A DNA stretch of 63,970 nt from Acidobacteriota bacterium (GTDB taxonomy: Bacteria; Acidobacteriota; Thermoanaerobaculia; Thermoanaerobaculales; Sulfomarinibacteraceae): contig JAHECW010000007.1 of assembly GCA_024641545.1 (NCBI GenBank), positions 1 through 63,970 on the forward strand, read 5' to 3'. Shown one piece after another: positions 1-63,970 of this stretch. A program made the translations under genes and the position numbers. The stretch's first letter is position 1, and every line of letters begins with the position of its first letter. The notes below the pieces were generated by a model. That model worked only from the letters and a program-made list of their open reading frames with translations, was not told the origin of the DNA and did no database searches.

Positions 1-692
1 TCGAAGCCGCTGTCGAGGTTGATCTGCTGGGCGAGCTTGTTGTTGTTGTCGTGGTTGTACCCGGCGTACTGCACACCGCCGCGGACGCCTTCAAAATCGG
101 TGTCCATGACGAAGTTGACCACGCCGGCCATGGCGTCGGAACCGTAGGTCGTCGACGCGCCGCCGGTCAGGACATCCACGCGCTTGATGAGCGGCGCGGG
201 GACGACGTTGAGGTCAGGGGCGTACGAAAAACCGTCGCCGTTGCCCGGGGGCAGCCGACGGCCGTTGATCAGCACGAGGGTGCGGTTGGGGCCGAGCTGA
301 CGCAGGGAGATGGTGGCCGTACCCGAGGCGCCGTTGGCAACCGTCGAGTTCTGGCCGGCAAACGCCTGCGGCATGGTCTTCACGAGGTCCTCGATGCGGA
401 CCGTGCCGGAATACGTGAGCTCCTGTGGAACCTCCATGACCGTGACCGGGCTGAGGGCGGTCAGATCGGCGCGCGGGATCAGCGAACCGGTGACGGTCAC
501 CTCACCCTCGAACGAGCGCTCCATGGCCTGTTCGATGAGAGCCTGCTGCTCTTCGGCCGTCAGCTCGGCGCTCTCCTGTGCGACGACGGGCGAGACCAGG
601 CACGCGACCGCAATGATGGTTACGAAAAGAAGAGTCCGGGACCGTTCGACACGGAACGGGCTTCTCTCCTCGGTTCTGACTGGTGAATACAT
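1..692 (-). CDS. TonB-dependent receptor, N-terminal part (runs off the window start)
   Basis: Not in the ORF track; translated by hand. ATG at 692 after GAGGAGGAACGGAG. Signal-peptide-like start, TonB-box-like EVTVTGSLIPR, and plug motifs LRQLGPNRTLVLINGRR and IKRVDVLTGGASTTYGSDAMAGVVNF. Confidence 0.92.
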   Translation of the reverse strand, partial: MYSPVRTEERSPFRVERSRTLLFVTIIAVACLVSPVVAQESAELTAEEQQALIEQAMERSFEGEVTVTGSLIPRADLTALSPVTVMEVPQELTYSGTVRIEDLVKTMPQAFAGQNSTVANGASGTATISLRQLGPNRTLVLINGRRLPPGNGDGFSYAPDLNVVPAPLIKRVDVLTGGASTTYGSDAMAGVVNFVMDTDFEGVRGGVQYAGYNHDNNNKLAQQINLDSGF

Positions 693-699
693 CTCCGTT

Positions 700-965
700 C
701 CTCCTCAGTGGATTCGATGAGAATCCAGGCATCTCGGGACCCGACCGGAGGACCTCTCCGCCCATCGAAGAAATCCAAAAAAATGAGCCATTCCATGCCG
801 ACCTCCTTATTTCGGCGTCGATGGCTTATCGAACTTCCGGTCGATCTCAGTCCTGGTTCTTCATCCTTCGCAACATTACGTTCAAATGGATGAGGAGTTG
901 TTACCAAGTTGCAAAATGTTTTTTGAGATTACATCATTAACAATTGCCTCAATATTTTTCACATT
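700..965. promoter_or_regulatory. AT-rich upstream regulatory region of the TonB-dependent receptor
   Basis: Marked drop in GC content (e.g. AAAATGTTTTTTGAGATTACATCATTAACAATTG) in an otherwise GC-rich window, directly upstream of the receptor start. No specific operator could be assigned. Confidence 0.5.
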
Positions 966-1042
966 GCCGACAGGCGTTGCCGCGCCGCGCGATCCTCCCG
1001 AGCCGATTTACCCACGCCGCGGCCGCAACCGCGACGGCGCCC

Positions 1043-1080
1043 GGGGCAGCGGCAGGGTCAGCGACAGGGGGCAGCGGCAG
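1043..1080. repeat. Degenerate hexamer tract (GGCAGC/GGCAGG family)
   Basis: GGGGCAGCGGCAGGGTCAGCGACAGGGGGCAGCGGCAG; the same family recurs at about 15387, 17720, 20198, 30289 and 43528. Confidence 0.7.
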
Positions 1081-1121
1081 TCCTCCACCGGGAAGCCCCA
1101 GCTGAAGCCGCGTCCCCGCTC

Positions 1122-2039
1122 TCAGCGGCCCTCGCCGGCCGACTCATCTTCCGGCCGCGTGCGCCACCGCCGGTGCATCCACACCCACTGCTCGGGCCAC
1201 GCCCGGACCTGCCACTCGGCCGCGGCGGTGGCCGCAGCGGTGATCTGGTACACCTTTTCTGCGAGTGAGCTCTCGCTGGGCACCTCGATGGGCGGGTGGA
1301 TCTTGATCTTGTGGGTCCCATCCGGCTTGCGGTGGATATAGCCCGGCATGATCGGGCATCGGGCGCGCAGCGCGAGGGTCGCGGCCCCGGAAGGAGTCCA
1401 GGCCAGCTTGTCGAAAAACGGCACGAAAACCCCCGGAATACTCGGGATGTCCTGGTCGATGAGCAGACCGACGCCGCGTCCGCCCTTCAGGGCCTGGAGC
1501 AGCTGCCGCCCGGCCGATGTCCCCCGCAGGATGATCTCGCTGCCGAATCGGGTGCGCAGCGTGTTCACCAAGCTGTCGACACGGGAATCGTCGAGCTCAC
1601 GCACGGCAACGGTGATGGGAATCCCGGCGGCCGCCAATCGGGCATTGAGCATCTCCCAGTTACCCAGGTGCCCGGTGGCGAGGATGCCTCCCCGGCCCCC
1701 TTCGAGAGCACTCCAGACATGCTCGAGGCCCTCCACCTCGCAGACCCGCAGTACGTCTTCCGGTTTGGCGCGCCAAAGCCAGGCAATCTCGGCCAGCACG
1801 CGGCCGAGATGATCGGCGCAACCCGTCATGATCCGGTCGCGTTCCCGCCGCTCGAGTTCGGGGAAGGCGATTTCGAGGTTCTCCTGCATCCGTCTGCGCT
1901 CCCGCTTGGCGAATCGGAGCGCGAAGCGGGAGGCGACCGGCACGAGCCTCCGGGTCAGACCCAGGGGGAGCCGGCTCCCGACAACGAGAACCCCCCGCAG
2001 GACGTGAAAGGCGAGATTGTCGCGGGTGCGGCGGTCCAT
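1122..2039 (-). CDS. Lipid A lauroyl/myristoyl-type (LpxL/HtrB family) lysophospholipid acyltransferase
   Basis: Motifs TGHLGNWE, LLIDQD, VFVPFF and PEQWVWMHRRW. Start taken as ATG 2039 (TACACT 6 nt upstream); the ORF-track extension to 2306 overlaps the divergent gene. Confidence 0.9.
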   Translation of the reverse strand: MDRRTRDNLAFHVLRGVLVVGSRLPLGLTRRLVPVASRFALRFAKRERRRMQENLEIAFPELERRERDRIMTGCADHLGRVLAEIAWLWRAKPEDVLRVCEVEGLEHVWSALEGGRGGILATGHLGNWEMLNARLAAAGIPITVAVRELDDSRVDSLVNTLRTRFGSEIILRGTSAGRQLLQALKGGRGVGLLIDQDIPSIPGVFVPFFDKLAWTPSGAATLALRARCPIMPGYIHRKPDGTHKIKIHPPIEVPSESSLAEKVYQITAAATAAAEWQVRAWPEQWVWMHRRWRTRPEDESAGEGR

Positions 2040-2265
2040 GCTCCGAGTGTAGCTTTTTCTCGAGGAATCGGCATTGGCAGAGCCGATGCCGATTCCTCGA
2101 GAAAAAGGCGGTTGGGGCGCCCGGAGTCTTTTCAGAGATGTCTGCCGCCGAACGGGAGAACCGATCCTTGGAGAAGTCACGGGCGACGATTCGATCGGAG
2201 GGAGATCTTCGCGCGTTGCGTCACCGACACGGGACCCGGTTCGTTGTAGAGTACCTGCCGGGGGA

Positions 2266-4923
2266 ATGCAGATGAAACGGACCTTCACGAAAACTCGTCT
2301 CACCACCGTCTCGATGGTGCTTCTGGCCGCGACCGCCGCCCTGGCGATGGAACCGCCGACCGCCGACCAGCTCGAGCGTTACCGACAGGACGGGACGCTG
2401 GCCGCGAGAGCCGATTCCGCGCGTTCGTTCGGTAATCACCAGATGGCGCCGCAACTCGCGGCACGGGCCGGGTCGCCCTCGGCCGCGCTCAAGGCCCTCC
2501 CCGATGCGCCGTCGGTCCTCCCGTCCGACGGGTCGCCGCGGGTGCTCACCCTGCTCATCGCCTTCTCCGACATGTTGGGCGTGACCGATCCCGCCGTCGT
2601 CGACGACCGGATCTTCGGCGATGGCGAGACCAGCGCATATCCCTATGAAAGCCTGACCAACTTCTACCGCCGGGCCTCCTTTGGTCAACTCGAGATCACC
2701 GGGTCGACTCTCGGCTGGTACACCACCGCCTACCCGCGATCCGAGGTCGCCCAGAGCTACACTGGACGCCAGGCGCTCATCAAGGAGGCCTTCACCCACT
2801 ACGACAACGAGGGTCACGACTTCTCTCAGTACGACAACGACGGCGACGGCGTCATCGACTATCTCGCCATCGTCTGGACCGGAGAGCACGGCGAGTGGGC
2901 CGAGTTCTGGTGGGGTTACCAGACCAGCTTCTACAACGACAACTTCACGGTCGACGGCGTTCGGATCGGCACCTACTCATGGCAGTGGGAGAACTACACC
3001 TGGCCGGGCGAGTTCTCGCCGGAGGTGATCATCCACGAAACCGGCCACGCCCTCGGGCTGCCCGACTACTACGACTACGACGACGCCATCGGCCCCAAGG
3101 GAGGCGTCGGCGGTCTCGACCAGATGGACAGCAACTGGGGTGACCACAACGCATTCTCGAAGTGGGTGCTCGGGTGGCTGACCCCCGAGATCTACAATCA
3201 GGACGCGCACGAGCTTCTGCTGGCGCCATCGGATTCCATTCCCCAGGCGGCGGTGATGATGCACGGCGACGCCGTCAGCGATCCTTTTGCCGAGTACTAC
3301 CTGGTCCAGCACCGGCGCCGCCAGGGCAACGACGCCCAGATCCCCAACGACGGACTCCTGATCTGGCACGTCGACGCCCGCGTCGACGCCGCCGGCAACC
3401 TCCTCTATGACAACTCCTACACCGAGCACAAGTTGCTCCGCCTCATGGAGGCCGATGGCCTCGAGGAGATCGACCTCGGAGGCCGCGCCGATGCCGGCGA
3501 TTTCTACATCCCCGGGGATCTCTTCGACACCGCAACCCGCCCGGCCTCGCTCCGTTATGACGGAGTGCCGACCAACATCGCCATCAGCGCCATCGCCGCC
3601 GCCGGCGACAACCTGAGTCTCGATGCCGATCTCGGCTCCGGCTGTGCTCTCTGGTGCGACGCCTCGGTCACGCCGAACGCCTGGCCGGGTCTGCCGGTGT
3701 CATTCAACGGCTCCCTGGACACCGCCAACTGCGACGGGACTCCCGCCTACGGCTGGGTCTTCGGCGACGGCGCCGGCTCCGGCGACACCAGCGCTTCTCA
3801 CGCCTATGTCTCGACCGGGACCTTTGACTGGACCGTCACCGCCGAACTCGAAGACGCGACATGCGCTCACCAAGGGCGCCTCACGGTCTGCACCGAGATC
3901 CCGTGCTGGCAGTGGTCCCCGGCCGAACCCATGATCGAAGCCCGAACCCAGCACGCCGCCGTCCAACTTGATGATGGTCGGATCCTGGTCGTCGGCGGCG
4001 CCGACGCGACGCCCGAGATCTTCGACCCGGCGACCGGAACGTGGACCGCCGCGGCGCCGACCATCGGTCCTCATTACCGAACCGAGGCGGTCGTTCTCGA
4101 TGACGGTCGGGTTCTGGTCGTGGGCAGCGAGTCCGTCGACGATCCCGACAGCGAGATCTACGACCCGCTGAGCGACACCTGGTCGACCACGGGCCAGCTC
4201 AACCACGATCGAACCGCCCACTCGGCCATCGCCCTTTCCGACGGCCGGGTCCTGGTCGCCGGAGGGCGCTTCGGGACCTACCCCCACCGCGAGACCGTCG
4301 AAGAGATCGAGGTCTTCGATCCGGCATCCGAAACATGGACGGTGGTCGGCTCTCTCGCCGGCGAACGGGCTTATCCAGGGTTGGCCGCGCTCCAGGACGG
4401 CCGGACGCTCATCGTCGGCGCCCGCGAGGCAACTCTCTTCGATCCGGTATCGGACACCCTCAGACGAGCCGCGCCGCTGCCGGCGGAATGGCAGGGGCCC
4501 GTCGCCGTCACCCTCGATGACGGGCGGGTTCTGCTGACGGGCATCGCCAACGCCCCCATGACCCTGCTGTGGAACCCCGCCGACGGCCGCTGGACCATCG
4601 CCGGTCCGACCGGCACGCTGCGCCAACTCCCGACCGTCACGAAACTCCCCGACGGGCTGGTTCTCGTGACCGGCGGCTTCGACATGTCGGGCTCACCGAT
4701 GGCCACGACGGAGTTCTTCGACCCGGCAACCCTGTCGTGGTCGGCGGGGTCCTCCCTCACCGCTGGGCGCGCCGGTCATTCGGCCATCCTGACGGCCACG
4801 GGGCAGCTGTTTCTCGCCGGCGGCGCCACCAGTTCAGGCTCATCAGGATTCACCAACGCCACCGAGATCTTCGTGCGACCGACCACCCCGCCGCGGGGGA
4901 TCGCGGGGCGGCACTCACCTTGA
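2266..4923 (+). CDS. Secreted M6-family (immune inhibitor A-like) metalloprotease with PKD domain and Kelch repeats
   Basis: Signal peptide; zincin motif IIHETGHALGLPDYYD; GLLIWHVD; PKD-like YGWVFGDG...HAYVSTGTF; about 6 Kelch repeats (LxDGRVLVxGG...EIFDP.TxTW). Start is 2266 or 2272. Confidence 0.88.
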   Translation: MQMKRTFTKTRLTTVSMVLLAATAALAMEPPTADQLERYRQDGTLAARADSARSFGNHQMAPQLAARAGSPSAALKALPDAPSVLPSDGSPRVLTLLIAFSDMLGVTDPAVVDDRIFGDGETSAYPYESLTNFYRRASFGQLEITGSTLGWYTTAYPRSEVAQSYTGRQALIKEAFTHYDNEGHDFSQYDNDGDGVIDYLAIVWTGEHGEWAEFWWGYQTSFYNDNFTVDGVRIGTYSWQWENYTWPGEFSPEVIIHETGHALGLPDYYDYDDAIGPKGGVGGLDQMDSNWGDHNAFSKWVLGWLTPEIYNQDAHELLLAPSDSIPQAAVMMHGDAVSDPFAEYYLVQHRRRQGNDAQIPNDGLLIWHVDARVDAAGNLLYDNSYTEHKLLRLMEADGLEEIDLGGRADAGDFYIPGDLFDTATRPASLRYDGVPTNIAISAIAAAGDNLSLDADLGSGCALWCDASVTPNAWPGLPVSFNGSLDTANCDGTPAYGWVFGDGAGSGDTSASHAYVSTGTFDWTVTAELEDATCAHQGRLTVCTEIPCWQWSPAEPMIEARTQHAAVQLDDGRILVVGGADATPEIFDPATGTWTAAAPTIGPHYRTEAVVLDDGRVLVVGSESVDDPDSEIYDPLSDTWSTTGQLNHDRTAHSAIALSDGRVLVAGGRFGTYPHRETVEEIEVFDPASETWTVVGSLAGERAYPGLAALQDGRTLIVGAREATLFDPVSDTLRRAAPLPAEWQGPVAVTLDDGRVLLTGIANAPMTLLWNPADGRWTIAGPTGTLRQLPTVTKLPDGLVLVTGGFDMSGSPMATTEFFDPATLSWSAGSSLTAGRAGHSAILTATGQLFLAGGATSSGSSGFTNATEIFVRPTTPPRGIAGRHSP

Positions 4924-4939
4924 ACGGAGGCAGTGGTAC

Positions 4940-5047
4940 GACGGGAGACCTCAGGGGTTAGACCTCAGACGTCGAGCGTTGGAGGTTTTCGGGTGAGGAG
5001 CCGGGCCGCTCACGTCTCACTTCCTGCCTTCCTCACCACCTCACGCC
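4940..5047. repeat. Degenerate heptamer tract: G-rich arm followed by a TCAC-rich arm
   Basis: ...GGGTGAGGAGCC...CTCACGTCTCACTTCCTGCCTTCCTCACCACCTCACGCC between convergent genes; similar layout at 54127 and 58240. Confidence 0.5.
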
Positions 5048-6116
5048 TCGGCGGTGATGGTCTCGTGAAGGTCGGCAAAAGCCTCGCCGGCCTCACGGAA
5101 GAACTCAGAGGCGGGGTCCCTGCCGACGAAACCGACCACGTGGATCCCATCGCGGATCCGCCGAAGATCCGCGAGGTGGTCGCTCCAGCAGCGATCGGTG
5201 ACGATCAGGACGAGTCGCCTTTCGACCTCCTCGAGGAGCGTGCGACCGCAGGATTCGCAGAGCCCGAGCCAACGCTCGGGACAGCGGTCCTCCAACAACC
5301 CAGGCCGCGTCTCGCCGAGGAGAACCTCCTGCCGCCAACCCTGGAGGGACTGCCTTTGGGTCTCCACAACCGCGGAGAGCTCCCACAACCGACGCCGGGT
5401 GTCGAAGCTCTCGCCCTCGATGATCCGCTGGGCGCGGGAGATCTCATGGGCGAGCACGGGCGAGTCTGCGGGGCTGTCCTGCCGGGCGGGCAATACGCGC
5501 GCGCCGATCAGCTTCCCGACCCCGTAACGCTGGATCAGCGGGTCCTCCAGGCTGACGAAGAACCGTGACGATCCCGGGTCCCCCTGCCGGCCGGCGCGCC
5601 CGCGCAGCTGCCGGTCGATCCGACGACTTTCGTGGCGGTTTGTCCCGATGACGTAGAGGCCTTCGAGCTCGACGACACGGACGCACCGGTTGTGCGGCGG
5701 CACGACCACCACCCGGAGATCGTAGAGGTTGTCGCGGCTGAGAAACCGCTCCACCCTGGCAGATCCTGCCTCGGTGAGAAAGATGTTGTGTCCGTACTCG
5801 TCGGTGTCGAAGTCGATCTCCGGATCGAGCCTCCGGGCGAGGGCGGCAACCGAGACCGGCATAGACGGGACCCATCCACGCCGCATCCCGCCGGGCGAGA
5901 TAGTCGTTGAAAGTCAGCACGTGGGCGCCGCCCCCGTTGACGGCCGCGAAGCTCGCCGGCGACGCGCTCGAGCGAATCATCATCGAGGTGCCGAAGACGC
6001 TCTCCGACGGCGTCGATGCGCCTCAGCTGCGGCGCGAAGGACTCGATTCCGACCTCCACCGGGTCGCCGAGCCAGCGGCGAAATCGGCGTTTCAGCCCGC
6101 CCGCAGTCCCGCCTAT
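5041..6116 (-). pseudogene. secA: secA (SecA2-like) remnant with multiple internal deletions and frameshifts
   Basis: SecA blocks in three frames: N-terminal ..[18 protein letters not shown].., then [22 protein letters not shown], then [20 protein letters not shown] / [12 protein letters not shown] / [40 protein letters not shown]. Walker A and DEAD box are absent. GGAGG is followed by ATA (6116) rather than ATG. Confidence 0.85.
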
Positions 6117-6323
6117 GACGCACCTCCCTGCGATCGCGACACGTCGATCGGATGGCGCCGGCCGGGTCTTCGGGTGATGATCCGAATCAGCATGATCGTG
6201 ACGGCATCATACCCGCCCGCCGGTGATCGGCTCCCGGCTGTCCGAGTTTTCTCATCTTGGGGTGGCTCGTTCCAAACCGGCACGCTTCCGCACTTCTTGG
6301 TCTCATCCCCATTGGCTTCAATC

Positions 6324-6339
6324 CGGCACGGAACGTGCA
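6324..6339 (+). promoter_or_regulatory. Putative sigma54 (-24/-12) promoter
   Basis: CGGCACGGAACGTGCA has exact GG-N10-GC spacing, about 60 nt upstream of ATG 6398. Confidence 0.5.
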
Positions 6340-6397
6340 ACATTTCGGGTGACGGTTGAAACGCCGCCCGTCGGGCGAGACTCGAAGGGAGAATTTG

Positions 6398-6775
6398 ATG
6401 AGCGACGAATCTCGAGGCAATGGGGACCGACGTCCGGAATGGTTCGCCGATTTCGAGGACAAGCTTGTCGATCTCATCCGGACGGCCCCGGGTTCACAGA
6501 CCCAGGACCTCGGAGCCTGCCTGACGGTGCTCATCCCGCGCGGCGGCAGCGCCGACAACGCGGTCTTCGGCGGGCTCGTCACCTCGAAGGACGAGCACCC
6601 CAGCCAGATGCAGGCGGAGCTCCTCACCGCGGTCGTTTGGGCCCTGCTGACCGATGGTGTCGCACCGGATGTTCTCAGGGCGACATTCGATCACTCGATG
6701 AAGGCCGCCGAGCCCGTGACAACCGAGCTCGACATCCTTCGGATGGACGAGGGTGAAGACGAACCCATCAACTGA
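6398..6775 (+). CDS. Hypothetical acidic protein (125 aa)
   Basis: RBS-like AAGGGAGAA before ATG 6398; GC3-rich codons; no recognisable motif. Confidence 0.7.
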   Translation: MSDESRGNGDRRPEWFADFEDKLVDLIRTAPGSQTQDLGACLTVLIPRGGSADNAVFGGLVTSKDEHPSQMQAELLTAVVWALLTDGVAPDVLRATFDHSMKAAEPVTTELDILRMDEGEDEPIN

Positions 6776-6939
6776 ACGGATCTTCGGATGTCACCGGTTC
6801 TTCGACTCTCACGAACCGGCATGCGCCCGAGACACGCACCACGATTCGCCCACGCGCTCGCTTGAATGCGACCTTGGCCGTTGTGGTGCGGCCGCCCCGC
6901 TTGCAAGGCACCGGTGACGGAGTGTCATTGGGAGCAAGC

Positions 6940-8472
6940 TCAGAAATGACCCGATTCCGATTCGCGGGATGGGCCGGCCATGTTGTCGCGCCACCGGTCC
7001 CTGACTTCGCGGGGGATGTCGAGATCGTTGCCGACGACCGCGAGCAGGGCCGGGTAGAGCCATTCATCACCTGAGGCCAATACCGCCGCAGCGGCCCGGA
7101 CTTCGGGCCGATCCCGCCCCGCAATGCACCTCGACCGACGGCGTCTCACCATCCCGGCGCCGTCACCCAGCGCAAGCTCGACACCCGCGGCGGCAGCGGC
7201 GTCCACCAGCCGGCGCTCACCCTCGGTGAGCTGTCGGGGGTTGACGGCCCGAGGACCCCAAAGACCACGGGCGGCGTGCCAGCCACGACCGAGAACATCA
7301 ACCACCGCGGCCCCGAGTTGGAGCCGCCGCCGCCCGCCGTCGGGACTTTCGATTCTGATACCGAGCAGCTCGTTGAGCAGACTGCGTTCCTCGGTGGAGG
7401 CCTCGATCAGGAGCTCCTCGAGATCGCCGTCATCGCCGGATCCGGGTTCAACCGCCACAACCACCCCACCCTGGTGCCCCGCCCACGTCAACAGTGCCGA
7501 CGGCGACTCCATCCACCGCCGCGCCCCTTCCCGGACAGGAACAACAGGAGAGGCCAACACCTGCTCCCGACGAAGACCGAGGGTGGCGGATCGAAGGAGC
7601 AGCGTGGTCACCCGGCTGCGCACCGCCTCGTCCACCGACGGCAACCGATCGACAAGCAGCAGCAGCATCCGGACCGCCTCGTCGATCAGACGATCGAGGT
7701 GGGGGTTGGCCGCCGCCCTGAGTTCGTCGGCGCTGGACCCGGCCGGCGCCTCCCGGCTCATTTCGACGGCGGCCGAGAAGGCGGGGAACCCCGGGACCAC
7801 CGCTCGCGCGGTAAGGACCCCGTGTTCGAGGAGCCAGAGGGTGGGGACATCACCCGTGGCCGTCACCGCGAGCTCACCTGGCAACGGATCGGTGATCCGC
7901 ATCCGATAGAGGCCCTCGGGAAACCCACGCTCGACCGGTCGGCCGCAGATTTCAACCGGAATCGGGAAAAACCGCAGCGCCGTCCGAAGCCAGGCCGACG
8001 CTCGACGAGACTCGAGCCCGCGGCACCGCCAGGTCAGGGTCGTCGACGGGGGACCGGTCTCGAGCTCGTCGTTGCCGAGCCCGACGCGGCCGCCCCGAGC
8101 TTCCATCCGGCTCGACCCGCCCGCGGTCCGAACGACCAGCTCCAGCCGGGCGCCCGGGAAACCCGTCGCCCACAGCAGGGCCGAAAGACCCGCGTCCTCG
8201 ACCCGGGCGATCGCGGCCTGCCGTCGCATCCGCGGGGCCTCGCGATCGAAGACCCGCGCCAGGTCGCTCAGCTCCTCGTCGTCGGCGAGCACCCCATCAC
8301 AGCGAAAACAAAACCCGCCCCACACCTTCTCGATCGCCACCCTGGCGACACCGCGGGCGTTGGCGAGCCGCACCAACTCGGCCGGAACCTGCCAGGAGCC
8401 CTGGAGCTGGGCGCTGCACAGGGTCGCAACCTCGGCGGCGACATCGATGGCGAGGAGATCATCGGCCCTCAT
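6940..8472 (-). CDS. Hypothetical protein, degenerate Hsp90/GHKL-like paralogue (510 aa)
   Basis: ATG 8472 overlaps the upstream TGA (ATGA). N-terminus QLQGSWQVPAELVRLANARGVARVAIE aligns by eye with the neighbour's WVFVRELLQNSRDAGARRVDF but lacks the N-box Asn and the DxGxG and GxxGxG boxes. Confidence 0.75.
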   Translation of the reverse strand: MRADDLLAIDVAAEVATLCSAQLQGSWQVPAELVRLANARGVARVAIEKVWGGFCFRCDGVLADDEELSDLARVFDREAPRMRRQAAIARVEDAGLSALLWATGFPGARLELVVRTAGGSSRMEARGGRVGLGNDELETGPPSTTLTWRCRGLESRRASAWLRTALRFFPIPVEICGRPVERGFPEGLYRMRITDPLPGELAVTATGDVPTLWLLEHGVLTARAVVPGFPAFSAAVEMSREAPAGSSADELRAAANPHLDRLIDEAVRMLLLLVDRLPSVDEAVRSRVTTLLLRSATLGLRREQVLASPVVPVREGARRWMESPSALLTWAGHQGGVVVAVEPGSGDDGDLEELLIEASTEERSLLNELLGIRIESPDGGRRRLQLGAAVVDVLGRGWHAARGLWGPRAVNPRQLTEGERRLVDAAAAAGVELALGDGAGMVRRRRSRCIAGRDRPEVRAAAAVLASGDEWLYPALLAVVGNDLDIPREVRDRWRDNMAGPSRESESGHF

Positions 8473-11261
8473 TCGCGCGACTCCGCCCGCTCGAGCACGG
8501 TCTCCACCGCGAGCCGAGCCAGCAGCCGCCGCTTCTTGCCGGTTGAGATCCGCAGGCGCTCGGCGACCCGATCGGCGAGCAGGAGCGTCGCCGACCGGGG
8601 ATGGGATTCGCCGAGTTCGAGGACCCGCAGCCACAAGGCGCCGCCGTCGTCCACCGCGACCAGACGGTGGCGCCGTCCGAACCCGGCCAGCGCACCGTCG
8701 AGAGTCGCAATCTCCCGGCCGAGCTCGGATGCGATGATCACCTTCCACGTCTCCCCCACCCCCGCCGCGGCGTCAGCCAGGCGTTCGGTCGCCGGGTGTT
8801 CGCGACCGCGGTCGAGGATCTCGCTCCACCGATCGAGGTCGATGGCCCCGAGAACCCCCGCCACGGCGCGGCCCTCGGGGCGGCTTCCGTCGATGACGGG
8901 CACGCCGGATTCAACCGCACGACGGGCCAGTGTAGATGAGCGGGCGCTGACCGCCAGCCGACGCTGGCGGGCGAGCGAGCGAGCTCGATCGAGGCTGAAC
9001 GGCGATCCGCCGAGCGTCGGCACAACTCCTCGCGAAAAGAGCGCCGGCACCTCGCGGTAGGCCTCGGGCCGCGCCAACGCTCCTCGGAGAATTCCGGCGA
9101 GATCCGGCACATCGGTCGATTGAATACGGTGCACGACCATTCGGCGGCGCGCGATGAGGATGACACCTGCGGTCGCCAGACCGAACGCCAGCGCCGCGGC
9201 GACCACGATCACGCTCGGAAAACCGGGAACCGGGCGCGGCCCCGCTCCTGTCGCATCGGGAGCCGCGACCCGGATTTCGGACCCGGCCTCGCCCTGGTCG
9301 GTCGGTGACGTGTTCGCCGACGAAACAGCCGGACCGCCCCGACTCGCATCGACCGCGCGCCACATCCCGCCTTCTCCGCGGTACTCCACCCACGCGTGCA
9401 GGCCGGGCAGCACGTTCCCACCGGCGCCGACAAAACCCACCGCCAACCGCGCCGGGACACCGGCCCGGGCGATGACGGCGGCCAGGAGCGCGTTCTGGAC
9501 ATCACAGTCGCCGGCGCCGACAGTCAGACACCGCTCGGCGAACGAGCGCCCCTCCCGAGCCGCGATCCGGTGGTTTTCGACGGTGCGCTCGGAGGTGTCG
9601 TAGACCACCCGCCGTCGGACCCAGTCGCGCGCCGAGATTGCCGCTTCGTCGGCGCCGAGGTCCCGCAGCCGCAGAGCAACAGCGTCCGCCGGCTCCGGGA
9701 GACGGGGCCACGAGCCGCCTGCGGCAGCCTGGATCTCGACGGCCGGTCCCGTGCGGTAGCGAACGGATCCGGCCGGATCCTCCACCACCAGGAGTGGACC
9801 GCCATCGGGCGCCGCCCACAACGCCGCCGAACCGCCCACCACCTTCAGGCTCGCCGGGTCGAGCAGATGACCGGTCGGCAGCGGCAAACGGACATCTCCG
9901 GAGACCCCATCGAGGTCGAGGGTGAACTCGAGGCACGACTCGCTGCATGCGGACCCGAAATAGGGTCTCGGCCCCGAGCTTGTCGGCCCCGGGATCACCC
10001 GACCATCGTCCGTCAATCCGATCACCCGGAAGACGGCCAACATCGGCGCTGCCCGGGCCGGTCGATAGCGGAGCGGCAGACCGACGGGGACGAGACCCAG
10101 GGACGCCACAGCCGGACCCCGATAGCGGTCGGCCGACCCTGCCTCGAGAATGGCGCCCGGGTTTGCCGTCAACCGGTCGGCGCCGCCCCGGCCGAGGCCC
10201 AGCATCCCGACTGCTCCGGTCGCCAGCGCTCCCGTCAGCCACGAGACACCGACCGCGAGGACCACGGCCAGCGCCAGTGCGATCCCGATCGCGCGCACCC
10301 AACCGGTCGAACACAGTTCGCGAAGACGCATGGTCGCTCGGCCGATCGGTCCCAGACCCGCCTCACGGTCGAGCTGACCGCGCACCAGTCGTCGGACAGC
10401 CCGCCGACCCGTGGCCACCAGCTGCCGCAGCTCGCGGTCGGTCCGAGCATCCCCGCGCGCCATGAGCACCTGGAGACGACGGCTGTCGAGGATCACCCGC
10501 GGCACCAGACCGTCCGGAGTGCTCGATCTTCTCCGGCGCCGCCGATCGGGGCCCGTCAGGAGCTCGTCCAGGGTCGCGGTCGTCCGGACTCTGAGGCCAT
10601 GGGCCAGGAGATCGACCTGGGGTCGATCCGCCAGCGCCACCGCGCCCCGAATGCCCGATCGGTAGAACCCGAGAGTCGGGGGCTCGAGCTCGATCTCCGC
10701 CGTCGCCGAGATCGAGTTCACCCTCACATCGAGGATTTCGTTGCTGGAATCTCGTCGCCGGAGATGGCGGGCATCGCGCTGAACCGCGTCCCACACCGCC
10801 CGCACCGGATCGACACCGCCAGCCTTACGTACGAGTTCGATCTCGGTGCCGGTTTCGAGTGAGGTCTTCGATCGCGCGATGGTCTCGAGATCGCCGCTCA
10901 GCCGGAGCTCCCAGCCCGCTTCGCCCGGCGGCGACGAACGCACGAAAATCTCGTCCGGGTCAAAGCGGAGCACCGCCCAGAAGCCGATTCCGAAACGCCC
11001 CGCCGCGTCGTCCTGATTCCGCTTCGATGAGGCATAGAGGGTGAAGAGGTACTTCTGGGCGTGCTCGAACCTCATCCCGCAGCCGTCATCGCGGCAGACG
11101 ATCCGATCGACGCCGTGAGCCCGTTCGACCGTGAAGTCGACTCTTCGGGCGCCGGCGTCGCGCGAGTTCTGCAGCAGTTCGCGAACGAAGACCCAGGCGT
11201 CGCCTCCATAGCGGCGCGCCTCGTGAAACGCCCGCCGACGGAATTCACCCGCAATCGCCAC
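8469..11261 (-). CDS. GHKL (Hsp90-like) ATPase fused to a membrane-flanked transglutaminase-like domain
   Basis: N box RELLQNSRDA, G1 DDGCGM, G2 GRFGIGF, G3 GTEIEL. Two hydrophobic segments flank GAGDCDVQNALL..GVPARLAVGF..LHAWVEY..WRAVDAS (Cys-His-Asp triad). Confidence 0.88.
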   Translation of the reverse strand: MAIAGEFRRRAFHEARRYGGDAWVFVRELLQNSRDAGARRVDFTVERAHGVDRIVCRDDGCGMRFEHAQKYLFTLYASSKRNQDDAAGRFGIGFWAVLRFDPDEIFVRSSPPGEAGWELRLSGDLETIARSKTSLETGTEIELVRKAGGVDPVRAVWDAVQRDARHLRRRDSSNEILDVRVNSISATAEIELEPPTLGFYRSGIRGAVALADRPQVDLLAHGLRVRTTATLDELLTGPDRRRRRRSSTPDGLVPRVILDSRRLQVLMARGDARTDRELRQLVATGRRAVRRLVRGQLDREAGLGPIGRATMRLRELCSTGWVRAIGIALALAVVLAVGVSWLTGALATGAVGMLGLGRGGADRLTANPGAILEAGSADRYRGPAVASLGLVPVGLPLRYRPARAAPMLAVFRVIGLTDDGRVIPGPTSSGPRPYFGSACSESCLEFTLDLDGVSGDVRLPLPTGHLLDPASLKVVGGSAALWAAPDGGPLLVVEDPAGSVRYRTGPAVEIQAAAGGSWPRLPEPADAVALRLRDLGADEAAISARDWVRRRVVYDTSERTVENHRIAAREGRSFAERCLTVGAGDCDVQNALLAAVIARAGVPARLAVGFVGAGGNVLPGLHAWVEYRGEGGMWRAVDASRGGPAVSSANTSPTDQGEAGSEIRVAAPDATGAGPRPVPGFPSVIVVAAALAFGLATAGVILIARRRMVVHRIQSTDVPDLAGILRGALARPEAYREVPALFSRGVVPTLGGSPFSLDRARSLARQRRLAVSARSSTLARRAVESGVPVIDGSRPEGRAVAGVLGAIDLDRWSEILDRGREHPATERLADAAAGVGETWKVIIASELGREIATLDGALAGFGRRHRLVAVDDGGALWLRVLELGESHPRSATLLLADRVAERLRISTGKKRRLLARLAVETVLERAESRE

Positions 11262-11331
11262 CGATCCAGTGTAGTGGTACCGGCTTCGGCTCGGACCTCA
11301 GCTGCGATGCGAGGCCGCGGATGAGGGGACC

Positions 11332-11535
11332 CTAATAGATCGGATCCGCCTCGAGCCAATACATGTTCGCGCCCGGTTCGAAGTTCTGGTTGGTTTCCTC
11401 ATTCCAGGAAGTGGTCTGCTGACCGCAGCTCGCACAGGCGTGCTCCTCACCCAACATGGTGGCGTCGGTGCGTTCCGAGGACCAGTCGGAGATGGAGCCG
11501 CAGTAAGTGCAACGAATCGGATCGGGTCTCTGCAT
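11332..11535 (-). CDS. Small putative zinc-ribbon protein (67 aa)
   Basis: GGAGGG RBS before ATG 11535; CTYC and CASC pairs. Confidence 0.65.
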   Translation of the reverse strand: MQRPDPIRCTYCGSISDWSSERTDATMLGEEHACASCGQQTTSWNEETNQNFEPGANMYWLEADPIY

Positions 11536-11628
11536 GACGTCTACCCTCCACGAGTACAGGGGGGACGCTATCTCATATGAACAGATGGAGAAAAGGCCGG
11601 TTGCGGCAGAAGGTGCCGCACCGCGCCG

Positions 11629-11646
11629 TGAATGAGTATTCATTCA
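11629..11646. promoter_or_regulatory. Palindromic operator TGAATGA-N4-TCATTCA (TetR-type)
   Basis: Perfect 7-bp arms, AT-rich in a GC-rich background, about 95 bp upstream of the zinc-ribbon gene. Confidence 0.7.
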
Positions 11647-11889
11647 TAACAAAGGTGTTAGGCATGAGACCTATCGCAATGGAGATCGCAGACAGCCGCA
11701 GATTGGCTCGTCGCAAATTCCACGTCCCGCCACACTAGCGATCACAAACACAGAGTCCGATTGCATCATCAGAAGACCCCATATTCCAGGGCTGGCGAAT
11801 ACTCTTTGACCTGCGCCCCAAAGACCTGATGACCCAACAACCCCTTCAGAACTCTCCCTGGAAGCCTGCGATGAACAAAATGACCTCAC

Positions 11890-11945
11890 CCCCCAGAAAT
11901 TCACGGGGAGGGAGCAAAGCGACCCTCCACGAGGATTTCTGGGGG
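11890..11945. terminator. Long imperfect hairpin downstream of the Npt-like gene
   Basis: CCCCCAGAAAT...GGAGGG...CCCTCC...ATTTCTGGGGG; no clear poly-T tail, so terminator function is uncertain. Confidence 0.45.
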
Positions 11946-11973
11946 CGGGTGGGTGGGCCTGTAAGGCGAGCCG

Positions 11974-14900
11974 CTACAGCAGGGCTTCGTCGGAGTCGGG
12001 GTCCTTGGAGACGACCGTGCGGAAGAGAGCCTTGACGATGTCGATGTTGTTCGACAGGAGATCGAAGAAATCCTCGGCTTCGATGGTCACCAACCTGGTC
12101 TCGGTCTGGGCCACCGCGTGGCCCGACCGCGGCCGCCCGCTGAGAATGTCCGACACCCCGAAACGCCCGTTTGGTCCGACCACTGTTCCACCTTCACCAC
12201 CGCCGCCGAGGCGAACTCGTCCTTCGACAACGCAGTAGAGAGTGTCGGGCGCATCGCCCTTGGAGAAGACCTCTTCACCCTTGCCGAAGGTGTTCTCACT
12301 GGCGATGGCCGCCAACCGAAGAACCTGGTCGGCGTTGCAGTGGGCGAAGAGATCGACGCCCTGGAGAAAGACCATCATCTCGATATGTGCCATGGGTGTC
12401 ATCTGCGTCTCATCCCCCATCCCGATCAGCCCCTTGCCGGGGGGCACCTTTCCGGCCCTCGCCGTGACCCATCTGGCGGTTTCCCGGACCAGGGGATCTT
12501 CCGCCTTTTCGGCCATCCTCGCCACCAGGGCGTAGAGCGAGACAATTTCATCGCACCAAACCGTGTGCATCGCCGCCAAGACGATCCCCCGGCTCGCGGG
12601 GTCCCTTTTCGAATCGATCTGGATGAGACGATCGAGGGTCGCCTCGGGCGATTCCAAGAGGATGCCGAAGTGGAGCCGCGCTCGACGCAGCTTGTCCTCC
12701 GGCGGCGAGTCGTCGATGACCGAAAAGACATCACGCCGCAGGGTTCCGGACAGGCTGTTGTCGAGATACTCGAGGGCCCTCGCCCGGAGGTTGGGCTCCC
12801 GACTCATCAGGCTGCGGCGCGCGGCCCGGACATCTTCGGGTCGTTCAATCAGCTCGATCAGGCCGAAAATGTTGCTCACCAGACTCTGCATTCGCTGGGC
12901 GAGGAGTTGCTGAGGCAGGGTCGGCACCCGGTCGGACTTCCGCCACACCGCAAGGGGTCCCTCGAGTTGAGCGTGATGCAGGGACGAGATGGCCCACAGA
13001 TCGGCCAGGCAGCGAAGATAGCGCGTTGCTTCGGCATGAATCCGGGCGCGGATCGCACGACCCGTGAACCGTGTCCCACTGTGGCGGGTGCGCATGAAAC
13101 ACAGCGCTTCGACCATCTTCGATCGCAGCATCGTGTCGCCGGCGTCGAGGCTCGCTTCCAGCGCATCGGCGGCCGATTGGACGCCGAGGAGCGCGAGGGT
13201 CTTCGGCACGGCGCGACGCACCCAGATCTGTTCATCGTCCGAGTCCATGAAATGCCGCAACGGCAGGACCGCATCCTCTCCGATGGCGACCAGAGCCTCC
13301 CTCGCCTCGTGCTTGAGTCGGCGGTTGCCCATGAGCGACACCAGGGTTGGAACGTAGATCGGATTGGGTCCATAGCGGTCGAGACGCTTCTTGATCGAGT
13401 GGATCGCTTTCCGGACAACCGTCAGATCGGTGTCGTACAGGAGCTGCAGCAGGATCGACTCGGCGATCGGACCGGCTACCTGTCCCAGGGCGCGGGCCGC
13501 TTCGGCTCGCACCGCCGAATCGCGATCCACGACCATCTTCGCGAGAGCTTCGTTGGCACGACCGGCCGAGGTCGGGTCATCGGCGGCCAGGAGGCTCGCC
13601 ACCGCGGTCGCCCGCACCTCGGGATCCGGGTCGTCGAGCCGCTCGCGCATCAGACCGGATGACTTCTCCCCGCTGAGTCTGGCGAGGGTCTGCATCGCGC
13701 CGCTGCGAACCTCGGCATTCTCGTCGGTGATGGCGTTCTTGACCAGCTCGACGGCATCCACCCGACCGGTGTCGGCGAGAATCTTGAGGGTCTTCTTCCG
13801 CACTCTGCTGTCGGTGTGGTGGAGCAGCAGCGGCGAAACCAGAGAACCCTGGCCGTACGACGACAACAGCTCGAGACTGTGCAGCACCTGACGAGGGTCC
13901 GAGCTGCCCAACGCCTGGATCAGGGTGGTGATCGTCGTCAGATCGGTGGGATCGATCGAGGCATCTGGCTGGATGATCCCCGACTTGAGTCCGGTGCGGT
14001 ACTCGTGCACGTACTCCTTGCGGACCCGGACCGTCAGCAGCAGCCACGACACCAGCACCGCCGCCGTCAACCACGAGACATAGGCGGGCGGAAGCCAGGC
14101 AAACGTCACCGGGAGGATCATCAGCGCAGCCAACCCCTTGGCGAAACTCTGAACGAAAACATCGATGAACGCCTTGGCGCGGACCCGGAGGTTGGCGGGC
14201 ACCGGCAGGAAGAGCAGCTCGCGGGTCGCCTGGTCCACCGAGTGCCGCAGGCTCCCCTCGGAGATCATCAGGATCCAGACCAGCGGGTAGACCGCCGGCG
14301 ATCCCACCGCGAGCGCGATCACGACCGCGACCTGGGTCAGCCCCACGGTCCCCGGCAGGACCCGCATCGCGACCCCGACGCCGAGGGCGCGATGGATGCG
14401 CCGGGTGAAGACCAGCTGGAAGATGAATCCGACGACCCCCATGAGGATGAAGTACTGGCTGATGACCGAGGTCCGCGTGTCGAGCTGCTCGGCCTTCGCC
14501 ACCGTCTCGGTCGCCTTTTCGACAAACCAGTAGAACTGCCAGCCCACCAGCTGGCCGACCACGACGGTCGCCGCCAGGAGCCCCGTGATGAGCAGCAGCA
14601 GATGTGAACCGCGGATGATCTGAAGGCCGTCTCGGGCGTCCTCCACCCGCGCGCGTCGGGTCGCCATCGGAGGCGGCCGGGTGTTGGTCCGGGAGCGCTC
14701 GATCAGGACCACGAAGACCAGTATCACCAGCACCAGAAGGGCGCAGGCGAGGAGCGTTGCCCGGGTCCCGACGGCCCTGGTGACGCCCCAGGCGAGGAGG
14801 CCGCCCGGAATCGCACCGAGCAGCCCGCCCGCACCGATGAACGCGAAAAGCCGCCGGGCCTGGCGGGGATCGAAGACGTGGTTGGCGAAGGACCAGACCT

Positions 14901-15345
14901 GTGAGACCGCGATGGCGAACGCCATGCCGAGCCAGACATAGTAGAGGACGACCACCCACGATGCGTTCAAACCATAGAGAAGAAAGAAGATGAAGAACCC
15001 GGCCGAGTGGAGCGCCGTCAGCCCGACGATCAGCACCGAGAGCTTCACCTTCGCGGCCAGCCGCGAGTAGAGCAGCAGCACCGGGTACGAGACCAGGGCC
15101 ACCGCGAGGTAGACATAGGGCAGATTCTCGGCGCCGATGACGTTGATGAACGACGCCTGGCGCACCGATTTCCCGGCAAAATGAACCGTGGTCAGAACCA
15201 GGAAGTAGAAAAAGAAGAGCCAGGCGAGGCCCCCTTCGCCCGGCCGAATGCCGAAGGCCGAGCCGACGAAGAAACCACGCAGCCCACCCGGGTGTGGGCC
15301 GTTCAACGAGCTCACCTGATTCTCTGATTCTGTCGTTTGCACCAC
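11974..15345 (-). CDS. Npt/TLC-family (MFS-like) nucleotide transporter fused to HEAT repeats and a cyclic-nucleotide-binding domain
   Basis: About 12 TM helices with WSFANHVFDPRQARRLFAFIGAGG and LRHSVDQATRELLFLPV..RAKAFID; HEAT-like repeats (LDDPDPEVRATAV); C-terminal cNMP domain (FGKGEEVFSKGD..LYCVVEGRV..GRPRS). Confidence 0.88.
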   Translation of the reverse strand: MVQTTESENQVSSLNGPHPGGLRGFFVGSAFGIRPGEGGLAWLFFFYFLVLTTVHFAGKSVRQASFINVIGAENLPYVYLAVALVSYPVLLLYSRLAAKVKLSVLIVGLTALHSAGFFIFFLLYGLNASWVVVLYYVWLGMAFAIAVSQVWSFANHVFDPRQARRLFAFIGAGGLLGAIPGGLLAWGVTRAVGTRATLLACALLVLVILVFVVLIERSRTNTRPPPMATRRARVEDARDGLQIIRGSHLLLLITGLLAATVVVGQLVGWQFYWFVEKATETVAKAEQLDTRTSVISQYFILMGVVGFIFQLVFTRRIHRALGVGVAMRVLPGTVGLTQVAVVIALAVGSPAVYPLVWILMISEGSLRHSVDQATRELLFLPVPANLRVRAKAFIDVFVQSFAKGLAALMILPVTFAWLPPAYVSWLTAAVLVSWLLLTVRVRKEYVHEYRTGLKSGIIQPDASIDPTDLTTITTLIQALGSSDPRQVLHSLELLSSYGQGSLVSPLLLHHTDSRVRKKTLKILADTGRVDAVELVKNAITDENAEVRSGAMQTLARLSGEKSSGLMRERLDDPDPEVRATAVASLLAADDPTSAGRANEALAKMVVDRDSAVRAEAARALGQVAGPIAESILLQLLYDTDLTVVRKAIHSIKKRLDRYGPNPIYVPTLVSLMGNRRLKHEAREALVAIGEDAVLPLRHFMDSDDEQIWVRRAVPKTLALLGVQSAADALEASLDAGDTMLRSKMVEALCFMRTRHSGTRFTGRAIRARIHAEATRYLRCLADLWAISSLHHAQLEGPLAVWRKSDRVPTLPQQLLAQRMQSLVSNIFGLIELIERPEDVRAARRSLMSREPNLRARALEYLDNSLSGTLRRDVFSVIDDSPPEDKLRRARLHFGILLESPEATLDRLIQIDSKRDPASRGIVLAAMHTVWCDEIVSLYALVARMAEKAEDPLVRETARWVTARAGKVPPGKGLIGMGDETQMTPMAHIEMMVFLQGVDLFAHCNADQVLRLAAIASENTFGKGEEVFSKGDAPDTLYCVVEGRVRLGGGGEGGTVVGPNGRFGVSDILSGRPRSGHAVAQTETRLVTIEAEDFFDLLSNNIDIVKALFRTVVSKDPDSDEALL

Positions 15346-15386
15346 GGCCTACGGTAGCGTGACTTGCGCGCTCGGGCAACGCATCT

Positions 15387-15740
15387 CGGCAGGGGCAGGG
15401 ACCGCGACAGCGGCAGGGGCAGCGACAGCGACAGCGGCGGGGGCAGGGGCAGGAGCAGCGGCCACATCAACGACGACTCCTCCCGTGGACGCTCGCCGAA
15501 CGCTTCGCCTGCATCGATGCCTCTGAAGGTGGGCCCAGGCACACCCTACGTCGGACCGTCAGAGCATGAGGGCGACGTGGCCGCCGGGGGCGGCCCGGAA
15601 GGCCGGAGCCGACAAACGTGCCGTGCCCGCTCCGGCGCGCGATGGCGCCGAACCCCTACGGCATCCTGCGGGCGGGACGCCCGCACCACAATGGGCGGCC
15701 CGGAAGGCTGGAGCTGAAGGACCCCTTGCGCCGCCCGCGC
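15387..15740. repeat. Mosaic intergenic repeat: hexamer tract, 162-bp repeat copy 1 (15448-15609) with a GTAG-type REP (15528-15549), and a second REP hairpin (15667-15691)
   Basis: Aligns without gaps to 17765-17926; 15656-15705 is identical to 30643-30692. Confidence 0.9.
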
Positions 15741-15743
15741 GCT

Positions 15744-17660
15744 TCACTCCTTGACGAGAATCGCCTCCAACTCGCTCAGGGTCCGATCGAAGAGATCGAG
15801 CGCGGCGGCGATGGCGTCGGGCTTGGTGAGATCGACTCCGGCGCCCTTGAGAAGCTCGAGCGGCGGTTTCGAGTTCCCACCCCTGAGCATCTCGAGGTAG
15901 GCGTCGCGGGCCGCCGCATCCCCGGTGGAGATCGCCTCGGCGATGGCCGCTCCCGAAGCCATCCCGGTGGCGTAGGTGAAGACGTAATACTTGTAGTAGA
16001 AGTGGGGAATGTAGGCCCACTCGACGGGATCATCCGCATCCATGGTGTAGCCGGGGCCGTAGTAGTCCTCGATGAGCGAGCGATAATCCGCATCGAGCTT
16101 CTCCGCGGTGATGGGCTCGCCCGCCTCGACACGCTCGTGCAGCCGCAGCTCGAACTCGGCGAAGAGCGTCTGGCGGTAGATGGTCGTGCGCAGGGTCTCT
16201 GCCAGTTCGGAGAGATACCAGGCGCGCTCGGCATCCGATTCGGCATGGGCCACCATGTACTTCGACAGCAGGACCTCGTTGGCGGTGGAGGCGATCTCCG
16301 CGAGGAACGGCACATAGCGCGACGTCAGGTACGGCTGGCTGTCCTGGGACAGCGAGCTGTGGAGCGCGTGGCCGAGCTCGTGCGCCAAGGTCGAGACGTC
16401 GTCGTACGAGTCCTGGAAGTTCATCTTGATGAACGGCCGGACGCCGTAGACGGATGATGAAAAGGCGCCGGAGTCCTTGGTCTTGGCCGGGTAGACGTCG
16501 ATGGCGCCGTGGCGCGGGTCGATGACTTCAATCAGCCGTTTCGAGTAGTCCTCACCGAGCGGTTGCAGTGCCTCGACGATCACCTGCGCGCCCTCGGAAT
16601 AGGTCAGATCACGCGCGGCACCCTCGACCATTGGCACATAGAGATCGTAAAGGTGGATCTCATCGAGGCCCATGACCTTCTTGCGCAGCTCGACGTACCG
16701 GTGAAGCGCGGGCGCGTGGGCGCGGACGGTGTCGATGAGATTGCGGTAAACGGCCGGGTCGAGATCGTCCTTGTCGAGGTACGCCTCGAGGGCGGTGTCG
16801 TAGTTCCGTGAGCGGGCGAGAAAGACGTTGAACCCGGCCTGGCCGCCGAGGGTGGCCGCGAAGGTGTTCTCGAAACCTCGCAGCGCTGAGAACATCCCGG
16901 CCACCGTGTCCCGTCGAACGCGGCGGTCATCCGCCGCGCGCAACCGCCCGTAGTTGGCGAAGGTCAGCTGAACCTCCTCGCCCTGGGCGTCCTTGATCTT
17001 GGGCAGGGGCATTTCGGAGACCAGCGCCCCGAAGGCTGTTTCCAGGGGCGACGGCAGTTCGTTGAGGTCGATGGCGGCCCACAGGTTGTCCCCGGCCAAC
17101 CCCAGAACCCGTTCGGCTTCGGGATCGAGAATCCTATCGGCACGGCGCCGGAGGCTGTCGATCCAGGGGCGGAACGGCTCAAGGCCGGGGGTCGACGCGT
17201 AGGCCCGCTCGATCTCGGCGCTGTCGTAGTCGAGCACGGCCTGACGCAGCACCGCGCCTTCGTCCATGACCCGGCCGGTCAATTTGAGGGCCTGCTGGTG
17301 GCGACCGGTGAACTCCGGGTTGGTGGTGTCCCCGTCCCGCTGCAGCGCCGCATAGAGCGAGAGCCGGTTGGCCGTGACCTCGATTTCTAAGTAGACGGCC
17401 ATGTAGGCGGCGAGACCCTCGGGGGTCGTCATGGTTTCGTGGGTCGAGGCGAGCATCTCGAGCTTTTTCCCCGTCGCGGCCAACTCGTCTGCCCAGGCCT
17501 CGTCGTCGGGGAAGAGCACCGTCAGGTTCCAGCGATAGTCGGCCGGAATCGTGCTTCGCTCGGCATTGGCGTCCGGGGTGTAGGGCGGAAGGGATGCAAA
17601 ATCTCCAGCCGATGCCAGCACGGCGGCCGCGAGAAACACGGTGGAACACGATACGATCAT
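15744..17660 (-). CDS. pepF: Oligoendopeptidase F (M3B) with signal peptide
   Basis: YRWNLTVLFPDDEAW, SGAFSS, STLAHELGHALHS, FLAEIAST.NE, WAYIPHFY..YVFTYATG; GAGGAGG RBS. Confidence 0.93.
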   Translation of the reverse strand: MIVSCSTVFLAAAVLASAGDFASLPPYTPDANAERSTIPADYRWNLTVLFPDDEAWADELAATGKKLEMLASTHETMTTPEGLAAYMAVYLEIEVTANRLSLYAALQRDGDTTNPEFTGRHQQALKLTGRVMDEGAVLRQAVLDYDSAEIERAYASTPGLEPFRPWIDSLRRRADRILDPEAERVLGLAGDNLWAAIDLNELPSPLETAFGALVSEMPLPKIKDAQGEEVQLTFANYGRLRAADDRRVRRDTVAGMFSALRGFENTFAATLGGQAGFNVFLARSRNYDTALEAYLDKDDLDPAVYRNLIDTVRAHAPALHRYVELRKKVMGLDEIHLYDLYVPMVEGAARDLTYSEGAQVIVEALQPLGEDYSKRLIEVIDPRHGAIDVYPAKTKDSGAFSSSVYGVRPFIKMNFQDSYDDVSTLAHELGHALHSSLSQDSQPYLTSRYVPFLAEIASTANEVLLSKYMVAHAESDAERAWYLSELAETLRTTIYRQTLFAEFELRLHERVEAGEPITAEKLDADYRSLIEDYYGPGYTMDADDPVEWAYIPHFYYKYYVFTYATGMASGAAIAEAISTGDAAARDAYLEMLRGGNSKPPLELLKGAGVDLTKPDAIAAALDLFDRTLSELEAILVKE

Positions 17661-17719
17661 GATCGCCTCCTCAGGTGATATCTCATCACAGGCGCCTGCA
17701 ACGATACCAGAGCCCGGTC

Positions 17720-17926
17720 CGGGGCAGCGGCAGCGGCAGGAGCAGCGGCAGGGACAGCGGCAGCGGCAGGAGCAGCGGCCACATCAACGACGACTCCTCC
17801 CGTGGACTCGCGTGAAACGCGTCGGCTGCATCGATGCCGCTGAAGGTGGGCCCAGGCCCACCCTACGTCGGACCATCCGAGCTTGCGAGCGGCGTGGTCG
17901 CCGGAAGCAGCCCGGAAGGCCGGAGC
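17720..17926. repeat. Hexamer tract plus 162-bp repeat copy 2 with a GTAG-type REP (17845-17866)
   Basis: Minus strand GTAGGGTGGGCCTGGGCCCACC is a GTAG tetranucleotide followed by a palindrome; direct repeat of 15448-15609. Confidence 0.9.
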
Positions 17927-18073
17927 TCCGGGAGGCCGCGGCCGGGGCCGAGGCCGGCGGGGTGGCGAACGTTGCCCCTGCCTCTAAACCTTCGCTCCGC
18001 ACACTCAGATCTCCGGGTCTCAGTCCGAGCTTAAGATCTGAGCGTTCCTCCATCAGAAATTTCCGAAAAGTGC

Positions 18074-18102
18074 TTGACAGTCACCGCGAAAGGGCCTATA
18101 TT
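18074..18102 (+). promoter_or_regulatory. Sigma70 promoter of groESL
   Basis: TTGACA-17 nt-TATATT. Confidence 0.88.
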
Positions 18103-18107
18103 CACCC

Positions 18108-18134
18108 CTGGCACTCGCCAAATCTAAGTGCTAA
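18108..18134 (+). promoter_or_regulatory. CIRCE element (HrcA operator)
   Basis: CTGGCACTC-N9-AAGTGCTAA versus consensus TTAGCACTC-N9-GAGTGCTAA, between the promoter and groES. Confidence 0.9.
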
Positions 18135-18166
18135 TTATCAGAGTTAAACCGAAGGGAGACAGAGAG

Positions 18167-18454
18167 ATGAAGATCAAACCACTTGGCGATCGCGTCCTAG
18201 TGAAGCGGACCGAAAAGGCGGAGGAAATCCGCGGCGGTATCATCATTCCCGATACGGCCAAAGAGAAGCCCCAAGAGGCCGAGGTCGTCGCGGTGGGTGA
18301 TGGCAAGCTGGACGACAAAGGCAAGCGGATCGCCATGAACGTCAAAAAAGGCGACCGCGTCCTCATCGGCAAATACTCCGGTCAGGACATCAAAGTCAAC
18401 GATGTCGAGCACACCATCCTGCGCGAGGACGAGATCCTCGCCATCGTCGAGTAA
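18167..18454 (+). CDS. groES: Co-chaperonin GroES
   Basis: [40 protein letters not shown]. Confidence 0.99.
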
Positions 18455-20125
<1,671 letters not shown>

Positions 20126-20149
20126 TCGCTCACGATCAATGAACAACTC

Positions 20150-20177
20150 AAACCCGGGCTTCGGCCCGGGTTTTTTT
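20150..20177 (+). terminator. Rho-independent terminator of groESL
   Basis: AAACCCGGGC-TTCG-GCCCGGGTTTTTTT. Confidence 0.92.
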
Positions 20178-20197
20178 CTCCATCATGCTCGATGCGG

Positions 20198-20232
20198 CCC
20201 TGCCGTCGCAGCCCGTGCCCCTGCCGCTGCCC
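20198..20232. repeat. Hexamer tract (CTGCCG orientation) abutting a TATAAT box
   Basis: CCCTGCCGTCGCAGCCCGTGCCCCTGCCGCTGCCCC, then TATAAT at 20234. Confidence 0.6.
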
Positions 20233-20245
20233 CTATAATGCCACC

Positions 20246-21508
20246 GTGGACCCGAAGTTCATCCGCACCGCCGCCTCCATCGTCGTTCTCTTCGCCGTCG
20301 GTTTCATCGCCGGTCAGCTCACCATGAGCAGCCACGTCAAGGCCGAAGCCGAGGCCAGGCTTGTGACCCGCATCGAGGGCGTCGTCCGCCCGAACGAGGA
20401 CCTGCGCCGGCTCGAGCAGTTGCAGGAGCTGGGGTACGTCGACGGAACCGTCGACAAGCGAGCCGAGCTGCGGGGCGTCGAAATCCACGATCGGCAGCGG
20501 GCGTGCCCCGGGGTCAACCTTTACAGCTCACGCCTGCGGGCGTCGGCGCGGATCGTCGACAACGACGGCACCGAGCTCCACTCGTGGAGCTATCCCGGCG
20601 ACGACGGCTGGGAACACATCGAGCTCCTGGCCGACGGAGATCTTCTCGTCGTCGTCAACGAAAAGTCGATCTTCAAGCTCGACAAGAATTCGAATCTGCT
20701 CTGGCGCACCGACGTCGCCGCCCACCACGACCTCGCGGTCCACCCGTCGGGCGACATCTACGCGCTGACCGATGCCAGTGCGCTGCGGCCGGAGATCCAC
20801 CCGGATGTGCCGGTCATCGAGGACTTCATCGAGATCCTCTCCTCCGACGGCAAGCTCAAGGACCGGTTGTCGATCCTCGACGCCATGCGCTCGTCGAGCT
20901 ATGCCCATCTCCTGATCAGCCCACAGCACCTTCCGTCCGACCAACGCGAGGGTCAGCGTCTGCGGCTCGACATGCTCCACACCAACCACATCCAGGTCTT
21001 CGACGGATCGCTCGCCCAGCGCTCGCCGCTGTTCGCCGAGGGTAATGTGCTGGTCTCCATGCGGACGATCAGCACCATCGCGATCCTCGACCCCCGCAGC
21101 CGCGAGGTGCTCTGGGCATGGGGCCCTTCGAATCTCCACCGGCAGCACCACCCCACCCTGCTGCCCAACGGCAACATCCTCGTCTTCGACAACGGCCAGA
21201 ACCGCTCCCAGATCGTCGAGGTCGATCCCGTGAGCTTCGAGGTCGCGTGGCGGTACGCGCCGACGAAAGGCTTCCTGTCGCGATTCCGCGGCAGCGTGCA
21301 GCGCCTGCCCAACGGCAACACCCTGGTCACCGAGTCGGATCGGGGCTATGTCTTCGAAGTCTCGCCCGATCACGACATCGTCTGGCGTTTCGCCAACCCC
21401 GATGTGCAGCAAAACAACCTGCGGATCGCGATCTGGCGGATGACGCGGTACCCCATCGACGAACTCGACTTTCTCTTTCAAGCGGATGACGTAGAATCCC
21501 GGCAATGA
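20246..21508 (+). CDS. Arylsulfotransferase-family beta-propeller protein, N-terminally anchored
   Basis: N-terminal TM/signal; AHHDL, DMLHTNHI, RQHHPTLLPNGNILVFDNG, GSVQRLPNGNTLVTES. GTG start 6 nt after TATAAT. Confidence 0.85.
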   Translation: MDPKFIRTAASIVVLFAVGFIAGQLTMSSHVKAEAEARLVTRIEGVVRPNEDLRRLEQLQELGYVDGTVDKRAELRGVEIHDRQRACPGVNLYSSRLRASARIVDNDGTELHSWSYPGDDGWEHIELLADGDLLVVVNEKSIFKLDKNSNLLWRTDVAAHHDLAVHPSGDIYALTDASALRPEIHPDVPVIEDFIEILSSDGKLKDRLSILDAMRSSSYAHLLISPQHLPSDQREGQRLRLDMLHTNHIQVFDGSLAQRSPLFAEGNVLVSMRTISTIAILDPRSREVLWAWGPSNLHRQHHPTLLPNGNILVFDNGQNRSQIVEVDPVSFEVAWRYAPTKGFLSRFRGSVQRLPNGNTLVTESDRGYVFEVSPDHDIVWRFANPDVQQNNLRIAIWRMTRYPIDELDFLFQADDVESRQ

Positions 21509-22833
21509 ACACCGTCAACGTCAGGCACTTTTTTCTGTACGCGGCGTGCCTGGTTGCCGCGGGCGCCGTCGCCCAGGTCGGTATCGGCCAGGCCGAGGCA
21601 GACGAGATCTACATCCCGGGGGCGGCTCATGTCGCCGGCAGCAACAACACCACCTGGCGGACCGACCTCGAGATCCGGTCGGTCGGAACCATCGGGGCTC
21701 GCTGCCGAATCGACCTGCTGCGCAAGAACCGCGACAACACCAACCACCCGTCGATCATTCTGGACCTCGATGCGGGCACTGCAATGCGATACCACGACGC
21801 CCTCGATCTGCTTTTCGGTTTCGAGGGCACGGCGTGCCTGCGCATCACCGACCTCGAGGGCGAAATCCGCGCCACCAGCCGGACCTACAACCTCACCCCG
21901 GATGGGACCTTCGGCCAGTTCATCGGCGGCACGACCTCGGCGGACATTTTCGTCACCGGCCTCGACGCCACCGTCATCCAGCTCACGGCTTCGCCGACCG
22001 GCGAGGACGGATTCCGGACCAACCTCGGGATGGTCAATCTCGAGCGCGAACCTACAACCCTCGACATCGACCTCTATCTCGCCGATCTCACCTATCTCGG
22101 CAGGGTCTCGACGAGCCTCGACGCCTACGGTTTCAAGCAGATCGACAACATCTTCGCCAGGGTCACCGCCGACGATGTTCCCGACGGCATCGCCATCGTC
22201 CGCGCTCGTTTCCTCGGCTCGCGATATCTGGTCTACGCCTCGGTCATCGACAATCTCACCGGTGATCCGATCTTCATTCCCGGACTGCCGAACACGGCGG
22301 CGATCCAACAACCGACCCCGACTCCGACGCCGGCAGGGACGACGACCCCCACCCCGGCCCTGACACCGACCGCGACCCCGACGGCGCCCGGGGGAGCCAC
22401 CGCAACCCCGACGCCGACCCGCACACCCCTGCAAACCCGCACACCGACGCCCACGCCGGAGTTCGCGGTGATCGTCACCACTCTTGACGACGAGACCTTC
22501 TACCTGGTGCCGTCGACGATCCGATTTCGGGTCGGCAGCGGGATCCAGTCATCGCTGATCCTGTGCAGCATCGACGGAGTTTTGAGCCAGGTCTCGAGCT
22601 TCGACTACATCCGGGGACCGACCGTAGTCGTCGATTGGCAGGCCTGCTGCAGCGACACCAACTTCGGCGCCCGCCTCGAATACCGGGCTTTTCCCGGCAT
22701 CGGCGGCCCGGCTGTCGCCCGCGGGACCTGCACCCCGGGCGTCCCGGTCTTCGCCATCATCGGTAACGACATGAGCACCGGCGCCCAGATCGAGATCGAC
22801 GGCGCCAACCTCGACCTCGCGCTGTGGCCTTGA
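21505..22833 (+). CDS. Secreted hypothetical protein with a Pro/Thr linker and Cys-containing C-terminal domain
   Basis: ATGA overlap with the previous gene; signal peptide; IPGAAHVAGSNNTTWRTDLEI...FRTNLGMVN...YASVIDNLTGDPIFIP module; (PT)n linker at about 22310-22460. Confidence 0.8.
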   Translation: MNTVNVRHFFLYAACLVAAGAVAQVGIGQAEADEIYIPGAAHVAGSNNTTWRTDLEIRSVGTIGARCRIDLLRKNRDNTNHPSIILDLDAGTAMRYHDALDLLFGFEGTACLRITDLEGEIRATSRTYNLTPDGTFGQFIGGTTSADIFVTGLDATVIQLTASPTGEDGFRTNLGMVNLEREPTTLDIDLYLADLTYLGRVSTSLDAYGFKQIDNIFARVTADDVPDGIAIVRARFLGSRYLVYASVIDNLTGDPIFIPGLPNTAAIQQPTPTPTPAGTTTPTPALTPTATPTAPGGATATPTPTRTPLQTRTPTPTPEFAVIVTTLDDETFYLVPSTIRFRVGSGIQSSLILCSIDGVLSQVSSFDYIRGPTVVVDWQACCSDTNFGARLEYRAFPGIGGPAVARGTCTPGVPVFAIIGNDMSTGAQIEIDGANLDLALWP

Positions 22834-22900
22834 CCTACAACCGCAGCGGTCGTCGATGACCGTTGACCCATCGAAGCGCGAGCACAAAGAGGAGCCAACC

Positions 22901-23758
22901 ATGAAGTGGAAACAGGGACGGCGAAGTTCCAATGTCGAAGACCGTAGGGGCCGGCGCGTCTCGCGCCCCGTAGCCATCGGTGGCGGGGGGATCGGTCTGC
23001 TCGTCATCGTCGTGATCGCTCTCTTCCTCGGAGTCGATCCGACGCCGCTGCTGCAGAACACGACCTCGACGAACGTCTCCCAAGGTCCACCTTCGGCACC
23101 GCCATCGGCGGAGCAGAACCAGCTCGCCGACTTCGTGTCCGTCGTCCTCGCCGACACCGAGGATGCCTGGAGCGCCATCTTCGCCGAGGGCGGACAGAGC
23201 TATGCCGAGCCGACCCTGGTCCTCTTCACCGACCGGGTCCAGTCCGCCTGCGGCATGGCCGGCGCGGCCATGGGGCCGTTCTACTGCCCCGCCGATCAGC
23301 AGATCTATATCGATCTCGGTTTCTATGACGAGCTCCGGACCCGATTCCGCGCACCCGGTGACTTCGCCCAGGCCTATGTCATCGCCCACGAGGTCGGCCA
23401 CCACGTCCAGAATCTCCTTGGGATCTCGGATCAGGTGAGACGCCGACAGCAGGGCCTTTCCAGGGCCGATGCCAACGCGCTCTCGGTGCGGCTCGAGCTC
23501 CAGGCCGACTGTTTTTCCGGGGTCTGGGCCTACCACGCCCAACGGGCGCGCAGCATCCTCGAGCCGGGCGATCTCGAGGAGGCGCTCAACGCGGCCAGCG
23601 CCATCGGCGACGATCGGATTCAGCGTCAGGCCGGAGGCGCTGTTGCTCCCGACTCGTTCACCCACGGCTCGTCCGAACAACGGGTCCGGTGGTTCAAACA
23701 GGGCTTCGAAACCGGCGACGGCGGTCTCTGCGACACCTTCGGCGTCAGCGAACCTTAA
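22901..23758 (+). CDS. Neutral zinc metallopeptidase (YpfJ family)
   Basis: RRSSNVEDRRG, GPFYCPAD, YVIAHEVGHHVQNLLG, ELQADC, DSFTHGSSEQR; GAGGAG RBS. Confidence 0.93.
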   Translation: MKWKQGRRSSNVEDRRGRRVSRPVAIGGGGIGLLVIVVIALFLGVDPTPLLQNTTSTNVSQGPPSAPPSAEQNQLADFVSVVLADTEDAWSAIFAEGGQSYAEPTLVLFTDRVQSACGMAGAAMGPFYCPADQQIYIDLGFYDELRTRFRAPGDFAQAYVIAHEVGHHVQNLLGISDQVRRRQQGLSRADANALSVRLELQADCFSGVWAYHAQRARSILEPGDLEEALNAASAIGDDRIQRQAGGAVAPDSFTHGSSEQRVRWFKQGFETGDGGLCDTFGVSEP

Positions 23759-23822
23759 GAGCGAAAGAGGGTGCCGGGCCGAAGCCGGGCACCCTCCCGC
23801 GTCATCTCCGATCGCCGAGATT

Positions 23823-25262
23823 CTACGGCGTCGTGCTCGACCAGGCCCCGGTGTCGTTGGATTCGAAACCATCCGCGAAAATTTCGGTGAACCCGGTGAC
23901 CGTGTGGCCCACGTCCTTGAACTGGGCTGGAGTGAGGTCCAGTTGGTCGAAGACATCGACGCTGGTGAACGGCTCCATCAACAGATCGGGCGAGGCCGTG
24001 ACGTCCCAGTGGGAGATCGATGAACCCGGCGCTACCGTTGTGGGCGCGTAGAGCAGGGCGAGTCCCGAGGCGTGGACACCGAGACGATTGTTGACCCGCA
24101 GGATGCCGCTGACCCCCGGCAACTCCGCTTCGATGGTGGCGCCGTCGTTCTGGCCGAGCGCCACCACGGGGATGGTCACCGCGCCGCCGTCGACCCCCGC
24201 CCCCATGAGCACGAGGACGGTGCCGTCGCGGTCGTTGGCGATCACGGCTGCACTCGCGCCGGCGTTCTCGGAGTTGAGCGCCTTGAGCCCGAACTCGCAG
24301 TTGCCGCGATTCATGATGGCGATCCTTCCCGGTGTGAAGCCGACCAGCGGCCCACAGGCGTCCGAGGGTGTCGCCGAACCGGTGTTGACGAGCTCGAACT
24401 CGCCCGACATTTCATCGGGAGGCGCTCCTCCGAAACCGGCGCCGAGGGCGCCATAGGTTCCAGCGATGCCGGGTGGTGAGGTGACTTCGAGGTCCATCGC
24501 CCCGGCAAAGAAGGTGGTCGGGACCTCCGCCGTGACGTTCGGACCGTCCCACGCGAGGTTGCCGTCGTTGGTCGCCGACGCCGCCCGCTGCGCGTTGCTC
24601 ATCTCGGTCCAATGCAGCCCGGCAGTCATGTCCAGGATGTAGTAGTCGAAGATCCCGGGAGCGCCGAAGTAGGGGACCCCGGTCGAGGAGTTGACGAAGC
24701 TCGCGAAACCGAGCCCGTGACCCATTTCGTGCAGCACGACCGGAAACAGATCCTCCGCCCCGGCAGGTTCGTTGCCGTCGAGGCCGTAGTAGAAACCCGG
24801 CGGCGTGCACTGCGCCGGATCGTCCCAATCGCTGTTGTAGGTGATGAAGAAGTCGGCGTTGCCCGGATTCTGGTCGGTTCCCGTGATCGAGTCGGCGATG
24901 GCGCTGTGATAGAAGACGTTCGGAACCGGCGCGCCGGGGAAGTTCATGTACGCCGTCCCCGGGCTGGTTGATCCGAGCACGTTGCAGTTGCCCATCGGAT
25001 TGAACCGGGCGAGGATCCTGATGTCCACCGAACTGACGACCCTCTGGGCCCAGGCATCGGCGACCGCTTCGAGCACGATGAGCCGTTGCGCGCCGAGGGT
25101 GGTGCCCGTGTTGCCTCCGACCGGCGTGGCCGGGGTCGTGTCGTTGAGCCCCTCGCCCGGACCATCGCCGTTGACGATGACGAAATTCGCGGCCGCCCCG
25201 ACGCCGGGAGACAGCAGCATGGTGAGGATTGCGAGCGCGACGAGATATCTGGTTTTCATCAT
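23823..25262 (-). CDS. Secreted PA-domain zinc metalloprotease
   Basis: Signal peptide; VVLHEMGHGLGF; PA domain (IAIMNRGNCEFGLKALN..AGASAAVIAN); GSSISHWD..LLMEP; conserved tail IFADGFESNDTGAWSSTTP. Confidence 0.88.
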   Translation of the reverse strand: MMKTRYLVALAILTMLLSPGVGAAANFVIVNGDGPGEGLNDTTPATPVGGNTGTTLGAQRLIVLEAVADAWAQRVVSSVDIRILARFNPMGNCNVLGSTSPGTAYMNFPGAPVPNVFYHSAIADSITGTDQNPGNADFFITYNSDWDDPAQCTPPGFYYGLDGNEPAGAEDLFPVVLHEMGHGLGFASFVNSSTGVPYFGAPGIFDYYILDMTAGLHWTEMSNAQRAASATNDGNLAWDGPNVTAEVPTTFFAGAMDLEVTSPPGIAGTYGALGAGFGGAPPDEMSGEFELVNTGSATPSDACGPLVGFTPGRIAIMNRGNCEFGLKALNSENAGASAAVIANDRDGTVLVLMGAGVDGGAVTIPVVALGQNDGATIEAELPGVSGILRVNNRLGVHASGLALLYAPTTVAPGSSISHWDVTASPDLLMEPFTSVDVFDQLDLTPAQFKDVGHTVTGFTEIFADGFESNDTGAWSSTTP

Positions 25263-25269
25263 TGCCCCC

Positions 25270-25755
25270 TCACTCGGCCACGGCCGTGTCGGCCTGGTCG
25301 TCGGCGTGCTCCTTCTGGTACTCATCGAGCCCGACGACGAACGCGATCGCCGCATCGAGGTCCCGAAAACAGCCGCGGGCACGGGTGCCGTCGAGGTTGG
25401 TCCTCGCGACATGGACGTCGCGCATGGCGCCGTTGCTCTCGCCGCGCACCGTCCCGTCGGCGGCGGTTGCGACATCGGCTTCCACCGGCCACCCGAAGTG
25501 GGGGGCGAGCTCGAGGCGAAGCATGGCGATCCGTGCGTGGGTCGCCACGACGACCTCACCGGTCCGGGAGTCGCGGTACTTCAGATCCCCCGCGGCGATG
25601 CGTTCATCCAACGCGATCATCGAGGCGGACCTGCCGACACTCTCGCTCAACGGGTCAGCCGCGGACGCCGGCGTGACGAGAGCCAGAGTTGTGACTGTCA
25701 ATATCATCGCGGCGCACAACGACATGCACACCGACATCTGGGCGGTTGTTCTCAT
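25270..25755 (-). CDS. Small secreted protein, post-PEP-CTERM-1-domain-like
   Basis: Signal peptide; YRDSRTGEVVVAT...AADGTVRG...VHVARTNLDGTRARGC pattern; ends 7 nt before the protease start. Confidence 0.65.
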   Translation of the reverse strand: MRTTAQMSVCMSLCAAMILTVTTLALVTPASAADPLSESVGRSASMIALDERIAAGDLKYRDSRTGEVVVATHARIAMLRLELAPHFGWPVEADVATAADGTVRGESNGAMRDVHVARTNLDGTRARGCFRDLDAAIAFVVGLDEYQKEHADDQADTAVAE

Positions 25756-26111
25756 GATTTCCCCCGTTTTTCCGCCGGTCGGAACGGGGCCGTTGAAAAC
25801 CGGGAAACAAGACCACCTCGTGCCCGTCTTCGGCCGATACGAACCCCTACCACCGGCGCATCTACTCCATTGTTGTATCGCGGCACGGCCGGAAGGTCAA
25901 ACAACCGAGTCCGTCCCGGCCCGCAGGTCTCGCCAGCGGTTCGACTTCGGCCGACGATGCACCGCCCGAGGACATCCTGTCTCGGTTCGGCCGCAGCGCC
26001 CGGTCGCCCTCGCGACGAAACCCGGGGAGAAGTGCGGGCTCAACCCTTGCGGGCACGCACCTGCCGTCATACTCTGCCGTCGGCGCGCCGCGCCCGGTTG
26101 GAGGTCCTGCA

Positions 26112-28565
26112 ATGAAAGCCCGTCTTCTGATCCTGGGATTGATCTCGATCGCCCTGCTGAGCACCACCACCGGCCCGGTCTATGCAACCGAGCCGCCGAC
26201 CAACGAGTGTTCGATCACCGTTGTCCGCGCCTGGTTCAGCAGCCGCGCCCAGGTCGAGGCCTTCGCCGCCCATGACGAACCCTGGGAGGTCCACCACGAC
26301 AAGGGGTGGATGCTGGTCGGCGCCGACGCGGACAGCCTCCGGCTCCTGCTCGATCTGGGTTTCGACATCGAGATCGACGAGGCGCGAACCGCCGAGATCT
26401 GCGCGCCGAGAAAACGTCGTCCGGATCAGATCGAGGGCATCCCGGGCTACGCCTGCTACCGAACCGTCGAGGAGACCTTTCAGACCGCGCAGAACCTGGT
26501 GACGAACCACCCGGATCTGGCGTCGTTGATCGATGCCGGCGATTCTTGGGAGAAGGTGACGCCCGGCGGCAGCCCGGGCTACGACATGAAGGTCCTTCGG
26601 CTCACCAACGCCAACGTCGCCGGAACCCCGCCGGCCGGTTTCACGGGCAAACCGCGTCTCTTCGTCACCTCGGCGATCCACGCCCGCGAGTACACCACGG
26701 CCGAGCTCATGACCCGTTTCGCCGAGTACCTGGTCAGCAACCACGGTACCGACGCCGACGCGACGTGGCTGCTCGACGAACATGAAATCCACCTCATGCT
26801 GCACACCAACCCGGACGGCCGCAAACAGGCCGAGACCGGGCTGTCATGGCGCAAGAACACCAACGAGAACTACTGCTCCCCGACATCGAGCTCCCGCGGC
26901 GCCGACCTCAACCGCAACTTCGAGTTCCAGTGGGGGTGCTGTGGCGGCTCGAGCGGCGACCAGTGCTCGGCCACCTACCGCGGCCCTGCAACCGCCTCGG
27001 AACCCGAGGTCCAGGCGGTCCAGACCTACGCCCGGTCGATCTTTCCCGATCAGCGCGACCCCGCGCTGGGGGCCGCCGCCCCGGCCGACGCGACGGGGAT
27101 GTACATCGACATCCACTCCTACTCCGAGCTGGTTCTCTGGCCGTGGGGTTTCACGTCCACAGCAACCGGCAACGGGACCGCGCTCCAGACCCTCGGCCGC
27201 AAGCTCGCCTTCTTCAACGGATACGAACCTGATCAGGCCATCGGCCTCTACCCCACCGACGGCACCACCGACGACTTTGTCTACGGCGATCTCGGGGTGG
27301 CCGCCTACACCTTCGAGCTCGGCAACTGGTTCTTCGAGGACTGCATCGATTTCGAATCGACGATTCTCCCCGATAACCTCGCGGCGCTGATCTACGCCGC
27401 CAAGGTCGTGCGCACGCCGTACCTCAGCCCGGCCGGCCCCGAGATCACCGACGCCGCGGCAACCGCCGCGGTCGTCGCGCCCGGCGATCCCGTCGCCATC
27501 CTCGCCAACGCCGACGATTCCCGATTCAACAACTCGAACGGGACCGAGCCGACCCAGCCGGTTGCCGCGGCCGAGCTCTTCATCGACGCACCGCCGTGGC
27601 AAGCGGGGGCGAGCGCCATCGCCATGATCGCGACCGACGGCGCCTTCGACACCGCCATCGAACCGATTCAGGGCGAGATCGACACCACCGGGTTGGCCGA
27701 CGGCAGACACACGGTCTATGTCCACGCCCGGGACGCGGGCGGGAACTGGGGGCCGGTCAGCGCCGTCTTCGTTTGGATCCTCGATCCGGGCACCGCCGCC
27801 CACATCGCCGGCAACGTCACCGCCGTCGGCGGCGGCTCGCCCCTGACGGCAACCGTGGCCAGCGGCATCTTCACCACCCAATCCGATCCCGGCACCGGCG
27901 CCTACGATCTGAGGCTTCCGGAGGGAACGTACGACGTCACCGCTGCAGCGGAAGGCTACGGCAGCCAGACCGTGACCGCGGTCGCCGCCGCCCCCGGGGT
28001 CATCACTCCCCTCGATTTCGTCCTCACGCCCTACGAGATCGTCCTCGCCGACGCCGTCGAAACCGGCAATCTCGGTTGGACGGCCGAGGGTCAGTGGGCG
28101 ATCACCGAAGAGGCATCGGCGAGCCCCAGCCACTCCTGGACCGACAGCCCGGGCGGTGTCTACGGCAACTACTGGGATGCCTCCCTGACGTCGCCCGTGC
28201 TCGATTTTCTCGATGTCGCCGGGGTCACCCTCGAGTTCGCCCACATTTTCGATCTCGAGAGCGGGTACGACTACGCCCTCGTGGAGACCTCGGTTGACGG
28301 TGGCGCCACCTGGTCGACCGCGGCATCGTTCAACGGCCTCAACCATACGGTCTGGGAGACCGTCGAGATCGATCTCGGCAACCTCGACCACGTCGCCGAT
28401 GCCAGGGTCCGGTTCCGGATCGACACCGACGTCTCAATCACCGAGGACGGCTGGCACATCGACGACATCGTCATCCGCGGCTTCGCCGAGCCCCCGCCGG
28501 GGCTGGTCTTCCGCGACCGATTCGAGACCGGCGACACCTCGGCGTGGAGCGCGGTGGTGCCGTAA
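26112..28565 (+). CDS. Secreted M14 zinc carboxypeptidase with C-terminal beta-sandwich domains
   Basis: IHAREY, NPDG, WRKN, GADLNRNF, SEPE, IDIHSYS, YTFELG; tail VFRDRFETGDTSAWSAVVP. Confidence 0.92.
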   Translation: MKARLLILGLISIALLSTTTGPVYATEPPTNECSITVVRAWFSSRAQVEAFAAHDEPWEVHHDKGWMLVGADADSLRLLLDLGFDIEIDEARTAEICAPRKRRPDQIEGIPGYACYRTVEETFQTAQNLVTNHPDLASLIDAGDSWEKVTPGGSPGYDMKVLRLTNANVAGTPPAGFTGKPRLFVTSAIHAREYTTAELMTRFAEYLVSNHGTDADATWLLDEHEIHLMLHTNPDGRKQAETGLSWRKNTNENYCSPTSSSRGADLNRNFEFQWGCCGGSSGDQCSATYRGPATASEPEVQAVQTYARSIFPDQRDPALGAAAPADATGMYIDIHSYSELVLWPWGFTSTATGNGTALQTLGRKLAFFNGYEPDQAIGLYPTDGTTDDFVYGDLGVAAYTFELGNWFFEDCIDFESTILPDNLAALIYAAKVVRTPYLSPAGPEITDAAATAAVVAPGDPVAILANADDSRFNNSNGTEPTQPVAAAELFIDAPPWQAGASAIAMIATDGAFDTAIEPIQGEIDTTGLADGRHTVYVHARDAGGNWGPVSAVFVWILDPGTAAHIAGNVTAVGGGSPLTATVASGIFTTQSDPGTGAYDLRLPEGTYDVTAAAEGYGSQTVTAVAAAPGVITPLDFVLTPYEIVLADAVETGNLGWTAEGQWAITEEASASPSHSWTDSPGGVYGNYWDASLTSPVLDFLDVAGVTLEFAHIFDLESGYDYALVETSVDGGATWSTAASFNGLNHTVWETVEIDLGNLDHVADARVRFRIDTDVSITEDGWHIDDIVIRGFAEPPPGLVFRDRFETGDTSAWSAVVP

Positions 28566-28653
28566 CCGCAACGCCTGAACTTTCCCTTTCCTGGTGGGTC
28601 GACCGCGACGGGACTGCTCGCGTTCGGATACGATGACTCACGGAGGATGCTGC

Positions 28654-30276
28654 ATGACCCGCCATCGATTCGTCGACACGACCGCTCTCGTGCTTGCCGC
28701 GGCACTCGGCATCGCTGGCGGCGTCCGCGCTGACCAGCCCTCCCCCATCCCTCTCGAGACGCCCGATGATCTCTACCTCGAGGTCGATCCGTCATCGCTG
28801 GCAACCGAGCCCTCGACGCGAGCGATGCGGGGCAGCCGGGTCAGCGTTCAGGTCAACGTCGACCGCAACGGTTTCAACATCGTCGGTGATGCGGCCAACG
28901 AACCCTCCATGGCGGTTGACCCGACCAACCCCAACCGCCTTGCCATCGGCTGGCGCCAGTTCGACACCATCAGCTCCAACTTCCGCCAGGCCGGCTGGGG
29001 ATTCAGCACCGACGGCGGACGCAGTTGGACCTTTCCCGGCGTGCTCGAGCGCGGCGTCTTCCGTTCCGACCCGGTGCTCGATTTCGACGACGCCGGGCGG
29101 TTCTACTACAACAGCCTTCGGGCAGAGGCCTCCGACTTCTGGTGCGAGGTCTACGCCTCCGAAACCGGCGGCTTCTCGTGGCACGAGCCGGTCTTCGCCC
29201 ACGGCGGCGACAAGCAGTGGATGAGCGTCGATCGGACGGGCGGCATCGGCGACGGCAATATCTACAGCCATTGGACCTCCTACTGGGGGGCGACCGGCGA
29301 CAACGCCTTCAACCGTTCCACCGACCACGGAGCCACCTTCGACTATCCAGCCGTGATGCCGGGCTCTCCCTACTGGGGCACGACAACCGTGGGGCCCGAC
29401 GGCACGGTCTATGTCGTCGGTCTCGCCCAGACCGGACCGCTGCCCATCGTCGTCGCCTGGTCGACCACGGCCGAGGACCCGATGACCCCCCTCGCCATGG
29501 AGGGCTCGTCGTATCTCGATCTCGGCGGCCTCCCGGCATCGTTCATCCCCGACAGCCCGAACCCCGAGGGCCTGCTCGGGCAGATCTGGGTCGCCGCCGA
29601 TCACTCGGGCGGCCCGAACCACGGCAACATCTACGTCGTCGGCTCGGTGGATCCACCGGGCCCGGACCCCCTCGACCTCCATTTCATCCGCTCCACCGAC
29701 GGCGGTCAGACCTGGGAAACACCGGTCACCATCAACGATGACCCCGCCGGCGGCAACGCCTGGCAGTGGTTCGGCACCATGTCGGTGGCGCCCGACGGCC
29801 GCATCGACGTGATCTGGAACGATACCCGGAACGACCCGTCGGGTTATGACTCCGAGCTCCACTACTCCTTTTCCTTGGATGGCGGTCAGACCTGGTCGGC
29901 GAACGAAGCGCTCTCACCCGCCTTCGACCCGCACCTCGGCTGGCCCAACCAGAACAAGATGGGCGACTACTACGAGATGGTATCCGACCGCACCGGCGCC
30001 GACATCGCGTGGGCGGCGACCTTCAACGGCGGACAGGATGTTTACTACCTGAGAATTGGGGACCGCGACTGCAACGGAAATTCCATCGGCGATTCGATCG
30101 AACCGGACACCGACCACGACGGGATCATCGATGACTGCGACAACTGCCCGGCGACCGCCAACCCCCGGCAGACCGACAGCGACAACAACGGGACCGGTAA
30201 CGCCTGCGACAGCCTCATCTTCGGCGACGGCCTGGAATGGGGCAGCGACGCGGCGTGGAGGGCGGTGGCGCCCTAG
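28654..30276 (+). CDS. Secreted BNR/Asp-box (sialidase-fold) protein with TSP3-like Ca-binding repeats
   Basis: Repeated STDGGxSW/TW boxes; DTDHDGIIDDCDNCP..QTDSDNNGTGNACD; tail IFGDGLEWGSDAAWRAVAP; GGAGG RBS before ATG 28654. Confidence 0.85.
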   Translation: MTRHRFVDTTALVLAAALGIAGGVRADQPSPIPLETPDDLYLEVDPSSLATEPSTRAMRGSRVSVQVNVDRNGFNIVGDAANEPSMAVDPTNPNRLAIGWRQFDTISSNFRQAGWGFSTDGGRSWTFPGVLERGVFRSDPVLDFDDAGRFYYNSLRAEASDFWCEVYASETGGFSWHEPVFAHGGDKQWMSVDRTGGIGDGNIYSHWTSYWGATGDNAFNRSTDHGATFDYPAVMPGSPYWGTTTVGPDGTVYVVGLAQTGPLPIVVAWSTTAEDPMTPLAMEGSSYLDLGGLPASFIPDSPNPEGLLGQIWVAADHSGGPNHGNIYVVGSVDPPGPDPLDLHFIRSTDGGQTWETPVTINDDPAGGNAWQWFGTMSVAPDGRIDVIWNDTRNDPSGYDSELHYSFSLDGGQTWSANEALSPAFDPHLGWPNQNKMGDYYEMVSDRTGADIAWAATFNGGQDVYYLRIGDRDCNGNSIGDSIEPDTDHDGIIDDCDNCPATANPRQTDSDNNGTGNACDSLIFGDGLEWGSDAAWRAVAP

Positions 30277-30288
30277 GGGCGAAGTCCG

Positions 30289-30331
30289 CGGCAGGGGCGG
30301 CGGCAGCGGCAGGGGCAGCGGCAGGAGCAGC
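30289..30331. repeat. Hexamer tract (GGCAGG/GGCAGC)
   Basis: GGCAGGGGCGGCGGCAGCGGCAGGGGCAGCGGCAGGAGCAGC just after the stop codon. Confidence 0.75.
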
Positions 30332-30576
30332 GCGCCGAGCACGCGGGAACAAACGCTCACCGGGGGGTGCCGGGTTTGACAATGTGCCCCAGTAGCCTAC
30401 CGGCTCCGTGCCCCGTCCCGCACAATGTCATACTGGGCAACCCTCGCGGCACAACCTCCCGGTGCATCTCTCCCGGCCGCGAAACAGGCCGCCGGCGCGC
30501 GATCAGCGTGGTCGCAGTCCTTCCCGTTCTGCTCTCCGACCACGCTGATCGCGCGACGCTGGGACGCCGAAGGCGG

Positions 30577-30708
30577 ACCGGAAGGCCGGAGCTGAAGGAA
30601 CCGCTTGCGCCGCCCGCGCCCGTGCCCGATGGTGCCAAAACACTACGGCATCCTGCGGGCGGGACGCCCGCACCACAATGGGCGGCCCGGAATGCCGGAA
30701 CTGAAGGA
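30577..30708. repeat. REP-containing repeat module shared with 15594-15740
   Basis: Hairpin TGCGGGCGGGACGCCCGCACCACAA (30654-30678) inside a 50-bp identity to 15656-15705; flanked by CCGGAAGGCCGGAGCTGAAGG-like units. Confidence 0.88.
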
Positions 30709-30737
30709 AACGCGGTCTCATCACCTACAATAAGGGC

Positions 30738-33374
30738 GTGCGGATCATCACGACCCATCTTTCCGCCGATTTTGACGCGTTCGCTGCGGCGGTGTGTGCG
30801 GTTCGGCTCTATCCCGACCACAGGGTGCTTTTCCCCGGCTCGCACGAGGCCGCGGTCCGGCGCTTCATCTCCGACACCGGCTTCCCCTTCCCCGAGCTCA
30901 AGCTCCGCCGCGCCCGCCGCGAAACCATCGAGCATGCCGTGGTGGTCGACACCTCGACCCAATCCCGCCTCGGCGAGGTCTGGGACCTCATCCGGCGCGA
31001 CAACTGCCCCATCGATCTCATCGATCACCACTCAGAGGAACGCATGGGCGCCATTGGCGCCGACACCACCATTTTCCGCCCGGTGGGCGCAACCTGCACC
31101 ATCATCGCGGGGCTCTTCGCCGACCGGGGCATCGAGCCCACCGAGGAGGAAGCCTCGCTGCTGATGATGGGCATCTACGAGGACACCGGCGGGCTTTCCT
31201 ACCGTGAAACGACGGCTGAGGATCTCCGCGTGGTCGCGCGCCTCGTCGAGTTCGGCGGGTCGCTGGCCTGGGTCCGCCGCTGGGTCCTCAAGGGTCTCCA
31301 GCCCGAACAGCTCTCGCTGCTCAACCGCATCGTCGAAGCGGCGGAAGAGTTTTCCATCAACGACATCCCCGTCTCCCTCGCCATGGTCGAGGTCGATCGC
31401 TACCACGAAGAGGCGGCGTACGTCGTCCACCGCTGGGTCGAGACCTTCGAGCTCCCGGTCGGGATCGTGATGCTCGTCCAGCCCCCCAATATCAATCTCA
31501 TCCTCCGCGCCCGCATCCAGGGTCTCCACCTGGGCGAGGTGGCGCAGCAGTTCGGCGGCGGCGGGCACGCCACCGCCGCGTCCGCTCGGGTTGCGGATCG
31601 CATGCCGGTCGAACTTCGCGAAGCGCTCATCCTCGCCCTCACCGAGGCCCTCCCTCCCCCTGCCACCGCCATCGACGTGGCCAATCGGCACATTTTTTCC
31701 GTCAATGCCGATGACGATGTCGAGACCAGCAAAGAGAGGATGAACCAGCTTCGACTCAACGCCATGCCGGTCAAAGGGGCCGACGGCAAGCTGACCGGCA
31801 TGGTCACCCGCCAGATCCTCGACCGGGCACTCGGCCACGGGATGGCGGCGCGGCCGGTCCGGTCCATCATGCAGCCGGATCTGCCCGTCGTCGCGGCATC
31901 GGCCTCGCTCGGCGATCTGCGCGATCTCTTCCTCGAACGCTCGTACCGATTCGTCGTGGTCGAAGATGCCGACCGGGCGGTCGGCATCGTCACCCGAATG
32001 GAGCTTTTTCGCCGCTTCTTCGAACGCCAGCACGCAGCCGGATCGGTCCTCGATCACCGGATGGCCGGCGCACGACCCGTCAGCCAGTCGATCTCCCGCC
32101 TCCTGCGGGAAAAGACCGCCCCCTGGGTGCGCGAGCTTCTCGGCACGGCCAAGGCCGTGGCGGACACCGTCGGCATCGCCGTCTACCTGGTCGGCGGCAT
32201 GGTCAGAGACCTCCTCCTGGGTCGGCAGAACGAGGATGTCGACCTCGTCGTCGAGGGATCCGGCATCGACTTCGCTTATGCCCTTGCGGCCTATGTCGGC
32301 GGACGGTGCCACCCGCACACACCTTTCCTGACCGCGGTCGTCACGCTCCCGGACGGCCATCGAGTCGACATCGCCTCGGCTCGAACCGAGTTCTACCGGA
32401 CCCCGGCCGCGCTGCCCGAAGTGGAGACTTCGCTCATCCGTCAGGATCTCTATCGCCGCGATTTCACCATCAACTCCCTCGCGGTCGCGCTGCACGGGGA
32501 GAAACACGGCGAGCTGGTGGACTTCTTCGGCGGCAGGATGGATCTCCAGCGCCGCGAGATCCGGGCCCTGCACTCGCTGTCGTTCATCGACGACCCGACC
32601 CGCGCCATCCGCGCCGTGCGGTATGCCCGCCGGCTCGATTTCACCATCGCCCCGGATACCCGATATCTGATCACGACCGCGGTCGGGGAGGGGGTCTTCG
32701 AGCGCCTTTCCGGACAACGGCTGCGCCGGGAGCTCGAAACCCTCCTCGCCGAAGATCACGCGACCTTTGCCATCGAGTTGCTCGCCGACCTCGGTCTGCT
32801 GCCGGCCATCTGCGAAGGACTGATCTGGTCGGCAGGCGTCCGCGCGACGCTCTTGGAAGTCGAGAGTCAACTCGGCTGGTTCGAGCTCGAGGAACTCGGA
32901 CCACCGCCCGAACCGTGGCTCCTCTTTCTCGGCGGTCTCGCCATCCAGGCGGGCGATGGTGTCACTCGCCGGATGGCCGATCGCCTTCTGCTCACGGGAG
33001 ACCACCGTCGAAGGATGCTCGACCTCGAACGTGGGGTGGCGGAGGTCCGGCAGGCAGGCGATTCATCGCTTCGACGATCGTCCCGGGTCCGGGCGGTGGA
33101 GCAACAGCACTCGGAGGTGATCCTCCTCGCCATGGCGGGAATCGATCTCGCCGCGCGGCGGAGGCTCGCGGACGCCGTCGCGGCATCGGTCCGCGTCCGA
33201 CCCCAGGTCAGGGGTCGGCAACTCATCGATGCCGGGGTCGAGCCCGGTCCGTGGGTGGGTCGGGCACTGCTTCAGACCCGAGACGCCATCGTGGATGGCG
33301 AGATCAACGCGGATCGATCCTTCGATTTCGCACGGGCCTCGGCCGCGAGGTACCAGGAGGAGGGGTCGGAATGA
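30738..33374 (+). CDS. cca: tRNA nucleotidyltransferase with DHH/DHHA1 and CBS domains
   Basis: THLSADFDA, IDHH, GGGGHATAASA, two CBS domains, YLVGGMVRDLLL..DVDLVVEG, DLYRRDFTINSLA, SFIDDPTRAIRAVRY. Confidence 0.92.
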   Translation: MRIITTHLSADFDAFAAAVCAVRLYPDHRVLFPGSHEAAVRRFISDTGFPFPELKLRRARRETIEHAVVVDTSTQSRLGEVWDLIRRDNCPIDLIDHHSEERMGAIGADTTIFRPVGATCTIIAGLFADRGIEPTEEEASLLMMGIYEDTGGLSYRETTAEDLRVVARLVEFGGSLAWVRRWVLKGLQPEQLSLLNRIVEAAEEFSINDIPVSLAMVEVDRYHEEAAYVVHRWVETFELPVGIVMLVQPPNINLILRARIQGLHLGEVAQQFGGGGHATAASARVADRMPVELREALILALTEALPPPATAIDVANRHIFSVNADDDVETSKERMNQLRLNAMPVKGADGKLTGMVTRQILDRALGHGMAARPVRSIMQPDLPVVAASASLGDLRDLFLERSYRFVVVEDADRAVGIVTRMELFRRFFERQHAAGSVLDHRMAGARPVSQSISRLLREKTAPWVRELLGTAKAVADTVGIAVYLVGGMVRDLLLGRQNEDVDLVVEGSGIDFAYALAAYVGGRCHPHTPFLTAVVTLPDGHRVDIASARTEFYRTPAALPEVETSLIRQDLYRRDFTINSLAVALHGEKHGELVDFFGGRMDLQRREIRALHSLSFIDDPTRAIRAVRYARRLDFTIAPDTRYLITTAVGEGVFERLSGQRLRRELETLLAEDHATFAIELLADLGLLPAICEGLIWSAGVRATLLEVESQLGWFELEELGPPPEPWLLFLGGLAIQAGDGVTRRMADRLLLTGDHRRRMLDLERGVAEVRQAGDSSLRRSSRVRAVEQQHSEVILLAMAGIDLAARRRLADAVAASVRVRPQVRGRQLIDAGVEPGPWVGRALLQTRDAIVDGEINADRSFDFARASAARYQEEGSE

Positions 33375-34009
33375 AATGCCGGATCGGCGCCGTGACCGCA
33401 GCGTGGCTGCTGGTCGCGTTGCTCTCGGCAACGGCCCAGGCGCCGATGCCGGTCGTTGAGAGGATCACCGACCATCGCGGCCGAATCACCCGCGTCACCC
33501 TTTTTTCCAACCACGTGGTCATCGTGTCGATCCGATCCGACGACGACAATTTCATCCACCAGGCGACCCTGAACTTCGACGAGTACATGGTCTACCTCCA
33601 GGCCTTCGAGAAATGCGCCCGGGAAATCGGCAACGAGCCGGTCACCTCCGATGTGGAAAGCCGGGACAGCTCCACGAAGGTCGTCCTCCACGTCGGTCCG
33701 GACCCGCCGCGGATCATCGAGTACTCACCGCTGGCTTCCCTCGACCTCCCGACCGGCAAGATCGCCTCGATGATCGACGACATCCAGAATCGGGCCCTCG
33801 CCGCCCTCCCGGGCGAGTTCGAGATCAACCAGTGGAGGCCCGCCATCGGCGACCGGGTCGAACTTCGCCAGGGCGGTCAGGCCTCGGTCACGGCAATCGA
33901 CGATGACGGCACCATTCTCCTGAGCCAGGTCGACGGCCCGGTGTCGTACACCGTCGCCAAGGACAGCCGCGTCAATGTCGTTCTCAGGGTCATCGAGCCC
34001 GCGCCATGA
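33371..34009 (+). CDS. Secreted hypothetical protein (212 aa)
   Basis: ATGA overlaps at both ends; signal peptide MKCRIGAVTAAWLLVALLSATAQA. The true start lies inside the track ORF 32306..34009. Confidence 0.8.
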   Translation: MKCRIGAVTAAWLLVALLSATAQAPMPVVERITDHRGRITRVTLFSNHVVIVSIRSDDDNFIHQATLNFDEYMVYLQAFEKCAREIGNEPVTSDVESRDSSTKVVLHVGPDPPRIIEYSPLASLDLPTGKIASMIDDIQNRALAALPGEFEINQWRPAIGDRVELRQGGQASVTAIDDDGTILLSQVDGPVSYTVAKDSRVNVVLRVIEPAP

Positions 34010-34569
34010 GGGTGACGGGCGGCGCATGGCGATCGCGGCGGATCCGGGGGCCATCCAAGGGCCAGAGGCTCCGGCCGACGCCCGATTCCATGCGCGAACG
34101 CGGTTTTGCCGTCCTCGGCGACACCGTCGTCGGCGCTCGGGTGCTCGATCTTTTTGCCGGCACCGGCGCGGTGGGGATTGAAGCCCTCTCGCGGGGGGCG
34201 GCCACGGCGGTCTTTGTCGACGCCCACCGGAGCGCCGCAACGCTGATCAGGGCGAACCTGGAATCGCTCGGGGTCGGGCGTGATCGCGGCCTGGTGATGA
34301 ACCGGCAGGCAGCACGAGCAGTCGTCGAGCTCGAGCAGCGCGGCCGGATCTTCGATCTCGTGTGGGCCGATCCCCCCTTCGAGAAGTGGCCCGATGGCCT
34401 TGAATCCCTGGTCGCGGCGGTGGCCGCCGGGATCACCACCGGCGACGCGGTTCTGTGCCTCGAATGTCCCGCCAAAGCCGATGTCGCTGCGGTCCTCCCC
34501 GACGGCCTCTCGATCGAACGAGATCTCGCGGGCGGTGCCTCGAGAGTGGTCATCCTGCGCAGGCGGTAG
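34006..34569 (+). CDS. rsmD: 16S rRNA (guanine966-N2) methyltransferase
   Basis: MRVTGG..LRPTPDSMRE..VLDLFAGTGAVGIEALSRGA..FDLVWADPPF. Confidence 0.93.
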   Translation: MRVTGGAWRSRRIRGPSKGQRLRPTPDSMRERGFAVLGDTVVGARVLDLFAGTGAVGIEALSRGAATAVFVDAHRSAATLIRANLESLGVGRDRGLVMNRQAARAVVELEQRGRIFDLVWADPPFEKWPDGLESLVAAVAAGITTGDAVLCLECPAKADVAAVLPDGLSIERDLAGGASRVVILRRR

Positions 34570-34604
34570 ATCATCGATGCCGGATTCACGCCGTTGGAGA
34601 TCCG

Positions 34605-34669
34605 TTTTTGCCCCCGGCCGCACTACAACCGGGGGCAAAAAAGAACCGCGGGACCCTTGGGTCCCGCGG
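34605..34669. terminator. Bidirectional terminator plus a second hairpin between convergent genes
   Basis: TTTTTGCCCCCGG-N11-CCGGGGGCAAAAA, then CCGCGGGACCC-TT-GGGTCCCGCGG. Confidence 0.8.
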
Positions 34670-34714
34670 ACATAGGACGTCGGTCCGCTCGGAGGGCGAG
34701 ACGCGGTGCCGGCG

Positions 34715-35122
34715 TCACACTGTGTACAAAGATCCCGAAATCACGGCTCCCTGGGTTACGGCAACGGGTCCTTCCTGAACCTGGTCGTTGGCGCAGCAGT
34801 TGCAGATCAGCTGTCTGAGGGTGGTCATCCGATCCTGGTCGAGATCGACGAACTCGAGGCCTGAACGGTAGGCCACCTTGCATCCGGTATCGGTCTTGGT
34901 GAGTTGGGCGCGGCAGCGGCGGACTTCCGCCTTCAAGACGAAGTCACTGCCGAAGGAGGAGACCCTGAGTTCGCAGAGGGTTGCGGGGGGGAGCCCGAGC
35001 CGGGTTTCAACCTGGACGCCGCCTTCGGAGATATCGACGACTCTGAAATCCATGGTCGACTTCACTTTTCCGGTGATGTCGTAGTTCGGTTGGTGCCTCG
35101 GATGGCGGCGGCGTTCTTCCAT
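34715..35122 (-). CDS. Single-domain PilZ protein
   Basis: ERRRHPR (RxxxR) and DISEGG (D/NxSxxG) c-di-GMP motifs; GLEF; GGAGG RBS before ATG 35122. Confidence 0.88.
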   Translation of the reverse strand: MEERRRHPRHQPNYDITGKVKSTMDFRVVDISEGGVQVETRLGLPPATLCELRVSSFGSDFVLKAEVRRCRAQLTKTDTGCKVAYRSGLEFVDLDQDRMTTLRQLICNCCANDQVQEGPVAVTQGAVISGSLYTV

Positions 35123-35145
35123 GTCAGCCTCCATGCCAGTCCAAT

Positions 35146-35161
35146 AGCAAGGATGGTGCCA
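35146..35161 (-). promoter_or_regulatory. Sigma54 promoter of the PilZ gene
   Basis: Minus strand TGGCACCATCCTTGCT matches TGGCAC-N5-TTGCW, about 24 nt upstream of the start. Confidence 0.8.
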
Positions 35162-35320
35162 GCTTTCCCATCGCCGCGGCTGATCATCGGGAGGCGCCGG
35201 CTGTCCGATCCTGGTACACGCCGTCTCAGTACGTTTCACCTGGCGCGGGCGGGGGGCAGCCGGGCGAGCCCCAACCCTGCAACACCGCCGAACGCAACTC
35301 ACTCACACGACTGAAATTAC

Positions 35321-35353
35321 AAAAAGACCCGAGGGGCGCCGACCCTTCGGGTC
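35321..35353 (-). terminator. Rho-independent terminator
   Basis: Minus strand GACCCGAAGGG..CCCCTCGGGTC-TTTTT downstream of the serine protease. Confidence 0.75.
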
Positions 35354-35378
35354 AGGTTGAAACGGGGGTTGTGCCGGA

Positions 35379-36668
35379 TCAGGGGACGGCCGAACTCCAG
35401 GCGCCGGTGGTGCCGGACTCGAACCCATCGGAAAAGATGTCGTTGGTATTGGCGATCGCGCTCGGAGGCAGGTTCGACCCGAGATCGGCAATCACCTGCT
35501 CGATGAGCACGCCGGTGTTGATGCTCGTGCTGCCGCAGTGGTGAAGCGCAATGATCTGCTGGTCGTCATAGGACACCACCGGCGAGCCCGAGGAGCCTCC
35601 CTGCGTGTCGGCGCGGTAGCCCATGTCCGGTCCGGGTCGCGAGCCGCAGCCGCCGTAGTTTTTTGAAACAACAAACGGCCAACCGTCCGGGTCCAACCCT
35701 TCGGAGCTGAAAACGGCGATCCGCTTGCCCCAGCCGGAGGGGTGCTGGGGAATGTAGAGCCGCTCTCCGATCACCCCACCGGTCGGCCGCAAGGTGAAGA
35801 AGCCGTAGGTCGACGATGGGTTGACCGACAGCTGGACGAGGGCGTAGTCATAGTCGTAGGAGGTCTGGATCAGAGTTCCGGACGTGGTGACGATGGTCCC
35901 CGGACATTGCAACTGCCAGCAGTTGGTCGAGCAGTCGGCGCCCTCGGCCATGAACTCGTAGTTGGTGTTGCTCGCCGCCCCCTGGGTGCTGATGCAGTGG
36001 TTGTTGGTCAACATGTGGCCGTCGTTCCCCACCAACCAGCCGGTGCAGAGCGAGGATCCGTTGATGAGGAGCCTCGCCACCGCTCTGCTCTTGTCATAGA
36101 CGTTCGGCTCAGAAACCTCGTAGCACGGCGCCCACTCGGAGTCGTCCGCCCCGATGATGGCCTCCGGAGCGCTGCCTGCACCCGTTTCCCCGGGCGTGAA
36201 CCCACGGGCAAATCGGTCGATGACGTAGCCGAACCCCCCGCTCCCACCGGCTGCCCAGAGCTCGACAACGGCCGTGTCGCCGGCGATGTGGATGCCCCAG
36301 AAACCGTCGTCGTCGAGACCGAGGTCGTCGACGCCGTACCTCTCGTAGCGCCACGATCTCGATCCATCCGGCGACCGCACCACGACGAAGTCCCCCTCGC
36401 CGAGTTCGAGGCGACCGAAGTGCGGGCAGATGTACGACGCATTCGGATAGTGGATGACGTCGGACCACACCAATTGCGCCGCCCCGATATCGCTGCTCCC
36501 CAGGTACGGGTTGGGCGAGGCATAGCTCTCGTGGATGTCTTCACCGACAATCTCCACGGTCGGCGCCGGTTGGCTCGCGTCCGCCGGTCTGGTGGCGGCT
36601 GCGGCGGCCGGACCCGCGGCGGTCAACAAGAATGTCAATACGAATACGACCAGGATTGCACGGTACAT
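35379..36668 (-). CDS. Secreted trypsin-like (S1) serine protease with N-terminal pro-domain
   Basis: Signal peptide; CTGWLV..LTNNHCI, DYDYALV, DTQGGSSGSPV; tail IFSDGFESGTTGAWSSAVP. Confidence 0.92.
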   Translation of the reverse strand: MYRAILVVFVLTFLLTAAGPAAAAATRPADASQPAPTVEIVGEDIHESYASPNPYLGSSDIGAAQLVWSDVIHYPNASYICPHFGRLELGEGDFVVVRSPDGSRSWRYERYGVDDLGLDDDGFWGIHIAGDTAVVELWAAGGSGGFGYVIDRFARGFTPGETGAGSAPEAIIGADDSEWAPCYEVSEPNVYDKSRAVARLLINGSSLCTGWLVGNDGHMLTNNHCISTQGAASNTNYEFMAEGADCSTNCWQLQCPGTIVTTSGTLIQTSYDYDYALVQLSVNPSSTYGFFTLRPTGGVIGERLYIPQHPSGWGKRIAVFSSEGLDPDGWPFVVSKNYGGCGSRPGPDMGYRADTQGGSSGSPVVSYDDQQIIALHHCGSTSINTGVLIEQVIADLGSNLPPSAIANTNDIFSDGFESGTTGAWSSAVP

Positions 36669-36918
36669 GGACTTCTCCTCCCGCCACGCCCCCGGCCGGC
36701 GATCGGCTGCCGCCGGGTTTTGGTTGATCTACGGCTGACGCCCGCGCCGGGCCGGACGACGGCGACCGCTGAACCCGAGCCTCACTGTAATCGAGAACCC
36801 GGAAGAAAACCAACTCGGCCCCCCCGGGCGAAGTGCCGGGCGGCGCTGCATCGTGACCGGACCCGCCCGGGTCGTGTATCATCCCTGACGGTCCCCGAGC
36901 GGGGCACAAAGGAGAGAC

Positions 36919-37335
36919 ATGAACAACCGCACCTTTACCATCATCAAACCGGACTCGGTTGAAAACGGCAACGTCGGCAAGATCATCGCCCATCTCGAAG
37001 GCGAGGGGTTTCGCATCGTCGCCGGCCGGATGACCCGTCTCAGCACGGATCAGGCTCGAGCCTTTTACGCGGTCCACTCCAAACGACCCTTCTACAACGA
37101 TCTCGTCGCCTACATGACCTCCGGACCGGTGTGGGTCATGTCGTTGGAGCGCGACAACGCCGTGCCCCACCTTCGAAAGACCATGGGCGCGACCAATCCC
37201 GCCGAGGCCGACCAGGGAACGGTCCGCGCTCTCTACGGAGAGTCCATCGAGCGCAACGCGATCCACGGCTCGGATTCGGACGAGAACGCCGCCATCGAGA
37301 ATGCGTTCTTTTTCGCCGCGAGCGAGTTGATTTGA
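36919..37335 (+). CDS. ndk: Nucleoside diphosphate kinase
   Basis: RTFTIIKPD, MGATNP, GTVRA, NAIHGSDS. Confidence 0.98.
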   Translation: MNNRTFTIIKPDSVENGNVGKIIAHLEGEGFRIVAGRMTRLSTDQARAFYAVHSKRPFYNDLVAYMTSGPVWVMSLERDNAVPHLRKTMGATNPAEADQGTVRALYGESIERNAIHGSDSDENAAIENAFFFAASELI

Positions 37336-37793
37336 CCGACGGCGCCGCACCGGTCCGGGTTTCCTGGGAACGCTATTTCATGAATCTGGCGATCCAGGCG
37401 GCGACACGATCGACCTGTCCGCGCAAGCACGTCGGAGCGGTGATCGTGCGCGACAAAACGGTTCTTTCCACGGGCTACAACGGTTCCATCCGCGGTGCAC
37501 CACACTGCACCGAGGTCGGTTGTCTGATGGAGAACGACCACTGTGTCCGAACGGTCCACGCCGAAGCCAACGCATTGGTCCAGGCCGCACACAACGGAGT
37601 TCGTCTCGAAGGCGCCGAAATCTACGTCACCGCCTCGCCGTGTTTCAACTGTTTCAAGCTCATCGTCAACGCGGGGATCAGAACGGTTCTTTACGGTGAG
37701 TTCTACCGAGACGACAAGGTCCTGCGGTTCGCCGAAGAACTCGGGACCACAATGGTGCACCTGGGTCTCGTGGAAAGACCCCCGGCGCCATGA
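37332..37793 (+). CDS. dCMP deaminase / ComEB-family deaminase
   Basis: SWERYFM..RSTCPRKHVGAVIV..GYNG..HAEANA..PCFNC; probable TTG start overlapping the ndk stop. Confidence 0.92.
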   Translation: MTDGAAPVRVSWERYFMNLAIQAATRSTCPRKHVGAVIVRDKTVLSTGYNGSIRGAPHCTEVGCLMENDHCVRTVHAEANALVQAAHNGVRLEGAEIYVTASPCFNCFKLIVNAGIRTVLYGEFYRDDKVLRFAEELGTTMVHLGLVERPPAP

Positions 37794-38374
37794 TCGACCT
37801 CGACCTCAACCGGGTCGGGGTTCCTCTTAAGTGGCCCGAGATCTTCGGTCGATCCGCTCCGGCGGATGTCGAGATTGGTTCCGGTAAGGGCAAGTTCCTG
37901 CTCGATCTCGCGGCGACGCAACCGGAACGCGACTTTCTTGCGGTCGAGAGGGCCGGCAAGTACCACCGGCTCTGCTGCGACCGCGCCGCCCGACGCGGGC
38001 TCTCCAACGTCAGATTGGTCCGCACCACCGCCGAAGATCTGCTTTTCCGGCTCCTCGTCGGGGCCTCCGTGGGACGCATCTTTGTTCTCTTCCCGGACCC
38101 GTGGCCGAAGAAACGCCACCACAAGCGCCGCCTGATCAAACCCGATGTGGTCGCGGCCATGCACAGCGCGCTGATCCCGGGCGGCCGACTTCTCGTCAAG
38201 ACCGACCACGAGGGTTATGCGGAGGCCATCTCCGAGGTCCTGGCGGGCGCCGTCGGCTTCTCGGTCCTCGACGCCGAGGAGGCCTATGCCGGGCTCCCCG
38301 AGACCGGCTTCGAGCGCAAATACCGGCAACAGGGGCGTCCGATCTACCCTTTCGCGCTGCAGAAAACAGGCTGA
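37790..38374 (+). CDS. trmB: tRNA (guanine46-N7) methyltransferase
   Basis: VEIGSGKG, FPDPWPKKRHHKRR, KTD, TGFERK. Confidence 0.94.
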   Translation: MIDLDLNRVGVPLKWPEIFGRSAPADVEIGSGKGKFLLDLAATQPERDFLAVERAGKYHRLCCDRAARRGLSNVRLVRTTAEDLLFRLLVGASVGRIFVLFPDPWPKKRHHKRRLIKPDVVAAMHSALIPGGRLLVKTDHEGYAEAISEVLAGAVGFSVLDAEEAYAGLPETGFERKYRQQGRPIYPFALQKTG

Positions 38375-38469
38375 AGACGCCCGCAACGCAGCGAGACACA
38401 GAGGGACTGATTCCAGTGCTGTCCTCGAGGCCGTACCAGGAACCGGGAGAATCGATTCGCCGAGCGCGG

Positions 38470-39849
38470 CTACTCCACCACTCCCGTGATGGCGCTTCCG
38501 TCCGAGAGCTGGACCTGCCATCGCACCGTCACTTTGCTGCGGGTGGAAGGCAGCCGGATCGAGCCGGTCCGGAGATCTTCACCCGGCGCGAGATAGGTCT
38601 CGACAAAACGAACCGCGTCCGGTCCGCCGGATGGACTCGGGCTCCACTCACCTTGGCCCATCGAACCGAGAATGACGCGATCGAAGCCGCCACGGGAGGT
38701 CGCCACCAGCGCCCCCGAGGCGACCTCCACCTGGACCCAGTTGCCGAACCCGGTGATCGCGCTGCGAAAGACGCTGGCATTGGCAAACCGAACCGTCAAT
38801 TCACGACCGCTGCGATCGAGCTGAATCTCGATCTTCGGGGCGGGGCCCTCACCACCGAGATAGCGAATCAACTCCTCCCGATCGAGGCCGAGATTGGGCC
38901 CCACCGGCGGCAGCGACACCAGGTCCCAGCCCTCCAACTCCGGGAGAATCGTCCGGTGGCACTCGGTCAGGTCGAAGCCGAGTCTGGCCGCGTCCATCCA
39001 GGCCACCGCGATGGTCTGGCCGGCGCCGAACGAGCGCCCTCCCCACGTCAGGGAGCGATTGGTCACAAAGCTGCGATCCAGGGTCGAGGCCCGCTTGACC
39101 TCGGCGGTCGCCTCGTCGGTCAAGACATCGACATCCTCCGCCCAACCACCGACCTCGGGCTCGGTCCGGGGGCGCAACGACAATCCGACCCGCACCCGAA
39201 CGCCCAGATCCCTGAGGGCCGCCAACCGAACCGACAACGGCTGGTTGTCCAGGTCTTCGAGACCACGAAGATCGGCGATCTGGGGCCCGAAGAGCGGTAC
39301 GAGGCATCGATGAGCGGCCTTGGCCACCGCCTGACCCAGCCGGGTCTCGATCTGAGACACGCGGAGAATCGGGATCACCGCCAGACCGGACTGTTGAGCG
39401 AACCGCGACACGAATCCGGCGGTTCCTTCACCGAGCTCAGGAAGATCCAGGATGATCTCGGAGGGCAACCGCTGTCCGAAATCGCTCTCCAGCGCGGCCC
39501 ATACGGCGTCGGCGGCGTCGCCGTCGTCCTTCGAAATCGGCTGCGGAATCTCCAACATCACCGCGGTCGGGATCGGCCCGTCAACGGGCGGCGACGGGAG
39601 GAGTTGAACCACCGGCACGCCGCCTGAGAGCCGGATCGCTCCCCGGCGGACCACCAGTTGGTCGACCCCAACCGCGGCAAGGCGGCCCGCCGTCTCGGCG
39701 TCGATGCCTTCGCCGGTGAGCCAGACCGTCGTCCTTCGCGGCGTGGGGGCGACATCGGCACTCAGTTGCCCCAGCTTCTGGTCGGAACACGCGGCGAGGA
39801 CCGGAACACCCGCCAACAGCACCGCGAGGTGAAAACGTCGCAGCTTCAT
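38470..39849 (-). CDS. Hypothetical lipoprotein (459 aa)
   Basis: Lipobox LAA-C (VLAACSDQ); long GC3-biased ORF; no firm family assignment. Confidence 0.8.
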   Translation of the reverse strand: MKLRRFHLAVLLAGVPVLAACSDQKLGQLSADVAPTPRRTTVWLTGEGIDAETAGRLAAVGVDQLVVRRGAIRLSGGVPVVQLLPSPPVDGPIPTAVMLEIPQPISKDDGDAADAVWAALESDFGQRLPSEIILDLPELGEGTAGFVSRFAQQSGLAVIPILRVSQIETRLGQAVAKAAHRCLVPLFGPQIADLRGLEDLDNQPLSVRLAALRDLGVRVRVGLSLRPRTEPEVGGWAEDVDVLTDEATAEVKRASTLDRSFVTNRSLTWGGRSFGAGQTIAVAWMDAARLGFDLTECHRTILPELEGWDLVSLPPVGPNLGLDREELIRYLGGEGPAPKIEIQLDRSGRELTVRFANASVFRSAITGFGNWVQVEVASGALVATSRGGFDRVILGSMGQGEWSPSPSGGPDAVRFVETYLAPGEDLRTGSIRLPSTRSKVTVRWQVQLSDGSAITGVVE

Positions 39850-39889
39850 GCCGTCATCCTAACAAAAAGCGCGGCAAAGACGGCGCCTC

Positions 39890-42800
39890 TCATGCGAGCG
39901 GCATCTCGATTCGGATCCGAAGGCCGCGCGCGCCGTTCTCGGCTTCGACCCTCCCGTGGCACCGAGTCACCACCTGCCGCACCAGCGCCAGACCCAGCCC
40001 GCTGCCCGATGCCGTGGTCGAGAAATGGGGGGAGAACAGATCCTGGAGCTGGCCGGACGGGACCCCTCCCCCACTGTCCTCGATTTCCATGACTCCCTGG
40101 CCCCCGCCCGCGGTGACCGTGAGGAGAATCTCTCCCGGACCGTCAGCGAGAGCGTCGAGACTGTTCTGCAGGAGATTCGCCAACGCCCGTTTGAGCCATT
40201 GTCGATCCGCCATCACCGTCGCCGAGGCCGGTGCCGGGAGATTGCGGGTGACGACAATCCCACGCCGATCGAGCACCCCGAGGCCCTCCGTGAGCTCTCT
40301 CACGGCATCGCTGAGATCGACCGGCACCGGCTGCCAGTGCTCGAGGGCGACGAGGTTCGAGAACGAGATCGCGGTGTCCTGGAGGCGGTCGACCTGGACC
40401 GCGATCTCACGGCACGCCTCCTCGAGCAGGCCGTCGAGGCCGGGGTCCTGCCGACGCCTCGCCTGATCCAGCTCCTGGACCCAGAGACGGACCGGCGTCA
40501 GCGGGTTCTTGACCTCATGGGCGACGATTCGAGCGAGCTGATTGAGCTGTTGCAAGCGATCCAACCGGACCACCTCTGTCACGTCGTCGATGACCGCCAC
40601 GAGACCGCTCCTGCCATCCGGAAGTGGGACCTTCGCCAGCCCGATGCGCCAGGTCAGATCACGCCCGGGAATCGGTTGCAACGTGATCCCGACCTCGGCG
40701 GAATCACTCATGTCCGCAGCCAGTTTCCGCACCTGGTCGTGGACCAGCTTCGCGTTTTCGTCGAGCAGCGCCTGGGCGCTCGGGTTGGTGAATTTCAGGT
40801 TTCCGTCGGGCTCAAACACCATCACCGCGGGCGACAGATTGGCCAGGGTGATCCGGAGGAGCTCTTCCTGGTGGCGCAGGCTGAGTTCCCGCCGTCTCAC
40901 CTCTTCGTTCATCGATCGGACCGCATCGAGGACCTCGGCGAGATCGGTTTCCCGGGGCCGGCGAACCGGTCCGACCGGTTCACCCCGCACCAGTCGCCCG
41001 GCAAGATCCACGAGTTCCCGCAGCGACACGCTCAACCGCTCCTCGATCCGACCGGTCGCGATGAGGGCGATCAAGGCCGCGAGAAGCGCTCCGGTCAACA
41101 ACCAGTCCACCGCGTCGGGGGCCTCTCCGGCACGCAACGGATCGGCCCGATAAAGCTGGAGAATCACGCGCGTGCCTTCCACGGCGACGGCCCCTGCCGA
41201 CGTCACCCACTTCGGGCGCCGCAGAACCACGGTGTCGGTGCGGCCGAGCAGGTAGGCCGGGAACGCCTCAACCGCCGGGAGTTGCGAGAGCCGCCCGACG
41301 CTGTACAGATCCGGTCTCGACACCGCCACCGCCGCGGTCCGGTCGAAGAAGACGACCTCTCCACCCCATCCCCGTGCGAGCCAGGCGGCGAGTTGGTCAT
41401 CGACGACCACGCCGCCGCCGAGGTGCTCGATGGTGTAGCGCGCCGCTTCGAAGGCGTCACGACCGATCACCTCCTCGAGGCGAGCCTCCTCGCGCCCCAG
41501 CCGAAGTTGGAGAAACAGGGTGAGGATCACCAGCGGGATCACCACGCCGCCGGCGACCAGAAGCCGCAGCCGCCCACCGAAGGTCGCGAACTGCTCTCGC
41601 CGCACCACCGGCGGCCGCGCCAGCACGAGCCCGATGAAGGCCCAGACAACCGCGAGGGCGATCCGAACCACCCACACCGGGGGGGCCGGCGGGTGGGCCA
41701 CCGCGGCCACCAACCAGTCCCCTCGCCGCTGCACCCGCGCCAAAGCGCCGCCGTCACCCACCCTGATGCCGGTCCACACGGCCCCGGAGTGGTAGGCTTC
41801 GCCCGCCACGGCGGGATCGAGGCCGCTGATTTCAGGGTGAAGCGTGGCGGCGACCGACCCCGACCGGGTGAGCACCGCGTACCACACCGGCCTCTGCCAA
41901 GCGTCTCCGAGGGGGTCTCCGCTCGCCCAGTCCGCAAGCCAGTTCCAGGGCTCGGTGGCGACGTCGAGCTCGACTCGGATCCCGTCAGCGCGGCCGAGCG
42001 GCCACGCCCGAACGAGGCGCTGCCGGTCGCCCGCCGGCGACAAATCTCCCCAACTGGAGAGCTCGAGATCGTCCGCGCTGACCACCGTGAGCCGCGACGG
42101 CGTCGACCACCCGTCGAGCCCCCACCGCCGGGCGAGCACCGTCGCGAGATCGTCGAGACGACACCGGTCGGCTGCGTCCGGCAGCACCTCCTCGGTTGCG
42201 ACGGTCGAACGCGGCAGCACGACCCCACCCGTCCCGGCCGGGCCGGCATCCAGGATCTGCGCCGGATACCAGGCCAGATCAACGACCAGCCCGACGAGCG
42301 CGAGGCACCCGGCGGCCAGTACTCGGCGCTCGAGCGGGAACGACCTTCCCGCCAGGCCCGGCCAGCCGCTGAGAACCCACGCCAGCGCGACCATCCAGAC
42401 CCCGCCCCAGCCGGGTCGAAGGAGATGGTTCGGCAGCCAGGATTCAAGACCGCTCAACGGTCCGGCCAGCCTCACGACCGCTCCCGCGAAAACGGTCACG
42501 ACGACCAGGAGACGGGCCCAGGGCCTCGGCAGCTCGCGGCCGAGACGCCCGACGGCGGCGCCGCCGAGCAGGATCAGGATCATCTGCTCCGCGCCGCCGA
42601 GGCCGACCGGCGTCCGCGCCGCGATCGCCAACCCGAGCAGGACCGCCGCCCAGGCGGCGCGCGGCGCCGCCAGCAGGCCGCAGATCACGACGACCAGCCA
42701 GCCGACGCTGAACAGGCCTCTTCTCTCGACCGCCGCGACTCCCTCGAATGCGACATGGACCTCGGCGCCGGGGGCAACCTCGGAGGTCACGGGAACGGCA

Positions 42801-43480
42801 TCGGAGTCGAATCTCCCGAGGATCAGCCGGTATCCCCGGGGAGCGCGCATGCCCCACGCCGTGCCGCCGCGAAGCTCGGCTCGGTCGGCCACCGTCACCG
42901 AGCCGACGATCCGGCCTTCGATCATCATCGGTTCCCGCAAGTGGAGCACCCCGCGAGACGCGGACCACTCGATGCCCCACGCCCTCGGCCCGAGAGGTCG
43001 CAGATCGATCGGGAAGTCCCGTTCGACCCCACCCCACGCGAGGAGCTGCCCCCGGTCGTCGGCAAGATAGATGGTCCGCCCTTCGGTCTGCCGCGCCACC
43101 CCATGGAGAAACTCGAACGGGCGTGTCGGATTCAGGGCCTCGCCGGTCGTCGCGAAAAGGCGGTTCAACCCGTCATCGCCGACAATCGCGCCCGCGGTCG
43201 ACAGCATCTCCCGGCAGTGGCCGTCGAAATCAGCCGCCAATCGCTCCGGTTCCGGCGCGGTCGCGACCGGGGCCATCGCCCCAGCCACGGCCAGGACCAC
43301 TCCCAACCAGGGCCAGCGACCGGCGCCGCTTGGCCGCGCGAGAAGAATCAGCAGGGCCACGACCGCGCCGAGAAGCCCGATCCGGGGCTCCAGCCCGGGC
43401 CACGGAGCGCAGATCACCAAAGCGGCCAGCGCGAGCCACCACGACCGGGTGAAAGAGGGATCTGATTCGCGGAAAACCAT
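39890..43480 (-). CDS. Large multi-TM sensor histidine kinase (HAMP-PAS-HisKA-HATPase, NtrY-like)
   Basis: H box LARIVAHEVKNPLTPVRL, N box NLLQNSLDA, DSGGGV, FSPHFSTT, GSGLGL. Start ATG 43480; the track extension is translated repeat DNA. Confidence 0.9.
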   Translation of the reverse strand: MVFRESDPSFTRSWWLALAALVICAPWPGLEPRIGLLGAVVALLILLARPSGAGRWPWLGVVLAVAGAMAPVATAPEPERLAADFDGHCREMLSTAGAIVGDDGLNRLFATTGEALNPTRPFEFLHGVARQTEGRTIYLADDRGQLLAWGGVERDFPIDLRPLGPRAWGIEWSASRGVLHLREPMMIEGRIVGSVTVADRAELRGGTAWGMRAPRGYRLILGRFDSDAVPVTSEVAPGAEVHVAFEGVAAVERRGLFSVGWLVVVICGLLAAPRAAWAAVLLGLAIAARTPVGLGGAEQMILILLGGAAVGRLGRELPRPWARLLVVVTVFAGAVVRLAGPLSGLESWLPNHLLRPGWGGVWMVALAWVLSGWPGLAGRSFPLERRVLAAGCLALVGLVVDLAWYPAQILDAGPAGTGGVVLPRSTVATEEVLPDAADRCRLDDLATVLARRWGLDGWSTPSRLTVVSADDLELSSWGDLSPAGDRQRLVRAWPLGRADGIRVELDVATEPWNWLADWASGDPLGDAWQRPVWYAVLTRSGSVAATLHPEISGLDPAVAGEAYHSGAVWTGIRVGDGGALARVQRRGDWLVAAVAHPPAPPVWVVRIALAVVWAFIGLVLARPPVVRREQFATFGGRLRLLVAGGVVIPLVILTLFLQLRLGREEARLEEVIGRDAFEAARYTIEHLGGGVVVDDQLAAWLARGWGGEVVFFDRTAAVAVSRPDLYSVGRLSQLPAVEAFPAYLLGRTDTVVLRRPKWVTSAGAVAVEGTRVILQLYRADPLRAGEAPDAVDWLLTGALLAALIALIATGRIEERLSVSLRELVDLAGRLVRGEPVGPVRRPRETDLAEVLDAVRSMNEEVRRRELSLRHQEELLRITLANLSPAVMVFEPDGNLKFTNPSAQALLDENAKLVHDQVRKLAADMSDSAEVGITLQPIPGRDLTWRIGLAKVPLPDGRSGLVAVIDDVTEVVRLDRLQQLNQLARIVAHEVKNPLTPVRLWVQELDQARRRQDPGLDGLLEEACREIAVQVDRLQDTAISFSNLVALEHWQPVPVDLSDAVRELTEGLGVLDRRGIVVTRNLPAPASATVMADRQWLKRALANLLQNSLDALADGPGEILLTVTAGGGQGVMEIEDSGGGVPSGQLQDLFSPHFSTTASGSGLGLALVRQVVTRCHGRVEAENGARGLRIRIEMPLA

Positions 43481-43527
43481 ACCGGACCAGTATAGGGCGA
43501 CAGAACCCGGACATGGCATCCTCAACT

Positions 43528-43661
<134 letters not shown>

Positions 43662-43692
43662 GGGTAGAATATCCACCGCAAAGGAGAAGCCC

Positions 43693-44997
43693 ATGACCCA
43701 ACGCGACATGCGCGGCGGCAACTACGCGGCGGAGCTCGAAGCGCCCACGGTCTACCGCGAGCGGCGGCAACGATTGGCAGAGAGTATCGGCGGCGGCACC
43801 ATCGTCATGTGGGGCGCCGGCGACGATCGCGGTTACGGCGACGTCGGGACCTTTCGCCAGAGCTCGTCTTTTTTCTATCTCACCGGCGTCGAGCTGCCGA
43901 ACGCGATCATGGTCCTGCGTCCCGCGGAGGGCTTCGACGCGCTCTTTCTGCCGCCCCGAAACCCCAATGTCGAGCGCTGGACCGGACCGAAGTTCGGTCC
44001 CGGCGAGGAAGCCGCCGAGGCTCTCGGTTTCGACGAGGTGCTGTCATCGGATCCTTCCGAGATCGTCCTCGATGCGCGGCGCCGACCCGTTCCCGGTTTT
44101 GAAGGCCGGCTGCAGGGATGGCTCGGCGATGCGGAGGCCGTTCTCTGGACCGAATACCCGGCGGTCGGCGCCGCCTCGGTGCTCCCTCCGACCCACCGAT
44201 TCGTTTCGCGGCTCCGGGAACGGTTGCCCAGCTTCGAGGTCCGCGACCTCGGCGGACACCTCACCGCCATGCGCCTGGTCAAGAGCGAATCCGAGGTTGC
44301 CCTCCTGCGCAAGGCCGTCGAAGGCTCCATGGCGGGTCAGCGCGCCGCCGCCGGCGTGATTGCCCCCGGCATCCTCGAAGGCGCGGTGGACGGAGCGGTC
44401 TATGCGGCATTTCGCGCCCACGGCGCCGAGGGCCTTTCTTTCCCCTCCATCGTCGGCTGCGGCTCCAACGCGACCACCCTCCACTACGACCAGAACGTCG
44501 GCACCTGCATCGACGGCGAGCTGGTCGTCGTCGACGTGGGGGCGCGCTACGGCTACTACTGCGGCGATCTGACCCGCACCTACCCGGTCAACGGACGGTT
44601 CAACGACCGGCAACGAGGGATCTACGACCTCGTGCTCGAGGCCCACGACCGAGTTGCCGAGGCGATCAGACCCGGCATCCGGATCTTCGATCTCCGCAAG
44701 ATCGCCTACGAGGTCATGGAATCGTCCGGCCTGCGCGACGCCGACGGTGAGAAACTGGGGCAGTACTTCATCCACGGGCTCGGCCACTTCCTCGGTCTCG
44801 ACGCCCACGACCCGGGTTCGGAGGAGGCGATCCTCGTTCCCGGCAACGTCATCACCAACGAGCCGGGGATCTACATCCCGGACGAATCGCTGGGGGTCAG
44901 GATCGAGAACGACTTCCTGGTCACCGAGACGGGGTCGGAGAACCTCTCGGCGGCGCTGCCGACCCGGGCCGAGGAGATCGAGGCGATGATGCGGTAA
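43693..44997 (+). CDS. pepP: Xaa-Pro aminopeptidase (M24B)
   Basis: FRQSSSFFYLTG, LHY, VDVGA..YCGDLTRTYP, HGLGHFLGLDAHD, NEPGIY, GVRIEND; AAGGAG RBS. Confidence 0.93.
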   Translation: MTQRDMRGGNYAAELEAPTVYRERRQRLAESIGGGTIVMWGAGDDRGYGDVGTFRQSSSFFYLTGVELPNAIMVLRPAEGFDALFLPPRNPNVERWTGPKFGPGEEAAEALGFDEVLSSDPSEIVLDARRRPVPGFEGRLQGWLGDAEAVLWTEYPAVGAASVLPPTHRFVSRLRERLPSFEVRDLGGHLTAMRLVKSESEVALLRKAVEGSMAGQRAAAGVIAPGILEGAVDGAVYAAFRAHGAEGLSFPSIVGCGSNATTLHYDQNVGTCIDGELVVVDVGARYGYYCGDLTRTYPVNGRFNDRQRGIYDLVLEAHDRVAEAIRPGIRIFDLRKIAYEVMESSGLRDADGEKLGQYFIHGLGHFLGLDAHDPGSEEAILVPGNVITNEPGIYIPDESLGVRIENDFLVTETGSENLSAALPTRAEEIEAMMR

Positions 44998-45058
44998 ACT
45001 GCCCCGGTATCGAACGGCACTTTGAGAACCAGACCGAACTATCAAGCTGGAGGGTCCG

Positions 45059-46117
45059 ATGACAGTTGGCATCGTCGGTTACGGCGCCTTCGTCCCGAGG
45101 CGCCGCATCAAGCTCGAGGAGATCGCCAAGGTGTGGGGAGCTGACGCTCCCGCCTACAAGCGCGGCCTCCAACTCTTTGAAAAATCGGTGCCCGGCGCCG
45201 ACGAAGACACGGTCACCATGTCGGTGGAAGCGGCGCGCAACGCTCTCGCCCGTTCGGGTGGAGTCGATCCCGCCGATATCGGCGCCCTCTACATCGGGTC
45301 CGAGTCCCATCCGTATGCCGTCAAGCCTTCGGGGACCATCGTGGCCGAGGCCATCGGCGCGGTTCCGGCGCTCCACGTGGCCGATCTCGAGTTCGCCTGC
45401 AAGGCGGGGACCGAGAGTCTCTTCATCGCCCAGGCGCTGGTCAAGGCCGGCGAGGTCAAGTACGCGGTCGGGATCGGCGCCGACACCTCGCAGGGCGCCC
45501 CCGGAGACGCCCTCGAGTATTCGGCCGCCGCCGGCGCCGCGGCCTTTATATTCGGCGCCGACGAGGACCTCATCCTCGCCGAGATCGTCGACACCTACAG
45601 CTGGACGACCGACACCCCCGATTTCTGGCGCCGCGAGTACATGCACTACCCTCGCCACGGCAGCCGATTCACCGGTGAACCGGCCTACTTTCGCCACAGC
45701 ATGAACTCAGCTCGCGGGATGATGGACAAAGCGGGGTTGGAGCCCGGGGACTTCGCGTACGCCATCTTCCACCAGCCCAACGGGAAGTTCCCGATGCGGG
45801 TCGGCAAGAAGCTCGGCTTCACCAACGAGCAGCTCGAAACCGGGTGGCTCTCGCCGTGGCTCGGCAACACCTACTCCGGCGCCTCCCCCATCGGCCTCAC
45901 CGCGGTGCTCGACATCGCGTCGCCGGGGGATCTGATCCTGCTGACCTCGTTCGGATCCGGCGCCGGATCGGACTCCTTCGTCATCCGGGTCACCGGCCGC
46001 ATCTCCGAGGTCCAGGACCTGGCGCCCAAGACCCGCGAACAGCTTGACGAAAACAAGATCTACCTCGAGTACGGCGCCTACGCCAAGCTCCGCGGCAAGA
46101 TCCGCATGGCCGAGTAG
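45059..46117 (+). CDS. Archaeal-type hydroxymethylglutaryl-CoA synthase
   Basis: [33 protein letters not shown] (catalytic Cys), [32 protein letters not shown]. Confidence 0.93.
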
Positions 46118-46130
46118 AAAGGAGGTCGAA

Positions 46131-47291
46131 ATGCGAGATGTAGCAGTTATCGGAATCGGGATGACCTCCTTCGGCGAGCTCTGGGAGACCCCGCTGCGAT
46201 CGTTGTGGGCAGAAGCGGCGTTGGCCGCCCTCGACAATGCCGGGATCGACTCGGTGGACCTGGTCACCATCGGCTGCATGTCCTCGGGGCTCTTCACCGG
46301 CCAGGAACACCTGGCCTCTCTCCTCGCCGATGAGCTGGGCATGGCCGGTGTCCCCGCCACCCGGGTCGAATCGGCCTGCGCATCAGGCGGGCTGGCGGTT
46401 CGCGCCGGCTTTGCCGAGGTCGCATCCGGCCTCTGCGACACCGTGCTCGTCACCGGCGTCGAGAAGATGACCGATGTCGACGGGGCCGACGCCACCTACG
46501 CCCTCGGCACCGCCGCCGATGCCGAGTGGGAGGGTTTCCACGGCGTGACCTTCCCGGGTCTGTACGCCATGTTGGCCCGGATCCACATGCAGAAATACGG
46601 CACCACGCGAGAGCAGCTCGCCCGGGTCGCCGTCAAGAACCACGCCAACGGCCTGCTCAACCCCCACGCCCAGTACCACCTCAAGGTGACGGTCCAGGAT
46701 GTGGTGAACTCGACGCTGGTCGCCGACCCGCTCTGCCTGCTCGATTGTTCGCCGGTGACCGACGGCGCCGCGGCATTGGTCCTCACCACCGCAGAACGCG
46801 CCCGAGAGATCGCGGGCGACAAACCGGTGGTGGTCATCACCGGCTCCGGGATGGCCACGGACACGGTGACCCTGGCCAATCGAGCCGATCTCGCCGAACT
46901 CGGCGCGGTCAAGCTGGCCGGCGAACGGGCCTATGCGATGGCGCGTCGCAAACCCGAGGACATCCACCTCGTCGAGGTCCACGACTGTTTCACCATCGCC
47001 GAGATCATGGCGACCGAGGCCCTCGGCTTCTTCAACCCCGGCTTCGGCGGCTCGGCCGTCGAAAAGGGGCTCACGAGCCTCCAGGGCAAGATTCCGGTCA
47101 ACACCTCCGGAGGTCTCAAGTCCAAGGGGCACCCGGTCGGCGCCACCGGCGTCGCTCAGGTCGTGGAGATCGTCAGCCAACTTCGCGGCGAGGCCGGCCA
47201 GCGGCAGGTCCAGGGCGCGAAGATCGGCATGGCGCAGAACATGGGCGGATCCGGCGGCAGCTCGGTGGTCCACATCCTGGAGGTGGTCTGA
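46131..47291 (+). CDS. Archaeal-type acetyl-CoA acetyltransferase (thiolase)
   Basis: [49 protein letters not shown]; AAGGAGG RBS. Confidence 0.93.
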
Positions 47292-47692
47292 TGTTTTCCC
47301 CGGCACGAGCCTGGCGTGAGTACCCCCAGCGCTACCGTCTCGAGGCGGCCAAGTGCACCGAGTGTTCCAAGATCCTCTACCCCCCGCGGTTGGTGTGCCC
47401 CGCCTGCGGCGGGCGCACGTTCACGCCGGAGATCCTGCCGCGGGAAGGCAAGGTCGTGACCTTCACCGTCATCCGGGTTCCGCCCGCGGGCTTCACCGAG
47501 CAGACTCCGCTCCCCCTCGCGTTGGTCGAGCTCGCCAACGGCGTTCGCCTCATGGTCCAAATCGGCGATGTCGAGAACCCCGAGACACTTGAGATCGGGA
47601 TGCCGGTGCGGCTCGAGTTCCGGAGAATCTCCTGGGACGGAGAGGCGGGCGTGATCTTCTACGGTCACAAGGCGGTGCGGGCCGGGTCCTGA
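47291..47692 (+). CDS. DUF35 Zn-ribbon/OB-fold scaffold protein
   Basis: TGATG overlap; CTEC..YPPRLVCPAC, GKVVTFTVI, IGMPVRLEFRRI..YGHK. Confidence 0.92.
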   Translation: MFSPARAWREYPQRYRLEAAKCTECSKILYPPRLVCPACGGRTFTPEILPREGKVVTFTVIRVPPAGFTEQTPLPLALVELANGVRLMVQIGDVENPETLEIGMPVRLEFRRISWDGEAGVIFYGHKAVRAGS

Positions 47693-47771
47693 TGCCGGGA
47701 CCGGCCCGGTTCGTCGGGTGACGCGCTGCGGCGTCATTGACCCGCCCGTCTGAATCTGCAAAGATGTCACT

Positions 47772-48143
47772 ATGAACGACGATTCAACCACGATCGAACT
47801 TTGCACCATCAATGAGATCGACCCCGACGCGGTGGCCTTTGTCCAGGGCAGGGCCCTGCCCGACCGTACGGTCGAGCGTCTCAGCCGGTTGTTTTCCGCC
47901 CTTGCCGATCCGACCAGGCTCAAGATCGTCAACGCCCTCATGGTCACGAAGGAGCTCTGCGTCTGCGATCTTGCCGTCATCGCCGACCTCTCGGTCTCGG
48001 CGGTGAGCCATCAGCTTCGTCTGCTTCGCGATCGCGATCTGGTCCACGCCCGCCGCGAGGGACGTATGGTCTACTACAGCCTCGCCGACGACCACGTCTC
48101 GACCCTGATGGCCTCGGGCATCGACCACGCCAACGAAGGCTGA
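47772..48143 (+). CDS. ArsR/SmtB-family transcriptional regulator
   Basis: FSALADPTRLKI, ELCVCDLA, SAVSHQLRLLR, YYSLADDHV..H; promoter TTGACC-17-AAAGAT ends 6 nt before the ATG. Confidence 0.93.
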   Translation: MNDDSTTIELCTINEIDPDAVAFVQGRALPDRTVERLSRLFSALADPTRLKIVNALMVTKELCVCDLAVIADLSVSAVSHQLRLLRDRDLVHARREGRMVYYSLADDHVSTLMASGIDHANEG

Positions 48144-48160
48144 CCCGCAGATCATACTGA

Positions 48161-48315
48161 GCCTGTTGTCCCGGACAATCCACCGCGACAGGATTCCGGG
48201 CATCGGCGACCTTCGGATGTGCCGCCTCGAACCTCGTTCGAATTCGGCAGAGCCTCGACGCCGCCCGAGCCCCGATACCGGACACTGTTCAAGCGGGCAC
48301 TCTCGGGCGACAGGC
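48161..48315. other. Long fold-back intergenic element (candidate structured RNA or miniature inverted repeat)
   Basis: Nested complementary arms: GCCTGTTGTCCCG/CGGGCGACAGGC, TCCGGGCATCGG/CCGATACCGGA, TGCCG..TCGAAC/GTTCGA..CGGCA. Confidence 0.35.
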
Positions 48316-48402
48316 ACGGGAGCATGACCCCGGGAGTGGCGGCCCGTGCACGTGATGCCGCCTCCCGACACACGATGAGATAAGATCAGACTGCGGGTCT
48401 CG

Positions 48403-50100
48403 GTGGGAATCAGATTCACCTCTGCATCATCATCCCGGCTCGGCGGCCGATCGACCGCCGGCAAGGGCTGCCTGACGGTCTTCTTTCTGGTCTTCCTCGT
48501 CATGGGCGCCGTCTTCACCCTCTTGATCCTCGCTGATGCGGCGCGGGTCGCGGAGGTGTGGTTCTGGCCCGAGGCGGAGTGCACCGTGCTCTCCGGCAGC
48601 GTCGAAGAAACCGGCGACGACGAGAATCCCTACACCGTCGCGGTGGTCTTCGAGTATCAGATCGACGGCCGCGCCTACCGGGGGACCAATCTCACCCGGA
48701 GTTCATCCGCAAGCTCGAGCTACGACACCGTCCGCCGCGCCGTCGATGCCTATCCACCGGGAACCCGCACCACCTGCCGGGTCGATCCGGAGAACCCCGG
48801 TGAAGCCGTCCTCGAGTGCCGGCTGCCGTGGATCGCCCTCGCGGGCTTTCTGCCCCTCATCTTCGTCGCCGTCGGCGCCGGCGGGATCTACGGCGTCTGG
48901 CGGTCCGGCGGTCGCGCCGAGAATGGCGACGTCGAGTCGATCTCACAACGGGCGAAAAACGGGCGCGGAAAGAAGATCGAACTCGGTATCGGTCTCGTCT
49001 TCGCGGCCGTCGGAGGCGGGCTGACGATCCTCCTGCTCGTCGTGCCCCTCGTCCGTCTGGCGCAGGCCTCGACCTGGGTCGAGACCCCCGCCACGGTGGT
49101 CGGATCGGTCCTGCGGTCCTGGAGCACCGACGACGGAACCTCCTACCAGGCCGATGTCCTCTACGAGTACTCGGCGGGCGGGCGGGCCTGGACCTCAAAC
49201 CGCCGCGACTTCTTTCCCTTCAGTTCGGGAGATGCCGACGGGGCAGAGGCCGTTCTCGCCCGCTACCCGGCAGGGAGCATGACCGTCTGTTTTGTCGATC
49301 CCGCGGATCCGACGCGATCGGTGCTCGATCGGAGACTCCACGCGGCCTACCTCATCGGTCTCTTTCCGCTCATCTTTCTCGTCGTCGGTGCGGCGCTGGC
49401 GACGCACGCGCTCAAGCGACCCTCGACAACGGTCCCCGCGGCGGGCTCGCCGACCCGGCCGACCGATACCCCGGACGCGCCCGGCAGCCTGGCGCCGCAG
49501 GTCGGCCCCGTGGGCAAACTGATCGGAACCATCCTGATCGCCGCGTTCTGGAACGGGATCGTCAGCGTGTTTCTCTGGCAGATCGTGCTGAGTTTCCGCC
49601 GCGACGACCCGGAGTGGTTCCTCTGCCTCTTCATGACTCCGTTCGTCCTCGTCGGTCTCGGTTTGGTGGGTGGGGTGGTCTACTACCTGCTCGCCCTGGC
49701 CAATCCGCGACCGCAGCTGACGATTTCTCCGTCATCGCCCCGCCTCGGGTCCCGACTTCGCGTCGAGTGGGCGTTCACCGGAAAGGCTGACCGCATCTCG
49801 CGACTCGAGATCGTCCTCGAGGGACACGAAAAGGCGACCTATCGACGGGGCACCGACACTCAAACCGACCGCGAGGCCTTCGCTTCGTTCGTGGTCACGG
49901 ACTCGCCGGCGAGCTGGGGGGTCGCCCGCGGCGCCGGTGAGGTCGAGATCCCGGCGGACACCATGCACAGCTTCGCCTCGGACCACAACGCAGTGGTCTG
50001 GGCGATCCACGTCCACGGCGACATTCCACGCTGGCCGGATGTCAACGAGACCTTTGAGATCGAAGTCCGGCCGCCGGCTCCGGAGCGGGTACCGGCATGA
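48403..50100 (+). CDS. Membrane protein with two DUF3592-like domains and a C-terminal beta-sandwich
   Basis: Two W..T.ATV..S..Y...V.YEY...GR..Y..YP.G....C.VDP.DP..VL modules between TM helices; FWNGIV helix pair. Confidence 0.82.
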   Translation: MGIRFTSASSSRLGGRSTAGKGCLTVFFLVFLVMGAVFTLLILADAARVAEVWFWPEAECTVLSGSVEETGDDENPYTVAVVFEYQIDGRAYRGTNLTRSSSASSSYDTVRRAVDAYPPGTRTTCRVDPENPGEAVLECRLPWIALAGFLPLIFVAVGAGGIYGVWRSGGRAENGDVESISQRAKNGRGKKIELGIGLVFAAVGGGLTILLLVVPLVRLAQASTWVETPATVVGSVLRSWSTDDGTSYQADVLYEYSAGGRAWTSNRRDFFPFSSGDADGAEAVLARYPAGSMTVCFVDPADPTRSVLDRRLHAAYLIGLFPLIFLVVGAALATHALKRPSTTVPAAGSPTRPTDTPDAPGSLAPQVGPVGKLIGTILIAAFWNGIVSVFLWQIVLSFRRDDPEWFLCLFMTPFVLVGLGLVGGVVYYLLALANPRPQLTISPSSPRLGSRLRVEWAFTGKADRISRLEIVLEGHEKATYRRGTDTQTDREAFASFVVTDSPASWGVARGAGEVEIPADTMHSFASDHNAVVWAIHVHGDIPRWPDVNETFEIEVRPPAPERVPA

Positions 50101-50519
50101 CTGAGCTGCGCATCGAGGTGGACGGCGGTCGCCACTGGTTTTCACCGGGTGCGACCCTGTCCGGACGCGTTGTCTGGCGGCTCGAGGACGACGCCGAGGC
50201 CATCGAGCTCCGGCTCTTCTGGTTCACCAGCGGCAAGGGCACCGAGGATGTCGCGATCATCGACTCGGTCCGCACCGACGCCGCCGGACGAGCCGGAGAT
50301 CAGGGGTTCACCTTTCCCCTGCCCGACGGGCCTTACTCCTTCTCCGGTTCCCTCATCACCTTGACCTGGGCCCTCGAACTCGTGGCCATCCCCCACGGGA
50401 CGACCGAACGCATCGAGTTCGTCATGGCGCCGACGCCCGTCGAGGTCCGGCTCGAGAGCCTCGGCCGGGCACCGCTGGGCCACGGTTTGAACTTCAATCC
50501 GAGCCGAGACAAGCGGTGA
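50097..50519 (+). CDS. Hypothetical beta-sandwich (arrestin-N/Spo0M-like) protein
   Basis: ATGA-coupled; FSPGATLSGRVVW..IELRLFWFTSGKG..FTFPLPDGPYSFSGSLITLTWALE. Confidence 0.75.
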   Translation: MTELRIEVDGGRHWFSPGATLSGRVVWRLEDDAEAIELRLFWFTSGKGTEDVAIIDSVRTDAAGRAGDQGFTFPLPDGPYSFSGSLITLTWALELVAIPHGTTERIEFVMAPTPVEVRLESLGRAPLGHGLNFNPSRDKR

Positions 50520-51100
50520 GGCACAACCCCGGCGCAGCGCGCCCGGCCGACAACCCCTTCGCGAGCAGGCGGATCGACGGCCTCCGCTACCGGTTCCGCC
50601 GGGGCGGCATCGGCGACCTCAAAACGGATCTGGCGCGTCACGGCAACCGGGGCGCCGTGGTCGGACCGCACGGCAGCGGCAAGACCACGCTCCTCGACGC
50701 GCTCGCCGGAGAGCTCGAGGGCGAGTTCGCCCGCGTCAACCTCGGCAGCGACACCCGGCGACCGCTGTCACGGGCGCTCTCGTCGCTGCCGGCCGCAATC
50801 TGCGACGTTCACGTCGTCCTCATCGACGGCGCCGAACAGCTCGACCGCTGGGGCTGGTGGCGCCTTCACCGCCGGGTCCGCCACGCCGGCATCCTTGTCA
50901 TCACGAGCCACGCACCGGGGCGGCTGCCGACCATCCACCGCTGTACGACCGACCCGGCCCTGCTCCGGGAACTCGTGGCCGAGCTCTCCCCAGGAATGGT
51001 CGGGGACGCGGATCTCGAGGCTCTCTTCCAACGCCACGGCGGTGACATCAGGTCGTGTCTTCGGGAGCTGTACGACCGCTGGGCGGGGCGAGGGCGCTGA
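50516..51100 (+). CDS. Small P-loop NTPase (AAA-like)
   Basis: GTGA-coupled; NPF motif, Walker A GPHGSGKTT, Walker B VVLIDGAEQL. Confidence 0.85.
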   Translation: MRHNPGAARPADNPFASRRIDGLRYRFRRGGIGDLKTDLARHGNRGAVVGPHGSGKTTLLDALAGELEGEFARVNLGSDTRRPLSRALSSLPAAICDVHVVLIDGAEQLDRWGWWRLHRRVRHAGILVITSHAPGRLPTIHRCTTDPALLRELVAELSPGMVGDADLEALFQRHGGDIRSCLRELYDRWAGRGR

Positions 51101-51110
51101 AGATCTCATC

Positions 51111-51155
51111 GGGCACGGACCCGGACGGGGATACGGACTCGGACGCGGACTCGGG
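51111..51155. repeat. Degenerate GGACnC hexamer tract between convergent genes
   Basis: GGGCACGGACCCGGACGGGGATACGGACTCGGACGCGGACTCGGG. Confidence 0.65.
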
Positions 51156-51177
51156 GAAGGTGCCGCGGTTGGCGGTT

Positions 51178-51597
51178 CTATTCCTTCGGGCGATCGGCCG
51201 ACATCTGGATCATGTTGGCGCCGGCGGCGCGGGCGGTGTCGAGGACCTTCACCACGATCCCGTAATCGGCATCGCGGTCGCCCTTGAGAATCACCGCCTT
51301 GTCGGGTGCACGCTCGACCAATGCCTTCATCTGCGCCTCGAGTTCCTCTTCCGGCACGATGACATCATTGATCCATATGGTCCCGTCGGCGGCGATCTTG
51401 ACCTCCGGGGGCCGCTCTTCCTGGCCCACCCCTTCCGATTCCGCCGTCTTGGCCTCGGGCAGCTTGAGCTTGAGCCGCTCATCGGTGACGAACTGGGTCG
51501 TCACCGCATAGAAGATCAACAAGAGGAAGACGACATCGATCAGCGGCGCCATCTGGACATCGGGTCTGGTTCGCCCGCCGAGCTTGACGAGTTGCAT
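51178..51597 (-). CDS. exbD: Biopolymer transporter ExbD/TolR
   Basis: MAPLIDVVFLLLIFY, LKLPEA, ILKGDRDADYG.VVKVLD. Confidence 0.92.
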   Translation of the reverse strand: MQLVKLGGRTRPDVQMAPLIDVVFLLLIFYAVTTQFVTDERLKLKLPEAKTAESEGVGQEERPPEVKIAADGTIWINDVIVPEEELEAQMKALVERAPDKAVILKGDRDADYGIVVKVLDTARAAGANMIQMSADRPKE

Positions 51598-52250
51598 CAG
51601 GCCTCCTCGCTCTCGCCGGCGACGACGTCCGGTCGCCGCACAAGATGGAGGTAGTCCATCATCTGCGCCTCGATGTCGGCCAGAATCGCCACCGCCCGCG
51701 CCTCGAGAAAGCTGTGCGTGAAGAGCGCGGGAATCGCGATGATGAGGCCGGTCGCGGTTGTGATGAGCGCCTGCGAGATCCCGGTCGCAAGGGTGTCGTT
51801 GATCCCTGAACCACCGGTGGCGACCGCCTTGAAGATGTTGATCATGCCGAGCACCGTGCCGAGCAGCCCGAGCAGCGGTGCGCCGCCGACGATGGTCGCC
51901 AGCGCCGGCAGTCCGCGCTGCAACCCGAGCAGCTGACGGCGGCCGGTGTCGCCGAGGATTTCCTTGAGCTCGTCATACGGGGCGTATCTGTTCTCCACCA
52001 TGGTGTGGACGAGCTCGGTGAAAGGCCCCGGGTGCCGGCGGCAGTAGTCGGAGGCGGCCTTGTAGTCCCGCCCTCCGAGAAGCCCCGACAGGACGTGGAC
52101 GACCCCGGGCTCGAGGTAGTTCTGGGCCCGCAGGACCCACAACCGCTCGAGAATGATGGCCAGCGCCACCACCGAGAGCATTCCGAGGGGGTACATGACC
52201 GGACCACCGGACCTGAAGATGTCGATTCCGCTTTGCAAGAGTTCGAACAC
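51597..52250 (-). CDS. exbB: MotA/TolQ/ExbB proton channel protein
   Basis: GGPVMYPL..ILERL, APLLGLLGTVLGMI, GISQALITTATGLIIAIPA; GTG start at 52250 after GGAG. Confidence 0.9.
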   Translation of the reverse strand: MFELLQSGIDIFRSGGPVMYPLGMLSVVALAIILERLWVLRAQNYLEPGVVHVLSGLLGGRDYKAASDYCRRHPGPFTELVHTMVENRYAPYDELKEILGDTGRRQLLGLQRGLPALATIVGGAPLLGLLGTVLGMINIFKAVATGGSGINDTLATGISQALITTATGLIIAIPALFTHSFLEARAVAILADIEAQMMDYLHLVRRPDVVAGESEEA

Positions 52251-52272
52251 GGGTTTCTCCGATCGGCTGTGT

Positions 52273-53211
52273 CTATCTACGGCGATCTCGCGGGGTCGCA
52301 TTGTAAAGGAAGGTGATGGTGACACCTTCGGGACCGTTCAAGCCGAGACCCGGCGGCAGCGGCTCGAAGTTGAGGCAGTCGGCGATGGCGTCCCGGGCGG
52401 CGAAATCCATCGGCGGCTTGCCGCTCTCGTCGATGATCTGAAGGCCGGTGATCGTTCCGTCCATCTCGATGTAGTAGCGCACCTTGACGATGCCGCTCAC
52501 GCCCATCATGGCGATCGCCGGGATCCGCCAATGGCGGCGGATCTTGGCGAGCATGGACTTGGCGTAGGGGCCCCAGTCGTACCACTGGGTGTCGAAGGAC
52601 ACCGCGCCGGTATCGACCCCACCACCCTCGCGGTCAGGGTTTTCGGTGATTCCACCCTCCGAGGGCGGCAGCATCCACACGCCGGGCGGGGGCAGCGGGA
52701 TGGCGGGCTGCTGCCGTTCCGACTGCGATGGTTCACCCTCGCCCGCACCCTCGGGGCGAGCCTCCATGGGCTCACGGTCGCTCGGTTGCTCGACGGGTTC
52801 TCGATCGGGTCGGGGAGGAGGCACCTGGCGGGCGGGGAGACCGGCCGCCTGCGGCGGCGCGCCGCGATTGAACTGCTCTCCGCCCTGGGCCTGAACCAGC
52901 TGCGGCGTGTTACCCCGGCTCGACGGCCGGTCGGACCGCTCCCCCTCGCCGCCGTGCGCGCGGCGATCGAGGTCCGACATCGGCGCATCCGGTCGTTCGG
53001 GGACCTCCTCGCGCTCCTCGGCAAGATCCACGAACTCGAATTCGATGGGTTTCTGGGTGGCGACCTGATCCGGGTCGACCGCGAATATCGGCGGAACAGC
53101 CGAGTTCGACCACGCCTCCCGCATCCGCGGCACAATCAAAAAAAGCAGCAGCAGATGGACCAGCAGCGAAATGCCGATGGCTCGGCGGAAAGTACGACCT
53201 TCGTCACGCAC
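52273..53211 (-). CDS. TonB/TolA-family energy transducer
   Basis: N-terminal anchor SLLVHLLL, Pro-rich linker, C-terminal KIRRHW..DGTI..ESG..DFAARDAI..PLP. Confidence 0.88.
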   Translation of the reverse strand: MRDEGRTFRRAIGISLLVHLLLLFLIVPRMREAWSNSAVPPIFAVDPDQVATQKPIEFEFVDLAEEREEVPERPDAPMSDLDRRAHGGEGERSDRPSSRGNTPQLVQAQGGEQFNRGAPPQAAGLPARQVPPPRPDREPVEQPSDREPMEARPEGAGEGEPSQSERQQPAIPLPPPGVWMLPPSEGGITENPDREGGGVDTGAVSFDTQWYDWGPYAKSMLAKIRRHWRIPAIAMMGVSGIVKVRYYIEMDGTITGLQIIDESGKPPMDFAARDAIADCLNFEPLPPGLGLNGPEGVTITFLYNATPRDRRR

Positions 53212-53279
53212 GGTGCTACCCTAGCAAGTCTCCTGCCAATCGTCTCTTCCTCGACACGATGAGGTGCAACACGCATCCG

Positions 53280-53497
53280 GGCGTTGTCGTTCCCACCGGA
53301 ATCCGCCGCCAGCGCCGCCGGGAACGCCCTTGTGGCAGTCCGAACCGCCAGGTTGGCGTCGCGAACCCGGTATTTGAAGAACTTTTCAGCCCGGTTATCC
53401 GGTCACCGCCCACCCGGTTCGGGACGCCAAAGCTGGAATCGACGACAACGCCGCGTTGTTGATCGCAACGGTCGGTGCGCAGTCAACCAACACCGAC
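53280..53497. other. Extensively self-complementary intergenic element upstream of yceI
   Basis: GGCGTTGTCGT (53280) pairs with ACGACAACGCC (to 53452); TTGGCGTCGCGAACC pairs with GGTTCGGGACGCCAA; a further hairpin GTCGGTG..CACCGAC lies just before the RBS. Confidence 0.45.
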
Positions 53498-53510
53498 TTT
53501 GGAGGTTTCA

Positions 53511-54134
53511 ATGAAACACAACGCTCTCTTTCTTTCGATCGCCTTTCTGGCCGCGGCAGGAATCGCCGCCGCCGACACCTACACAATAGACCCGGTTCAC
53601 TCGGATGTCAGCTTCAAGGTCCGGCATCTGGTGGCAAAGACACGCGGTCAGTTCACCGAATTCGACGGCACCATCGTGGCGGATTTCGAGAACCTCGATG
53701 CGTCATCCGTCGTCTTCACCATCACGGCTGCGAGCATCGACACCAAGAACGAGGACCGCGACGCCCACCTTCGATCAGCTGACTTCTTCGATGTCGCGAC
53801 CTACCCGGAGATCACCTTCGCGAGCTCGAAGATCACGAGGTCAGGCGACCAGAGCTTCGCCGTCACCGGAACCCTGACCATCCACGGCGTCAGCAGGACC
53901 GTCACCCTGCCCGTGGACTTCCTCGGCGAGGTCGAGGACCCCTGGGGCAACACCAAGGCCGGCTTCGAGATCGAGACCACCATCGACCGCAAGGACTACG
54001 GCATCGTCTGGAACAAGGCGCTGGATGCGGGCGGGATGATTCTCGGCGACGACGTCGAGATCACCATCAACCTCGAGACCCAAAAGAAGGAGGACCAGGG
54101 TGAGGAGGCCGGGAAGCCAGGAAGTCAGCCGTGA
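53511..54134 (+). CDS. yceI: YceI-family periplasmic polyisoprenoid-binding protein
   Basis: Signal peptide; YTIDPVHS.VSFKVRHL, SIDT..RDAHLRSADFFD, GTLTIHGV, DPWG. Confidence 0.93.
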   Translation: MKHNALFLSIAFLAAAGIAAADTYTIDPVHSDVSFKVRHLVAKTRGQFTEFDGTIVADFENLDASSVVFTITAASIDTKNEDRDAHLRSADFFDVATYPEITFASSKITRSGDQSFAVTGTLTIHGVSRTVTLPVDFLGEVEDPWGNTKAGFEIETTIDRKDYGIVWNKALDAGGMILGDDVEITINLETQKKEDQGEEAGKPGSQP

Positions 54135-54190
54135 GCCGTGAGCCGTGAAAGCGGCTCACTCTTCACCTCCTCACCTTCTCACCCTTCACC
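54127..54190. repeat. Heptamer tract (AGCCGTG)3 followed by a TCAC-repeat arm
   Basis: AGCCGTGAGCCGTGAGCCGTG..CTCACTCTTCACCTCCTCACCTTCTCACCCTTCACC, abutting TATACT. Confidence 0.75.
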
Positions 54191-54202
54191 TATACTCCCG
54201 AG

Positions 54203-55561
54203 ATGGCTGACCACTCGTTCGACTACGACCTCTTCGTCATCGGCGCCGGTTCGGGCGGTGTCCGGGCGGCCCGCACGGCGGCGGCCCGCGGCGCCCGGGT
54301 CGCCGTCGCCGAAGCCGGACGGCTCGGCGGGACCTGCGTCAACGTCGGCTGTGTGCCGAAGAAGTTGATGGTCTATGCCGCCGGGTTCGCCGATGCCTTC
54401 GATGACGCGCGCGGCTTCGGCTGGGGATCCGCCAGGCCGGCATTCAGCTGGGCCGACCTCATCGCCGCCAAGGATGTCGAGATCACCCGCCTCAACGGGG
54501 TGTATCAGCGGCTGCTCGGCGGATCAGGGGTCATCATCATCGAGGGCAGAGCACATCTCGCCGATGCCCACACCGTCGTGGTCGGCGACGCGCGCTTCAC
54601 AACCGAGACGGTTCTCATCGCAACCGGCGGCCGGCCCTTTGTCCCCGATGTTCCGGGCGCCCGACTCGGCATCGTCTCGGATGCGGTCTTCTCGCTTCCC
54701 GAGCTTCCCCCGAGGGTCGCGGTCATCGGCGGCGGCTATATCGCGGTCGAGTTCGCCGGCATCATGTCCGGCCTCGGCGCCGAGGTCTCGCTCATCTACC
54801 GCGGGCCGCTCTTTCTCCGCGGCTTCGACAACGACATCCGCGCCACCCTCGCCGGCGAGATGGTCAAGAGGGGGATCGATCTCCGCTTCAACATGGAGGT
54901 CGACCGGCTCGAGCGCACGAGCGAGGGGATCCGGGTCTGCGGCCCCGCGGGAGACGAAATCGAAGCCGATCTCGTGCTCTGGGCCACCGGACGGGTTCCC
55001 AACACCGGCGACATCGGGCTCGAGAAGCTCGGCGTCGAGCTCGGAGAAAACGGCACGGTCGTGGTCGATGAGTTCTCCCAGACCAGCGTTCCGGGCATCT
55101 ACGCCATCGGCGACTGCACCGACCGCATGGCGCTGACCCCGGTCGCGATCGGCGAGGCCATGGCGCTGGTTGAAACCATCAACGGCCGGCCGACCGCGAT
55201 GGACTACAGCAATGTCCCGACCGCCGTCTTCTCCCGCCCTCAGGTAGGCACCGTCGGCTTCACCGAAGACGAAGCGCGGGCGGCCGGACACGAGGTCGTG
55301 ATCTTCCGCGCGACCTTCCGGCCAATGCTCAACACGCTGTCGGGCCGCGACGAGCACACCATGATGAAGCTCGTGGTGGACGAAACTGACGACCGGGTGC
55401 TCGGTGTCCACATGGTGGGTCCGGATGCCGGCGAGATCATCCAGGGCTTCGCCGTGGCTCTCAAGTGCGGCGCCACCAAGGCCCGGTTCGACGCCACCGT
55501 CGGGATCCACCCCACCGCCGCCGAGGAGTTCGTCACCATGCGCGAGCCGGTGGACGACTGA
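54203..55561 (+). CDS. gor: Glutathione-disulfide reductase
   Basis: DLFVIGAGSGG, GGTCVNVGCVPKKL, GGGYIAVEFA, LTPVAI, TVGIHPTAAEEFVTMR. Confidence 0.93.
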   Translation: MADHSFDYDLFVIGAGSGGVRAARTAAARGARVAVAEAGRLGGTCVNVGCVPKKLMVYAAGFADAFDDARGFGWGSARPAFSWADLIAAKDVEITRLNGVYQRLLGGSGVIIIEGRAHLADAHTVVVGDARFTTETVLIATGGRPFVPDVPGARLGIVSDAVFSLPELPPRVAVIGGGYIAVEFAGIMSGLGAEVSLIYRGPLFLRGFDNDIRATLAGEMVKRGIDLRFNMEVDRLERTSEGIRVCGPAGDEIEADLVLWATGRVPNTGDIGLEKLGVELGENGTVVVDEFSQTSVPGIYAIGDCTDRMALTPVAIGEAMALVETINGRPTAMDYSNVPTAVFSRPQVGTVGFTEDEARAAGHEVVIFRATFRPMLNTLSGRDEHTMMKLVVDETDDRVLGVHMVGPDAGEIIQGFAVALKCGATKARFDATVGIHPTAAEEFVTMREPVDD

Positions 55562-55636
55562 CACCGGAACGACCGGGTAGAACCACAGAGACACCGAGGC
55601 ACAGAGGCCTCGCACCATCGCACCGTCCCGGTTGGC

Positions 55637-58141
55637 CTACGAGCCTTCGGGCGTCCTGACCGCGACCGACTCGAGCCCCCAGATCTTGTCGGCGTACTCG
55701 AGAATGGCTCGATCCGAAGAGAAATAGCCCATCGCCGAGATGTTGAGGATCGCCTTGCGCGCCCAGGTCCGCCGGTCCTTGAACATCTCCGCCGCCCTTG
55801 CCTGGGTTTCGACGTAGGATCTGAAGTCGGCGAGAAGCATGTAGCGGTCGCCGTGCTCCATGAGCGACGACCACACACCCCGCACCGGATCGCGATCGCT
55901 GCCGACAAACTCCCCGGTCTGGAGGGCATCGAGAACCGCTGCCAGTTCGGGATCCGAGCGATAGATCTCCCATGGCTGGTAGCTGCCCGTCGTCAATCGC
56001 TCCTCGACCTGGTCCGCCGTCAGACCGAAAATGAAGATGTTGTCATCACCCACCGCATCTCTGATCTCCACGTTGGCGCCGTCGAGGGTGCCGATGGTGA
56101 GGGCGCCGTTGAGTGAGAGCTTCATGTTGCCGGTACCCGACGCCTCCATGCCGGCGGTTGAAATCTGCTCCGACAGATCGGCCGCCGGGATGATTTTCTC
56201 GGCAAGGGAAACCCGGTAGTCGGGCGGGAACACCACCCGCAGCCGGCCGCCGACATCGGGGTCGTTGTTGACCACGTCGGCGACGCCGTTGATCAGACGA
56301 ATGATGAGCTTGGCCATGTGGTAGGCCGGCGCGGCCTTGGCGCCGAAGATGAAGCTCCTGGGTACGACCTCGATCGTCGGGTCCCGCTTGATCCGCTGAT
56401 AAAGCAGGATGATGTGCATGACATTGAGCAGTTGCCGCTTGTACTCGTGCAGCCGTTTGATCTGGACATCGAAGAGCGAATCCACATCGAGGGGGACGCC
56501 GCACAGCCGCTCGAGCTCGACCGCGAGATCGCGCTTGTTGAGCCGCTTGACGGCGAGAACCTCGTCCTGGAAAGCCACGTCGTCGGCGTGCGCCTTGAGC
56601 TCGTCCAACCGGTCGAGGTCCTTGGCCCAGCCGCCGCCGATGCGGTTCGTGATCGCCACCGACAGCCGCGGATTGCAGGCCCTCAGCCAGCGCCGCGGGG
56701 TCACGCCGTTGGTGATCGCCAGAAAGCGATCCGGCCAGAGCTCGGCAAAATCTCGGACCACCCGGCTGCGGAGAAGCTCGGTGTGGAGCTTGGCGACACC
56801 GTTGACCCGAGACGATCCGACGATCGCGAGATTGGCCATCCGAAATCTCTTCTCGCCGTCTTCCTGCAGGATGGAAAGCCGACGAAGCCCATCGGCATCC
56901 GAGCCGCCGCTCGACTTGACGCCTTCCATAAACCGGCGGTTGATCTCGTAGATGATCTGAACGTGGCGCGGGATCAGCGTCTCCATGAGCGAGACCGGCC
57001 AGGTCTCCAACGCCTCGGGCAGCAGGGTGTGGTTGGTGTAATTGCAACTCGCCCGGGTCAGCTCCCAGGCTGTCGGCCACTCGATCCCAGCCTCGTCGAC
57101 GAAGAACCGCATGAGCTCGGCGATGGTGAGCGCCGGGTGGGTGTCGTTGAGCTGGAAGACCATCTTGTCCGGGAAGAGCTCCCAGGCTTCGGCGTGGCGC
57201 CGGGCGAACCGATTGACCACGTCGCGGACGCCGCAGGCCACCATGAAGTACTCCTGGGCGAGACGCAGGCTCCGGCCTGCTTCGACATCGTCGGCCGGGT
57301 AGAGGACCCGGTTGAGAGCCTCGACCCGCTCCCGCCCGGCCACGGCCTTGACGTAGTTGCCCTGTGAGAAGATGCGGAAATCGAACTCGGATGCCGCCTG
57401 AGCGTCCCACAACCGCAGGATGCCGACCGTGTTGGTTCTGAATCCCGCGACCAGGATGTCGTAGGGCACGCCGTAGATGGTGCGCCAGTCGGCCCAGGCG
57501 GGCTGGTGGCTGCCGTCGGTCCCGGGGGACCAGTCGATCCTTCCGCCGAACCTGACCGGGACCCGCAGGTCATCGCGACGGATCTCCCAGCGGAACCCTC
57601 GCTGCAGCCAGGTGTCGGCCTGCTCCACCTGCCAACCGTTCTCGAAGGACTGGCGGAACATGCCGTAGTCGTAGCGCAGGCCGTAGCCGTAGGCCGGGTA
57701 GTCGAGGGTCGCCAGCGAGTCGAGGAAGCAGGCCGCGAGACGGCCCAGACCGCCGTTGCCGAGACCAGGGTCCGGTTCCTCTTCGAGGACTGAGTCCAGG
57801 TTGAGGCCGATCAGCTGCATCGCCTCGCGAGCAACATCGAGGAGCTCGGTGGAGATCAGGTTGTTGTGCATCAGCCGCCCCAGGAGGTACTCGAGGGAAA
57901 GATAGTGGACCGTCTTCGGCCGGGCCTCGTCGTAGGTCCTCCGGGTCAGGATCTCCCGATCGATGAGTGTTTCGCGCACCGCCAACTCGAGGGCGGCGAG
58001 ATGATCCGCCGCGCGGGCGTGGCGCAGCTCGAGACCGCAGGCATACCTCAGGTAGTGGATGATCCGATCGCGAAACTCCTCAGCGGTGGGGTTCTTGATG
58101 TGTACGGCGGGCAGCATGCTCTCGGCCTCCTCCGGTCCCAT
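55637..58141 (-). CDS. glgP: Glycogen/maltodextrin phosphorylase
   Basis: GLGNGGLGRLAACF, QLNDTHP, TNGVTPRRW, KRLHEYKRQ, EASGTGNMK (PLP lysine); alternative start 58117. Confidence 0.97.
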   Translation of the reverse strand: MGPEEAESMLPAVHIKNPTAEEFRDRIIHYLRYACGLELRHARAADHLAALELAVRETLIDREILTRRTYDEARPKTVHYLSLEYLLGRLMHNNLISTELLDVAREAMQLIGLNLDSVLEEEPDPGLGNGGLGRLAACFLDSLATLDYPAYGYGLRYDYGMFRQSFENGWQVEQADTWLQRGFRWEIRRDDLRVPVRFGGRIDWSPGTDGSHQPAWADWRTIYGVPYDILVAGFRTNTVGILRLWDAQAASEFDFRIFSQGNYVKAVAGRERVEALNRVLYPADDVEAGRSLRLAQEYFMVACGVRDVVNRFARRHAEAWELFPDKMVFQLNDTHPALTIAELMRFFVDEAGIEWPTAWELTRASCNYTNHTLLPEALETWPVSLMETLIPRHVQIIYEINRRFMEGVKSSGGSDADGLRRLSILQEDGEKRFRMANLAIVGSSRVNGVAKLHTELLRSRVVRDFAELWPDRFLAITNGVTPRRWLRACNPRLSVAITNRIGGGWAKDLDRLDELKAHADDVAFQDEVLAVKRLNKRDLAVELERLCGVPLDVDSLFDVQIKRLHEYKRQLLNVMHIILLYQRIKRDPTIEVVPRSFIFGAKAAPAYHMAKLIIRLINGVADVVNNDPDVGGRLRVVFPPDYRVSLAEKIIPAADLSEQISTAGMEASGTGNMKLSLNGALTIGTLDGANVEIRDAVGDDNIFIFGLTADQVEERLTTGSYQPWEIYRSDPELAAVLDALQTGEFVGSDRDPVRGVWSSLMEHGDRYMLLADFRSYVETQARAAEMFKDRRTWARKAILNISAMGYFSSDRAILEYADKIWGLESVAVRTPEGS

Positions 58142-58239
58142 GGGGCACTGGGAACACAGTGCGGGAGACTATCACTCCCGCTCGGGAACCCGGTAACGAA
58201 TCCCAGGGGTTCCCCGGGGCGATTGGTTGAAGGTCGAGC

Positions 58240-58311
58240 CTCAGGGGTCGGGAGGCCAGGGGTGACCCTACCTCCTCACTCCTCACGACTCACGACTCAC
58301 GACTCACGACC
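58240..58311. repeat. Heptamer tract ending in (TCACGAC)4
   Basis: G-rich arm, then CCTCCTCACTCCTCACGACTCACGACTCACGACTCACGAC between divergent glgP and malQ. Confidence 0.8.
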
Positions 58312-58335
58312 CAAGGATCGCATACCATGGTCACC

Positions 58336-59826
58336 ATGAAACGAAGTGCCGGTGTCCTCCTCCATCCGACCTGCCTGCCGTCGGCCTTCGGGATCGGCGA
58401 TCTCGGGCCTGCGGCGCACGCCTATCTCGACTGGCTGGACGCGGCCGACGTCGCGTGGTGGCAGGTGCTGCCCCTCCACCCCCCGGGTCCGGGCAATTCA
58501 CCGTACTCGGCGACATCGACCTTTGCCGGCAACCCACTGCTGATCAGTCCGGCGTTGCTCCTCGACGACGGGTTGCTGGTTCCGGACGATCTCGACGACC
58601 GACCCGAATTGACCAACGAATGGGTCGATTTCCCGGTGGTGATCCCATGGAAGCGACGGATTCTCCGGCGGGCCTTCGACCGCTTCGACCGACAGGCCGG
58701 ACCATTGGCGGCTGAACTCGCACGCTTCCGGACATCCAATCGATCGTGGCTCGACGACTACGCTCTCTTCGCCGCACTCAAAACCGAGCACGGCGGCGCT
58801 CCCTGGTACGAGTGGCCCTCCGACCTTGCCGGGCGCGAGCCGGGCGCGCTGGAAGCCTGGCGCGCCGATCACGAGGACGAGATCGAATACGAGGTCTTTG
58901 TCCAGGTTCTCTTCCACCGGCAGTGGAGCGCGCTCAAGGAACATGCCGCCGATGTCGGCATCGGGATCCTCGGCGATGTCCCGATCTTCGTCGCCCACGA
59001 CTCGGCCGAGGTCTGGGCCCACCCGGAGCTCTTCCAGATGGACGAATCGAGGAACCCTTCGGTGGTCGCCGGCGTCCCGCCCGACTACTTCTCGCCCACC
59101 GGGCAGCTCTGGGGAAACCCGCTCTACGACTGGTCCCGCATGGCCGAGGACGGCTACGCCTGGTGGATCGAACGTCTGCGCCACACCCTGTCGACCGTCG
59201 ACCTGGTCCGGCTCGACCATTTCCGCGGATTCGCAGCCTACTGGGAAGTGCCGGCCACGGCCGATGTCGCGACCAACGGTCGCTGGGTGCAGGGCCCGGG
59301 CCGCCGTTTTTTCGACGCGGTTTCCTCAGCCCTCGACGGTCTTCCCTTTGTCGCTGAGGACCTGGGCGACATCACCGATGACGTGGTGGCCCTCCGAGAC
59401 GACCTCGGTCTTCCCGGAATGGCGGTTCTCCATTTCGGCTTTTCCGACAATCCACGGTCATCGTTCATCCCCTACTCCCACGTCCGGAATCGCGTCGTCT
59501 ACACCGGCACCCACGACAACAACACGACCCTGGGCTGGTTCCTCGAAGACGCCAGCGACGGCGAACGTCGTCTGGTGCGGTCGTACGTCGGATCGGACTG
59601 CTCCGAGGTCAACTGGGATCTCACCCGCCTCGCCATGGGATCGGTGGCCGATCTCGCGGTGGTTCCGCACCAGGACCTCGCCGGGCTCGGCGCCGATTGC
59701 AGAATGAACACACCGGCCGTCGCCGAGGGCAACTGGAGCTTCCGGCTCATGCCGTGGATGCTCGGCGCCGAAATCCGCGGGCGCCTGGCCGAGATGGTGG
59801 AGACCTTCGGCCGGGGCCGCAGGTAG
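58336..59826 (+). CDS. malQ: 4-alpha-glucanotransferase (amylomaltase, GH77)
   Basis: MKRSAGVLLHPTCLP, AGVPPDYFSPTGQLWGNP, RLDHFRGF, AEDLG, YTGTHDN. Confidence 0.97.
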   Translation: MKRSAGVLLHPTCLPSAFGIGDLGPAAHAYLDWLDAADVAWWQVLPLHPPGPGNSPYSATSTFAGNPLLISPALLLDDGLLVPDDLDDRPELTNEWVDFPVVIPWKRRILRRAFDRFDRQAGPLAAELARFRTSNRSWLDDYALFAALKTEHGGAPWYEWPSDLAGREPGALEAWRADHEDEIEYEVFVQVLFHRQWSALKEHAADVGIGILGDVPIFVAHDSAEVWAHPELFQMDESRNPSVVAGVPPDYFSPTGQLWGNPLYDWSRMAEDGYAWWIERLRHTLSTVDLVRLDHFRGFAAYWEVPATADVATNGRWVQGPGRRFFDAVSSALDGLPFVAEDLGDITDDVVALRDDLGLPGMAVLHFGFSDNPRSSFIPYSHVRNRVVYTGTHDNNTTLGWFLEDASDGERRLVRSYVGSDCSEVNWDLTRLAMGSVADLAVVPHQDLAGLGADCRMNTPAVAEGNWSFRLMPWMLGAEIRGRLAEMVETFGRGRR

Positions 59827-59913
59827 AGAGCCTGATGCAGAGGAACGGAAACCGAGAGACATCGCAGCCGATGCGGGTGGCGGAGTCGGGTATCCTTCAC
59901 CGAGGAGGCTGCC

Positions 59914-60465
59914 ATGCTGCGTGACGAAGTCATTCGGATCTGGCCCGAGCTCGAGTGGATCGACGATGCCGATCTCCGCGAAAAGACAACCCGCTGCTGG
60001 GAGCGCGCCTTTGAGCTCTCGCCGTTGGATCCGGCTGATCTCGAGCGCATCCCCTTCACCCTGAAGGTTCCCGACTGCCCGGTGAGCTTCATGGCGCACA
60101 AACGGGCGGTGGTGCACGTCGCGCGCGACTCGGCGCGAACGATGGCCTCGTTCTTCAGCGAGGCGCTCACCATCGATATGGACACGGTCATCGCCGGCGC
60201 CATCCTCGCCGATGTCGGCAAGCTGCTCGAGTACGAGTCCGACGGCGCCGGTTCGTCGCGCCAGAGCGCCCGCGGCAAGTACCTCCGCCATCCCTTCACC
60301 GGGGTCTCGCTCGCCATGGAGTGCGGTCTTCCCGACCCGGTGTCGCACATCGTCGCCACCCACGCCGGCGAAGGCAACATGGTCGCCCGCACCACCGAGG
60401 CCTGGATCGTCCATCACGCCGACTTCATGACCTACGAGCCCTTCGTCAAACGCTTGCAGGTTTGA
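59914..60465 (+). CDS. HD-domain-like hydrolase
   Basis: AH..V, GAILADVGKLLEY, RHP, HIVATH, VHHAD; GAGGAGG RBS. The HD motif reads AD. Confidence 0.8.
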   Translation: MLRDEVIRIWPELEWIDDADLREKTTRCWERAFELSPLDPADLERIPFTLKVPDCPVSFMAHKRAVVHVARDSARTMASFFSEALTIDMDTVIAGAILADVGKLLEYESDGAGSSRQSARGKYLRHPFTGVSLAMECGLPDPVSHIVATHAGEGNMVARTTEAWIVHHADFMTYEPFVKRLQV

Positions 60466-60470
60466 CTCGG

Positions 60471-60516
60471 CTTTTTTCCGCTCGTCGGCCGGGGCCGGCC
60501 GACGAGCGGAAAAAAG
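60471..60516. terminator. Strong hairpin with T/A tails
   Basis: CTTTTTTCCGCTCGTCGGCC-N6-GGCCGACGAGCGGAAAAAAG. Confidence 0.75.
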
Positions 60517-60604
60517 AACCAACACGAGTTCAAGACAACAGGACCGGTACTCGAAACCGATTCCGGTGTAACCGGCACTGATATCAAGACTGGGAGAACA
60601 CGGC

Positions 60605-61387
60605 ATGTTTGAATGGGTCACTGAACCTTCGGCGTGGGTCGCGCTCGCGACCCTGACCGCTCTCGAGATCGTTCTCGGCATCGACAACATCATCTTCATC
60701 TCGATCCTGTCGGGGAAGCTGCCCGAGGACCAACGCACCAGGGGCCGCACCATCGGTCTCGCGGCGGCCATGGTCATGCGGATCGGGCTGCTCGCCTCGC
60801 TCGCCTGGCTCAGCCATCTGACCATCGAGCTCGTTTCGATCTTCGGCCACGCGGTCACCGCCCGCGATCTCATCCTCGTCACCGGCGGGCTCTTCCTCCT
60901 CGGCAAGGCGACCCTCGAGATCCACCACAACCTCGAGGGCAGGGCGGAGATTCAACGGGCGGGACCATCCGCCACCTTCGCCTCGGTCATCGCGCAGATC
61001 ATGGTCCTCGACATCGTCTTCTCCCTCGACTCGGTGATCACCGCCATCGGGATGGCCGAACACCTGCCGGTGATGATCGCGGCAGTGGTGATCGCGGTGC
61101 TGGTGATGATGGCGGCGGCCGGCTCGATCTCGAGTTTCGTCGAAGGCCACCCGACCATCAAGATGCTCGCCCTGAGTTTTCTGCTGCTCGTCGGCATGGC
61201 GCTGGTAGCCGACGGCCTCGGCCAGCACGTCCCCAAGGGCTACATCTACTTCGCCATGGGTTTCTCGGTCTTTGTCGAAATGCTCAACCTGCGGATCCGC
61301 GATTCCACGGAAGGGCCGCCGGTCCACCTTCGGAGCCGCATGGCGCCTGCACCGAAGGTGAAAGAGACCCTGCGGGCGCGAACATGA
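60605..61387 (+). CDS. TerC-family membrane protein
   Basis: LEIVLGIDN, DIVFSLDSVITAIG, HPTIKMLALSFL, KGYIYFAMGFS. Confidence 0.94.
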   Translation: MFEWVTEPSAWVALATLTALEIVLGIDNIIFISILSGKLPEDQRTRGRTIGLAAAMVMRIGLLASLAWLSHLTIELVSIFGHAVTARDLILVTGGLFLLGKATLEIHHNLEGRAEIQRAGPSATFASVIAQIMVLDIVFSLDSVITAIGMAEHLPVMIAAVVIAVLVMMAAAGSISSFVEGHPTIKMLALSFLLLVGMALVADGLGQHVPKGYIYFAMGFSVFVEMLNLRIRDSTEGPPVHLRSRMAPAPKVKETLRART

Positions 61388-61465
61388 ACCGCCAAGGAGC
61401 AAGGATCACCAGGACATCGCAGGAACGGCGATGCCGCCTTTGCACGGTCCAAACCCGCGATGGGC

Positions 61466-62491
61466 TCAGATGGCCTTGAGAATGTTCTTCACCAACCCTG
61501 GACCCTCGTAGATGAGCCCGGTGTAGAGCTGGACCAGAGTGGCGCCGGCGTCGAGCTTGGCGCGGGCGTCCTCGGGCGACATGATGCCGCCGACTCCGAT
61601 GATCGGCAGGGCGCCGTCGAGGTGCCCGGCGATGGCGGCGACGATCCGGGTACTCATCTCGCTGAGGGCCGCCCCGCTGAGTCCACCCTCCTCGCCGGCC
61701 AGGGGGTGTCCTCCGACGGCATCCCTCGAGATCGTCGTGTTGGTGGCGATGATCCCGTCGAGCCCGGACTCGACGATGACATCGACGGCGGTCCGCACCT
61801 GGTCCGCATCGAGATCGGGCGCGAGCTTGACGAGCACCGGGACGCGTATGCCCGACCCGTCGGCCAGATCGCTCTGCTTGTCCGCAAGCCGACCGAGCAG
61901 GGCGCCGAGAAACGCCGGGTCCTGCAGCTGCCGCAACCCCGGGGTGTTGGGTGAGGAGATGTTGACCGCGAGGTAGTCGGCCAAAGGCGCGAAGACCTCC
62001 ATGAGCTGCTCGTAGTCGCGGGCGGCGTCCTCGAGAGGGGTGGCCTTCTGCTTGCCGATGTTGACTCCGAGAACCAGCCCGGGCGGACCGGGTTTGCGGA
62101 GTTGATCGGCAACATAGGCCGCGCCCCTACCCGGGAAACCCATCCGGTTGATCACCGATCTCCGGTCGACCAGTCGGAAGACCCGCGGTTTCGGGTTCCC
62201 CGGTTGCGGCAGCGGCGTCACCGTTCCGATCTCGACATGACCGAAGCCGAGAGTGGCGAGGCCCCGCCAGCCCTCGCCGTCCTTGTCGTAGCCGGCGGCG
62301 AGCCCGACCCGGTTGGAAAAGCGCAGCCCGAAGGCCTCGACCGGTTCGGCGTCAGGCACGCAGAACGCCGCCGCCAGCGCCGCCCGGATCGGTGCGATGG
62401 TTCCCGCCCGGGCAATGGCGGCCAGGGAAACGGCGTGGGCCGTCTCCGGTTCGAGCTTGAAGAGCGCGGCGCGGGAGAGTGGATACAGCAT
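61466..62491 (-). CDS. pyrD: Quinone-dependent dihydroorotate dehydrogenase (class 2)
   Basis: PETAH, GLAAGYDK, GNPKPRVFRL, NISSPNTPGLR, KLAPD, GGLSG, VQLYTGLIYEGP; start ATG 62491. Confidence 0.95.
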   Translation of the reverse strand: MLYPLSRAALFKLEPETAHAVSLAAIARAGTIAPIRAALAAAFCVPDAEPVEAFGLRFSNRVGLAAGYDKDGEGWRGLATLGFGHVEIGTVTPLPQPGNPKPRVFRLVDRRSVINRMGFPGRGAAYVADQLRKPGPPGLVLGVNIGKQKATPLEDAARDYEQLMEVFAPLADYLAVNISSPNTPGLRQLQDPAFLGALLGRLADKQSDLADGSGIRVPVLVKLAPDLDADQVRTAVDVIVESGLDGIIATNTTISRDAVGGHPLAGEEGGLSGAALSEMSTRIVAAIAGHLDGALPIIGVGGIMSPEDARAKLDAGATLVQLYTGLIYEGPGLVKNILKAI

Positions 62492-62547
62492 CGTTCGGCG
62501 CGCCATTGAACCACACCCGGACCCGCGGGGTATAGTCGTGGCCAATC

Positions 62548-63564
62548 ATGACCCGCCCCTCGGTTTCCGTCCTGCTCCCGGTCCGGAACGCGTCGCGCTG
62601 GCTCGACGACGCTCTGGCCAGTCTGACGCGGCAGACGCTGACGGACTTCGAGGTCATCGCGGTGGACGACGGGTCCACCGACGACAGCGGCGCCCTCCTC
62701 GATCGGTGGGCCGAGAGCGACCCGCGATTTTCCGTGGTCCACCAACCGGCCCGGGGCCTCGTGACCGCGCTCAACCGAGGCCTCAATCGTTGCTGCGCCC
62801 CGCTGGTGGCGCGGATGGACGCCGACGACGTCAGCCACCCGCGGCGGCTCGAGCTCCAGGCGGCGATCCTCACCTCATGCCCCGAGGTGGGCGTGGTCTC
62901 GTGCGGAGTGCGCCACTTCCCGGCGCACCGGGTCGCAAGGGGCTTTCGACTGTACGAGGCATGGCTGAACTCGCTGACGACTCACGACGAGATGTCGCGC
63001 GAGCGCTTCGTCGAGTCGCCGCTCGCCCACCCCTCGGTGATGCTGCGGCGGGACCTGCTCGCCGAGATCGGCGGATGGCGGGACCAGGAATGGGCCGAGG
63101 ACTATGATCTCTGGCTCCGCCTTTTCGAGGCCGGTGTCATCTTCGCCAAGCTCGATCGAGCCCTGTTTTTCTGGCGCGAGCACGGCGATCGCCTGACCCG
63201 CGCCGACTCGCGGTACTCGGTGCCGAGCTTTCTGAGGTGCAAGGCCCACTTCCTCGCCCGCGGGCCGCTGAGAAAGACCGGCAAGGTGATTCTCTGGGGC
63301 GCCGGTCAGACCGGCCGCAGGCTGTCCAAGTTCCTCATCGAGGAAGGCGTCGCTATCAAGGCGGTGGTCGACATCGACCCGGTCAAGATCGGCGGCAGCC
63401 TCCGAGGCATCCCTATCATCGCCTCCGACGAGCTCGCCGACGAACTCGACGAAAACACCGTCGTGCTTGCCGCCGTCGCCTCGCGCGGCGCGAGAGATCT
63501 CATCCGTGCGTGCCTCGTCGATCTCGGCCTCGAAGAGGGCGTCACCTTCTGGTGCGCGGCGTAG
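62548..63564 (+). CDS. GT2-family glycosyltransferase with C-terminal Rossmann-like domain
   Basis: VSVLLPVRN, VDDGSTD, ARMDADD, HPSVM, EDYDLW; IWGAG-like ILWGAGQTG. Confidence 0.9.
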   Translation: MTRPSVSVLLPVRNASRWLDDALASLTRQTLTDFEVIAVDDGSTDDSGALLDRWAESDPRFSVVHQPARGLVTALNRGLNRCCAPLVARMDADDVSHPRRLELQAAILTSCPEVGVVSCGVRHFPAHRVARGFRLYEAWLNSLTTHDEMSRERFVESPLAHPSVMLRRDLLAEIGGWRDQEWAEDYDLWLRLFEAGVIFAKLDRALFFWREHGDRLTRADSRYSVPSFLRCKAHFLARGPLRKTGKVILWGAGQTGRRLSKFLIEEGVAIKAVVDIDPVKIGGSLRGIPIIASDELADELDENTVVLAAVASRGARDLIRACLVDLGLEEGVTFWCAA

Positions 63565-63776
63565 AGGGCGCCGGCGGTCGCAAAATCCGCGCTGAAGAGC
63601 GACCCTGCTCGACAACCTGCCGCACGGCATTGTTGTTGATCATGTCGGCCATGCACGCGAGGTTGGCATCAACACTGACCGCCATGTACATCCGGAAGGT
63701 GGCGTTCCAGCCGGGTTCGAGAGTCGAGTCCACCTCGTCCTTCTTCCCGAAGGCCAGACAGCCTCATCGTCAGCCT

Positions 63777-63970
63777 CTAGGCGCGGAAACTCCAGCCGAT
63801 CAGCAAGAGGCCCGTGGCCGCAATCCAGCTTCCAAGCACGCGCACGACAATACGCGCCCAGAACGCCTTGAGCGACACCACCAGTCCTGCGACCAGCGTT
63901 ACGATGACGATCAGCGCCACCCATTCGCCCGTCAGCTCGAGCCCGGCGGAAGGTGCAGCGGTCAGCGCCG
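63777..63970 (-). CDS. C-terminus of a HupE/UreJ-like membrane protein (runs off the window end)
   Basis: Hand translation ..VALIVIVTLVAGLVVSLKAFWARIVVRVLGSWIAATGLLLIGWSFRA*; the RVxGSWIAAxG tail is typical of this family. Confidence 0.65.
   Translation of the reverse strand, partial: ALTAAPSAGLELTGEWVALIVIVTLVAGLVVSLKAFWARIVVRVLGSWIAATGLLLIGWSFRA

Follow-up and report, generated by a model that had tools for sequence, protein, structure and literature searches.

Four secreted proteins with a common C-terminal tail

Within the window, the whole stretch of 63,970 nucleotides analysed here from a sediment-type Acidobacteriota genome, four genes encode secreted proteins that end in a common tail (Table 1). 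A reading of the DNA sequence alone had placed these four tails correctly, each spanning 19 codons plus a stop, and the N-terminal signal peptides that it ascribed to the four proteins are canonical-looking when the translations are inspected by eye. The stop-to-stop open reading frame of the PA-domain protease extends over 23823-25559, and translation of the BNR protein likely starts at an internal MTRHRF. The tail of the BNR protein is the most divergent of the four, with L replacing F6 and W replacing S8.

Table 1. Tail-bearing genes of the window and the tails that they encode.
Feature	Position	Strand	Remarks
PA-domain zinc metalloprotease, secreted	23823..25262	-	479 aa from MMKTRY start; Pfam PA domain; HExxH visible; tail carrier
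Tail 1, IFADGFESNDTGAWSSTTP	23826..23882	-	Stop at 23823-23825; tail HMM match
M14 carboxypeptidase, secreted	26112..28565	+	817 aa; Peptidase_M14, CarboxypepD_reg and MAM-like domains; tail carrier
Tail 2, VFRDRFETGDTSAWSAVVP	28506..28562	+	28506-28565 with stop
BNR/Asp-box protein, secreted	28594..30276	+	ORF of 560 aa; thrombospondin type 3 repeats (TSP_3); tail carrier
Tail 3, IFGDGLEWGSDAAWRAVAP	30217..30273	+	30217-30276 with stop
Trypsin-like serine protease (S1, Trypsin_2), secreted	35379..36668	-	429 aa; tail carrier
Tail 4, IFSDGFESGTTGAWSSAVP	35382..35438	-	35379-35438 with stop; exact DNA-pattern match

Sequence, position and carriers of the tail

The tag extends well beyond the four proteins noticed initially: the genome as a whole encodes about 109 that carry it, of which the window shows a sample. 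A profile HMM built from 80 strict tails and searched at a cut-off of at least 18 bits against the 94,408 ORFs of 25 aa or longer in the six-frame translation gave 121 matches in the 5.4-Mb genome: 109 lie no more than 5 residues from the stop, 11 are non-terminal and one runs off a contig end. These 109 ORFs have the C-terminus [LIV]F-x-D-G-F-E-[ST]-G-[DN]-T-x-x-W-S-x-x-x-P-stop or a close match to it. At the DNA level, a pattern for F-x-D-G-F-E-x-G-x4-W matched the genome 94 times, versus no matches for the reversed control pattern, an abundance that chance would not produce. A regular expression for the core found 123 matches genome-wide, of which 89 stop exactly 5 residues past the Trp; another 8 are separated from the stop by more than 12 residues, and Pro is the last residue in 87 of the 115 core matches lying within 12 residues of it. 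The profile of the 80 tails has eight near-invariant positions and three invariant aromatic residues. What is conserved throughout is a 14-residue core ending at Trp, whereas only some lineages have the S-x-x-x-P extension; in the lineage represented by genome G045, 14 of 30 sampled sites carry the 14-residue form, ending at Trp without Pro.

Proteins bearing the tail are diverse. BLAST clustering sorted the 97 called tail proteins into 66 unrelated families, and a Pfam scan of 39 representatives returned matches at E<=1e-5 for 25, all of extracytoplasmic type, and none for the other 14. The matched families include M14, S1 and S8 peptidases, MAM, beta-propellers, beta-helix, FG-GAP, Kelch, LRR, multihaem cytochrome, CAP and glutaminyl cyclase; several secreted M14 carboxypeptidases of the genome itself are among the carriers. 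A signal-peptide heuristic was positive in 89 of the 109 tail ORFs versus 1178 of 2681 control ORFs, and a stricter rule in 62 of 97 tail proteins versus 855 of 4200 controls. These counts bear out the earlier proposal that the tail is a portable C-terminal tag, found on Sec-exported proteins whose folds are unrelated, and cytoplasmic carriers, which would have spoken against it, did not appear among the representatives with Pfam matches.

A minority of copies, about 6–17% (8 of 123 core matches in the source genome; in G045, 5 of the 30 sampled), have an internal or N-terminal position. Several of the non-terminal copies in both genomes are followed by Pro-rich linkers, one copy sits directly behind the signal peptide of a GH114 protein and another lies upstream of a TM helix and an RRRRR anchor. 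Such placements are easier to reconcile with a docking module that tolerates different positions than with a signal dependent on a free carboxyl end.

Physically, the 109 tails are hydrophilic and acidic. Their best 12-residue KD window does not exceed 0.91, and they contain no TM helix; net charge ranges from -1 to -5, Lys and Arg are absent from 88, and only one tail has two or more, so that no basic cluster is present. In the AF2 model of the S1 protease (mean pLDDT 85.9, with a confident core), tail residues 412-429 fall below a pLDDT of 50, and the tail is thus predicted to be unstructured in this one model.

We also considered that the tail could form the start of a larger LamG-like jelly-roll, as its opening beta-strand or hairpin, or the integral end of the preceding domain. 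A 'F-x-D-D-F-E-x-G...W' pattern may be similar to the strand with which LamG-type domains usually begin, and some homologues end right after '[LI]FxDxFE', as though this stretch were part of the core. However, the same 19 residues stand behind 66 unrelated families, no Pfam domain reaches into the tail, and the AF2 model leaves it unpacked. The copies far from a stop, in the source genome and in G045, are followed by a linker rich in Pro, by other sequence or by low-complexity read-on, with no recognisable jelly-roll, and a LamG-like fold is ruled out where 109 of the 121 copies stop within 5 residues. The unrelated carriers, the missing domain overlap and the predicted disorder largely refute such a structural remnant, to which we assign very little probability. 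The tail is not a piece of a larger domain, a result that would have spoken against the initial proposal.

Two tail genes carry an orphan second tail-coding copy just past their stop, in frame at C196 and in another frame at C306. These copies suggest duplication or recombination at tails, as would be expected if the 57 bp encoding the tail were a mobile or recombinogenic cassette kept for nucleic-acid reasons, with the peptide incidental. Yet synonymous sites vary freely, Ser8 and Ser15 are each encoded by both TCN and AGY codons, all three stop codons are in use among the tails, and frame and stop distance are conserved; furthermore, the same peptide is kept in a lineage of lower GC and different codon choice. 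This codon analysis largely refutes a DNA-level repeat, which retains next to no probability, and the codon patterns point to selection on the tail at the protein level.

Module exchange, distribution and candidate partners

In sequence comparisons, homologues of two carrier families exchange the tail at the same junction for a T9SS CTD, a PPC domain, an IPTL-CTERM anchor or a Cys-rich module. Among the best 120 homologues of the S1 protease, 37 end in the tail, 20 of Myxococcota type have PPC (PF04151) in its place and 3 have the T9SS CTD (PF18962); PPC itself, a beta-sandwich pro-domain of about 70–100 aa, is ruled out as the identity of the tail, being absent from the window proteins. The best 120 homologues of the PA protease include 64 with the tail, 39 with PF13860 and/or PF18962, 4 with Cys knots and one with an IPTL-like anchor. 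In orthologues of this protease from the same class, the tail is replaced by Cys-rich modules or by DUF11 repeats plus an IPTL-type anchor. Within the source genome, a tail-bearing ORF on contig C33 shares 85% identity across 232 aa with a neighbour (13399-14649) that ends in IPTL-CTERM (PF18203, 24.7 bits).

The terminal Pro raises another explanation, namely that the tail has no part in sorting and acts as a C-terminal cap or pro-peptide through which the proteolysis, latency or folding of secreted enzymes is controlled. Many carboxypeptidases are resisted by a C-terminal Pro, the residue that ends 87 of the 115 near-terminal core matches; the genome's own secreted M14 carboxypeptidases are tailed, and the Myxococcota homologues have at the tail position PPC, a known cleaved pro-domain. 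However, many carriers (LRR, FG-GAP, Kelch, cytochromes and CAP) are not enzymes, at the G045 sites noted above the tag stops with Trp and lacks the Pro, a cap would have no need of the conserved F-x-D-G-F-E-x-G-x4-W core, and interchange with TM anchors and T9SS CTDs is not expected of it. We therefore consider a stability or processing element distinctly improbable.

The tail is sporadically distributed, as a dedicated system would be expected to be. At least 5 copies (range 5–124) were found in 32 of 201 genomes of the class, labelled Thermoanaerobaculia; two families lack it altogether (0 of 48 genomes in f5 and 0 of 27 in f4), and a third, f10, is divided by genus. Outside the class, the strict form occurs as single copies only, in 4 of 362 genomes of a phylum sample, and a dedicated machine is improbable in these single-copy genomes. 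The similar endings in other bacteria that had been mentioned initially occur mainly in related Acidobacteriota; a Marinicella homologue has a truncated '...LIFADDFE' at its end.

The sequence-only reading had also invoked a machine that would use the tag for outer-membrane export, surface anchoring or beta-strand docking. Six candidate partners were checked by presence/absence, and none follows the tail. A T2SS-type secretin was present in 29 of 30 genomes, S41 in 30 of 30 and CsgG in 28 of 29, whatever the tail status, while C25 peptidases occurred in 17 of 17 tail-positive genomes but also in 10 of 18 tail-negative ones; four C25 proteins are encoded in the source genome, two of them tail-bearing. 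Neither the PA protease nor the one candidate for a scaffold-like receptor, the repeat protein DUF7933 (x8), tracks the tail. Tail-negative relatives lack the tagged enzymes themselves, so that the presence/absence profile is confounded; no M14 carboxypeptidase orthologue, for example, was found in 5 tail-negative genomes. No recurrent gene neighbour of the tails emerged in the source genome or in low-copy genomes.

Alternatively, the tail may be an autonomous retention peptide that keeps enzymes near the cell or substrate with no dedicated machine, its ligand being the cell's own LPS or exopolysaccharide, bound via Ca2+ bridges, or else the surface of a mineral or particle. This possibility would accommodate the lack of a co-distributed partner among the six candidates, the single copies outside the class, the N-terminal and internal copies, and the net negative charge with three invariant aromatics, and it accords with the multihaem cytochromes and GH114 (an exopolysaccharide-type hydrolase) among the tagged proteins. 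However, eight near-invariant positions over more than 100 unrelated carriers, together with a fixed stop distance, speak for a stereospecific protein partner, and sharp genus-level presence/absence is the pattern more often shown by systems that include a dedicated component. Moreover, a lone unstructured peptide of 14–19 aa is generally a poor binder of glycans or minerals; known cell-wall-binding repeats work in arrays. An autonomous retention peptide seems unlikely to us, if less so than a cap.

Known sorting systems and a candidate pathway

No Pfam or NCBIfam model covers the tail, NCBIfam giving no match on it even at E<=10, and our literature search found no paper on it; an existing family that explains the tail would have spoken against the initial proposal. 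One of the nearest parallels is the T9SS CTD (Por_Secre_tail, PF18962/TIGR04183; PorU sortase), likewise a TM-less C-terminal signal on Sec-exported proteins of many folds. Its carriers number from dozens to more than 100 per genome, and homologues of the two window proteases have it at the junction where the tail stands. However, that CTD is a folded beta-sandwich of 70–100 aa and the tail, as had been remarked from the window, is far shorter, at 14–19 unstructured residues, and is ruled out as a CTD of this kind; PorU-type C25 peptidases are present here but do not track the tag. PF18962 had no match in the genome, and control genomes were equally silent, making this a weak negative; SprA_N (PF14349) likewise had no match in the genome, with control genomes equally silent.

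The PEP-, IPTL-, GlyGly- and MYXO-CTERM tags (exosortase, rhombosortase, myxosortase) are also short C-terminal homologies on many unrelated secreted proteins with a sporadic phylogenetic spread. Tail carriers match Haft's choice-of-anchor domains, namely choice-of-anchor Q (70.8 bits, cut-off 25, with the domain directly before the tail) and choice-of-anchor X (26.2 bits, cut-off 25), and show partial matches to the myxosortase- and rhombosortase-dependent M36 models of NCBIfam; the paralogue swap with IPTL-CTERM is a further likeness. By contrast, these tags join a motif to a TM helix and then a basic cluster, and an intramembrane enzyme processes them. PEP-CTERM is ruled out by the lack of a PEP motif in the column profile of 80 tails, the lack of a TM segment and the net negative charge. 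LPXTG, GlyGly-CTERM and MYXO-CTERM are ruled out by the absence of a TM segment, basic cluster and NCBIfam tail match, much as had been argued at the outset for PEP-CTERM, LPXTG and GlyGly-CTERM. IPTL-CTERM is ruled out for the tails, none of which PF18203 matches. Seven further proteins of the genome have an IPTL-CTERM-type end by eye.

Dockerins of the cellulosomal dockerin-cohesin system are small, mostly C-terminal, position-tolerant modules on 60–120 diverse secreted proteins per genome, with an acidic, Ca-binding-like composition, and dockerin-like docking would account for the N-terminal and internal copies with linkers. Unlike the tail, dockerins span about 70 aa and consist of a duplicated F-hand, and PF00404 is ruled out by the lack of a match in 4 + 39 carriers; nor did a cohesin-like receptor or scaffold emerge, the one scaffold-like protein examined being DUF7933. 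The curli signal (CsgA N22/CsgG, T8SS) likewise consists of a short linear stretch without structure, carried by a Sec-exported protein and read by an outer-membrane channel, and a CsgG-family gene is present in the source genome; however, CsgG transports unfolded small subunits, whereas tail carriers are large multidomain enzymes. The OMP beta-signal recognised by BAM is also C-terminal, and one tail lineage ends in an aromatic residue with Gly at -5, but the tail is Pro-terminal in the window's lineage; this signal is ruled out by carriers that, where Pfam matches exist (25 of 39), belong to soluble enzyme or repeat families with no outer-membrane beta-barrel. A T1SS C-terminal signal is ruled out by the Sec signal peptides on carriers and the absence of RTX domains in the 39 scanned.

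On the evidence of these comparisons, we consider the chances about even that the tail serves, in a restricted set of lineages, as a TM-less C-terminal tag by which Sec-exported proteins are sorted or docked. More tentatively, it could be the address label of an undescribed outer-membrane sorting or surface-attachment pathway in Acidobacteriota, read by an undescribed receptor or enzyme family. Carriers would cross the inner membrane by means of their N-terminal signal peptides, and their catalytic or binding domains would fold in the periplasm, while the acidic, aromatic tail of 14–19 residues (core [LIV]F-x-D-G-F-E-x-G-x4-W) would remain unfolded and exposed. A partner limited to tail-positive lineages might then read the tail as a short linear motif and either deliver the tagged protein into an export route across the outer membrane or, once it is exported, hold it at the cell surface, with or without cleavage of the tag. 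The S-x-x-x-P end in the window's family probably shields the tag from exopeptidases, given that M14 carboxypeptidases belong to the tagged set.

The C-terminal sorting tags LPXTG, PEP-CTERM, T9SS CTD and GlyGly-CTERM each led to a new processing or secretion machine. If the sorting-pathway reading is true, the tag would be functionally equivalent to a T9SS CTD or PEP-CTERM and, at 14 residues with no TM segment, smaller than any other C-terminal sorting signal known from diderm bacteria. Its sharp genus-level presence/absence provides an ideal profile for finding cognate genes, and if it proved portable in the laboratory it could serve as a very small targeting or docking handle. Annotation pipelines could take up a model for the tag. 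In abundant, uncultured sediment and soil Acidobacteriota, some 100 proteins, or about 2% of the proteome, bear the tag, making it a candidate for a new pathway. The marked set includes proteases and carboxypeptidases as well as putative glycan-active proteins and multihaem cytochromes, with which these bacteria act on organic matter and metals, and the rule [LIV]FxDGFExGx4W at the C-terminus thus reads this exoproteome straight from MAGs.

Census and carriers of the tail

The conserved C-terminal tail ([LIV]F-x-D-G-F-E-[ST]-G-[DN]-T-x-x-W-S-x-x-x-P-stop, with a 14-residue core through Trp) has the signature of a tag for sorting or docking at the protein C-terminus, since it is a short conserved motif whose distance from the C-terminus is fixed, is portable among many unrelated proteins, is restricted to Sec-exported proteins, alternates at one and the same junction with type IX secretion (T9SS) C-terminal domains (CTDs), IPTL-CTERM anchors and PPC domains, and is distributed sporadically at the genus level. 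The sequence-only reading had placed four such tails in the window and proposed a portable export or anchoring tag; all four positions are correct, and each range spans the 19 tail codons and a stop. The four carriers belong to unrelated Pfam families (see table), and all four have canonical-looking signal peptides, as judged by eye from the translations.

The tail is nevertheless a genome-wide class and not a trait of four proteins. In the 5.38-Mb genome (310 contigs, 99.4% complete, with the window as contig C251), a six-frame translation with a minimum ORF length of 60 aa gave 47,140 ORFs, of which 104 end in the motif as defined by a loose regular expression. A tail HMM built from 80 strict tails, searched with a cut-off of at least 18 bits against the 94,408 ORFs that reach 25 aa, gave 121 matches: 109 lay within five residues of the stop, 11 were non-terminal and one ran off a contig end. 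The DNA pattern F-x-D-G-F-E-x-G-x4-W matched 94 times versus zero for its reversed control, and reversed controls were zero in every genome and every search. Near-invariant positions are F2, D4, G5, F6, E7, G9, W14 and P19. Among 123 core matches, 89 had exactly five residues after Trp, 87 ended in Pro and 8 lay more than 12 residues from the stop. Even when the pattern was reduced to [LIVMF]F.[DN].F[ED], 103/122 occurrences in an approximate proteome were no more than 15 residues away from the C-terminus.

Tail carriers and other features of the window's genome (C251, the window; other C-numbers, other contigs)
Feature	Contig	Coordinates	Strand	Basis
PA-domain protein, visible HExxH motif; tail	C251	23823-25559 (ORF)	minus	Pfam and sequence
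M14 carboxypeptidase; tail	C251	26112-28565	plus	Pfam
BNR/Asp-box protein with TSP3 repeats; tail	C251	28594-30276	plus	Pfam
Trypsin_2 (S1) serine protease; tail	C251	35379-36668	minus	Pfam
Tail-less ORF, signal-peptide or lipoprotein-like start	C251	21505-22833	plus	
Tail-less ORF, signal-peptide or lipoprotein-like start	C251	33359-34009	plus	
Tail-less ORF, signal-peptide or lipoprotein-like start	C251	38470-39849	minus	
Large sensor histidine kinase	C251	39890-43681	minus	
Protein ending in IPTL-CTERM	C33	13399-14649		Pfam
ORF reading on past its tail	C33	12206-13451		
Multihaem c-type cytochrome with motif	C37	40331-41326		
Multihaem c-type cytochrome with motif	C193	20239-21060		
Contig end, C25 peptidase sequence	C276	3-2177		
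Contig end, C25 peptidase sequence	C268	2-1409		
Orphan tail-coding stretch	C196	3951-4200		
Orphan tail-coding stretch	C306	12701-12970		
Weak exosortase-family gene, contig end	C43	41386-41922		
Three overlapping ORFs	C117	16712-18688		

The carriers are diverse. A rough call of 4,297 genes covered 97 of the 109 tail ORFs, and with the tails removed these 97 proteins formed 66 BLAST clusters, 55 of them singletons. We scanned 39 representatives with Pfam, taking one per multi-member cluster and 28 of 29 randomly drawn singletons (the remaining one was the window's PA protein, covered by its own Pfam scan). Matches included M14, Trypsin_2, S8, InhA-like MAM, LVIVD, LRR with beta-helix, FG-GAP, Kelch, lactonase/NHL/RCC1 propellers, Omp28, cytochrome c7 with Big_9, sortilin/BNR, glutaminyl cyclase, IgGFc-binding, CAP, DUF4394 and CelD_N; 14/39 had no Pfam match at 1e-5, and no cytoplasmic housekeeping family was seen among the 39. 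A lax signal-peptide heuristic, over-permissive in that 44% of controls were positive, recognized 89/109 tail ORFs versus 1,178/2,681 control ORFs; seven of its 20 misses were cut by a contig end, and several of the misses show visible signal peptides. With a stricter heuristic, the counts were 62/97 tail proteins versus 855/4,200 controls. Lipobox-like starts were rare (4/97).

Two carriers of the motif are multihaem c-type cytochromes, the one on C193 combining cytochrome c7, Big_9 and the tail, so that the tagged set includes putative extracellular electron-transfer proteins. In addition, the ends of contigs C276 and C268 share identical protein sequence and are evidently parts of one tail-bearing C25 (gingipain-like) peptidase gene.

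Between its four tail genes, the window has housekeeping or Pfam-less genes, coding for an ASST-like protein, a YpfJ-type peptidase, a CBS/PolyA-polymerase protein, RsmD, PilZ, Ndk, dCMP deaminase, TrmB and a histidine kinase, plus three ORFs without a Pfam match. Interspersed with the tail genes are three tail-less, Pfam-less ORFs with signal-peptide or lipoprotein-like starts, one of them with a long linker rich in Pro and Thr. In the large sensor histidine kinase, the longest ORF begins with about 50 residues of Arg/Pro/Gln/Gly repeat (RPRPRP..., GQRQ...), probably a non-coding stretch upstream of the true start.

The peptide and its exchange with other C-terminal modules

The tail is hydrophilic and acidic (mean Kyte-Doolittle hydropathy -0.14; net charge -1 to -5). 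Its most hydrophobic 12-residue window does not exceed 0.91, and Lys/Arg are absent from 88/109 tails, with two or more in only one; the tail therefore lacks both a transmembrane (TM) segment and a basic cluster. Upstream of it there is no conserved linker, and the residues at the junction are variable and small. Judging from codon usage, selection acts on the peptide and not on the DNA: Ser8 and Ser15 use TCN and AGY codons alike, all three stop codons occur, synonymous positions vary, and the same peptide is kept in a lower-GC genome despite different codon choice. A repeat at the DNA level is largely excluded and is the least probable reading that we considered. In a single AlphaFold2 model, that of the window's S1 protease (54 homologues), the core was confident (mean pLDDT 85.9) and residues 412-429 had pLDDT below 50 and were unpacked against the enzyme, suggesting that the tail is unstructured; the alternative that it is a structural remnant of its carriers is likewise largely excluded, being very improbable.

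Homologues of two window proteases illustrate the exchange of the tail for other modules. Among the best 120 homologues of the S1 protease, the catalytic core ends at a common point ('...LG.NLP.SA...'), after which the tail follows in 37/120, a PPC pre-peptidase domain (PF04151) in 20/120 (those named were Myxococcota) and a T9SS CTD (PF18962) in 3/120, with poly-Pro and Cys-knot modules in others. The best 120 homologues of the PA protease carry the tail in 64 cases, PF13860 and/or PF18962 in 39, Cys-rich knots in four and an IPTL-like TM anchor in one. In PA protease orthologues from the same class, the tail is replaced by a Cys-rich domain of about 100 aa (genomes G027 and G633), by a Cys-rich module and a further domain (G215 and G717) or by DUF11 repeats and an IPTL-type anchor (G303). 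Within the window's own genome, two neighbouring ORFs on C33 share 85% identity over 232 aa, although one bears the tail and the other has an IPTL-CTERM end (PF18203, 24.7 bits, cut-off 20.8). NCBIfam matches on the carriers point in the same direction as these module swaps: choice-of-anchor Q scored 70.8 bits (cut-off 25) directly upstream of the tail and choice-of-anchor X 26.2 bits (cut-off 25), with J, B and I below cut-off, and there were partial matches to myxosortase-, rhombosortase- and T9SS-dependent M36 models, a PEP-CTERM ScyF-like NHL protein and rhombotarget A.

A further 4/120 homologues of the PA protease (gene at 23823-25262), including one Marinicella meishanensis protein, end shortly after '[LI]FxDxFE'. 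These proteins (P0204, P0185, P0214 and P0229) stop after '[LI]F-x-D/N-x-F-E/D' plus 0-5 residues, which may represent an even more reduced tag in other phyla, or chance truncation. The window's genome also encodes a second, classical C-terminal sorting class of eight proteins ending in [IV]P[TS]L...G, a TM helix and RR, one confirmed by Pfam (on C33) and seven recognized by eye (on C91, C94, C171, C225, C235, C77 and C82). The weak exosortase-family gene (26.4 bits) at the end of C43 may be their partner.

The tail falls outside every known class of sorting or secretion signal with which we compared it. Pfam (2025 copy) and NCBIfam (release 20), searched with full proteins and 29-aa tail peptides at E<=10, contain no model that covers it (the sole match, PsbI at E=0.09, is noise). 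Full-text literature searches gave nothing on the tail, and the words 'C-terminal' and 'sorting' are absent from PMC8528874. As a candidate C-terminal sorting tag, it is unusual in being TM-less, apparently unstructured and only 14-19 residues long.

Distribution and the short form

Systematic coverage came from a phylum sample and a class survey, while other phyla are represented by scattered matches. In the window's family, the loose pattern occurred in 21 of 24 other genomes (10-113 copies each) and was missing from three genera at 95-96% completeness; the sister family had a single copy in 1 of 16 genomes. Of the 401 genomes sampled across the phylum, 10 had the strict form (tail, Pro, stop): six in the window's class with 2-68 copies, and 4/362 outside the class with one copy each. 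The survey of class Thermoanaerobaculia (201 genomes, each at least 85% complete; core with G or D/E at position 5) found the core in 37 genomes, with at least five copies in 32 (falling in 9 of the 20 families sampled), low copy numbers in five, no match in 164 and a maximum of 124. The core was absent from families f5 (0/48) and f4 (0/27) despite genomes of up to 7.4 Mb, and presence and absence contrasted within families f1, f8 and f10; in f10, two genera had 93 and 43 copies and the other 27 genomes lacked the core.

A collection-wide scan matched at least 131 stretches, and 71 of 80 labels among the matches listed were of Acidobacteriota type: Thermoanaerobaculia, Holophagae, Acidobacteriota, and Ca. 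Multivoradales and Ca. Sulfomarinibacteraceae, which lie within Thermoanaerobaculia. An 8-Mb MAG labelled 'Deltaproteobacteria bacterium' (G438; L009, JAHZIX01 record) had 72 strict tails; it belongs to the window's phylum, since the sample drawn from its own phylum includes G045, G159, G164 and G170 at identical coordinates. A MAG labelled Crocinitomicaceae (G440; L062) had two strict and seven core matches, and the single locus examined was 58% GC. For either MAG, a wrong label or a mixed bin is possible. One PA protease homologue labelled Methylomirabilota has the full tail.

The genome G045, from another family, had 90 core matches but only 10 strict ones. Among 30 of its sites, 14 end right after Trp, 5 one residue later and 3 with the five-residue Pro end; 25 lie within five residues of the stop, and the other 5 are internal or N-terminal, several of them followed by Pro-rich sequence. 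These short ends indicate that the conserved unit is the 14-residue C-terminal core, with S-x-x-x-P a lineage-specific extension.

Candidate partners and possible modes of action

We give about an even chance to the tag being read by a dedicated partner, which would either pass its cargo to outer-membrane export or anchor it to the cell surface. A class-wide T2SS-type system is the one route we found for folded proteins. Export genes in the window's genome comprise a type IV pilus secretin, a T2SS-type cluster (T2SSF, T2SSM_b, secretin and two pseudopilins), one CsgG-family gene and four C25 peptidases, two of them tail-bearing (this family matched 0/14 control genomes); SprA_N, Slam (PF04575) and the T9SS CTD were not found there, and control genomes were equally silent. 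Upstream of the T2SS-type cluster, whose genes include a GspF-like gene, three ORFs overlap in different frames on C117 where an ATPase gene might be expected, and may reflect frameshifts or an error of the rough gene call.

None of the candidates compared tracked the tail, although the comparison is confounded in that the window's S1 protease went unmatched in the tail-negative relatives tested and its M14 enzyme matched there only weakly, at the domain level. The T2SS-type secretin was present in 29/30 genomes (the unpublished G064 being one of the 30), CsgG in 28/29 and S41 peptidases in 30/30. C25 peptidases occurred in 17/17 tail-positive genomes but also in 10/18 negatives, the PA-domain protease was missing from the f8 positives and found in five negatives, and a scaffold-like protein with an eight-fold DUF7933 repeat was missing from four positives and abundant in four negatives. 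Nor did a specific neighbour recur: within three genes either side of the tail genes of the window's genome we found only generic families (Ser/Thr kinases, efflux components), and 20 tail loci in low-copy genomes had in common only kinases, ABC ATPases, a histidine kinase, an aminotransferase, SOD and malate synthase. An autonomous adhesive peptide would fit the lack of a co-distributed partner, but we consider it unlikely.

Non-terminal copies bear on how the tag may act. In a GH114 hydrolase on C170, the motif directly follows the signal peptide, where the mature protein starts; on C37, a cytochrome with CxxCH motifs has a Pro/Thr linker, the motif, and then a TM helix and RRRRR; on C115, a Pro/Thr linker and further protein sequence come after the motif; and two genes on C33 continue beyond the tail. 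The N-terminal or internal copies followed by linkers, along with 60-120 carriers per genome, favor a docking (dockerin-like) version of the tag, while the fixed distance to the stop favors recognition of a free C-terminus. A role as a cap for stability or processing seems improbable.

One of the C33 ORFs runs on for 62 residues beyond P19, where the tail usually ends, and reaches into the beginning of the next gene; this may reflect a recent mutation or an assembly error. Right after the stop of two other tail genes, on C196 and C306, lies an orphan tail-coding stretch, one in frame 46 codons on and the other out of frame, suggesting that the tag spreads through duplication or recombination at tails.
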